64,000 bases of DNA from Chrysomallon squamiferum (taxonomy: Eukaryota > Animalia > Mollusca): the NCBI GenBank assembly GCA_012295275.1, contig CM022665.1, forward strand, positions 744,001 through 808,000, given 5' to 3'. The notes beneath the pieces are model-generated. The model worked only from the letters and a program-made list of their open reading frames with translations, searched no databases and was not told where the DNA came from. Below are positions 1 to 64,000 of this stretch, piece after piece (the stretch's first letter is position 1; each line of letters starts with the position of its first letter). The position numbers were made by a program, and so were the translations under genes.

Positions 1-1021
1 TCATTACGAATATAGGTAAGTGTATAAACAATTTAATAACAGTTTCCTGTTTTACCATATCCAGATAACAGAAGAATAAGAAAAAAAAAAAACATTCTTT
101 TATATTTGTTACGAGACACAAAGAAAAGGTTACAAATACTGACCCGTTTATGTCGCCCACTTTTTGAATATTTTTCTAAATAATTGCTAGGAGGGCACAG
201 AGTAAGTGTGAAGAGAAATATAGTAAAAGTATGTCTTACAGTTTTATTAATTCAGCAGTCACATGTGGATGTAGCTGCTTAATGTCAGCACTGAATATCG
301 CCTTTGAATAGTTTATATTTATGACAAACTTCATTTACATCAATAATAATATACAAACTTTCAATACAGCTTTGTAGTTTAAAATTTAGGAGAACACACA
401 GTCAGACTACACTAGAATTAAGTTTAATTTATTTTACGACATTGCAACCAGAGATGTCATGATGACATACAGTAAACACACTGATAATTCTTACCTGCAT
501 GATTTACGACCAATATATTTATCCAAGTATGTAATAATTAACATATATAAATTGCTGTTACTTTACTTTCACGACTGAAAGTATGAGTTGATTTTTCTGT
601 TTTGATTTTACTTATTAAAATACGACTACGTATGAGTAGTTACAAAATAGGTTATGGACAAAGTTCTGAAAAACGCTTAGAAGTATATTATTCTTATAAA
701 ATTGTTTTCTCACCTTTTCTTTCAAACATTTAGTTATCTGTCACTAACAACACGAAGACTTTTAAAAACAGCAGTTTTAACAGTCTCTTATACGGTTGTA
801 TTCATTGTCTTCTCAACAAATGTTTATCAGTTTGTCAAAGTGAAAACTTGAAGTAAACAAAGAAAATCGACCAAAATATATTTGAGCATTCGTATTAGTT
901 TTAGTGATTTATATTACTGAAAAGTAGTAAATAAATTTTACTGGCATATAAAGGCATTGGTAATACTTGACAATACTAGAAATGTTTATCTTTACTTATG
1001 TGATTGAAACTACATCTCTAG

Positions 1022-1063
1022 GACTTCAATCTGCAGTGAAATTTCTCAAGGACAGCAAAGCAG
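1022..1063 (+). CDS. Predicted 42-nt phase 1-1 micro-exon of IAP-A (G-LQSAVKFL[K/E]DSKA), present in each array unit
   Basis: ctctag|GA CTT...AAA GCA G|gtgggc. Copies start at 2434, 3846, 5257, 6669, 8081, 9486, 10898. Homologous to the exon at 57413-57466. The donor is weak. Confidence 0.45.
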
Positions 1064-1355
1064 GTGGGCTTCAGATTCGTAATTATTTCCTAAATTTCTT
1101 TTACAGTTGTCAAGAATCAACGTAGTTTCTGGTAAACGGGAGTTACTTTGATATTTTAAGCTAAACCTTCAATTTTTACTTGCATCGGCATTCAAAGAGT
1201 ATTTAATTAATTACTAATACCAGTAATACATATTTTTAGTATTAGTCTTTGGTTTATACTTTCTGTGTTTGACTAACCGAAACTTCTACTTCAAACAAGC
1301 GACTAAAATATTTCCTCGAAAGCAAGATAACAGTGTATTTAATTATTTTGCACAG

Positions 1356-1400
1356 GATTAATTCATATGAAAGGACTCCGTTGTCTCCTTGAGGAATTAA
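1356..1400 (+). CDS. Predicted 45-nt phase 1-1 micro-exon of IAP-A (G-LIHMKGLRCLLEEL), present in each array unit
   Basis: attttgcacag|GA TTA...GAA TTA A|gtaacc. Copies start at 2768, 4180, 5591, 7003, 8415, 9820, 11231. Same length and frame as the homolog at 50325-50369. Confidence 0.55.
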
Positions 1401-1639
1401 GTAACCTTGTCAGTGACTTTCTCCGGTAAAGAAAGAAAGACAAGTCATATACATTTGTATTAATATATTTTATATTTTATCAAATTTAAGATATCAAACA
1501 GAACATTTGTGAAAAATACTTACAGCTATAAAATGTCAGTTGTATAATGTTACAGTGGTAAAGAGTCTTCCTGGACATAGGGTTACCCACAATCGACTGA
1601 TGTCAAGTATAAAATGTTTTTATCAATTTCGTATTACAG

Positions 1640-1738
1640 AACAAAAAGATCAACTGAGTGAAATGGCAGTATCAAACTATGTCATCAACCTGTACAACAC
1701 TGCAGCACCACTACAATTTACAGACTTCATTTTTTCAG
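1640..1738 (+). CDS. Predicted 99-nt phase 1-1 exon of IAP-A (QKDQLSEMAVSNYVINLYNTAAPLQFTDFIFS), present in each array unit
   Basis: tttcgtattacag|AA CAA...TTT TCA G|gtaaat. Copies at 3052-3150, 4464-4562, 5875-5973, 7287-7385, 8699-8797; variant copies at 10104-10202 and 11515-11613. The homolog at 50614-50739 is longer by an in-frame 27 nt. Confidence 0.7.
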
Positions 1739-4700
1739 GTAAATTTGTTAGTTTAAAGATTTCTCAGCTGTAATGAAAAACACAACATTTTGCTACGTAA
1801 GTCCTGATTCATAAACTGAATGATATCAGATCAAACTGATAGTTCAGTAAATTCAGCAGTAATTAACATTTTAGCAAGAACATAACTGCATAATTCGTGC
1901 TTTGGAACGATGTCTCACTTCAGAATTTTTAATTCTCTATTTGGTTTACAAGTGATCTCTGCTACTTTAAATGTTTCTTAACTATACACACATAATATTA
2001 AATTTATAGGAAATGTATATCTTACAGTTTTATTAATTCAGCAGTGAAATGTAGATGTAGCTGCTTAATGTAAGCATTGAATATCGCCTTTGAATTCGTG
2101 ATAGTTATGATAATCTTCATTTACATCAATAATAATATACGAACTTTCAATAAAGCTTTGTAGATAAAAATTTACAAGAATTCAAACAGCAGTTTTAAAA
2201 GTCTCATATACGGTTGCATTCATTGTCTTCTCAACAAATCAGTCTGTCAAAGTTAAAACGTGGAGTAAACAAAGAAAATCGACCAAAATATATTTGAGCA
2301 TTCGTATTAGTTTTAGTGATTTATATTACTGAAAAGTTATAAATAAATTTTACTGGCATATAAAGGCATTGGTAATACTTGACAATACTAGAAATGTTTA
2401 TCTTTACTTATGTGATTGAAACTACATCTCTAGGACTTCAATCTGCAGTGAAATTTCTCGAGGACAGCAAAGCAGGTGGGCTTCAGATTCGTAATTATTT
2501 CCTAAATTTCTTTTACAGTTGTCAAGAATCAACGTAGTTTCTGGTAAACGGGAGTTACTTTGATATTTTAAGCTAAACCTTCAATTTTTACTTGCATCGG
2601 CATTCAAAGAGTATTTAATTAATTACTAATACCAGTAATACATATTTTTAGTATTAGTCTTTGGTTTATACTTTCTGTGTTTGACTAACCGAAACTTCTA
2701 CTTCAAACAAGCGACTAAAATATTTCCTCGAAAGCAAGATAACAGTGTATTTAATTATTTTGCACAGGATTAATTCATATGAAAGGACTCCGTTGTCTCC
2801 TTGAGGAATTAAGTAACCTTGTCAGTGACTTTCTCCGGTAAAGAAAGAAAGACAAGTCATATACATTTGTATTAATATATTTTATATTTTATCAAATTTA
2901 AGATATCAAACAGAACATTTGTGAAAAATACTTACAGCTATAAAATGTCAGTTGTATAATGTTACAGTGGTAAAGAGTCTTCCTGGACATAGGGTTACCC
3001 ACAATCGACTGATGTCAAGTATAAAATGTTTTTATCAATTTCGTATTACAGAACAAAAAGATCAACTGAGTGAAATGGCAGTATCAAACTATGTCATCAA
3101 CCTGTACAACACTGCAGCACCACTACAATTTACAGACTTCATTTTTTCAGGTAAATTTGTTAGTTTAAAGATTTCTCAGCTGTAATGAAAAACACAACAT
3201 TTTGCTACGTAAGTCCTGATTCATAAACTGAATGATATCAGATCAAACTGATAGTTCAGTAAATTCAGCAGTAATTAACATTTTAGCAAGAACATAACTG
3301 CATAATTCGTGCTTTGGAACGATGTCTCACTTCAGAATTTTTAATTCTCTATTTGGTTTACAAGTGATCTCTGCTACTTTAAATGTTTCTTAACTATACA
3401 CACATAATATTAAATTTATAGGAAATGTATATCTTACAGTTTTATTAATTCAGCAGTGAAATGTAGATGTAGCTGCTTAATGTAAGCATTGAATATCGCC
3501 TTTGAATTCGTGATAGTTATGATAATCTTCATTTACATCAATAATAATATACGAACTTTCAATAAAGCTTTGTAGATAAAAATTTACAAGAATTCAAACA
3601 GCAGTTTTAAAAGTCTCATATACGGTTGCATTCATTGTCTTCTCAACAAATCAGTCTGTCAAAGTTAAAACGTGGAGTAAACAAAGAAAATCGACCAAAA
3701 TATATTTGAGCATTCGTATTAGTTTTAGTGATTTATATTACTGAAAAGTTATAAATAAATTTTACTGGCATATAAAGGCATTGGTAATACTTGACAATAC
3801 TAGAAATGTTTATCTTTACTTATGTGATTGAAACTACATCTCTAGGACTTCAATCTGCAGTGAAATTTCTCGAGGACAGCAAAGCAGGTGGGCTTCAGAT
3901 TCGTAATTATTTCCTAAATTTCTTTTACAGTTGTCAAGAATCAACGTAGTTTCTGGTAAACGGGAGTTACTTTGATATTTTAAGCTAAACCTTCAATTTT
4001 TACTTGCATCGGCATTCAAAGAGTATTTAATTAATTACTAATACCAGTAATACATATTTTTAGTATTAGTCTTTGGTTTATACTTTCTGTGTTTGACTAA
4101 CCGAAACTTCTACTTCAAACAAGCGACTAAAATATTTCCTCGAAAGCAAGATAACAGTGTATTTAATTATTTTGCACAGGATTAATTCATATGAAAGGAC
4201 TCCGTTGTCTCCTTGAGGAATTAAGTAACCTTGTCAGTGACTTTCTCCGGTAAAGAAAGAAAGACAAGTCATATACATTTGTATTAATATATTTTATATT
4301 TTATCAAATTTAAGATATCAAACAGAACATTTGTGAAAAATACTTACAGCTATAAAATGTCAGTTGTATAATGTTACAGTGGTAAAGAGTCTTCCTGGAC
4401 ATAGGGTTACCCACAATCGACTGATGTCAAGTATAAAATGTTTTTATCAATTTCGTATTACAGAACAAAAAGATCAACTGAGTGAAATGGCAGTATCAAA
4501 CTATGTCATCAACCTGTACAACACTGCAGCACCACTACAATTTACAGACTTCATTTTTTCAGGTAAATTTGTTAGTTTAAAGATTTCTCAGCTGTAATGA
4601 AAAACACAACATTTTGCTACGTAAGTCCTGATTCATAAACTGAATGATATCAGATCAAACTGATAGTTCAGTAAATTCAGCAGTAATTAACATTTTAGCA

Positions 4701-7700
4701 AGAACATAACTGCATAATTCGTGCTTTGGAACGATGTCTCACTTCAGAATTTTTAATTCTCTATTTGGTTTACAAGTGATCTCTGCTACTTTAAATGTTT
4801 CTTAACTATACACACATAATATTAAATTTATAGGAAATGTATATCTTACAGTTTTATTAATTCAGCAGTGAAATGTAGATGTAGCTGCTTAATGTAAGCA
4901 TTGAATATCGCCTTTGAATTCGTGATAGTTATGATAATCTTCATTTACATCAATAATAATATACGAACTTTCAATAAAGCTTTGTAGATAAAATTTACAA
5001 GAATTCAAACAGCAGTTTTAAAAGTCTCATATACGGTTGCATTCATTGTCTTCTCAACAAATCAGTCTGTCAAAGTTAAAACGTGGAGTAAACAAAGAAA
5101 ATCGACCAAAATATATTTGAGCATTCGTATTAGTTTTAGTGATTTATATTACTGAAAAGTTATAAATAAATTTTACTGGCATATAAAGGCATTGGTAATA
5201 CTTGACAATACTAGAAATGTTTATCTTTACTTATGTGATTGAAACTACATCTCTAGGACTTCAATCTGCAGTGAAATTTCTCGAGGACAGCAAAGCAGGT
5301 GGGCTTCAGATTCGTAATTATTTCCTAAATTTCTTTTACAGTTGTCAAGAATCAACGTAGTTTCTGGTAAACGGGAGTTACTTTGATATTTTAAGCTAAA
5401 CCTTCAATTTTTACTTGCATCGGCATTCAAAGAGTATTTAATTAATTACTAATACCAGTAATACATATTTTTAGTATTAGTCTTTGGTTTATACTTTCTG
5501 TGTTTGACTAACCGAAACTTCTACTTCAAACAAGCGACTAAAATATTTCCTCGAAAGCAAGATAACAGTGTATTTAATTATTTTGCACAGGATTAATTCA
5601 TATGAAAGGACTCCGTTGTCTCCTTGAGGAATTAAGTAACCTTGTCAGTGACTTTCTCCGGTAAAGAAAGAAAGACAAGTCATATAAATTTGTATTAATA
5701 TATTTTATATTTTATCAAATTTAAGATATCAAACAGAACATTTGTGGAAAATACTAACAGCTATAAAATGTCAGTTGTATAATGTTACAGTGGTAAAGAG
5801 TCTTCCTGGACACAGGGTTACCCACAATCGACTGATGTCAAGTATAAAATGTTTTTATCAATTTCGTATTACAGAACAAAAAGATCAACTGAGTGAAATG
5901 GCAGTATCAAACTATGTCATCAACCTGTACAACACTGCAGCACCACTACAATTTACAGACTTCATTTTTTCAGGTAAATTTGTTAGTTTAAAGATTTCTC
6001 AGCTGTAATGAAAATACACAACATTTTGTTCCGTAATTCCTGATTCATAAACTGAATGATATCAGATCAAACTGATAGTTCAGTAAATTCAGCAGTAATT
6101 AACATTTTAGCAAGAACATAACTGCATAATTCGTGCTTTGGAACGATGTCTCACTTCAGAATTTTAATTCTCTATTTGGTTTACAAGTGATCTCTGCTAC
6201 TTTAAATGTTTCTTAACTATACACACATAATATTAAATTTATAGGAAATGTATATCTTACAGTTTTATTAATTCAGCAGTGAAATGTAGATGTAGCTGCT
6301 TAATGTAAGCATTGAATATCGCCTTTGAATTCGTGATAGTTATGATAATCTTCATTTACATCAATAATAATATACGAACTTTCAATAAAGCTTTGTAGAT
6401 AAAAATTTACAAGAATTCAAACAGCAGTTTTAAAAGTCTCATATACGGTTGCATTCATTGTCTTCTCAACAAATCAGTCTGTCAAAGTTAAAACGTGGAG
6501 TAAACAAAGAAAATCGACCAAAATGTATTTGAGCATTCGTATTAGTTTTAGTGATTTATATTACTGAAAAGTTATAAATAAATTTTACTGGCATATAAAG
6601 GCATTGGTAATACTTGACAATACTAGAAATGTTTATCTTTACTTATGTGATTGAAACTACATCTCTAGGACTTCAATCTGCAGTGAAATTTCTCGAGGAC
6701 AGCAAAGCAGGTGGGCTTCAGATTCGTAATTATTTCCTAAATTTCTTTTACAGTTGTCAAGAATCAACGTAGTTTCTGGTAAACGGGAGTTACTTTGATA
6801 TTTTAAGCTAAACCTTCAATTTTTACTTGCATCGGCATTCAAAGAGTATTTAATTAATTACTAATACCAGTAATACATATTTTTAGTATTAGTCTTTGGT
6901 TTATACTTTCTGTGTTTGACTAACCGAAACTTCTACTTCAAACAAGCGACTAAAATATTTCCTCGAAAGCAAGATAACAGTGTATTTAATTATTTTGCAC
7001 AGGATTAATTCATATGAAAGGACTCCGTTGTCTCCTTGAGGAATTAAGTAACCTTGTCAGTGACTTTCTCCGGTAAAGAAAGAAAGACAAGTCATATACA
7101 TTTGTATTAATATATTTTATATTTTATCAAATTTAAGATATCAAACAGAACATTTGTGAAAAATACTTACAGCTATAAAATGTCAGTTGTATAATGTTAC
7201 AGTGGTAAAGAGTCTTCCTGGACATAGGGTTACCCACAATCGACTGATGTCAAGTATAAAATGTTTTTATCAATTTCGTATTACAGAACAAAAAGATCAA
7301 CTGAGTGAAATGGCAGTATCAAACTATGTCATCAACCTGTACAACACTGCAGCACCACTACAATTTACAGACTTCATTTTTTCAGGTAAATTTGTTAGTT
7401 TAAAGATTTCTCAGCTGTAATGAAAAACACAACATTTTGCTACGTAAGTCCTGATTCATAAACTGAATGATATCAGATCAAACTGATAGTTCAGTAAATT
7501 CAGCAGTAATTAACATTTTAGCAAGAACATAACTGCATAATTCGTGCTTTGGAACGATGTCTCACTTCAGAATTTTTAATTCTCTATTTGGTTTACAAGT
7601 GATCTCTGCTACTTTAAATGTTTCTTAACTATACACACATAATATTAAATTTATAGGAAATGTATATCTTACAGTTTTATTAATTCAGCAGTGAAATGTA

Positions 7701-10700
7701 GATGTAGCTGCTTAATGTAAGCATTGAATATCGCCTTTGAATTCGTGATAGTTATGATAATCTTCATTTACATCAATAATAATATACGAACTTTCAATAA
7801 AGCTTTGTAGATAAAAATTTACAAGAATTCAAACAGCAGTTTTAAAAGTCTCATATACGGTTGCATTCATTGTCTTCTCAACAAATCAGTCTGTCAAAGT
7901 TAAAACGTGGAGTAAACAAAGAAAATCGACCAAAATGTATTTGAGCATTCGTATTAGTTTTAGTGATTTATATTACTGAAAAGTTATAAATAAATTTTAC
8001 TGGCATATAAAGGCATTGGTAATACTTGACAATACTAGAAATGTTTATCTTTACTTATGTGATTGAAACTACATCTCTAGGACTTCAATCTGCAGTGAAA
8101 TTTCTCGAGGACAGCAAAGCAGGTGGGCTTCAGATTCGTAATTATTTCCTAAATTTCTTTTACAGTTGTCAAGAATCAACGTAGTTTCTGGTAAACGGGT
8201 GTTACTTTGATATTTTAAGCTAAACCTTCAATTTTTACTTGCATCGGCATTCAAAGAGTATTTAATTAATTACTAATACCAGTAATACATATTTTTAGTA
8301 TTAGTCTTTGGTTTATACTTTCTGTGTTTGACTAACCGAAACTTCTACTTCAAACAAGCGACTAAAATATTTCCTCGAAAGCAAGATAACAGTGTATTTA
8401 ATTATTTTGCACAGGATTAATTCATATGAAAGGACTCCGTTGTCTCCTTGAGGAATTAAGTAACCTTGTCAGTGACTTTCTCCGGTAAAGAAAGAAAGAC
8501 AAGTCATATAAATTTGTATTAATATATTTTATATTTTATCAAATTTAAGATATCAAACAGAACATTTGTGGAGAATACTAACAGCTATAAAATGTCAGTT
8601 GTATAATGTTACAGTGGTAAAGAGTCTTCCTGGACACAGGGTTACCCACAATCGACTGATGTCAAGTATAAAATGTTTTTATCAATTTCGTATTACAGAA
8701 CAAAAAGATCAACTGAGTGAAATGGCAGTATCAAACTATGTCATCAACCTGTACAACACTGCAGCACCACTACAATTTACAGACTTCATTTTTTCAGGTA
8801 AATTTGTTAGTTTAAAGATTTCTCAGCTGTAATGAAAATACACAACATTTTGTTCCGTAATTCCTGATTCATAAACTGAATGATATCAGATCAAACTGAT
8901 AGTTCAGTAAATTCAGCAGTAATTAACATTTTAGCAAGAACATAACTGCATAATTCGTGCTTTGGAACGATGTCTCACTTCAGAATTTTTAATTCTCTAT
9001 TTGGTTTACAAGTGATCTCTGCTACTTTAAATGTTTCTTAACTATACACACATAATATTAAATTTATAGGAAATGTATATCTTACAGTTTTATTAATTCA
9101 GCAGTGAAATGTAGATGTAGCTGCTTAATGTAAGCATTGAATATCGCCTTTGAATTCGTGATAGTTATGATAATCTTCATTTACATCAATAATAATATAC
9201 GAACTTTCAATAAAGCTAAAAATTTACAAGAATTCAAACAGCAGTTTTAAAAGTCTCATATACGGTTGCATTCATTGTCTTCTCAACAAATCAGTCTGTC
9301 AAAGTTAAAACGTGGAGTAAACAAAGAAAATCGACCAAAATGTATTTGAGCATTCGTATTAGTTTTAGTGATTTATATTACTGAAAAGTTATAAATAAAT
9401 TTTACTGGCATATAAAGGCATTGGTAATACTTGACAATACTAGAAATGTTTATCTTTACTTATGTGATTGAAACTACATCTCTAGGACTTCAATCTGCAG
9501 TGAAATTTCTCGAGGACAGCAAAGCAGGTGGGCTTCAGATTCGTAATTATTTCCTAAATTTCTTTTACAGTTGTCAAGAATCAACGTAGTTTCTGGTAAA
9601 CAGGTGTTACTTTGATATTTTAAGCTAAACCTTCAATTTTTACTTGCATCGGCATTCAAAGAGTATTTAATTAATTACTAATACCAGTAATACATATTTT
9701 TAGTATTAGTCTTTGGTTTATACTTTCTGTGTTTGACTAACCGAAACTTCTACTTCAAACAAGCGACTAAAATATTTCCTCGAAAGCAAGATAACAGTGT
9801 ATTTAATTATTTTGCACAGGATTAATTCATATGAAAGGACTCCGTTGTCTCCTTGAGGAATTAAGTAACCTTGTCAGTGACTTTCTCCGGTAAAGAAAGA
9901 AAGACAAGTCATATAAATTTGTATTAATATATTTTATATTTTATCAAATTTAAGATATCAAACAGAACATTTGTGGAGAATACTAACAGCTATAAAATGT
10001 CAGTTGTATAATGTTACAGTGGTAAAGAGTCTTCCTGGACACAGGGTTACCCACAATCGACTGATGTCAAGTATAAAATGGTTATACCAATTTCATAATA
10101 CAGTACAAAGAGATCAACTGAGTGAAATGGCAGTATCAAACAATGACATCAACCTGCACCCCACTGGAGCACCACTACAATTTACAGACTTCATTTTTTC
10201 AGGTAAATTTGTTAGTTTAAAGATTTCTCAGCTGTAATGAAAAACACAACATTTTGCTACGTAAGTCCTGATTCATAAACTGAATGATATCAGATCAAAC
10301 TGATAGTTCAGTAAATTCAGCAGTAATTAACATTTTAGCAAGAACATAACTGCATAATTCGTGCTTTGGAACGATGTCTCACTTCAGAATTTTTAATTCT
10401 CTATTTGGTTTACAAGTGATCTCTGCTACTTTAAATGTTTCTTAACTATACACACATAATATTAAATTTATAGGAAATGTATATCTTACAGTTTTATTAA
10501 TTCAGCAGTGAAATGTAGATGTAGCTGCTTAATGTAAGCATTGAATATCGCCTTTGAATTCGTGATAGTTATGATAATCTTCATTTACATCAATAATAAT
10601 ATACGAACTTTCAATAAAGCTTTGTAGATAAAAATTTACAAGAATTCAAACAGCAGTTTTAAAAGTCTCATATACGGTTGCATTCATTGTCTTCTCAACA

Positions 10701-12358
10701 AATCAGTCTGTCAAAGTTAAAACGTGGAGTAAACAAAGAAAATCGACCAAAATGTATTTGAGCATTCGTATTAGTTTTAGTGATTTATATTACTGAAAAG
10801 TTATAAATAAATTTTACTGGCATATAAAGGCATTGGTAATACTTGACAATACTAGAAATGTTTATCTTTACTTATGTGATTGAAACTACATCTCTAGGAC
10901 TTCAATCTGCAGTGAAATTTCTCGAGGACAGCAAAGCAGGTGGGCTTCAGATTCGTAATTATTTCCTAAATTTCTTTTACAGTTGTCAAGAATCAACGTA
11001 GTTTCTGGTAAACGGGTGTTACTTTGATATTTTAAGCTAAACCTTCAATTTTTACTTGCATCGGCATTCAAAGAGTATTTAATTAATTACTAATACCAGT
11101 AATACATATTTTAGTATTAGTCTTTGGTTTATACTTTCTGTGTTTGACTAACCGAAACTTCTACTTCAAACAAGCGACTAAAATATTTCCTCGAAAGCAA
11201 GATAACAGTGTATTTAATTATTTTGCACAGGATTAATTCATATGAAAGGACTCCGTTGTCTCCTTGAGGAATTAAGTAACCTTGTCAGTGACTTTCTCCG
11301 GTAAAGAAAGAAAGACAAGTCATATAAATTTGTATTAATATATTTTATATTTTATCAAATTTAAGATATCAAACAGAACATTTGTGGAGAATACTAACAG
11401 CTATAAAATGTCAGTTGTATAATGTTACAGTGGTAAAGAGTCTTCCTGGACACAGGGTTACCCACAATCGACTGATGTCAAGTATAAAATGGTTATACCA
11501 ATTTCATAATACAGTACAAAGAGATCAACTGAGTGAAATGGCAGTATCAAACAATGACATCAACCTGCACCCCACTGGAGCACCACTACAATTTACAGAC
11601 TTCATTTTTTCAGGTAAATTTGTTAGTTTAAAGATTTCTCAGCTGTAATGAAAAACACAACATTTTGCTACGTAAGTCCTAATTCATAAACTGAATGATA
11701 TCAGATCAAACTCTTAGTTCAGTAAATTCAGCAGGAATTAAGCTTTTAACAAGAACATAACTGTCTATTTCGTGCTTTGGAACGATGTCTCACTTGAGGA
11801 TTTTTAATTCTCTATTTGGTTTTCAAGTGATCTCTGCTACTTTAAATGTTTCTTAACTATTCACACATAATATTAAATTTAAAGAATGCTTAAATACAGG
11901 GTCTCAATTTCCATTTTAATGTTGCATTTGACTATGATAGCCAATCTCTGCTTCTAAAAGGAGTTCGGCCATAAAATATTCATATTTTGTAATCTTGCAT
12001 TAGGTCAAAGGACCCTACCACGTGTATCTTTTAATAAAGAAACAAACATCAACATCTATAACGTATTTAACTAGTGCACATGTATCAACGAATTTAGTAA
12101 CAGTGGAATGCTGTAAGTTTGATTATTCTGACCTGTCTCAAAATATGTCAAAAACAGTAATCTCAGAACTTCATTAATGTCCTGGTTTCGTTGTCAGAAC
12201 GTTTGTCTGTCTGTGACTGTGTGCATTTTTCTAATCTGAATAACTATCACATGAGAAAATAAGATGAAAACATAATAATTTTCTTATAATCGTAAACTGA
12301 TGTCAATTCTTAAATTTTAAATACATTTTTTTTTATTTAATTTTTTCTGAAATAACAG

Positions 12359-12445
12359 ACCTAGTGATGGAAGTGAAAGACTTGATCTCTGCAATACTGA
12401 TTATTTGTTATGCATTGTACAGATTTCTTATGACGATTAAACCAG
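12359..12445 (+). CDS. Predicted 87-nt phase 1-1 exon of IAP-A encoding a hydrophobic segment (D-LVMEVKDLISAILIICYALYRFLMTIKP)
   Basis: Long T-rich tract, then ctgaaataacag|AC CTA...AAA CCA G|gtatgt. Splices in frame to the acceptor at 12932 (G+TT=V, then MEKR). Confidence 0.75.
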
Positions 12446-12611
12446 GTATGTTTTATTATTATTATTATTATTATTATTATAATGTTTTAAATTTAACAAT
12501 ATTGAAAAGATCATAACAGATCACAGGAAGACGTTAAATGTTTTATTACTGGATTAAAGCTTGTTAGTTTAATTTCCTACTTTAGGTAGCACGCTATTTT
12601 TTATTTTGTTT

Positions 12612-12626
12612 TATTATTATTATTAC

Positions 12627-12686
<60 letters not shown>

Positions 12687-12742
12687 GTTTATTATTCTTA
12701 TTCTTCTTATTATTATTATTTTTATTATTATTATTATTATTA
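12612..12742. repeat. (TAT)n microsatellite, intronic
   Basis: Long imperfect TAT run; explains the poly-Tyr ORF. Confidence 0.95.
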
Positions 12743-12932
12743 TTTTGTTTATAAGAACCCAATTTTGATATTCCCACTTTACAGCAATATATTAGGGGAT
12801 TTACAATTTAGTATTTTACAATTAAATATTTATTTATTTATTTATTTATTTACTGTTAAAGTTTTGTTGAATGAACTGTGTTTAGCGAATTTGTTTTAAT
12901 TCGTAAGTACTGTTTCTGATATTTATCTGCAG

Positions 12933-15900
12933 TTATGGAAAAACGATCACTAAGAAATGATGAGAACAAACTGAGAAGCGATGATAGAGAACAGATCAAA
13001 TATACTGAGACAGAACAGTTGAGAAGTGATGAGACGGGACAGTTAAGAAGTGATGAGAGAGAACAGCTGAGAAGTGATGAGAGAGAACAGCTGAGAAGTT
13101 ATGAGTCAGTACAGCTGAGAAGTGAAGAGAGAGAACAGCTGAGAAGTGATGAGACAGAACAGCTGAGAAGTGATGAGAGAGAACAGCTGAGAAGTTATGA
13201 GTCAGTACAGCTGAGAAGTGATGAGAGAGAACAGCTGAGAAGTGATGAGACAGAACAGTGGAGAAGTGATGAGACAGAACAGTTGAGAAGTGGTGAGACA
13301 GAACAACTGAAAAGTGATGAGACGGAACAGTTGAGAAGTGATGAGAGAGAACAGTTGAGAAGTGATGAGACGGAACAGTTGAGAAGTGATGAGAGAGAAC
13401 AGTTGAGAAGTGATGAGACGGAACAGTTGAGAAGTGATGAGAGAGAACAGTTGAGAAGTGATGAGACGGAACAGTTGAGAAGTGATGAGACGGAACAGTT
13501 GAGAAGTGATGAGACGGAACAGTTGAGAAGTGATCAGACGGAACAGTTGAGAAGTCATGAGACGGGACAGTTGAGAAGTGATGAGAGAGAACAGTTGAGA
13601 AGTGATGAGACGGAACAGTTGAGAAGTGATCAGACGGAACAGTTGAGAAGTGATCAGACGGGACAGTTGAGAAGTGATGAGAGAGAACAGTTGAGAAGTG
13701 ATGAGACGGAACAGTGGAGAAGTGATGAGACAGAACAGTTGAGAAGTGGTGAGACAGAAGAACTGAAAAGTGATGAGACAGAACAGTTGACAAATGAAGA
13801 GAGAGGACAGCTGAGAAGTGATGATACAGAACAATTGAGAAGTGATGATACATTAAAGTTGAGAAGTGATGATACAGAACAATTGAGAAGTGATGAGACG
13901 GAACAGTTGAGAAGTGATCAGACGGAACAGTTGAGAAGTGATCAGACGGAACAGTTGAGAAGTGATGAGACGGGACAGTTAAGAAGTGATGAGAGAGAAC
14001 AGTTGAGAAGTGATCAGACAGAACAGTTGAGTGAAGAGACAGAACAGCTGAGAAGTGAAGAGACAAAACAGTTGAGAAGTGATGAGACAGAACAGTTGAG
14101 TGAAGAGACAGAACAGCTGAGAAGTAACGAGACAGAACAGTTGAGTGAAGAGACAGAACAGCTGAGTGAAGAGACAGAACAGCTTAGAATTGATGAGAGA
14201 GAAGAGTTGAGAAGTGATGAGACAGAACAGTTGAGTGAAGAGACAGAACAGGTGAGAAGTGAAGAGACGGAACAGTTGAGAAGTGATGAGAGAGAACAGT
14301 TGAGAAGTGATGAGACGGAACAGTTGAGAAGTGATGAGAGAGAACAGCTGAGAAGTGATGAGACGGGACAGTTAAGAAGTGATGAGAGAGAACAGTTGAG
14401 AAGTGATGAGACAGAACAGTTGAGAAGTGATGAGACAGAACAGCTGAGAAGTGATGAGAGAGAACAGCTGAGAAGTTATGAGTCAGTACAGCTGAGAAGT
14501 GATGAGAGAGAACAGCTGAGAAGTGATGAGACAGAACAGTGGAGAAGTGATGAGACAGAACAGTTGAGAAGTGATGAGACAGAACAACTGAAAAGTGATG
14601 AGACGGAACAGTTGAGAAGTGATGAGAGAGAACAGTTGAGAAGTGATGAGACGGAACAGTTGAGAAGTGATGAGAGAGAACAGTTGAGAAGTGATGAGAC
14701 GGAACAGTTGAGAAGTGATGAGAGAGAACAGTTGAGAAGTGATGAGACGGAACAGTCGAGAAGTGATGAGACGGAACAGTTGAGAAGTGATGAGACGGAA
14801 CAGTTGAGAAGTGATCAGACGGAACAGTTGAGAAGTGATGAGACGGGACAGTTGAGAAGTGATGAGAGGGAACAGTTGAGAAGTGATGAGACGGAACAGT
14901 TGAGAAGTGATGAGACGGAACAGTTGAGAAGTGATCAGACGGAACAGTTGAGAAGTGATCAGACGGAACAGTTGAGAAGTGATGAGACAGAACAGTTGAG
15001 AAGTGATGAGACAGAACAGCTGAGAAGTGATGAGACAGAACAGTGGAGAAGTGATGAGACAGAACAGTGGAGAAGTGATGAGACAGAACAGCTGAGAAGT
15101 GGTGAGACAGAAGAACTGAAAAGTGATCAGACAGAACAGTTGACAAATGAAGAGAGAGGACAGCTGAGAAGTGATGATACAGAACAATTGAGAAGTGATG
15201 ATACATTACAGTTGAGAAGTGATGATACAGAACAGTTGAGAAGTGATGAGAGAGAACAGTTGAGAAGTGAAGAGAGAGAACAGTTGAGAAGTGATGATAC
15301 AGAACAGTTGAGAAGTGATGAGAGAGAACAGTTGAGAAGTGAAGAGAGAGAACAGTTGATAAGTGATGATACAGAACAGTTGAGAAGTGATGAGAGAGAA
15401 CAGCTGAGAAGTGATGAGACAGGACAGTTGAGAAGTGAAGAGAGAGAACAGTTGAGAAGTGATGATACAGAACAGTTGAGAAGTGATGAGAGAGAACAGT
15501 TGAGAAGTGAAGAGAGAGAACAGTTGAGAAGTGACGAGAGAGAACAGTTGACAAATGATGAATTAGGAACAGAACCTTCAGACACTGTCAGGTACAGGAG
15601 GGAGTGGGACCGATATGCGTCTTACTTACGATTTCCTCTAACCTCAGCCTGGCCAAGTCGTCTTGCAACTGCTGGATTCTACTACACTGGGACTGGTGAT
15701 CGCGTTGTGTGCTTCAGCTGTGGTCAGAGCTATGATCACTGGAGACCTGCAGGTAATCCAGTGGAAATTCACAGACAAATCTCACCAAGCTGCAGATTTG
15801 TCCTGGGAGAGGAAGAAAATGAGCCGATTCTGGTAAGTGAGAACGATGAGCAGAGACTACAAGAAATCCTGGGCAGATTATCTGTACCAGTATTGAGATC

Positions 15901-17533
15901 TTCTGCTATTCAAAGTGAAACACTTCGTAATCGGAACGAGTCTGAATGTTCAGTTAGTGACAATGAACTGTTTGGAGTCTCTGAAACATCTACTGTTAAT
16001 ATCAGTGATATGGCTACAAATACTGTTTCACTTCCTGATAATGCTACAGTTCCTTCTTTTACTGGTCAGAGTTATGTCAGTGGTGATGCTGTTGCTTCTA
16101 ATGATTCTCATCAAAGTTCTTCACAGCTCAGTCTCAGTAATTTACCAATCCTTCAGCTGTCCGGTTTTCTGTCTGGAAGCTCCTCTACATCAGCCCCGAC
16201 ATTGCATGCACCACGTCACAGCGACTACGGCGACGTACAACGACGTTTTTCGTCTTTTGAACACCGATGGCCACATCCTGACAACCAATCTCCGAGAGAA
16301 CTGGCAGAAGCCGGTTTCTTCTTCTCTGGTTAGTGTTAATGCTACTTAACATTTTAATGACAATGTTAATTTCAATGGTAACTTAAGACCTTGACATTTT
16401 AATTCACTGGAATTTTGGGACATTTTAATAGTCATTTGAAATCTTTGATATTTTAATAATTATTTCTAAACCTTTGACATTTTTATAGTCACTTGATGTC
16501 TTCGACATTTCAGTAGATATTTAAAATGTTTGATATTTTAATAATCATATACAATCTTTGATATTTAAATAGTGAAATTAAATTTTCAGAATTCAACCTT
16601 TATTGCGAATTTGGACGTTTTGGTAGACATTTGAATACTTCAGTATTTTAATAATCATTTGACGTTTTTGACAGTTAAATAATCATGTGAAGATCTTGAA
16701 TGTTTAACAGTATTTTGAAATTCTTTGATATTTTTAATTCTTACAGCATGAAATACATTTAAGAAGCAAACGAAATATCATACAAAAAACAAAAACATAA
16801 AAGAAACCAAATAATGTAATGAAATGAAATAAAATAAAATAAATAAATAAATAAATTTAGGTACATATGAATATTTGTCTGTCTTTCAGACAGATGAAAA
16901 ACGAAAAAAAATATTAAGAACTAAAAGATGAAACAGAAAATAAAGTCACACAAACATAATTTCTTTGGTGTACAATTTTATTTTGTTGTTATTTTATATT
17001 ACAATTTCAAATTTCACTCAAGCTAATTTTCATATTTTATTAATGAAAATACTGTGTGTGTACGAGTGTGTGGATTGTCAGATGAAATGTATACAGTTAT
17101 GAACAAGAACATTCATGTATATACAGGTAATTCACGTGATAGTACGTCCTGCTTTTACTGTGGCGGAGGACTTAGAAATTGGATGCAGGGAGATAACCCT
17201 TACGTGGAACACGCCAGATGGTTTCCACAATGCGATTTCATCAGACAGGTGAAGGGAGTCAGTTTTGTTGATTTGGTTCAAGAAATGAATGAAAATGAAG
17301 TGGAGGTAACTAGCTGAAATGTTTAGCTTTACCATGAAATTATTAAACGTTTGTATAAATATATGTAGTTGTGTTTACACTAGGAATTCACCAATTTCTT
17401 AAATTTAATTTACATTTTCTAATCTTTTCTCTCCCTGTTTATTACTGTTTTTATTGTTTACATTTATTTATTTATTCACTGATTTATTTATTTATTTATT
17501 TAAATTAGTTTAAAATTTTTATTATATTATCTT

Positions 17534-17597
<64 letters not shown>

Positions 17598-18291
17598 AAA
17601 ATATGTCATCAATGTTTTAAAATTATTTTAGATTGACTATAACCAAGTGATGGATATTTTAGATGATTGTCGACCTACTTTTGAACGTCTTGGAATTAAA
17701 ACACGTCAAGGTAAGTTTTAACTTTAACAAAATTCTAGATTTACGAACAAGATTCTATAGATTGCACAATGTCACAAATTAATGTCAAGATAAAAGTATT
17801 TAATAGTTTACATCCCACAAAGTATCATTTTAAATGAGATCACGTCAGTAGAATTAATATTATAAATATTTTATTTCATTTTGTTCATATAGTTGATGAA
17901 TTCATTGTATCTGAAGGAAGGAGTGATGAATTTATCGAAACAACAAGAAACACAAAACGTGCAGCTGAAGGTATATTGTAGTTTTATTTGACTACATTTT
18001 ATTTATTTATTTGTTTGTTTGTTTGTTTGTTTGTTTATTTATTTGTTGTTTATTTATTTGTTTGTTTATTGCTATTATTTGTATATCTGTTATTGTTGTT
18101 TTACTGTAATTATTATTAATGTTCTTATTATTGCTGTATTTGTTCTTGTTATTAGTTGTTATGATTATGATTATTAATAATACTAATATTACATTTTATT
18201 CATTTATTTTTTAATTATTATTTATCTATTTATTTATTTATCACTGGTGTAGTTGTTATTGTTTTTGTCACTGATGTTACTTGTAATGAAA

Positions 18292-18357
<66 letters not shown>

Positions 18358-18746
18358 GATACATGATATATTTAAGAAACAAAGAAATACAGAAAACCTT
18401 TTGGTATATTTACGATAAAGTCTACAAAATATTTGTTTCAAAGGTTATGTGTAACAAAGTATACGTTATTTTATTTATTTTAAACTGTTCTTTGTTATAA
18501 AATACACACATTACTTAACGTATAAGAAGTATATTATCTTTATTACGTCCTCTCTGATATTTAACAGATTTCTTGCTGGATGACAATGAGGAACTCAGCT
18601 GCAAAGTTTGTCTTGAAAACAAGGTCAGAATGGTTTTCCTGCCCTGCGGTCATCTTTGTTGCTGTGAAGATTGTACGTCCAGACTGCGAATATGTCCACT
18701 TTGTAGAGAGATAATCCAAGCCACTGTGCGAGCTTTCTTGTGTTAA
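12933..18746 (+). CDS. IAP-A: baculoviral IAP repeat-containing protein (octapeptide repeat region - BIR1 - Ser-rich linker - BIR2 - RING). Exons 12933-16328, 17127-17305, 17632-17710, 17893-17970, 18568-18746
   Basis: BIR1 ([17 protein letters not shown]...H...C). BIR2 is split by an intron (AEAGFFFS|[19 protein letters not shown]...EHARWFPQC). C-terminal IAP-type RING ([48 protein letters not shown]). All introns are GT-AG with matching phases (1,0,1,1). Confidence 0.95.
12950..15560 (+). repeat. Coding 24-bp minisatellite (gaacagttgagaagtgatgagaca; EQLRSDE[T/R]), about 109 units with some 21-bp units
   Basis: Directly visible. The + frame stays open across the whole array and continues into BIR1. 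Confidence 0.97.
16385..16735. repeat. Degenerate ~30-bp intronic minisatellite (ttgacattttaatagtcatttgaaatct-like)
   Basis: About a dozen degenerate units in the intron that splits BIR2; a homologous array lies at ~63660-63950 in IAP-B. Confidence 0.75.
18568..18746 (+). CDS. Terminal exon of IAP-A, C3HC4 RING E3-ligase domain (missed by the ORF track)
   Basis: tttaacag|AT TTC TTG...TTC TTG TGT TAA; canonical IAP RING cysteine/histidine spacing. Confidence 0.95.
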
Positions 18747-18934
18747 TCTGTTTCTGTCCTTTTTTATTATAATGTAGTTTTCTTTTCTTTTCTTTTTTTT
18801 TAATGTGAGAATGTGATGAATTTTTATTTACTACTACTATTACTATCAGTACGTCGATGACAGTTAACAGAAATAGACAATTTATATATTCCTGTACTGT
18901 CACAAGGAGAAAGTTTGTATATTAAGTTATAAAC

Positions 18935-18940
18935 AATAAA
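18935..18940 (+). terminator. Candidate polyadenylation signal AATAAA of IAP-A
   Basis: AATAAA ~190 nt after the stop codon; the AT-rich context lowers specificity. Confidence 0.45.
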
Positions 18941-21421
18941 TATAAACCAAGACTGGTTAAAACCTACCAGTGTCACAATTAACAGAAACATTACAATTTA
19001 TAATCCAATCTGAAAAGGAGTTTAATATGTAATAAACATATCGTGTTTTTTATTACTCGAAGACGACTTGGTGGGTGTCGAAATCTGTTCTCTGTGTTTG
19101 AACAAAATGTCTTGCTTTGTTGATTTGTTATAAGGTGAATTTGCATTTCCCCTAGAACCGTCCTTTGTCGCTTGAGATAAAACTGCGTTGCTGAACTTGT
19201 AGAATAATAAGTTTCAGTTTTTAATGGTGTTAATAATAAAGCTGATGTCTTTATCTCTCTTTCGGAGGAAAGGGGTGGGTTCGTGTGAATAATATGCAAT
19301 GAAGTTGATTCTGTGCTTGTTTTTAATTTATTTGAAGCTATTTGTATAGTTGGCGCGCGCGAGGGTTGTCCTCACCAGACTGGAACTACTCTTTCAAGCT
19401 GCGTGACGTTCATTCACTTGCCGCATTATTTACGTGTCGAGTCGCCACAATTGTGTATCGTCAGTTTTCAATTTTAATTTTCAAATGTTTATTTTCCTAA
19501 TTATTTACGTATTTAGATGTCTTGGTACCTAAAAAACCTGAAAAATCCAGAAAACCGGAATATCCAGAAATCCGGAATGCCTCCGGATAATTGGTCCGGT
19601 ACCTATACACGTGCAGTTGTCGCCGTTCTCTGCCAACGCCTGTACAGAAACAGTTCAGTTACGTTAGAAATAGGACTTGGTGTTATAATATATTGATTCA
19701 GAAAAGCATAAAATTATTTATTTATATATTTATTTATTTATTTATTCATATATATCTGATAAACAATTAAATTTGAATTGTACGAAATCTGGCAAGGTGT
19801 TTAAAGTTCCGTTCATAGTCATATACTATTCTGCCTTTGACAAGACTGAAGTGTTTGTTATTATTCTTGTACTTCAGAAAGCATAAATCTGTTATCTTTC
19901 AGAAATCAGCGAATTTATCAACAACGGAAACAACAATACTTGAAAATAAAGTTTCGTTGATAAATTATTTTTTATTTTTTTTATTTTTTATTTTTTTTTA
20001 TTTTTTTATTTTTAATATTTTTGTTAATAATTTAATGTTTTTTATTTTTATTTTTTATTTTTTTTATTTATTTTTTTTTTTTTTTTTTTTTTTTTTTTGG
20101 TATCCTGGACTACAATATACCGCGGAATCCAGAGATGAAACAATGTCGTTCTGAAATTCATATATAATTAAATTCACCCAAAAACACCCACAACAAACTA
20201 GTTCGATCATTGTTTTTCTGACTTCAGATATTTTGTATGTTTATATTCTTTAAACGGGACAAAATCTTGTATACTGATCAAAAAATTTATGTTCCGATAA
20301 ATACAATCGTTTTAGGTTTAGAATTTTAACTTAGGCCGTTTAGAACTAATTAGAAGACCATATTTACTAAAATATTTATATTACAATGAATTACATAACT
20401 GAGTTTTAATGTAATGAATATTTTAATTCACATGAATCCAAAACTAACACTTTTTGTTATTATTATTTTTTAAATGTGAGGCTATTTTCTTCGAAAAACA
20501 AGACTGATAAAAAGGAAGTTATTTAACTGAGGAAAACAAAGTTCTGATATTTGAAACTAAGTTCAGTTTACAGATGTTTGTTATTAAAATGTATCTGAAT
20601 GGCCACCATACATTTATGTGGTAACGATAATAAAGAAAAATCACTTTAAATATACAAAATAAATACAAACAAGACAGACAAGGAAAAAATAAAAATAAAA
20701 TAAAATAAAATAAACACTCTAATAATTACAATATAAATAACAAAACTGAGAACACTGAGTTAAAATTAACTATATTTAATTTTATTAAACTATACATATG
20801 ATATGCTACAAATTTATAAAAAAAAAAAAAATTTTTTTTTTTTCAAATCAAGCGCTGACAGCTTTTAAAGAACCTTTTCCTTTATAAAACAACAGTAGAA
20901 TGTTTCTTCTCTAGGGCTAGTTTTAGTTAATAAGGATATTTTTGAGAAGTCCTCTCTTTTCCTTATAAAGTGAATATAGATCCACCAAAAACAGCGCGCA
21001 CTGCTGCCAGTTTTCAACGAGTCCTCACTTTTCCTAATAAAATGAGTACAGTTTCTCTGTTGTATAAATATTGTAAACAATTATTTGTTTTAATGGCTGC
21101 AGTCCCACCGGTTTTCCTGTAAGTTTTACCATTGAGATGTATTCCTTTACGTTTTATGTAAAGTTTAGGTAGCATCTTTATATTATGAAAATTATAAAAC
21201 CTTGTTCCTCGAATAAACAACGTTCTCAACGGCCTAATGACAAAGGAATTCAGCTGCCTTTTATATACCTTGTCGTTACCACAGCGTGACGTAAACAATA
21301 GCTTATTTAATCTGTTTTCGTGAATATGGAAAAATCGTATTAAATCATTTAGAAATATTTCAATAAATAATCCTGAATATTCTTTCACACGACACGATAG
21401 ATCAATTAATACATTAATTAA

Positions 21422-24413
<2,992 letters not shown>

Positions 24414-24717
24414 TTTCTATTTCCTCTAAATTATTTCACACAACTGCATCAAGAAAACAACAATAAGTCCACGACTTTGGTCCTCCGTCTAGTCTAGATG
24501 TGATTTTTCATCATATGTTTGGTATTATGAGAAAAGAGAAGGGGAAAAATTTCATGATTTATCAAAAACGGAAACACTTAAATTTAATCAGTGAATGAGA
24601 TGACCGCATACTGGTTTTCGTAGATAAATTTATCTCTGAGAGGAAAACATATCTGGTAATTCTCAGTAAACCCAGTCAGTGTTAGAGCTGGAAAACAAAT
24701 TTTAGGATGAAATAATA

Positions 24718-24718
<1 letters not shown>

Positions 24719-24750
<32 letters not shown>

Positions 24751-24751
24751 C

Positions 24752-24845
<94 letters not shown>

Positions 24846-24862
24846 GTAGATAGACAGATAGA
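24719..24862. repeat. (GATA)n microsatellite
   Basis: About 35 GATA units. Confidence 0.95.
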
Positions 24863-25467
24863 TACCCATGGACAAAGGAAACACTGTAAATTTGAAATTA
24901 TAGAAGAAAAAAATAGAACACAAGTCGAAACTCAGTGTAAAACACATAGTCCAAATGTAAAAACAGTGTTTGCATAAAAAGGAAACTATTCCATGAGAAT
25001 TCGCGAAATAGGAAACCACAACCGCAACTGCACATTTAACTAGCATATGAAAACTGTTTACACGGCTTGTAAGAAAATAACACGAGAGAAATGCCACAAA
25101 TTACACTGTTTTAAAATTGCTTTTAAAAATGAATTTATTGAATGTAGCTGGATGTAGAAAAATGCTATACATGTAGGAATAATTTTCTCTAATTTACACT
25201 TTATCTAATTCGTGCATACAAAAAAAAAAAAAAAAAAAAAAAAAAAAGAAATTAAAAAGAAAGAAAGAAAAAAAAGCATTCATTAAAAATAAAAATATTC
25301 AGAACATTTACAGTTGAAAGCACATTATGTTGAACGTTATCGTGATTTAATGTTTTTACATTTCCTTTCTCTTTCATTAAAGTTCACATTGATAGTTTCA
25401 TAAAACTGAAAAAATCAATCCAACAACAACCAAAACCAAAACAAGACACAACAGCAACACATTTTTA

Positions 25468-25501
<34 letters not shown>

Positions 25502-25516
25502 GACAATGTTTTTGAT

Positions 25517-27176
25517 TTAACAACCTTTTTCTTCCCTTCCGGCACTGCGATCGTCTTCATTTACATTGTCGCCGTCGTCTACACTGAGAACCGATGCTAC
25601 AGAAGCTGCAGGTATTTTGATTACATTGGGATCCTCCTTAACAATTTCATGATCTTCTTCCTCTTCTTCTTCGCTCTGGTCCCAAATTACAGGATTGCCA
25701 AGCTCGTCTAATGGTATTGGTGGTGTAGCGACTGGAGCTTCTACAGCATCGTCTGAGTATGGCCCTGAGGTGAGATCTGGCTGGTCAGATGATTTCAGAG
25801 AATCTTCAGGAACTCGACTGCACACGCTCTTTCTGGATGCAACCTGAGTATCTTGTTGCTCATCCATATCCGAGGCTCTAGGCCTTGTAGACGATATGGG
25901 AGTTCCAACGATATCTAGATCAATGTTCCGCTGGTCGTTCGGTGTTTTCATGTCTAAGGATATCTCCGATCTTTTCCTGGATGTGTTTGTTTTTCTTGGT
26001 TCTGGTGGTATGTTGCTGTCGCTAACAGTCTGAACAAGGTGAGCGTCAACATCATAATACATAGACGCAGCTGTGTTGTTCCTGGCAAACATTCCACTGG
26101 CTTGTGTTCCGGAAGACTTTCCCGGTAGTTTTGATTTAAGTGACTGGATTTCAACATACCGCTTTGTAAGTCTCTGCCGAATTCTGGTCTCTGAACTGAG
26201 CAACAGCGGGCGGTGTTACGCACGGCGTTCTGACTTTAGTGGTTGAAAATGGCCTGTATCTTCCGCCTTCTGCTTTCAGTGGCCTTTCAATTGTTTTTGC
26301 CTTTTTCGAATCGTGATTTCTCATCAGTCGAATACACTGCTTAACTTGAGAGAACAGACACCCGTCCTCTCCTTTCAGTCTGTTTCGCTGATCTCTTGTT
26401 GAAATATGTCTCACTTCTAACAGTGGCTTCTTCAAATCGGTCTCTGAAATTGGCTGGAATGATACGGGTCTGAAAGGCCGACATTTTCTGACGTTATGAA
26501 ATCCTGTGTTTTCTTTCATAAGTCCTGAGCTGACGCTACCTGCGTTCATTCGCTTGTCGGTCGAGGTTGGAGTATGCATGCGCTTCGATGGATTGGATTC
26601 TCCTACAGACCACGGTCGCGATGAAGATATTCTTGGCAAGTTGCTGTTCTTGTTATACCTAAGTGGTCTCTCGTCAGGACAGTATTTGTAAATGTAACAG
26701 GGATCCCTGACATCGTTCTTTAGTTTTCTTAATCCGTTGACGTCATCCCAATGGTATGGTTTCAGTCTTGTTAACATATCCACCGCGTGAATACTGTCAG
26801 TAGACTTTTGTTCCAGTCCTAGGTCGCTATTCTGTTTGTGCTTTCTAAGTGATAAAATTTTTGGCGTAGGTCCTCTTCCGTCGTCAATAAACCCGATCTT
26901 GTTCGCTGATTCTTTCACGTCCTCTGACTGGAAAAGAGATCCAAACTGCTGCAGTTCTGCGAGGGGAGGTGCTCGGACGCCAGTGGGGTACACAGCGGCA
27001 GACAGAAAGAAATCTGATGGATTCGTTGCATCCCGACCAAATGGATCAATCTTTCGTCTTGGTGTGATTTGTTGAAATGTTATACGATTTTCCTGATGTT
27101 TTTGATCGTCTCCTTCTGGGTATACCAATTTTCCTTCTATTGGTATTGTTATTTTAAGAATACCGCGTGTTGTCAT
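25517..27176 (-). CDS. Uncharacterised ~550-aa protein in one large exon, split by a frameshift near 26150-26215 (frameshifted allele, pseudogene or assembly indel)
   Basis: Overlapping ORFs 26151-27176 (341 aa) and 25517-26203 (228 aa), both with coding-like composition. Acceptor ttcttttcag at 27256 and an in-frame TAG upstream of the ATG at 27176. Possible upstream non-coding exon donors near 29390 and 29992. Family not recognised. Confidence 0.7.
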
Positions 27177-29887
27177 TCTTATCAGTTGTCGGTTAAGTTT
27201 TCTTTCCTACATTCTTAATTCAAATATTTTTCAGGCGGTCGGAAATGGTCTGCTCCTGAAAAGAAATGTAAATTAGATAGATATTATTATTGTTATTACC
27301 ACTACTACTACTACTACTACTACTAATATTATTTCTACTACTATTACTAGTACTGTTATTATTGTATTTATTATTATTATTATTAGAAAATTCTAATCAG
27401 CCTGTATTTTATTTGTTCAGTCTAAAACGGAGCGGTAGTAGGTGGAATTGTCATCTCATTTTATCAGTATGCAAAAGCTGCAATATGTATTGATTGACTT
27501 TCTTTATTTAATTGATGCTGACTTAATTCAAACAACTGTATTTATTAGAGGCTGAACTAAATATTAATAACATTTTCTAAAAAGCGTTTAAAACAAGTAC
27601 TTCTGCTTTTTATCTATGGTTTCTCAACTGAATCAAATTTGCATAAAATGTTCTGATAAAGCAGATCAGAACATTTTTAATTAGTTTTCTAGTGAAAGAG
27701 TAATCATTAGTGAATCCAAGTGAGACTTCTTTCTTAATGAAACATAATCAGCTGGATCAGTAACTGATTCGTCTAGTTTCTTGTTAAATAATGTGTATTA
27801 TTTATTTCTTTATTAAGATTCACAAAAGATGTAAACAGTAGGTGTTTGTTTTTGTTGTTGTTGTTTAAACATCAGATGAATATCAGTAAGTATGTGCAGA
27901 TAGTTTCCGCGGTACACGAACACACAGTAAAGATTTATCGATTTATTACGACATGCTTGTAACCAGAAAATGTTTGAATCGTTATTTGAGACGACCGTGT
28001 ACTGTGTTTTTAAAACAGATTTTTATGTTTCAAGCACACAGTTGGTTACATAACTGATTCATACAAAACGCAAAACAGTGATATTGTAAATGCTAACAAT
28101 ATTTTGAATCACAATCTAATCAGGCAGTGTCTTTAGTTAATTCATAACAAATTTAATGACCAAATAATTCAGCACACTATTTATTTCATACAGCAGAGAT
28201 CTTTTTTCAGTGACTTCAGCTGGACTTGTAAGTATGATATGATTGTGGAATTAGTCCGCTGTTTTCTGTGATAGCTAACCGTACGTTAAAGAACGTGTTG
28301 CTGATCAACCAAAAGTGTAGCAGATCGAGAGGCGGGAGCGAATTTTTTTCATTACTTCTTAAGTCCTTAGCCTGCTTCTTAAACTATTTCAGTGTCTTTC
28401 TTTCACGAATATTTATCACTAATTTCTTATGTTTTTCGTCATTTTCGTCTAAACGTTAACGTATTCTTAACAAGAGGGGAACTCAGGTTTAAAAAGAGGG
28501 GTGGGTCTGTATTAAATACAACTTTGAAGACGAAATGTTAGTTTGATTATAAAGAAAAATAAAAGAGGACGAACCCGGTGTAATCACATTCACAGTAAGC
28601 ATCAAGTGAAAATGTTTGTACAAACTGAAAATACATATCGTTTATATCGGTATAGCATAATCAATGCAAAATTAATTTCACACCAAACAAATGTAATTCC
28701 CATACTGTTTGTATCTCAACTTCTCTTTAAGTGTAATTATCTATGTATGGGTATATGTGAGTGTGTGTGTGTGTATGCGCGTGCGTGTGAATGTGTGTGT
28801 GTGTTTGTGAGAGAGAGATAGAGAGAGAGAGTTATTAATTAAGCGAATAATTTTATAAAATGCCGACATTCTATTTTACAATTATCAGTTCTTCTCAAGT
28901 ATTCATTCCAAATTTGCTTATGTTAATCAAAATGTCTTTGTTGCGAAATGTTTTTAATTCTTTAAATACTAGGTTACTCTTGTCGCAAGATTAAACGTAA
29001 ACCAGTAGCAACTGATTATTAATTTGAACATTCAACTTTTACACTGAATGAATGCGTGTAAACTGATGCGAACCTGTTTTTGTACGTCGAATAATAATAC
29101 AATGCACACTTTATTTACGTTCTGTTAATGAATATAAAAGCTTTTCGAGTTAAAATTAATACGAATATAATATTGATTTTAAAAATCGGTTCCCTTGAAT
29201 GTATTATGATAAGGTTTTTTTACTATTTCATTAAAACTTACTCACATAAAAATTAAAATTGTTGTTAACTCATCTGTTTTAACAGAAAATAGTAACCTTT
29301 AAGATTCGAGTCAAACAGTTCAGATACATTTACATAGTTAAAATATTAGCAGTATATTCCTTTAAGACAGTCAACGCTGTTTTCACTTACCATGTATTAA
29401 TGAATACCAAAACTTGCTGGATTCAAATCAAAACATTTGCGATATAATCTGCACAAATACACTTGTAGTATTAACATCCAGCTGGACTGGTACTTCTTAA
29501 CTTGAGCCGGCACAATCTTGGTTTCAGAAGATTAGCAGTAAGCCGCGGCTTCGAGAAATTCTATTGGAGCGTTAAGTAAAATGAGAGGTTGTGTGAATGT
29601 GTTTGATGGGTGCCTAACAGTTTGTAAAAGGAATATGTAATTGTTATGCTAGCAGAGAAAGAAAAAGAAAGGAAAACGGTCTGAAGAGGTGACGGTATGT
29701 GGTGAATTTCTGATAATAAAACAGGAGTAAGTAATTAAGTCAGTGCGTAAGTAAAATTAATGAAAATAACACAAATAATAATTATAGTAACAATAATAAT
29801 AATAAAAAGAAGACGATAATGATGAACAAAAGCTGCAGTTGCAGCAGCAGCAACAACAACAACAACAATAAATAACAATAATAATAA

Positions 29888-29930
<43 letters not shown>

Positions 29931-32198
29931 AATAGGAACAGCAATAACATCAAAACCAAAAGAATTAATTGGTTGGTTTCAAATATTTACACCTTCACTT
30001 CAGATTCTCTCTCTTGGACAAAACATTTAAGATTCCACATTGTCTGCCCTGCAGAGACATGCTTGAACATTCAGCGGAGATAAACAAGCCCACCCTTAGA
30101 ACATTCTGTTGTTTACCTGTTAATGCTCGTTTATAATGTAATCGGATGTGTGCCGGTAGATGTAACTCAAATTATTAAACTGGGCTGTGGTTAGAGTCAA
30201 TGAACAAAAAGTTAGGATTAAATGGTAACTGTTTAGAAGTTAAAGATTAATTTATATATAAATAATAAAAAAATTAATAATAATAAATAAATTTAAAAAT
30301 AATAATAAAAATAGTATAACAAAAAAATAATCATCTGAAATTTTGTGGTTTTTACTTATTTTCATTTATTTATTTATTGTACAAAACTGACAATATTTTT
30401 AACTTCTCATATTTTATAGCCACTCTCGCCATCTATCGATTATTTTTAATGATTTTTTTCAGTTCAATTCTGCTTTCCCCCCACTAATCTCAGTCGCTGT
30501 GCAGTTTATACTCAACAGTTAAACGTCAGAAAAAAGTCAAGTGCTATCTTCACATGTGTCATTTTAAGCTGTTTAAGCTTTGTGTCAAATCTTGGGTTTT
30601 CTTTCTTTCTTTCTTTTCTTTTTCATTTTACTCTTTTTTCTTTAAACTTTATTTCATTTCATTCCATTTTATTTATTTATTTATTTTATTAGCAATGAAA
30701 TATATTTTGTTTTCTTATTTTTTTATTTTAAGTAGGTACCATTATATATAATTGAATAATTGTCCTACTTAAAAAAGTAATAATAACAATTAATACATTT
30801 TAAAATTAATAATGATAAAAAATAAATTAATTAATGAACAAATAAACCCTAAAACAAAAACAAATTATTGCTGTCTCAGATATGATGTATATTTTACTGG
30901 ATTATTTACGTAACTTTTTGAGCTATTTCCAATTCCAGCCAGATTTTCACCATACATCACTTTATACGTATTTGACAAAGTTCAGAAACAAGATCTTTTT
31001 CTGTTAATCTGTAAGAGTACCTTGAGTAGCGACTTTCTTCTTTCATATCATTATTATTACAGAAACGTAAAACTGACCCCTATAATAAGGTAAAAATAAA
31101 AATATAAAACTGTATTGAGGATCCACTGAATGTTCATTTATATATATATATAGTTAAAAAAAAAGAATAATAATAATAAAAAAGTTAAGTTAATAAGTAA
31201 AGTAAATAAGTAAGTAAGTAAATAAATATTATAGTGTATGTTCCCTAGATCGAGGGCTCAGTAAAGCTTTGAAAAACATTTGAAATGGCAGAGACTTATA
31301 GATTTGGCTGTGCATTAATATATAAAATTTCCAGTTGACACGTTACGCTGATTTTATGCTTGAATGATAAGCCTTGGTTATCGAGAGTTTTTAACAGCCA
31401 ATTATTTCGGGTGATTATTTTTGGCACGTCGATCAAGTTCACAAACATGTAGCGGGGAATATTTGGTAAAAAAAAAAAAAAAAAAAAAAAAATGATTTAA
31501 TCTTGTCTACAGAAAAAATAAATAAACAAAGAAATAATTAAAGAACAGACATAATAATAATAATAATAATAATAGTATTTTTTATTATTTAGTTGTATTT
31601 GTAATTATTTGTTAGAAATAATAAACTTTAAGTTTAAATGGTCGCCCAACATTCTTTAAGCATTTTTTGTTTATTTATTATTTGCAACTCAAAAATATGA
31701 ACAACACATACCATTTATTCTACTACTTCTGCTAATACTACTATCTCTACTACTACTACTACTAACTACTGTTATTATTGTTGTTGTTGTTGCTGTTGTT
31801 GTTGTTGTTGTTACTGTTGTTAGTGTGTCCATGTAATCGAAGTATAAAAATTACTTTGTGGGAAGGAATCGACATGCAACCCATACAGATTACATAATAC
31901 AGAAAAACTGCTGTGAGATCCACGAAAAATCCATAATGTTCTGAGTTTACATCTATCTTTGTTTAGCGTCGTCTCAAATGCACTCAGGTTAGTTCAGTAC
32001 AAACCATTTATCTCACCACATACTTTCCAAGATTTATTGATTGCCGTTTAAAACATTTGAGAATATTTTTATTGCCTACGAACCTCTCTCTCTCTAGATA
32101 TGTATAGAAAGTAGCATTATTTATATATATATATATATATTGCTACTTTCGTATCGTTGTCTCGTCAGGCAAATACACATGCCTAGAAAGAGACAGAG

Positions 32199-32311
<113 letters not shown>

Positions 32312-33470
32312 AACACAAACATCTTATTATATAAATAATATAATTTATTTTTTAAATTTTAAGATAAAATATTTCTTAGCCATTATTCCCTTTGACCTGA
32401 TATGCTGCTGTTCGATAACAACACTGAAATATGTTATATCTTTACAACATCGACATATGCTAGGCCGCGATATAAACATTACCCGGCTGACCAGTTCACC
32501 AAAAAACTTTCCGTCGCTAAAACCACCACTTGGAATGTTTCTTTGTTAACTTGTATTTAATAAACCTGCCGTAACAAAACAATTCTTAACAGTATTTGAG
32601 TTACCACCGTGTACGGAACATTAAATCACACTCGTAAAGGTTTAGATTAAAGAAAGGTATTTTTCTTGATGAAAATATAAAACAAATTATAATCGCATCA
32701 GTTTGAGCCATGGATTCAGGAACAGGTGTGGGTTACAGTCCACACCATCATAAACAACCCAGTTTTTAACGAGTCTAGGATTATTTTTTTTTCGTTTAAA
32801 AAAAACTTATTTTATCTTTAAAATTAAATTCAATAGATTGATGGTGCCACCATTTTTCTGAAAATTTGGTTCCGACCCTAATTTTTATTATTTATTTGCG
32901 TCTTTGACGTTTTCGGTTTATATCTGTTTAAGGAGCGTCTACTTTAAATGAAAAAACAAACAATTTTTTTTTCTTGCCAGCGGTATTTTAGTGTCAATCA
33001 TAAGATTAATGTTGACTCTGGCTGAAGAGATTTAAAATTAAGAACCTGTTGTTAATGTCGTTTACTTGTTTGCTTTGGTTTTAAATGTTTATGTTGCTGT
33101 AAGTGCCGGGTAATACTTTACAATAACAAGCTGAAGAATAATGACTCAGGACTTTTAATTGGAAAATTAACATTATTTTCTTTGATTTATAATTTTACTA
33201 TTGTTTTAAGCGGCGTGCAATTTACAAAAAAAAAAAAAAATAATAATAATAATAATAATAAAAATTAAAATTAAAAGCACCACTGAAAACGAAAACCATC
33301 AGTATTTATGCCTTAATAATAATAATAATAATATTAATAATAATTGTGTGTATATATGTGTGTTTGTGAAAATGCTAATAAATGTCATGAAATGCTTTTT
33401 CTGTATTGCTATAAGTGTTGTGAAATACTTTAAAAATTAAACCTATACAATCGTCTAGACTGTCGCAGAA

Positions 33471-33493
33471 ACACACACACACACACACAGAGT

Positions 33494-33557
<64 letters not shown>

Positions 33558-33582
33558 TATAATAATAATAATAATAATAATA
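33471..33582. repeat. (AC)n plus (AAT)n compound microsatellite
   Basis: Directly visible. Confidence 0.9.
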
Positions 33583-34011
33583 AGATTGTTTTATTGGTAA
33601 TAATTCCTCGTACACGGATCTGTTCAGAAGACAGTTCGGGAATAATACCATAATTTCTCATTGTTTAGATATTTAACAGCGATTTAATAACAATAATAAT
33701 AATACATCGTCATCCAGTCTGGTATATAAAATAAATCGTTCCAATACAGTTAGTTAACATTAAACAATATCCTCATTATACACACAGAAATGTTACTGCG
33801 CCTTAGAAAATGATTTAAAAGCTTAGAGTTTCCATCACACGACTTTTGTGTAATAATACGCCTTGCTAATTCGCTGCTTCGTTAATCTAATAAATCTTGT
33901 CCTTGGCTATTGTCCTAACCTAATACCTGGCTTTAGAAAGCAGTTTCATATCTGTTTGAGTAATCGAAAGATTGTTTACACCATGCAGATTTCCCTAGAG
34001 AAACAAACAAA

Positions 34012-34046
<35 letters not shown>

Positions 34047-34751
34047 ATTAATAAATAAATAAGAAATTTAAATTAAATAAATAAAAAGGATGGTGGTGTT
34101 TGAAAAAAACTAAAAAAAACTTGATCTGGGCTTGCAGTGGTTTAAGACACTGAGTGTAAGTTTTGTACATACGTAGATTGTTTCCAGTGCTAATTTTGGA
34201 GTTGCGGGACTGCTACATCATAACTTGCATTGCTCTCTGTCGAATCCTCTAAACCTGACCCTAACACTGACCCTAACTATCGCAACTTTTAGATTGTGTA
34301 ACCAAGACTGATATACTTGAATCTTCAGTGGAGGTAAAGATATTTCAAATAGTTTGTTTACTCACTGAAGGATGACATATAAACATACATAAAACAGTTA
34401 TTCAAGTACCTGGTATATGTAGTAAAATCTTAAAGCTATGTTAGTAGATTAAATGAACGTGAACTCACGGATGAGAATAAAATGGATAAAAGGGTACATT
34501 TGGTCATTAAAATCATCGTGTATTTATGTGTGCGTGTGCGTGTGTATGTGTATGTGTTTAAAGTAATTAAAACACACTCTTAAGATCTCTGTCGTTTCTT
34601 TCTAATCTCTGTTTATGCTATTAAATACAATTTAATAAAGGCTATAAACTTCTCTGATCCGATTTCATTTACTCTCATTTAAAACACAAAATCTAACACT
34701 TTATGTAGATATTATTGTGTGTATGTGTGCATGTGCTATGCAGGTTGTGAA

Positions 34752-34951
34752 NNNNNNNNNNNNNNNNNNNNNNNNNNNNNNNNNNNNNNNNNNNNNNNNN
34801 NNNNNNNNNNNNNNNNNNNNNNNNNNNNNNNNNNNNNNNNNNNNNNNNNNNNNNNNNNNNNNNNNNNNNNNNNNNNNNNNNNNNNNNNNNNNNNNNNNNN
34901 NNNNNNNNNNNNNNNNNNNNNNNNNNNNNNNNNNNNNNNNNNNNNNNNNNN
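34752..34951. other. Assembly gap (200 N)
   Basis: Run of exactly 200 N, consistent with a fixed-size scaffolding gap. Confidence 0.99.
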
Positions 34952-35039
34952 TATTTAATATTTAGTTAACTTGTACTAGAATAAAATATGATGTATTCAG
35001 CAAAATATAAATAAATAAATAAATAAATAAGATCATATT

Positions 35040-37560
35040 TGCTCCCTAGTTATGGGATTTTTCCTCAGCAGCGGTTCAATGGAAGAAGTCGCCATGTTTA
35101 TGTTTCTTTGTACGCGTAAGTTGGGTCACGTGATCGTTACGACCCTAATGACGACCGGATACGTTTTGTTGTCTGTTGTTAATATATCTTTGAGTTTCGA
35201 GCCTATCTTTTACAGAAATAACGTGATTAAATTTAGGTAAGTTCATAAACATTTAATAACAGTTTTGTATATCTATTAATTTATGTCTGTAAATGTACAT
35301 GTGTCTATAGATATATTTATACTTTTTTAAATGTATGACTGATTTTCAACGTACTTCGTTGTTTTACACTGTGTAAGTTTTCACAGCTAATAACGAAAAT
35401 TTCTCTCGTCGATTTTATTCATTGAAACATTCACGTAAAAACACGTAGACCTGAATTTAGCTAAAGGTTTTACTAACATGATCAGTGTTTGAAATAATAA
35501 TTACGTTTAACACATTTTATTATATTCAGATGGTAGAAAACTGCGTTGTTTTGTATTTGTTACAAACGACAACCAGACGGTCATAGAACAAAACATTTCT
35601 CTCCCTAACTTTTGAATATCGTTTTTGATAATAGTTAGGAGTTTATAGACAAAGTGCTAAAATAAAATATTTAAAATTATTAGATTTATGTTGCTAACAT
35701 TATAAAATATTTCCGTGTCTTTCTTTCTTTTCTGAAACCAGAACTTGTATTGTTCTGTGAAAAAAAGATCTCAGACATTATTAATCAGAACTGTACTGAT
35801 AAACTAACCACAGCCCTGTTAGACAAGGACATGCGCAGTGCGTGTCAACATTGGTTTGGACTTGTAGTTTAATACAATTGTAGTCGTAGTCACGTAAGTG
35901 ATATTAATAAACAGACCTTCGAGACAGTCGTTATCGATTACTGAAAGACGCTGGAGCAATAAGTTTTGTTGTCTTTTTTTTAATAAAACAATGTGTTTGA
36001 GTTGTTCTTTATAGAAATAATGTTATTAGGAATTTAGATAAGTTTAGAGATGATTAAATAACAGTTTCTCTATCCGAAATATTCATGTCTATATATGTAA
36101 TATTTTTTAAAACATATGGAAACCGATTTAACTTTACTTCCCTTGTTTTACGTTGTGTAGGGTTTTTCACAGCTGGTAATGAAGCTTTTTCTAGACGATT
36201 TTATTTCGATTCAATGACTGACATAAAACATGCGTTGATCTTGGATTTAGTTAAAAACTAATAATAATAAAAAAAGTTTAAAACAAGACCAGTATTTTAA
36301 CACATTAAATTTTAACTATCTTCAGATAATACAGAAAACGACATTCGTTTATTTTGAGCGAACGACAACGAAAAGGTCATAAATATTGACCCGTTTGTGT
36401 CGTCGACTTCTGAAGCATTTTAAAATAATAGTTAGGAGTGTACAGAGTAAGTGTTAAGAAAAATATTTAAAATTATTACCTTTTGTTACTAATATTATAA
36501 AATATTTATTTATTTTTGTAATACAGAAACCTCTAATATGCCTGACAAGATTAAAAGATAAAAATGTAGAAAACATTTGGTAATTTTTTCTTTTATTTTT
36601 ATTTTATTTATTAGCTTTTTTATTACGAACAGATAAATATATAAATATATTATATAAAATACATGTTTTATTTGATTCTTTAATTAAATTTGATTTAATT
36701 AGTTATTTGATTTAGTTTTGTTTGCTTATTTATATGAATTATATTTTTTATACTAAAACATGCATTTTTAAAATTTAAATAACAACTAAGTACTTCATGT
36801 GCATGACAAACGTTCTTGTATATTATTTTCCTATATGCGTGAATAAAATGTACCCAGGTTTTGAATAAACATTTGTAAGTCTTTTTTATTATGATATTAT
36901 TCTACTGGGCGGTATCAAAAGTTGCTGTTAGACACAGTATGAACATAACAGTTTTGCAGTTTAAGGTCTCTATATTCAGAATATTATGCAGAATCTGTCG
37001 TTGTTGTTGTGATAACATTTAGATCATGATGCATTCAGAGAAAATCGTCAAATTCTTCTGGTATCTTACAATTTAAATATGTTTTCTTTTATTTATTTAT
37101 CAGAGGAGGTATCGTTGAAACTTTACACCAGTTTCATAGTGCGGTAACAAAAGTGCTGTTACACACAATATAAACAGTATAGTGTTTTGGAAGTCGGCTC
37201 TGTGTATTAGAATATTACACAAGAGTCAGTTATTATCAGTGTGCTACCAGTTAAGATCAGTTCTATTTATGTCAGAGTTGGTTTTGTGGACAATGTACAG
37301 GAAGATCCAAACATATCAAATTGACCGCTGTTTTATAGCAAAGAGTATTCAAAGAAAAAAATGAACTGAGTTGGTCTTAATAAGGCACAAGACAAAGGAA
37401 GTTACTATAAGAGAAAGTTTGCAGTGTAAACAATATACCTAGTTGTAATAGGAATAATATTTAGTTAACTTTACTAGAATATAAAATACAATGTTTTCAA
37501 CAGATTATAAATAAATCAATAAACATGGAAACAAAAAAAATCAACAACTAACTAACTAAC

Positions 37561-37603
<43 letters not shown>

Positions 37604-40600
37604 ATGAATAAGTGAAGTTTAGTTAAAGTTAAATGAAATTAAATAATGTTTGTTAACTCGATTATATTTTTTCTTATTAGCGATTCAAAGTCGCCAAAAT
37701 TTATTTATATCACTTTTTACATGTAATTTCAGTCACGTGATCGTTACGACATCGAGGTGTCTGAGCTGTTCTTTACGGAAATAATTTTGATTCGGAATTT
37801 AGGTAAGTTTACAAAAAAAATTAATAACGGTTTTATGTATCTAGTAAGTTATGAGATTATTCTCAATAGCAGTTAGATTTCTGGAATGTTAACAAGTTTA
37901 TTTATATCACTTTTGTACAAGTAATTCGAGAACGTGATCGTTACGAGGTCGAGACAACCCGTATATATTGTGTTGTCTATTTTTTAATATATCGAAGAGT
38001 TTGAGCTGCTCTTTACAGAAACAATGTTAATAGGAATTTAAGTAAGTTTATAAATATTTTAACAACAGTTTTCTGTATCTAGTCATTTATGTGTATAAAT
38101 ATATATTTAAGTGTGCAGAGATATTTATACTTTTTAAATGTATGAAACTGATTTTAACATTACTTCCTTGTTTACGTTGTGTAAATGTCCACAGCTAATA
38201 ACGAAATTTTTCTCGTCCATTTTGTTTCGATCCAGTGAGTCACGTAAAAGATGCGTAGACACTGGATTTAATTTTAAAAGGTTCAATAATAAGCCAGTAT
38301 TTTTACATTAAATTGTTGCTATCGTCAGAAAAGAGAGGAAACGAACTTCTTTTCTAATTGTTAGAGCGACAATGAAAGGTTACAAATATTTAAAATTATT
38401 AGCTTTGTGTAGCTAAAATTATAAAATATTTCCCGCGTTTCAGTTTTTTTTTTTTTTTGTTTGTTTTTTGTGAAATTCAAACGTTTGCGGACGAAAATAT
38501 TTTCTGGAACGTTTGAGAACAGTGCATATAATTATTTACTACTCAGTATAATGTTAACTTTGCACTGCAGCATAATGTTTGCAAATAATTAAATCCGACT
38601 TATTAAAAAGTATTCTAGTTTAGGATTATCACTGCACATTGACAATAGAATATATTGTACTCTGCAAAATAAATTAAATAATAAATAAATAAATAAATAA
38701 AAATGCAGAAAAAATAAAGGAATAAAACACATAAAGGAGAAAATACATAAAAAAAATAAATAAAATATACACATAAAGCAATAACGAAACAAATAAAAGA
38801 AAAGAAAAGAAAAGAAAACATAAAAGAAGAAACAAATAAATAAATAATATAAAATGAAACAAAATAAAATAAAATAAAAAATGGTTATAGCCTAAGTAAT
38901 GAGATTATTCTCAATAGCAGTTAGATTTCTGGAAGGTTACCAAGTTTATTTATATCACTTTTGTACACGTAATTTGAGTCACGTGATCATTATAATGTCG
39001 AGATAACCAGTAAATGTTTTGTTGTCTGTTTCTTTACAGAAATAATATGATTAAGAAGTTGATAAACATTTTAATAACAGTTTTCTGTATCTAGAAGTTT
39101 ATGTCCGTAAATAAATATTTATGTCTGCATATATATCTATACTTTTTAAATGTATGAACCTGATTTTCACATTACTTGTTTACATTGTGTAAGTTTTCAC
39201 AGCTAATAACGAAAATTTCTCTCGTCGATTTTATTCGATTCAAACATTCAAGTAAAAAACACGTAGACCTTGAATTTAGCTAAAGAGTTTACTAACATGA
39301 TCAGTGTTTGAAATAATAATTACGTTTTAACACATTTTATTATATTCAGATAGTAGAGAAAACTACCTTGTTTTGTATTTGTTACAAACGACAACCAGAC
39401 GGTCGCAAACAAAGAACCATTTCTGTCCCTAGACTATTTGAATATCGATTTTGCTAATAGTTAGGAGTTTATAGACAAAGTTCTAAAATAAATATTTAAA
39501 ATTAATAGATTTATATTGCTAACATTATAAAATATTTCCGTGTCATTTCTTTCTTTTCTGAAACCGAAACTTGTATTGTTCACAAAAAGACGAAAAGATC
39601 TCAGACATTATTAATCAGAACTGTACTGATAAACTAACACAGCCCTGTTAGACAAGGACATGCGCAGTGCGTGTCATCATTGGTTTGGACTTGTTGTTAA
39701 TACAGTATAGTCGTAGTCACGTAAGTGATATTAATAAACAGACCTTCGAGACATTCGTTATCGATTACTGAAAGACACTTCAGGAACGTAAGTTTTGTTG
39801 TCTTTTTTAAATATATCAATGTGTTTGAGTTGTTCTTTATAGAAATAATGTTATTAGGAATTTAGATAAGTTTAGAGACGTTTAAATAACAGTTTTTCTC
39901 TATCCAGTAATCAGATATTCATGACTTTATATATAATATTTTTAAAACATATGAAACCGATTTTAACTTTACTTCCTTGTTTTACGTTGTGTAAATTTTT
40001 ACAGCTACTAATGAAGCTTTTCTAGGCGATTTTATTCGATTCAATGACTGACATAAAACATGCGTTGATCTTGGATTTAGTTAAAACAAATATAATAACA
40101 AAAAGTTTAAAACAAGACCAGCATTTTAACACATTAAATTTTAACTATCTTCAGATAATACAGAAAACGACATTCTTTTGTATTTGTTAGGAGCGACAAT
40201 GAAAAGGTCACAAATATTGACCCGATTGCGTCGTTCATTTCTTGAGTATCGTTTTTAATAATAGTTAGGAGTGTACAGAGTAAGTGTTAAGACAAATATC
40301 TAAAACTATTACCTTTTTGTTACTAATATTATAAAATATTTATTTATTTTTTGAACTACAGAAACCTCTAATATGCCTGACAAGATTTAAGTTAAAAAAT
40401 GTAGAAAACGTTTGGTAATTTTTACTTTTTATCTTATTTTTTATTTTATTTTTTTTTATTAAGTATATATATATATATAAAATACATGTCTTATTTGATT
40501 TTTAATTAAATTTTATTTAATTAGTTATTTTATTTAGTTTTGTTTATTTATATGAATTATATTTCTTATACTAAAACATCCATTTTCTAAATTTAAATAA

Positions 40601-43600
40601 CAACTAAGTACTTCATGTACATGACAAACGTTCTTGTATATTATTTTCCTATATGCGTGAATAAAATGTACCCAGATTTGAATAAACATTTCTAAGTCTT
40701 TTTATTATGATATTATTTCTGCTGGGCGGTATCAAAAGTTGCTGTTAGACACAGTATGAACACTTAACAGTTTTGCAGTTGGACTCTCCATATTCAGAAT
40801 GTTATGCAGAATCTGTCGTTGTTGTTGTGCTAACATTTAGATCATGATGCATTCGAGAAAATCGTCAAATTCTTCTGGTATCTTACAATTTAAATATGTC
40901 TTTTCTTTTATTTATTTATCAGAGGGTATCGTTGAAACTTTACACCAGTTTTCATAGTGCGGTAACAAAAAGTGCTGTTACACACAATATAAACAGTTTA
41001 GTGTTTTGGAAGTCGGCTCTGTGTATTAGAATATTACACAGAGTCAGTTATTGTCAGTGTGCTACCAGTTAGATCAGTTCTATTTATGTCAGAGTTGGTT
41101 TTGTGGACAATGTACAGGAAGATCCAAACATATCAAATTGACCGCTGTTTTATAGCAAGAGTATTCAAAGAAAATAAACTGAGTTGGTCTTAATAAGACA
41201 TAAGACAAAGGAAGTTACTATGAGAGAAAGTTTGCAGTGTAAACAATATACCTAGTTGTAATATGAATAATATTTAGTTAACTTTTACTAGAATAAAATA
41301 CAATGTTTTCAACAGATTATAAATAAATCAATAAACATGGAAACAAAAAAAAATCAACAACTAACTAACTAAATAAATAAATAAATAAATGAATAAGTGA
41401 AGTTTAGTTAAGTTAAATGAAATTAAATAATGTTTGTTAACTCGATTATATTTTTCTTATTAGCGATTCAAAGTCGCCAAGTTTATTTATATCACTTTTT
41501 ACATGTAATTTCAGTCACGTGATCGTTACGACATAGAAACGACCCATCTAACGCATCGAGGTGTCTGAGCTGTTCTTTACGGAAATAATTTGATTCGGAA
41601 TTTAGGTAAGTTTACAAAAAAATTAATAACGGTTTTATGTACCTAGTAAGTTATGAGATTATTCTCAATAGCAGTTAGATTTCTGGAATGTTAACACGTG
41701 TATTTATATCACTTTTGTACACGTAATTCGAGAACGTGATCGTTACGAGGTCGAGACAACCCGTATATATTGTGTTGTCTATTTTTAATATATCGAAGAG
41801 TTTGAGCTGCTCTTTACAGAAACAATGTTAATAGGAATTTAAGTAAGTTTATAAATATTTTAACAACAGTTTTCTGTATCTAGTCATTTATGTGTATAAA
41901 TATATATTTAAGTGTGCAGAGATATTTATACTTTTTAAATGTATGAAACTGATTTTAACATTACTTCCTTGTTTACGTTGTGTAAATGTCCACAGCTAAT
42001 AACGAAATTTTTCTCGTCCATTTTGTTCGATCCAGTGAGTCACGTAAAAGATGCGTAGACACTGGATTTAATTTTAAAAGGTTCAATAATAAGCCAGTAT
42101 TTTTACACATTAAATTGTTGCTATCGTCAGAAAAGAGAGGAAACGAACTTCTTTTCTAATTGTTAGGAGCGACAATGAAAAGGTTACAAATATTTAAAAT
42201 TATTAGCTTTGTGTAGCTAAAATTATAAAATATTTCCGCGTTTCAGTTTGTTTTTTTTTTTTTTGTTTTTTTTTTGTGATATTCAAACGTTTGCGGACGA
42301 AAATATTTTCTGGAACGTTTGAGAACACTGCATATAATTATTTACTACTCAGTATAATGTTAACTTTGCACTGCAGCATAATGTTTGCAAATAATTAAAT
42401 CCGACTTATTAAAAAAGTATTCTAGTTTAGGATTATCACTGCACATTGACAATAGAATATATTGTACTCTGCAAAATAAATAAAATAATAAATAAATAAA
42501 TAAACATATAAAAATGCACACAAAATAAATGAAATAAAACACATAAAGGAAAAAATACATAAACAAATAAATAAAATATACACATAAAGCAACAACGAAA
42601 CAAATAAAAGAAAAGAAAAGAAAAGAAAAGAAAATGAAATAAAACATAAAAGAACAAACAAATAAATAAATAATATAAAATGAAACAAAATAAAATAAAA
42701 TAAAAAATGGTTATAGCTTAAGTTATGATATTATTCTCAATAGATTTCTGGAAGGTTACCAAGTTTATTTATATCACTTTTGTACACGTAATTTGAGTCA
42801 AGTGATCGATATAATGTAGAGATAACCAGTAAATGTTTTGTTGTCTGTTTCTTTACAGAAATAATATGATTAAGAAGTTGCTAAACATTTTAATAACAGT
42901 TTTCTAGCAATTTATGTCCGTAAATAAATATTTATATTCTTTAAATATATGAAACTGATTTTCACATTACTTACTTGTTTACACTGTGTAAGTTTTCACA
43001 GCTAATAACGAAAATTTCTCTCGTCGATTTTATTCGATTCAAACAATCACGTAAAAAAACACGTAGACCTTGAATTTAGCTAAAGAGTTTACTAACATGA
43101 TCAGTCTTTGAAATAATAATTACGTTTTAACACATTTTATTATATTCAGATAGTAGAGAAAACTACCTTTTTCTGTATTTCTTACAAACGACAACCAGAC
43201 GGTCGCAAACAAAGAACCATTTCTGTCCCTAGACTATTTGAATATCGATTTTGCTAATAGTTAGGAGTTTATAGACAAAGTGCTAAAATAAATATTTAAA
43301 ATTATTAGATTTATGTTGCTAACTTTATAAAATATTTCAGTGTTATTTCTTTCTTTTCTGAAACCGAAACTTGTATTGTTCACAAAAGACGAAAAGATCT
43401 CAGACATTACTAATCAGAACTGTATTGATAAACTAACACATTCCTGTTAGACAAGGGCATGCGCAGTGCGTGTCAACATTGGTTTGGACTTGTTGTTAAT
43501 ACAGTGTAGCCGTAGTCACGTAAGTGATATTAATAAACAGACCTCAAGACATTCGTTATCGATTACTGAAAGACACTTCGGAAACGTAAGTTTTGTTGTC

Positions 43601-46600
43601 TTTTTTAATATATCAATGTGTTTGAGTTGTTCTTTATAGAAATAATGTTATTAGGAATTTAGATAAGTTTAGAGATTATTAAATAACAGTTTTCTCTATC
43701 CAGTAATCAGATATTCATGACTTTATATATAATATTTTTAAAACATATGAAACCGATTTTAACTTTACTTCCTTGTTTTACGTTGTGTAAATTTTTACAG
43801 CTACTAATGAAGCTTTTCTAGGCGATTTTATTCGATTCAATGACTGACATAAAACATGCGTTGATCTTGGATTTAGTTAAAACAAATATAATAACAAAAA
43901 GTTTAAAACAAGACCAGCATTTTAACACATTAAATTTTAACTATCTTCAGATAATACAGAAAACGATATTCGTTTGTATTTGTTAGGAGCGACAACGAAA
44001 ATTTCATAAATATTGACCTGTTTGTGTCGCCCACTTTTTGAGTATCGTTTTCAATAATAGTTAGGAGTGTACAGAGTAAGTGTTAAGACAAATATTTAAA
44101 ATTATTACCTTTTTGTTACTAATATTATAAAATATTTATTTATTTTTTGTAATACAGAAACCTCTGATATGCCTGACAAGAATTAAGTTAAAAATGTTGA
44201 AAACATTTGGTAATTTTTACTTTTATTTTATTTTATTTATTATTTTTTTATAAATATATATATATATTTAAAATACGTCTTATTTGATTTTTTAATTAAA
44301 TTTTATTTAATTAGTTATTTTATTTAATTTTGTTTATTTATATGAATTATATTTCTTATACTAAAACATGCATTTTTTTAAAATTTAAATTACAACTAAG
44401 TACTTCATGTAAATGACAAACTTTCTTGTATATTATTTTCCTATATGCGTGAATAAAATGTACCCAGATTTGAATAAACATTTCTAAGTCTTTTTATTAT
44501 GATATTTTTTCTACTGGGCGGTATCAAAAGTTGCTGTTAGACACAGTATGAACACTTAACAGTTTTGCAGTTGGACTCTCCATATTCAGAATGTTATGCA
44601 GAATCTGTCGTTGTTGTTGTGCTAACATTTAGATCATGATGCATTCGAGAAAATCGTCAAATTCTTCTGGTATCTTACAATTTAAATATGTCTTTTCTTT
44701 TAGTTATTTATCAGAGGGTATCGTTGAAACTTTATACCAGTTTTCATAGTGCGGTAACAAAAGGTGCTGTTACACACAATATAAACTGTTTACTGTTTTG
44801 GAAGTCGGCTCTGTGTATTAGAATTTTATACAGAGTCAGTTATTGTCAATATGCTACCAGTTAGATCAGTTCTATTTATGTCAGAGTTGTTTTGTGGACA
44901 ATGTACAGGAAGATCCAAACATATCAAATTGACCGCTGTTTAATAGCAAGAGTATTCAAAGAAAATAAACTGAGTTGGTCTTAATAAGACATAAGACAAA
45001 GGAAGTTACTATAAGAGAAAGTTTGCAGTGTAAACAATATACCTAGTTGTAATATGAATAAAATTTAGTTAACTTTTACTAGAATAAAATGCAAAGTATC
45101 AACAGATTATAAATAAATCAATAAACATGGAAACAAAAAAATCAACAACTAAATAAATAAATGAATAAATAAATAAGTGAAGTTTAGTTAAATTAAATTA
45201 AATTAAATAATGTTCGTTAACTCGTTTATGATATTTTTCTTATTAGCGGTTCAAAGTCGCCAAGTTTATTTATATCACTTTGTACACGTAATTTCAGTCA
45301 CGTGATCGTTACGACATAGAAACGACCCATCTAACGCATCGAGGTGTCTGAGCTGTTCTTTACGGAAATAATTTGATTCGGAATTTAGGTAAGTTTACAA
45401 AAAATTTAATAACGATTTATATATCTAGTAAGTTATGAGATTATTCTCAATAGCAGTTAGATTTCTGGAATGTTAACGAGTTTATTTATATCACTTTTGT
45501 ACACGTAATTTGAAAATGTGATCGTTACGAGGTCGAGACAACCCGTATACATTGTGTTGTCTATTGTTTAATCTATCGAAGGGTTTGAGCTGGTCTTTAC
45601 AGAAACAATGTTACTAGGAATTTAAGTAAGTTTACACAAATTTTAACAACAGTTTTCTGTATCTAGTCATTTATGTGTATAAATATATATTTAAGTGTGC
45701 AGAGATATTTATTCTTTTTAAATGTATGAAACTGATTTTAACATTACTTCCTTGTTTACGTTGTGTAAATTTCCACCGCTAATAACGAAAATTTTCTCGT
45801 CCATTTTGTTCGATCCAGTGAGTCACGTAAAAGATGCGTAGACACTGGATTTAATTTTAAAAGGTTCAATAATAAGCCAGTATTTTTACACATTAAATTG
45901 TTGCTATCGTCAGATAAGAGAGAAAACGAACTTCTTTTCTAATTGTTAGGAGCGACAACGAAAATGCTACAAACACTGATCCATTTTTATACTTCTTCAG
46001 TATCGTTTTTAATTATAGTTACGAGCGAATAGAATAAGTCTAACACAAATATATAAAATTATTAGCTTTGTGTTTGTTTGTTTTTTTGTGGGGGTTTTTG
46101 TGAAACTGAAACGTTTGCGGACGAAAATATTTCCTGGAACGTTTGAGAACAGTGCATATAATTATTTACTACTCAGTGTAAGGTTAACTTTGCACTGCAG
46201 CATAATGTTTGCAAATAATTAAATCCGACATTAAAAAAGTATTCTGGTTTAGGATTATGACTGCACATTGACAATAGAATATATTGTACTCTGCAAAATA
46301 AAAATAAATAAAATAATAAATAAACAAATAATAAATAAAAGTGCACAAAAAATAAATGAAATAAAACACATAAAGGAAAAAAATACATAAACAAATAAAT
46401 AAAATATACACATAAAGCAACAACGAAACAAATAAAAGAAAAGAAATGAAAATGAAACAAAACATAAAAGAACAAACAAATAAATAAATAAATAATATAA
46501 AATGAAACAAAATAAAAGAAAATAAAAAATGGTGATAGCCTAAGTTATGATATTAGCAGTTAGATTTCTGGAAGGTTAACAAGTTTATTTATATCGCTTT

Positions 46601-46750
46601 TGTACACGTAATTTGAGTCACGTGATCGATATAATGTAGAGATAACCAGTAAATGTTTTGTTGTCTGTTTCTAATATATCAAAGGGTTTCAGCTGTTCTT
46701 TTCAGAAATAATTCGATTAAGAATTAAGTAAGTTTATATAAAAAAATAAT
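35040..46750. repeat. Three diverged ~3.8-kb tandem units, each built from several promoter/5'-exon-like modules; more diverged partial copies continue to ~50200
   Basis: Marker catgcgcagtgcgtgtc at ~35830, ~39659, ~43458; marker aaacgtttgcggacgaaaatat at ~38480, ~42286, ~46110. Confidence 0.92.
35054..35236 (+). promoter_or_regulatory. Putative promoter/first-exon module: kB-like GGGATTTTTCC, YY1-like CGCCATGTT, E-box GTCACGTGAT, ending at donor AG|GTAAGT
   Basis: Motifs at 35054-35064, ~35090 and 35125-35134 in a locally CpG-rich patch; consensus donor at 35237. Motif matches only. Confidence 0.5.
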
Positions 46751-49587
46751 AACAGTTTTCTGTATCTAGCCTTTTATGTGTGTAAATACATATTTATATA
46801 TGTAGAAATATGTATATTTTTTAAATGTAGGAACCAGATTTTAACTTTATTTCCTAAAACATTGTGTACATTTTCACAGCTAATAACGAAATTTTTCTTG
46901 TCGAATTTGTTCGATTCAGTGAATTACATAAAGCATGCGTAGACATAGATTTAGTTACAAAATAATAATAATAAAAGTTTAAAACAAGACCAGTATTTTA
47001 ACACAATAAATTTATATTATGCTCAGATAATATAAAGAAAACGATAATCTTTTGTATTTGTTAAGAGCGACAACAATAAAGTCACAAATACTGATCCATT
47101 TTTGTCGCCCACTTCTTGAGTATCGTTTTCTAATAAAAGTTGGAAGTGTATAGAGTAAGTGTTAAGAGAAATATTTAAAATTATTATATTTATATTGTTA
47201 ACATTATAACATATTTCCATGTACTTCTTTTCTTTTGTGAAACTGAAATCTCTATCATGCTTGACAAGATTTAAGTTAACAATGTAGAAAATATTTGTTA
47301 ATTTTTGTTTTATTTAGAACATTTTTTTAAATAAATAGAAAGTTTCAAAACATAAGTCTAATTTTTATTTATTTAATAAAAAAAAATGTTTTTTAAAATT
47401 AATTATTTTATTTAGTTCTGTTTGTTTAGTTATATGATTAATTTATAATTTATTCTAGGTAAAACTGCTTATATTTTACTTAAATTACAACTAAGTACAT
47501 AATTTTCATGGGAAACTTTCTTGTAGATAATGTTTCTATATGCTTCAATAAAATGTACCCAGATTTGAATAAACATTTTCAAAGTGTTTTTATTATGATA
47601 CTTTTCTACTGGGCGGTATCAAAAATTGCTGTGTTAGACACAAAATGAACAGATTGCGGTTTTGCTATTGGCTCAGTGTATTCAGAATATCAGACAGAAT
47701 AAATTATTATAATTCCGTAATCTTTTATATCAGTTTTATTCGTGACTGAGTTGGTTTTGTGGATAATATATAGGAAAATCCAAAGATTACAAATTGAACG
47801 TTGTCTAATAGGAAGAGTATTCAAAGGAAATAAACTGCAATAGCTGTACTATAAACAAATATTAGAGTATTTGTACTCTAATGAAAGTAAAATATCAGAA
47901 AATCATTCTACATTTAGGCCGAGGGAGTTAATGTAATACAAATGGAATTAATATTATAATAACAACATTTAGAAATTTTGTATTCAAATATGACAGAGTT
48001 TAACGTGTAAACAATGTACTTAGTTGCAAAGTTAATAATATTTAATTAACTTTACTAAAATATAATGTATTGACCAAATTATAAATAAATAAATAAACCC
48101 ATTTGTGTCACGACCCTTCCTCAATACTGTTTTTAACGATAGTTAAAAATACATCGATTAAATTTTAAGACAAATACTAAATATGTTTAGATCTATGTCG
48201 CTAAGTATATAAAATATTTGTGTGTGGTTTCTTTCTTTTGCAAACGAAACTTCTATTTTTGCAACGGACTAAACTACTTCCTGTAATGTTTGATAACAGA
48301 GAACATAATTTTTCGAGAAAATCAAACGAAATATCGATGTGTTTGAGGTGTTCTTTACAGAAATAATATGATTAGGAATTTATATAGACATTTCAATAAC
48401 AGTTTCCTTCATCCAGTAATCTTATATTTATGTCTGTAAATATTCTGATACTTTTTCAAATATATTAAACCGATTATAACTTTACACCCTCTCATCCTTG
48501 TTTAACTTTGTGTACGTTTCATATTAGCTAGAGAAGATTTTATTCAATACCAAAACTCACGTAAACAGCACACTGGATTTAGTTGAAATAGATGAATAAC
48601 AGGATCAGTGTTTGAAATAAGAATTACATTTTAACACATTTTACTATCTTCAGACAGTAAAAAAATTGACCTTCTTTCGTTATTTTGTATAATAATTAGA
48701 ATAATAGAGTAAGTGTTAAGATAAATATTTAAAAATATTAGCTTCCGTGTACTTCTTTTCTCTTCTGAAACTGAAACTTCTATTATGACTAATAGATTTA
48801 AATTAAAAATGTAAAAAAAACATTTGGTCATTTATTTTATCAGCAACAGATAAAAAAAAAAAAAAAAAAAACCAGTAAATAAATAAATAAATATATAAAT
48901 AAATAAATAATAATAAAAAAAAAAAAATAAAAAATAATAAAAAAATAAAATAAAATAAAATAAAATCATTAATAATAATAATAATAAATGTACTCGTCTG
49001 ATTTATTTTTTAACTTTTTTCTTATTTCGTTATTTTTATTGTTTTTATTTTTTCTTTTTTCCCCAAAATTGACTCCTGTTTGATCGCAAGAGTATTCAAA
49101 GAAAATAAACGACAATAGTTGTAATATAAATAAAGATTAGTGTATTTGTCTTGTAAGAAAAGTAATATATTTTAATATTATTATATTTTACACGTTGCAC
49201 ATTAATCCACTGAGTATAAGGTACAAGAAAATGTTACAAATATTTATGTTTCAGAAAATGTTCCTAGATTTATGAAGAGTGAGTTAAAGTAATACACATA
49301 AAATTAATGTTATAATAACAACATGTAAATGTGTATTCAAATCCGAGTTCATCTTATTAAGGCAGAAAATATAGGAAATACAATGTATTCAACAGATTAT
49401 AAATAAAGAAATAAATACATTAAAAAATAAAATGATATATATATATAATGAGTTAAAACATATAAATAAACAAATAAAATAATATTAAAAAGACGATGTG
49501 GCCTGACTTATCAGATTATTATCAACTGCAGTTCATTTTCTAGAAGGTTGCCAAGTTTATTTATAGAACTTTGTACACGCACTTTGA

Positions 49588-49690
49588 GTCACGTGATCGC
49601 TGCGACGTAGATACGACCCAGTACGTTTTGTTGTCTATTTTTAATGTGTCTGTGCTGTTCTTTACAGAAATAATTTCATTAGGAATACAG
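49588..49690 (+). promoter_or_regulatory. Most proximal E-box/first-exon module of IAP-B (homolog of the donor at position 16 for IAP-A)
   Basis: GTCACGTGAT at 49588 and donor CAG|GTAAGC at 49691; 49677-49900 aligns by eye with window positions 1-225. Confidence 0.45.
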
Positions 49691-50324
49691 GTAAGCGTAT
49701 AAACAATATAATAACAGTTTCCTCTTTTACCATATCCAGTCAACAGAAAAAAAAGAAAAAAAGAAAAAAAGACCTTCTTTTATATTTGTTACGAGACACA
49801 AAAAAAGGTCACAAATACTGACCCGTTTATGTCGCCCACTTTTTGAATATTTTTCTAAATAATTGCTAGGAGGGCACAGAGTAAGTGTGAAGAGAAATAT
49901 TTAAAATTATTAAATTTATGTTGCTAACATTATGTTCTTTCTCTCCTTCGTTCTACGCACGTAGACCTTGGATTTAGCTAATGAATTTAATAACATGACC
50001 AGTGCTTGAAATAATAATTACATTTTAACATATTTTATTATTTTCATATAATAGAGAACCAACCTTTTTGTATTTGTTACAAACAACAACCAAAGGGTCA
50101 GAAATATTCACCTGTTTCTGTCCTTAGATTGTCTGAATATCGTTTATAATAAAAGGAGTTTGTAGAGTAACGTTTGTGACAAACGTTTAAAATTATTAGA
50201 TTTACATTATAAAATATTTTCTTGTTATTTCGTTCTTTTCTAAAACCGAAATTTCTACTTCAAACAATCGACTAAAATATTTCCTGGAAAGGTAGATAAC
50301 AGTGTATTTAATTATTTTGCACAG

Positions 50325-50369
50325 GATTAATTCATATCAAAGGACTCCGTTGTCTCCTTGTGGAACTGA
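50325..50369 (+). CDS. IAP-B micro-exon, 45 nt, phase 1-1 (G-LIHIKGLRCLLVEL)
   Basis: attttgcacag|GA...CTG A|gtaacc; open; homolog of 1356-1400. Confidence 0.55.
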
Positions 50370-50613
50370 GTAACCTTGTCACTGACTTTCTCCGATAAAG
50401 AAAGAAAGACAAGTCATATAATTTTGTATTCATTTTAATATATTTTATATTTGATCAAATTCAAGATATCGAACAGAAAATTTATGAAACATACTTACAG
50501 CTATAAAATGTCAGTGGTATAATGTTACAGTGGTAAAGAGTTTTCCTTCACATAGGGTTACCCACAATCAATGATGTCAAGTATAAAATGTTTATATCAA
50601 TTTCTTATTGCAG

Positions 50614-50739
50614 AACAAACAGATCAACTGAGGGAAATGGCATTATCAAACTTTGGCTACGAACTGAACAACACTGTACCACCACCACACTTGCTAAACA
50701 GTGCAGCACCACCACACTTTATAAACTCAAGTTACACAG
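50614..50739 (+). CDS. IAP-B exon, 126 nt, phase 1-1 (QTDQLREMALSNFGYELNNTVPPPHLLNSAAPPHFINSSYT)
   Basis: tttcttattgcag|AA...ACA G|gtacat; in-frame 27-nt internal duplication relative to the IAP-A homolog. Confidence 0.7.
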
Positions 50740-51800
50740 GTACATTTGTTAGTTTAAAGATTTCTCAGCTGTAATGAAAAAACACAAAATTTTGTTTCGT
50801 AAGTTCTAATTTATAAAGAGAAGGATATCATATGAAACTGCTAGCTCAGTAAATTCAGCAGGAATTAACTTTTTAATAAGAACATAACTGTCTAATTCTG
50901 GTCGTGCTTTGGAACGATGTCTCACTTGAGGAGTCTTAAGGGTTTCTTTTTCATTGTCTATTTTGTTTTCAAGTGAACTCTGATACCTTAAATGTATCGC
51001 AATTATACATTCACATGTTTCGAAATTTATAGTAAATGTATATCTTACAGTTTTTTTTAATTCAGCAGTGACATGTGGATGTTGCTGCTTAATGTCAGCA
51101 CTGAATATCGCCTTTGAATCGTTGATATTTATGACAAACTTCATTTACATCAATATCAATACAACAACTTTGAATACAGCTTTTTCAATTTAACATTTAG
51201 CAGAACGCGCAGTCAAACTACGCTAGAATTAAGTTTGATTTACATTACGACATTGCAAACAGAGATGTCATGGTGACATAGTGTGAACACACTGATAATT
51301 CTTATCTACATGATTTGCAACCAATGTATTTATCCAAGTATGTAATAATTAACACATATAAATCCCTGTTACTTTACTTTCACGACTGAAGGTATGAGTT
51401 TATTTTCCTGTTTTGATTTTACGTATTAAAATACGACTATTTATGAGTAGTTACAAAATAGGTTATGGACAAACTTCTAAAAAACGTTTAGAAGCATATC
51501 ATTTTTATAAAATTGTTTTCTCAACTTTTCGTTGAAACAGTTAGTTACGTGTCACTAACAACTCAAAGACTTTTAAACACAGCAGTTTTAAAAGTCTCAT
51601 ATAAGGTTGTATTCATTGTCTTCTCGACAAATGTTTATCAGTTTGTGAAAGAGAAAACTTGCAGTAAGGAAAGAAAATCAATGAAAACAAATATGAGCAT
51701 TCCTATTAGTATTACTGATTTATATTACTGAAAAGTTGGCAATTTCTGACAATGCTAGAAAAGTTTATTTTTATTTATGTTACTGAAACTACATTTCTAG

Positions 51801-51854
51801 GATATCCACCTGCAGAGAAACTTCACACGATGGACAATGTCATTTTCCTTGCAG
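51801..51854 (+). CDS. IAP-B micro-exon, 54 nt, phase 1-1 (G-YPPAEKLHTMDNVIFLA)
   Basis: catttctag|GA...GCA G|gtacgt; open. Confidence 0.65.
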
Positions 51855-52930
51855 GTACGTAATTATTTCCTAAATTTCTTTTGCAGTTATGATGAATCAA
51901 CTTAGTTTCTGGTGAACGGGAGTTACTTTGATAATTTAAGTTAATCTCTAATTATTTACTTACATAGGTATTTAAGACTCATATAAGGTTGTATTCATTA
52001 TCTTTTCAACAAATGTTTATCAGTTTGTGAAAGAGAAAACTTGCAGTAAGGAAAGAAAATCATAAAACATTTCTTTTTTATTATCTATTTTGTTTTTTTT
52101 GAAGTGAACTCTGATACCTAAAATTACCTTAATTATATATTCACATGTTTCGAAATTTATAGTAAATGTATATCTTACAGTTTTTTTTAATTCAGCAGTG
52201 ACATGTGGATGTAGCTGCTTAATGTCAGCACTGAATATCGCCTTTGAATTGTTGATATTTATGACAAGCTTCATTTGCATGAGTAATAATATAAAATCTT
52301 TCAGTACAGCTTTGCAGTTTACAATTTAGCAGAACTCGCAGTCAGACTACGCTAGAATTAAGTTTGATTTACATTAGAACATTGCAAACACAGACGTCAT
52401 AGTGACAGACTGAACAGATAATTCTTATCTACGTGATTTGCAACGAATATATTTATCCAAGTGTGTAATAATTAACCTATACATTGTTGTTACTTTACTT
52501 CCGTGTCTGATGTTTGATTTTACGTATTAATAGTGACTACGTATGAGTAGTTAGTAAATACTTCTAGTTAGGTAGATACTTCTAGAAAACGTTTAGAAGT
52601 ATATCTGTGTTACAAAGTGGTTTCCGCAATTTTTCGGTGAAACATTTAGTAAGCTGTAACTAACAACACAAAAACTTTTAAAGACAGCAGTTTTTACAGT
52701 CTCACATGGGGTAGTATTCACTGTCTTCCCAGGAAATGTTTATGAGGTTGTCGAAGTGAAAACATCCAGCTAAGAAAGAGAAACAAGCAAAACAAATATG
52801 AAAATTCGTATTAGTTTAGTGATTTATATTAGTGAAAAGTGGTATATAATGTTTACTGGCATAAATAGCCATTGATACTACTCAGCTATGCTAGAAATAT
52901 TTATCTTTATATACGTTACTTAAATTACAG

Positions 52931-52993
52931 ACGCACAACGACAGCCGACAGCCATTTCCAAATCAGAAAGAGTGGAACAGAGGTGTAATTCAG
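52931..52993 (+). CDS. IAP-B micro-exon, 63 nt, phase 1-1 (D-AQRQPTAISKSERVEQRCNS)
   Basis: taaattacag|AC...TCA G|gtacag; open, GC-richer than its flanks. Confidence 0.7.
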
Positions 52994-53986
52994 GTACAGA
53001 ATTACTTGTTAACTTTCTTCTCTAGCTATGATAAAGCAAATTACCTTCTGGTGCATGGGTGCCAATTTGTTGTTTTAAACAGAAATCTAATTATTGACTT
53101 ACATTAGTGAAAATTAAATTATTAACACCATTAATACATATGTTTAGCATTTGGCTTTCGTTTATAGTTTATTCTATGTTTTTAGTAGAGAAGACAATCT
53201 GAACTTTGTATACATATAAAATTATAAAAAGCATAAGGTTGTCTTTAGTTAATATGCCTAGTTTAAAGATTTCTCAGATGTAATGAAAGAACACAAAATT
53301 TTGTTTGATAAGTTGTAATTTATAAACAGAAGGATATCACATCAAACTGCTAGCTCAGTAAATTCAGCAGCAATTAAGCTTTTTAAGAAGAACACAACTG
53401 TCTAAATCGGGCTTTGGAACGATGTCTCACTTGAAGAGTCTTAAGGGTTTCTTTTTCACTTTCTATTTTGTTTTCAAGTCAACTCTGATACCTAAAATTA
53501 CCTTAATTATACATTCACATGTTTCGAAATTTATAGTAAATGTATATCTTACAGTTTTTTTTAATTCAGCAGTGACATGTGGATGTAGCTGCTTAATGTC
53601 AGCACTGAATATCGCCTTTGAATTGTTGATATTTATGACAAGCTTCATTTACATGAGTAATAATATACAAACTTTCAGTACAGCTTTGTAGTTTACAATT
53701 TAGCAGAACGCGCAGTCAGACTACGCTAGAATTAACTTTGATTTACATTACAACATTGCAAACAGAGGTGTCACAGTGACAGTCTGAACAGATAATTCTT
53801 ATCTACATGATTTGCAACGAATATATTTATCCAGCTGTGCAATAATTAACCTATAAATTGTTGTTTCTTTACTTCCGTATACGACGTTTGATTTTACGTA
53901 TTAATATAGCCTGCGTATGAGTAGTTACTAATTATACTCGACAATGCGATGAATGTTTTTGTTTTTTTATGTTACTGAAATTACAC

Positions 53987-54073
53987 ATCTACAAAAAGAC
54001 GTTTCTGTAAAGAGTCGATTGACACTGAAGTGTTGTAAAGAATTAGAATTAATGAAACGCAAGAATAATTCAG
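53987..54073 (+). pseudogene. Decayed 87-nt micro-exon (D-LQKDVSVKSRLTLKCCKELELMKRKNNS) with both splice sites mutated
   Basis: ctgaaattacac| (AG>AC) and cag|ttacgt (GT>TT) at positions homologous to intact exons; the frame is still open. Confidence 0.55.
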
Positions 54074-54813
54074 TTACGTAATTATTTCCTAACTTATTTT
54101 TGCTGTATGCTGAATCAATGCAGTTTCTTGTGAATGTGTTTTACTTTTATGTTTTAAGCTAAACTCTAATTATTTACTTTCTTCAGCATTTAAAAAATGT
54201 TTAATTAATTACTAATACGAGTAATACATATTTTTGGTATTTGTCTTTGGTTTATATGTTCTTTATTTGATGAATAGAGACTAGAAAGTCTGAACTTTAT
54301 ATACATATAAAATTGTTAAAGTAATAAGATTATCTATAGTTAATATATGCAAAGGAATGTATTTAGTGAAAAGCATTTTCAGTAGACATCAGGGTTTGAA
54401 TGTTGAACACAAAATTATCCTGTTTCGTGACAGCTGTAAAAATCTGATAGTAGTCAGTGATAATTTCGTACAGCTGAGATTTTCAGTAATGACATCCACA
54501 ACAAATCATGATCATGTTCATGTTTATTAATAAAATGGTAATATTTGCGTGTTATAAAATATCAGTAGTATTGTCTTATAATTCTAAAGAGACTAGCTGA
54601 AAACAGGGTGACCCACACTCCACTGATACATATTACTGAAATTAAATATTTGAGAAATGAAGTGAGGAATACTGAAATATTAAACTTCGCAAGGGAAGTG
54701 CCCTACAGTACAAGAAAATCAAAGAATACAATATTTTTTTGTTGCCACAAAATGCCAGTGTTACTGTACAGTAGCAGAAATATTTATATTTATTTATTTT
54801 ACTGAAATTACAG

Positions 54814-54864
54814 ATGTAACACGTGAATCAGTGAAGAGTAAGATTATACTCATGTGTAATGCAG
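54814..54864 (+). CDS. IAP-B micro-exon, 51 nt, phase 1-1 (D-VTRESVKSKIILMCNA)
   Basis: ctgaaattacag|AT...GCA G|gtaaat; open. Confidence 0.7.
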
Positions 54865-55172
54865 GTAAATTATTAATTGTTAACTTTCTTTTCTATCTGT
54901 GATTAAACAGCGTGATTTTACTTAAAAGTAATGAATAGATTGTTATTATTATTTATTTATTTATATTATTATTATTACTTTAATTATTTTGGTTTGTTGT
55001 TTTGCCAGCAGCTAGTGTGTTTTTAAAGACCAAAGATATAAATGTTTAAATAAACGGACTAAACTTCCATCTGACTGTTGCTCATGATACGATGATCAGT
55101 ATATTTCTTCTTATAATCGTAAACTGATGATCATTTTTTAATTTTAAATATTTTGTTTTTCTGAAATATCAG

Positions 55173-55217
55173 TGCCAGAGATTGAAATGAGATCTGTGTT
55201 ACTGCTTATGTATTTAG
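55173..55217 (+). CDS. IAP-B micro-exon, 45 nt, phase 1-1 (V-PEIEMRSVLLLMYL)
   Basis: ctgaaatatcag|TG...TTA G|gtacgt; open. Confidence 0.7.
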
Positions 55218-55224
55218 GTACGTT

Positions 55225-55366
<142 letters not shown>

Positions 55367-56113
55367 TTGTATAAAGTTCTTAAATTTAACAGTTTTGAAA
55401 GGATCATGATAGATCACAGGAAGAAATAAAAACTAAATTTGTTTTTACTAAAGCTTCTTGTGTAATTTTTTACTTTATGTGACAAATCTTTTTCTGTTGT
55501 TGTATAAGAACCTGATTTTGATAGTCGCACTTAACACTGATATCTCAGGGGATTTTAGAATTTAGTATTTTCTCTGTTTCTTTCTTTCTTTTTTTATTAA
55601 TTTATTATTATTACTTTTTGTTGTTTGTAACTAGCAGAAAGAATGCATGTCAAGATATAAATGCTTAAAAACACAGTCTAATCTTCCATCTCATTTTTGC
55701 ATTTAATCATGATAGCCGAACGGTACATTTTAAAAGTTCGGCAATAAAATACTGGTATTTTGTAATTAGAGTAGCTCACAGGACCCTACCACATATATAT
55801 TTCAGTAAATATACAGCATTAACATCTATAACGTTTTTTAATAAGTGAAAATATAATACAGACTTTAATAATCAAATCTGAATATCGCAAGTTAGTTCCT
55901 CGTTCAAAGATTTATCATAAGCAGTGATCTCAGAACTTCATCAATGTCCTGGTTTCCTTGTCAAATAGTCTGTCTCTTTCTGATTTTGTACAACTTTCTA
56001 GTCTGAATATCTATCTCATTAAAATAAAACGTGAAAAATAATAATTTTCTTGTAACTGTAAACTGATGTTAATATTTAAATTTTAAACTAATTGATGTTT
56101 TCAGTAATATCAG

Positions 56114-56164
56114 GGTTAAGGAACTTGATCACTAATTGTCCAGATCTTATGAGGGTTATACAAG
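56114..56164 (+). CDS. IAP-B micro-exon, 51 nt, phase 1-1 (G-LRNLITNCPDLMRVIQ)
   Basis: gtaatatcag|GG...CAA G|gtatgt; open. Confidence 0.7.
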
Positions 56165-56211
56165 GTATGTTTTATTATTATTATTATTAGTACTATTATT
56201 ATTATTACTAC

Positions 56212-56252
<41 letters not shown>

Positions 56253-57412
56253 GTTTATATAAAGCTTTTAAATGTAACAGTTTTGAAAGGATCATGATAA
56301 ATCACAGGAACAAAAAAATTAAATCTGTTATTACTAAAGTTTCTTGTTTAACTTTATTCTTTATGTGACAGATAATCTTTTTTTTTTTTTTTTTTTTTTT
56401 TTTATAAGAGCCTAATTTTCATAGTCGCACTTAACGGTGATATTTTAGGGGGGATTAAGAATTTAGTATTTTTCTCTGTTTCTTTCTTTCTTTCTTTCTT
56501 TATTTCTTGTTTAAAGTTTTGTTTGATATAATTTGACATAATTCGTAAGTACTCTTTCTGATAATTATTTGCACATATGGAAAAATATGTGGAACACACA
56601 CACACACACACACACATTTCGTTTATAATTTATTCTATTTTATTATTAGAGACAAGAGAATCTGAACTTTATATGCATATACAGTTATTAAAGGCATAAT
56701 AGTATCGTTAGTTAATATGCTTAGTTTAAAGTTTCTGAAATGTAATGAAAGAACACAAAATTTTGTTTGATAAGTTGTAATTTTTTAAGTGAAGGATATC
56801 AGATCAAACTGCTAGCTCAGTAAATTCAGCAGCAGTTAACTTTTTAAGAAGAACATAACTGTCTAATTCGTGCTTTGGAACGATGTCTCACTTGAGGACT
56901 TTTAATTCTCTATTTGGTTTTCAAGTGATCTCTGCTACTTTAAATGCATCTTACTTATACACACATATTATTAAATTTATAGTAAATGTATATCTTACAG
57001 TTTTATTAATTCAGCAGTGACATGTGGAGGTGACTGCTTAATGTCGGCACTGAATATCGCCTTTGAATTCGTGATATTTATGACAAACTTCATTTACATC
57101 AATAACAATATACGAAATTCCAATAAAGCTTTGTAGATTAAAATTTACAAGAATTCAAACACAGCAGTTTTAAAAGTCTCATATCCGGTTGTATTCGTTG
57201 TCTTCTCAAGAAATGTTTATCAGTTTGTCAAAGTGAAAACTTACAGTAAACAAAGAAAATCAACCAAAACAATCTGAACATTCGTATTAGTTTTAGTGAT
57301 TATATTACTGAAAAGTTGTAAATAAATTTTACTGGCATATAAAGGCATTGGTAATACTTGACAATACTAGAAATGTTTATCTTTATTTATGTTACTGAAA
57401 CTACGTCTGTAG

Positions 57413-57466
57413 GACTTCAGTCTGCAGAGACATTTTTCAAGGACAGCAAAGGCTGGTGGGCGTCAG
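57413..57466 (+). CDS. IAP-B micro-exon, 54 nt, phase 1-1 (G-LQSAETFFKDSKGWWAS)
   Basis: gtctgtag|GA...TCA G|gtacgt; open. Confidence 0.65.
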
Positions 57467-57813
57467 GTACGTAATGATTTCCTAAATTTCTTTTGCAGTT
57501 ATGATGAATCAACTTAGTTTCTATTATTTATTTTAATTAGTGAATGTTTGTCAGTGATTTCGAATTATTGCAAGTCAGACAAATGTCTGCTTCATTTCCC
57601 AGTTTTAAAAATTATCCCAAAAGATAAGCGTGGAGTTTCATTAATGTCCTGGTTTCGTTTTCAAATAGTTTATCTATCTGTGATTTTGTGCATTTTTATA
57701 TTCTGAGTGACTACTACGTGAATATAATAGGTGAAAAATAATTACTTTCTTATAAATGTTAGCTGATGTTAATTTTACACATTTTATGTTTATCTATATT
57801 TCTGAAATTACAG

Positions 57814-57894
57814 GTTTAACCGATGAATTAATGGAAATCAATCTACACAAAACTTGTTCAACTTTAAATACAGTAGAAAACAGCACAATAAAAG
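57814..57894 (+). CDS. IAP-B micro-exon, 81 nt, phase 1-1 (G-LTDELMEINLHKTCSTLNTVENSTIK)
   Basis: ctgaaattacag|GT...AAA G|gtatgt; open. Confidence 0.72.
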
Positions 57895-58178
57895 GTATGT
57901 ACAATTTAATTGTTTTTTTTTTTGGTTTTTTTTTTTAATTTTGTAAATTTAGTAATTTTGGAAAGATGATGAAATAACACAGAAAGTAGTAAAAAATAAA
58001 TATATTATTACATGATTAAACCTTCTTAGTTTAGTGTCATACTTTATGTAACACGTGACGCTCGTTTTATTAAAACGTAATTTGCATAGTCACCCTCCGT
58101 AATGTCTGACTTGAGGGGATTCGTAAAGTTCTTGTTTTTTTGTTTTTTCTAATTTTATTTTATTTATTTTTGTTCATT

Positions 58179-58218
<40 letters not shown>

Positions 58219-58587
58219 TATTTATTACTGTTATTATTATCAAAAGGAGAACCATTTAATAGATCAGCAAGCTGTGTTTCTGACAGTTATTTGCAGATAC
58301 TGAGAAACGCTTTTTGCATTTTGTATTCAAAGTGAAACGCGTACTCATCTAAGGAAAACGCTGAAATTTCTATCTCGATGTCATCTGTGGATGCTTAGAA
58401 CAACTCATCCTTACAACTCATAATCTCCATTCTAGATTGGCGAGATAAATGATGAATATAATTGATCCTTTTAAACAAAATTAGAGAAAACTACATCGCC
58501 TATATCTAATGTAAAATCATAACAGTGTGACGAACCACACTTCACAGATGTTAATTTTTAAATGTTTGTTTTAATTTCATCTTACAG

Positions 58588-58647
58588 AACTTACAGAGCT
58601 AAGTGATAAGCTGGTGAAGATGATAAAGAGGATCTTTCAGCTTTTAG
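58588..58647 (+). CDS. IAP-B micro-exon, 60 nt, phase 1-1 (E-LTELSDKLVKMIKRIFQLL)
   Basis: tttcatcttacag|AA...TTA G|gtactt; open. Confidence 0.65.
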
Positions 58648-59295
58648 GTACTTTTACACGTTCTTGAACCTAACTTATCAAGCGATTGTCATATATTTAA
58701 TCTTCTGTACTTTTATGTGGTAAAGAACTCTGTTTTATTCTTTATCAACAATACCTGTGAAGCAAAGAAGTAATTGCCTATACATTCACTTATTTAGTAT
58801 GCTATAAAATATTGATATATTGTAATTTCAGTAGCTGATAGAGCCCTACCCTGATTTTACCTCACTCATACCTTTCAATTAATATACGAACATCAACATC
58901 TATTATTTATTTTAATTAGTGAATGTTTGTCAGTGATTTCGAATTATTGCAAGTCAGACAAATTTCTCCTTCACGTGCTTGTTTCAAAATTGTTAAATAA
59001 TTTATAAAAAAAAAAATAATAATAATTATCTTAAGGTAAGCATGTACACATGTACCAAAAGGCTCTAGTTGTCTTGAAGTCATGTATGGATCTTAAAAAA
59101 TGTTGATGCCTAAAACTCTTCTTTAATGTACTGGTTTCATTGTCAAATACTTTGTCTATCTGTGACTTTGAGCATTTTTTTTATTCAGAATAACTATCGC
59201 CTGAGAATATAATATGAAAAATAATAAATTTCTTATAATCATAAACTGATGTCAATTCTTAAATTTTAAATCAATTAATTTTTCTGAAATGACTG

Positions 59296-59333
59296 GGCTA
59301 GTTATGGAAGTGTATAACTTGGTGCTTGAAGCA
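59296..59333 (+). pseudogene. Decayed duplicate of the 61323-61361 micro-exon (G-LVMEVYNLVLEA)
   Basis: Acceptor gacag>gactg and donor deleted; flanks match those of 61323-61361. Confidence 0.6.
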
Positions 59334-61322
59334 TTATTATTATTATTATTATAAAATTTTTAAATATACAAATTTTGAAAAGATCATGATAGATCAGGGG
59401 TAGAAGTAAAAGATAATTCTGTTATTACTAGATTAAAATTTGTTAGTTTAATTTTCTGTAAGATAAATGTACTTGTAAACATAAAATATAATTTACATAG
59501 TGCTTTTTCACAGTGATATCTGATTTGACGGGTTAGAAACTTTTAATGTTTTAGTCTTTATTTATTTATGTTATTATTATTGAAAGAACCGATATATTGC
59601 ACCATTTGACATAGCCGTAAACTCTGTTTCTGACAGTTGTTAGCAGATATGCAGAAACGCTTTTTGTATTGTAAGTGAAACACCTCCACATCCAGCAAAA
59701 AACGTTGTCTATTTCGAAGTTATATGTGAATGCTTGGAAGAATTCATCCTTAAATGTTATAATCTCCATTCTACACTGGCGAGATAAATCATGAATACAA
59801 CTGATCTATTTAAATAAAATGACTGAAAACTCCATTACATATTTCTAATTTAAAATCATAACAATTTGATGAACCGCACTCCACAGATGTTAAATTTAAA
59901 ATATTTTTAATTTCTTTTATACTTTTTTAGATCCAAGATACTAAACTGGAGGGGGGGGGAAGGAAATAATTTTTACTCCTATAAAATTCCAGTGGTATTA
60001 GATGATAATGCCTAAACTGATCCAGATTTAGATTGTAGCTGAGAATGTGATGATCCACACTCCATTGGTATTAATTTTATAATGTTTACACATTCTAACG
60101 AAATTGCAGATCTGAGAGATGAGCCGATGGAAATGAAACTGATAATCGATCAGAGTGCCCTAACGTATTGTAAACTTTCTTTTCTAGCTGTCATTAAACA
60201 ACGCGATCATGCTATATAAATCGATTGTTATAAATGTTTCCTTTTCCTTTTTTCTTTGTTTTTTTTATTGTTGTGTAACAGTAGGAAAAGACTTCTTAAA
60301 GAATGCTCTGAAACAAAGAATGGGTGTTATTTTATTATTTACCACAAATATTCAACAAATTTTCTCATTGAATAAGTAATTTAATGAAATGAAAGCAGTA
60401 TGAACGTGTTACAATAAAGTTTATACATCTATCAGAGACGTTAAATATATGTTAATTATACATGTTCAGAAACTGATAGTGAATGTTTATCTTAGCGTTT
60501 TATTAATTCAGCAGTTACTTTTGGCTGTTTAATGATAAAATAGTTGTTGATAATTTATGACTTCATTTACACTAAAAATAATACACAAACCTTCAAACCA
60601 ACTTTAATTACTTATTTATTTATTTATTTATTTATTATATTCTAACCTTGTCAGTGACATTCTCCGATAAAGAAAAGAAAACGAATCATATAAATTTGTA
60701 TTAATTCAATTGTCTTTCATGTTTTATCAGATTCAAGATATCAAACAGAACATTTGCCAATAATATTTACAGCTATAAAATGTCAGTAGTATTATTTTAC
60801 AATGCTAAACAGGCTTCCTAGAAATAGGGAAAACTTGTTCACCATTAAATGAAGTTGAAAACATCACTGTAGACTGTAACTACAATTTAATTTTTTAACG
60901 CATAAATACAATATTACATGATTAAACATTGTTAGTTTACTTTCATACTTTATGTAACAAGTGACCCTCGTTTTATTCACGTAATTTGAATAGTCACCCT
61001 TTGGAATGATTTCTGACTGGAGGGGATTCGTAAACATTTAGTTTATTTCTAATGTTTATTTTCATCTGTTTGTTTATTTATTATTTTTGTTGTTATTACT
61101 GAAAGGAGCACCATTTGATCTTAAAAAATGTTCATGCTTAAAACTCTTCGTTAATGTGCATGTTTCGTTGACAAATACTTTGTCCATCTGTGACTTTGAG
61201 CATTTTTTTAATCTGAATAACTATCACATGAGAATATAACACGAAAAATACTCTTTTTCTTATAATCATAAACTTATGTTTATTCACAAATTGTATATCA
61301 ATTTATTTTTCTGAAATGACAG

Positions 61323-61361
61323 GCCTAGATATGGAAGTGTATAAGATGCTGCTTGAAGCAG
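61323..61361 (+). CDS. IAP-B micro-exon, 39 nt, phase 1-1 (G-LDMEVYKMLLEA)
   Basis: ctgaaatgacag|GC...GCA G|gtatgt; open; its start resembles the IAP-A exon 12359 (LVMEVK). Confidence 0.72.
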
Positions 61362-62034
61362 GTATGTTTTTATTATTATTATTATTATTATGAAATTTTC
61401 AAATATATAAATTTTGAAAAGACCATGATAGATCACAGGAAGAAATAAAAGATAAATCTATTATTACTAGATTAAAGTTTGTTAGTTTAATTTCCTGCTT
61501 ATGTAACAAGTCCTTTTTTCTTTTTTGATAAGGACGAAATTTTCATGTTAGCACTTGATACCTGAGAGGATTAAGAATTTAGTATTTTTCTCTAATTCTT
61601 TGTTTGTGATAATTATCCGCGAATATGAGAAAACCCATTTTTATCATACGGCAAACACGTTTACATTACACAGGATATATATTTATATATACACACACAC
61701 ACACACACACGCAGAAAGATAAAAATAAAAATGAGAAAGACCACGTTTATCTTTTAATAAAACCAAATCGAAAAATGTTTGAATGACTACAATATGAATA
61801 TAATAGATGAAAAATAATTATTTTCTTATAACCATAAACTGATGTTAATTTTACAAATTTTATCTTTATTTCGTCTGAAATTACATATATCTGTACAATC
61901 TTTTTTCTTTTTTTTCGAAAGAATATAAAAGTTATAACAAATAAATATATTTTTACATGATTAAACGTAGTTTAATTTCATACTGTATGTAAGAAGTTGC
62001 TTTGGTTTTATTAAAATATAATGTGATGTTACAG

Positions 62035-62958
62035 AACAGTTGAGAAGTGCTGAAACAGAACAGTTGAGATGTGAAGAGAGAGAACAGTTGAGAAGTGATG
62101 AGACAGAACAGCTGAGAAGTGATGAGAGAGAACAGTTGAGAAGTGATGAGACAGAACAGCTGAGAAGTGATGAGACAGAACAACTGAGAAGTGAAGAGAG
62201 AGAACAGCTGAGAAGTGATGAGACAGAACAGCTGAGAAGTGATGAGACAGAACAGTTGAGAAGTGATGAAACAGAACAGTTGAGAAATGATGAGACAGAA
62301 CAGCTGAGAAGTGATGAGAGAGAACAGCTGAGAAGTGATGAGACACAACAGTTGAGAAGTGATGAGACAGAACAGTTGAGAAGTGATGAGAGAGAACACT
62401 TGAGAAGTGATGAGAGAGAACAGTTGAGAAGTGATGAGACAGAACAGTTGAGAAGTGATGAGAGAGAACAGCTGAGAAGTGATGAGACAGAACAGTTGAG
62501 AAGTGATGAGAGAGAACAGTTGAGAAGTGATGAGACAGAACAGCTGAGAAGTGATGAGAGAGAACGGTTGAGAAGGGACGAGAGAGAACGGTTGAGAAGT
62601 GATGAGACAGAACAGTTGAGAAGGGACGAGAGAGAACGGTTGAGAAGTGATGAGACAGAACAGTTGAGTGAAGAGACAGAACAGCTGAGAAGTGAAGAGA
62701 GAGAACAGTTGAGAAATGAAGAGACAGAACAGTTGAGTGAAGAGATAGAACAGCTGAGTGAAGAGATAGAACAGCTGAGAAGTGATGAGAGAGAACAGCT
62801 GAGAAGTGATGAGACAGAACAGTTGAGAAGTGATAAAAGAGAACAGCTGAGAAGTGATGAGAGAGAACAGCTGAGAAGTGATGAGACAGAACAGTTGAGA
62901 AGTGATGAGATAGAACAGCTGAGAAGTGAAGAGAGGGATCAGTTGAGAAGTGATGAAT
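62035..62958 (+). repeat. Coding 24-bp minisatellite (EQLRSDE[T/R]), about 38 units
   Basis: Directly visible; same unit as in IAP-A. Confidence 0.97.
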
Positions 62959-63594
62959 TCGGGACAGAACATTCAGACACTGTCAGATACAGGAGGGAGT
63001 GGGACCGATATGCATCTTACTTACGATTTCCTCTAACCTCAGCCTGGCCAAGTCGTCTTGCAGCTGCTGGATTCTACTTCACTGGGACTGGGGATCGCGT
63101 TGTTTGCTTCAGCTGTGGTCAGAGCTATGATCACTGGAGACGTGGAGATAACCCAATGGACATTCATAGACAAATATCACCAAGCTGCAGATTTGTCCTG
63201 GGAGAGGAAGGAAATGAACCGATTAGTGTAAGTGAGAATGCTGAGCAGAGACTTCAAGAATTCCTGGGCAGGTTATCTGTCAGTTCAGTGTTACCAGTAC
63301 TGAGATCTTCTGCTATTGAAAGTGAAACACTTCACAGTTCTGTCAGTGGTGGTGCTGTTGCCTCTAATGATTCTCATCAAAGTTCTTCACAGCTCAGTCT
63401 CAGTAATTTACCAATCCTTCAGCTGTCCGCTTTTATGTCTGGAAGCTCCTCGACATCAGACCTGGGATTGCATGCAGCACGTCACCCCGAGTACGTCGAC
63501 GTACAACGACGTATTTCGTCTTTTCAAAACCGATGGCCACATCCTGACAACCAGTCTCTGAGAGAACTGGCAGAAGCCGGTTTTTTCTTCTCTG
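62035..63594 (+). CDS. IAP-B large exon: octapeptide repeats, BIR1, linker and first half of BIR2 (gene continues beyond the window)
   Basis: atgttacag|AA CAG TTG (phase 1) ... TTC TCT G|gtcagt. BIR1 [17 protein letters not shown]...H...C; same intron position as IAP-A. Confidence 0.93.
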
Positions 63595-64000
63595 GTCAGT
63601 GTTACTGCTGCTTAATTATAAATCTTAACATTTTAATAATAATGTTAATTTCAATGGTGACTTAAAAATCTTGACATTTTAGTAGTCATTTGAAATTTTT
63701 GATACTTTTATAGTCATTTGAAGTCTTCGACATTTCAGTAGACTTTTAAAAGGTTTGATATTTTAATAATCGTTTAGAATCTTTGACATTTTAATAGTGA
63801 AATTAAATTTTCTGCATTTTAATCTTTATTTCGAATTTGGACGTTTTGGTAGGCATTTGATACTTAATTATAATCATTTGACTTTTTTGTGTTAAATAGT
63901 CATGTGAAGTTGTTGACTTTTTAACAGTCTTTTCAAAATCTTTGATATTTTTTATTTTTACAGAATAAAATACATTTGAGTAGTAGTAACAGGGAACTGA

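Follow-up and report, generated by a model that had tools for sequence, protein, structure and literature searches.

In a 64,000-nt stretch of Chrysomallon squamiferum DNA (hereafter the window), we found that the region upstream of the large exon of an IAP gene, IAP-B, carries an array of 11 short segments (E1–E11) that, judged from the sequence, are very likely real coding exons. Ten of the 11 belong to a tandem series in which a single exon-intron unit is repeated, with homologous flanks and diverged bodies. This relationship was absent from an earlier note on this DNA, which had taken the exons for independent and mutually dissimilar peptides; their paralogy speaks against independence. 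We consider it probable, with some reserve, that these diverged tandem copies, which keep one frame, encode a hypervariable N-terminal leader tuning the stability or partners of a gastropod two-BIR IAP. The short exons, all in phase 1-1, and the large exon are as follows.

E1: 50325-50369, plus strand, 45 nt; strong acceptor, weak donor; outside the main unit family
E2: 50614-50739, plus strand, 126 nt; carries the first in-frame ATG of IAP-B; fast-evolving
E3: 51801-51854, plus strand, 54 nt; E8 is its closest paralog
E4: 52931-52993, plus strand, 63 nt
E5: 54814-54864, plus strand, 51 nt
E6: 55173-55217, plus strand, 45 nt
E7: 56114-56164, plus strand, 51 nt
E8: 57413-57466, plus strand, 54 nt
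E9: 57814-57894, plus strand, 81 nt
E10: 58588-58647, plus strand, 60 nt (51 nt if the homologous acceptor, at 58597, is used); the sole clearly amphipathic peptide
Twelfth candidate exon, absent from the earlier list: 60110-60154, plus strand, 45 nt; open, AG intact, GT donor weak
E11: 61323-61361, plus strand, 39 nt; holds the last ATG before the large exon
IAP-B large exon: 62035-63594, plus strand; 39 copies of a 24-nt repeat (eight residues, charged), BIR1 and the first half of BIR2

The lengths and phases that the earlier note gave for its 11 AG..GT segments proved correct: they total 669 nt, all 11 are stop-free in phase 1-1, and the array is in frame with the acceptor of the large exon at 62035. 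Read in the two other frames, only 3/11 and 4/11 are open. The label "micro-exon" holds for their symmetry but not for their size, as judged by customary size cut-offs; because only five of the 11 stay within 51 nt and all exceed 30 nt, "short exons" is the better name.

Scoring of splice sites against shuffled sequence, a check that the note had proposed, supported the exons. Acceptors were chosen blind to frame using approximate weight matrices, donor thresholds were set at ≥4 bits and ≥2 bits, and 60 dinucleotide shuffles served as a null. With donors of at least 4 bits, seven of eight segments were both symmetric and open, and the corresponding share in shuffles was 3.7% (an average of 3.1 candidates, of which 0.12 combined both properties, maximum 1, n = 60); a control region at 19-31 kb gave 2/7, and the reverse strand yielded no candidates. 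Lowering the threshold to 2 bits gave 9/14, compared with 0.45 of 12.0 in shuffles, 0/11 on the reverse strand and 2/19 in the control. The blind scan recovered nine of the 11 exons exactly; E1 fell under threshold and E4 was given a different acceptor. Among 673 GT sites, seven of the top nine are donors of the exons first listed, while that of E1 is poor (rank 206). Acceptors of E1–E11 are weak (ranks 3-106 of 610), and branch-point motifs, counted without a chance control, lie upstream of 11 of 18 acceptors. Exon GC content is 40.1%, compared with a mean of 27.4% and a maximum of 34.4% in 5000 random intron sets.

The common origin of the units emerged from their introns. A profile built from intronic acceptor flanks only identified 14 units in 50.5-61.9 kb, nine of which were in its training set, and 15 matches upstream of the paralog IAP-A; there were none elsewhere in the 64-kb window and none on the minus strand. 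Every unit that retains its AG (11/11) has an open body whose length is a multiple of 3. Body lengths take eight distinct values (39-87 nt) that differ by multiples of 3 only, and 8/57 intron indels are multiples of 3. Three further copies are inactivated.

Dead copy: 53987-54073, plus strand, 87 nt; frame still open, length a multiple of 3, neither splice site retained
Dead recent copy of E11: 59296-59334, plus strand, 39 nt; open, both splice sites lost
Truncated dead copy: 61819-61900, plus strand; acceptor flank retained, AG lost, exon body absent

Since an open frame and a length divisible by 3 persist in two dead copies, openness alone is no proof of present use. The shared 1-1 symmetry is partly inherited because the exons are copies of one ancestral unit. 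The variation demonstrated here is genomic: exon birth, exon death and differing copy number between two paralogs.

The second paralog, IAP-A, lies in the same window and carries its own, differently expanded set of short exons.

IAP-A cassette: 1022-11613, plus strand; eight units of 1412 bp, almost identical to one another; every unit holds phase 1-1 segments of 42, 45 and 99 nt, homologs of E8, E1 and E2
IAP-A last short exon: 12359-12445, plus strand, 87 nt, phase 1-1; hydrophobic peptide
IAP-A body: 12933-18746, plus strand; large exon, then 17127-17305, 17632-17710, 17893-17970 and a RING exon at 18568-18746, all in frame

In the E8-like copy of IAP-A, the donor and one base have been lost, and a new strong donor yields 42 nt, again a multiple of 3. 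The IAP-A large exon starts with ATG and encodes 107 repeats, BIR1 and half of BIR2, and the body is intact to its stop. Membership of the IAP family is indicated by a BIR match in the IAP-B large exon (PF00653, E=3.5e-24) and by the two BIRs of IAP-A. For IAP-B, the window covers BIR2 only as far as its first half, and a RING is seen only in IAP-A (PF13920, E=1.1e-14). BIR1 occupies one exon and an intron interrupts BIR2 (16328/17127 in IAP-A, 63594 in IAP-B), a DIAP1-like gene structure. From these domains only, we infer E3 ubiquitin ligase or anti-apoptotic activity. BIR and RING domains imply a cytosolic protein.

The exon bodies have diversified, as the earlier note had proposed: in several pairs they diverge more than their flanks, and the changes are mostly amino-acid changing. 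E3 and E8 differ at 26/54 exon sites versus 10/116 flank sites (p=1.7e-8; pN/pS 0.59/0.21), and in E6/E7 the aligned flanks are 78% and 88% identical and the body 44%. In several other pairs, divergence of the exons does not outpace that of the flanks. Pooled exon pairs, which are non-independent and include one dead copy, gave pN 0.135 versus pS 0.048 (one-sided p=0.04). Between paralogs, E2 shows 14 non-silent and no silent changes (pN/pS 0.24/0, p=0.03). E1 is conserved, with no non-silent excess (pN 0.06, pS 0.21), and E8 has none either (0.10/0.14). As controls, BIR1 gave 0.05/0.18 and the BIR2 half-domain 0.09/0.08; by this measure BIR1 is under purifying selection between the paralogs. 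Variants within public sequencing runs were silent at 3/5 sites in E1 and non-silent at 4/4 in E2. Among the E2-like copies of IAP-A, the changes fall in a tract where five intron sites are altered as well, a pattern that favors gene conversion over point selection. In these comparisons, the selection signal is thus modest and uneven, strong for E2 and E3/E8 and absent for E1 and for E8 versus its IAP-A copy. The note's description of several amphipathic helices was not supported: one of the 11 peptides exceeds shuffles (E10, p<0.001), and E1 (p=0.29), E6 (p=0.86) and E11 (p=0.40) do not.

The IAP-B large exon has no Met before residue 374. In-frame ATGs occur in eight of the 11 short exons, often a few codons in, and also in most extra copies; E1, E4 and E8 have none. 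One candidate for the 5' end was identified upstream.

Exon-like segment: 49668-49690, plus strand, 23 nt; likely 5' untranslated; acceptor 5.0 bits and donor 8.7 bits, the best of each in 35-50 kb

This segment contains no in-frame ATG. It has 22-24-nt paralogous copies upstream, 1/14 of which is a multiple of 3 in length, and a 5' non-coding module is tandemly repeated across 35-49.7 kb.

The closest named relatives are three Gigantopelta aegis IAPs (XP_041379548.1, XP_041354958.1 and XP_041350670.1; P0001, P0003 and P0004), with 57-60% identity in BIR1, 75-78% in the second half of BIR2 and 73% in the RING, which two of the three possess. G. aegis is also listed as having expanded IAPs in the available text of one report (PMC7895826). 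All three are laid out in the same way as our genes: the leader is 200-290 residues long and varies in blocks, and a short-period repeat spacer leads to two BIRs. However, the spacer sequence is different and the leader peptides are not significantly alike, in a comparison made at the protein level. The structure model of P0001 is poor (pLDDT 0.47). E1 and E3/E8 resembled a block of the G. aegis leaders, a match that was set aside (best p=0.005 of 57 tests; outside the top 41 in a whole-window scan), and tblastn of the G. aegis leaders on the window gave nothing significant. Comparison of 17 peptides with 167 proteins returned short, chance-level matches only and no database protein with these peptides; a search with the E2 peptide among longer proteins gave three candidates, none of which scored. 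Among 1.84 billion representatives, the nearest proteins were those of the G. aegis set and one relative, P0068, which is uninformative on the leader exons because its sequence ends at the same exon border. A metagenome scan found 24 loci at 25-49% identity, none close, and an Atlas search with the P0001 leader gave no usable match.

A literature search, with most subscription journals and supplements (where gene models might show some) outside its scope, found no short symmetric exon array on an IAP. The sources compared here are represented by parts of their text. Lophotrochozoan DIAP1-like IAPs with two BIRs and a RING share with our genes a BIR1 in one exon, a C-terminal BIR over two exons (PMC13159474), a phase 0-1 exon followed by a last RING exon, and tandem paralogs (PMC13159474; PMC7831173; PMC8917759). 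Their diversity is described as BIR and RING domains being gained and lost and as gene duplication, whereas a short symmetric leader-exon array is not mentioned in those parts (PMC13159474; PMC7831173; PMC8917759). The Schistosoma mansoni gene SmVAL6 and the MEGs likewise have many small same-phase exons, attached in SmVAL6 to a conserved domain without a signal peptide, and MEGs show raised dN/dS (PMC2270263; PMC4350168). However, their exons are smaller (17/38 <20 bp), those of SmVAL6 are C-terminal, and skipping is shown by cDNA (PMC2270263; PMC4350168), with 67 clones yielding 35 SmVAL6 isoforms (PMC2270263). The products of MEGs carry signal peptides (PMC2270263; PMC4350168), and homology with the IAP array is not implied. 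Nor does most of the IAP-B coding sequence reside in very small symmetric exons: at 39-126 nt each, they sum to 669 nt, against a 1560-nt large exon and further 3' exons.

Brown-algal ROCO genes and NB-ARC-TPR genes offer a parallel in architecture, in that their symmetric exons are tandem paralogs, dead copies lie in the introns, exons are reshuffled from one paralog to another and selection is diversifying (PMC3341825; PMC11378527); ROCO LRR exons are alternatively spliced (PMC11378527). The IAP locus likewise has tandem paralogous frame-neutral exons, inactivated copies and different sets between paralogs. In the algal genes, though, every exon encodes one LRR or TPR of constant length, part of a folded binding surface (PMC3341825; PMC11378527). 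The IAP-B exons vary from 39 to 126 nt and their peptides have no common fold motif, few peptide pairs aligning beyond shuffles. In lepidopteran IAP leaders, degrons before BIR1 drive turnover on infection (PMC4966970), and NLRP1 and CARD8 have rapidly evolving, cleavable N-termini that act as protease tripwires; no exon array is described for either in the text available, and the likeness to the snail leader is one of analogy.

Under the reading we favor, the copies would be spliced into the IAP-B mRNA, because no other start codon of IAP-B lies near the large exon. The array would grow, shrink and reshuffle through unequal crossing-over and gene conversion; given the common 1-1 phase, gain or loss of any copy would keep the frame, and selection would remove frameshifts while favoring or tolerating new peptides. 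The weak acceptors, and the fact that omitting an exon leaves the frame intact, give some reason to expect skipping, and we are evenly divided as to whether it occurs. By analogy with insect IAP leaders, the leader may serve as a surface for regulation, with degrons or sites of cleavage or docking, held ahead of BIR1 by the long charged repeat spacer. A regulatory role is probable; a bait or tripwire role is suggested by analogy.

Public runs were placed on 49000-55255, which covers E1–E6 (three RNA runs and one of unidentified kind, X1, X2, X3 and X5 of five found; word shares 0.13-0.38). RNA-run contigs cross exon-intron borders, and contigs from the runs extend over introns and match the IAP-A unit as it stands in the genome. 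None of the 15 joints listed (of 29) is GT..AG; because the contigs look genomic, this is uninformative on splicing. In a fuller version of the idea, free skipping and inclusion in each cell would produce many leaders; enzymes of pathogens or symbionts would take these as bait or trip them like wires, and by cleaving a leader would destabilize the IAP and let the cell die. The phase 1-1 of every exon, the weak acceptors with strong donors and the diversified bodies fit such a library, and SmVAL6 (PMC2270263), ROCO LRR exons (PMC11378527) and, in the text available, NLRP1/CARD8 tripwires are precedents. We hold it doubtful: symmetry inherited from one ancestral unit is equally needed for plain exon gain and loss, the eight near-identical IAP-A units give length rather than variety, and skipping and a bait role are two separate hypothetical steps. 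The ancestral unit might instead have been an ATG exon, each transcript using one copy, or the first included ATG, and thereby gaining a short alternative N-terminus. The frequency of in-frame ATGs, the ATG-less candidate upstream exon and the repeated 5' module are in keeping with this, yet start exons used one at a time would work without a multiple-of-3 length or an open frame ahead of the ATG, and all exons have both; with three exons lacking any ATG, we consider it quite improbable.

A more neutral account would accept the exons as real and the leader as disordered and dispensable, with recombination making copies, only frameshifts being purged, and flank likeness reflecting gene conversion or splicing constraint. 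The locus is unstable, with dead and truncated copies, a recent eightfold unit expansion and a spacer of 39 versus 107 repeats; the poor P0001 model and the exon pairs that diverge no faster than their flanks agree with it as well. But the non-silent excess in E2 (14:0) and E3/E8, together with body divergence above that of flanks, exceeds simple neutrality, and E1 is conserved, so we judge this account unlikely. The segments could also be repeats in decay, whose splice signals are relics or due to chance, or what is left of a pseudogene. The close resemblance of dead copies to live ones, the lack of GT..AG ends among the joints listed for the genomic-looking contigs over E1–E6 and the position of the IAP-B 3' end beyond the window would suit this reading, which we regard as very improbable in light of the splice-site enrichment, GC content, indel pattern and start codons, purifying selection on BIR1 and the intact IAP-A body.

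IAP expansions are known from molluscs, and this locus suggests an extra layer of their IAP diversity, in which exons of the leader are born, die and diverge. Gene finders would tend to miss such short exons in AT-rich DNA. We speculate, by analogy and with low expectation, that this snail IAP family has a shuffled, combinatorially spliced library of fast-evolving bait or degron peptides, a diversified sensor on an apoptosis brake that possibly polices intracellular microbes. If the exons are spliced combinatorially or the leader is cleaved on infection, the locus would provide invertebrate immunity with a death regulator that carries a diversified sensor inside cells, and the purpose of the molluscan IAP expansion would become testable.

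The window is AT-rich animal DNA carrying two paralogous IAP genes, IAP-A and IAP-B, both on the plus strand, with an array of predicted short exons (the cassette) 5′ of each body. Three features anchor the description:

772-11884, upstream of IAP-A: array of eight nearly identical 1412-bp units
12933-18746, plus strand: IAP-A body, in frame throughout, with a large exon, then three short ones and finally a RING exon
62035-63594, plus strand: IAP-B large exon, with 39 repeats, BIR1 and half of BIR2

The IAP-A large exon encodes 107 copies of a 24-nt repeat, then BIR1 and half of BIR2; this in-frame spacer occupies 13006-15561, compared with 62023-62956 for the 39 copies of IAP-B. As IAP-B extends past the window end, we infer its C-terminal RING. 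The gene is an IAP by its Pfam match, and the exon plan matches lophotrochozoan DIAP1-like genes as presented in excerpts of two reports (PMC13159474, PMC7831173). Among named proteins the best matches are three IAPs of Gigantopelta aegis (57-60% identity in BIR1, 75-78% in BIR2), placing the gene in a gastropod lineage; these relatives carry their own short-period repeat at the equivalent place, unrelated in sequence to the window spacer. Between the IAP genes lie overlapping, GC-richer minus-strand open frames of 232 and 351 residues (25517-26215 and 26151-27206), neither with a Pfam match.

Upstream of the IAP-B large exon, all eleven AG..GT-bounded segments that the earlier note had described (E1-E11, 50325-61361) were located. 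Together they amount to 669 nt; every one has a length divisible by 3 and stays open in phase 1-1, and the remaining two frames are open in only 3 and 4 of the 11. Because those segments had been found partly by following open frames, we picked acceptors frame-blind, using approximate splice weight matrices, 60 shuffles and a control region. With donors of at least 4 bits, symmetry and an open frame held for 7 of 8 candidates, while shuffles gave 0.12 of 3.1 (maximum 1) and the control region 2 of 7; the counts were 9/14 against 0.45/12.0 at 2 bits or more, and 12/34 against 1.3/26.7 at 0.5 bits or more. The scan regained 9 of the 11 segments exactly. GC content, which played no part in their selection, is 40.1% in the segments versus 27.4% in intron (maximum 34.4% in 5000 random intron draws). 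The weakest case is E1, whose donor ranks 206 of 673; it is nonetheless conserved, with mostly silent changes. E1-E11 are predicted, with high confidence, to be real exons. They are short and symmetric as proposed, but at 39-126 nt they exceed most definitions of a micro-exon, and instead of several amphipathic helices only E10 proved amphipathic beyond shuffles.

With the exception of E1, which is a separate type outside the main family, the segments are copies of a single exon-intron unit. A profile built from intronic acceptor flanks alone identified 14 units before IAP-B and 15 matches before IAP-A, with none elsewhere in the window; nine of the 14 units are training sequences, and E2 (E=0.07) and the 60110 unit (E=0.16) are weak held-out matches. 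Eleven of the 14 IAP-B units (E2-E11 and 60110-60154) retain the AG, and all 11 bodies are open multiples of 3; of the three units lacking it, 53987-54073 and 59296-59334 are still open and the third is truncated. Body lengths take eight distinct values, all differing by multiples of 3, whereas among 57 indels separating introns of the paralogs just 8 are of such a length. The sole exception is an E8-like copy in IAP-A, which measures 53 nt up to a dead homologous donor and for which a new 6.9-bit donor gives 42 nt.

Exon bodies are often more diverged than their flanks. Identity upstream, in the body and downstream is 85/52/93% for E3/E8, 78/44/88% for E6/E7 and 92/83/92% for E2 against its IAP-A copy, although the pattern does not hold for E1 (93/91/93%) and E8 (92/89/83%) against IAP-A. 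The pN/pS values are 0.59/0.21 for E3/E8 and 0.24/0 for E2 against its IAP-A copy (14:0 non-silent to silent, p=0.03). Five closer pairs, which are non-independent and include a dead copy, pool to 0.135/0.048 (p=0.04), compared with controls of 0.05/0.18 (BIR1) and 0.09/0.08 (BIR2 half). The bodies have therefore truly diversified, though not evenly, with positive selection suggested rather than proven.

The IAP-A cassette has a different complement, in which eight 1412-bp units (42-, 45- and 99-nt segments) are followed by an 87-nt exon. Units 2-7 have 35 variable columns in a mosaic pattern, 13 of them within one 87-bp tract spanning the E2-like acceptor and exon, which suggests gene conversion. 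A public sequencing run (X1) holds a contig of this unit at depth 47, versus about 3-6 for other pieces, fitting genuine multi-copy DNA. In the peptide of the last short exon (12359-12445), a run of 17 residues is strongly hydrophobic, with a mean hydropathy of 2.1, and could be a membrane anchor for IAP-A.

Five runs match part of the locus, and four were compared with 49000-55255, which spans E1-E6. Their contigs span introns and read unspliced across exon borders; none of the 15 joints listed, out of 29, was GT..AG, and the contigs behave as genomic or unspliced material. One run (X5) gave 645 contigs at 90-100% identity, with summed depth of 150-1000 versus about 45-150 per listed contig, suggesting several related genomic copies, not a high-copy transposon. 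In another (X3), a contig matching 50648-50761 comes from a related copy in which 38 other letters without GT stand in for the E2 donor and the half of the exon before it, a dead E2 of another paralog or allele. Protein databases yielded no protein with the segment peptides. The leaders of the Gigantopelta aegis models are long and vary among themselves in blocks of roughly 7-45 residues, consistent with exons having come and gone; their likeness in sequence to the window peptides is not significant.

The first Met of the IAP-B large exon is residue 374, within BIR1, so the start lies upstream. In-frame ATGs occur in 8 of the 11 segments, beginning with E2, and a candidate 23-nt exon at 49668 contains none; alternatively, the true first coding exon may sit farther upstream, past a gap near 34.75-34.95 kb. 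The IAP-A large exon begins with ATG, so cassette use is not required there. At 34950-49700 lies a presumed promoter or 5′ non-coding module in tandem repeats (period about 3.8 kb), which may act as a set of alternative promoters. Of the 9 TCACGTG sites in the window, 7 fall here, as do at least 14 copies of an exon-like segment of 22-24 nt, many of which have lost a working donor or acceptor.

Taken together, the comparisons show a frame-neutral array in which exons have been gained, have been lost and have diverged, and unequal crossing-over with conversion would drive this change. Once spliced, the exons would form a variable leader before the charged repeat spacer and BIR-BIR-(RING) core. 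Exon skipping is plausible, and we lean neither towards it nor against it. Our best functional guess is a regulatory leader bearing degron, cleavage or docking sites, favored because lepidopteran IAP leaders carry infection-triggered degrons, according to part of one report (PMC4966970). We regard this whole account, array growth by recombination plus a spliced variable regulatory leader, as somewhat probable; the full case for a combinatorial library of spliced peptides serving as baits seems unlikely.

Insofar as excerpts of the source reports describe them, SmVAL6 (PMC2270263), schistosome MEGs (PMC4350168) and brown-algal ROCO arrays (PMC3341825, PMC11378527) work similarly. The IAP array belongs to neither type: for a MEG its exons are too large and make up too little of the coding region, and unlike ROCO exons they are not structural repeats of fixed length. 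Oyster IAP domains undergo alternative splicing, with leader arrays not described in the portion consulted (PMC8917759), and a literature search mostly outside subscription journals and supplements returned no IAP with such a cassette. The gene architecture is real and unusual, and the IAP exon array is a variant of known array designs.
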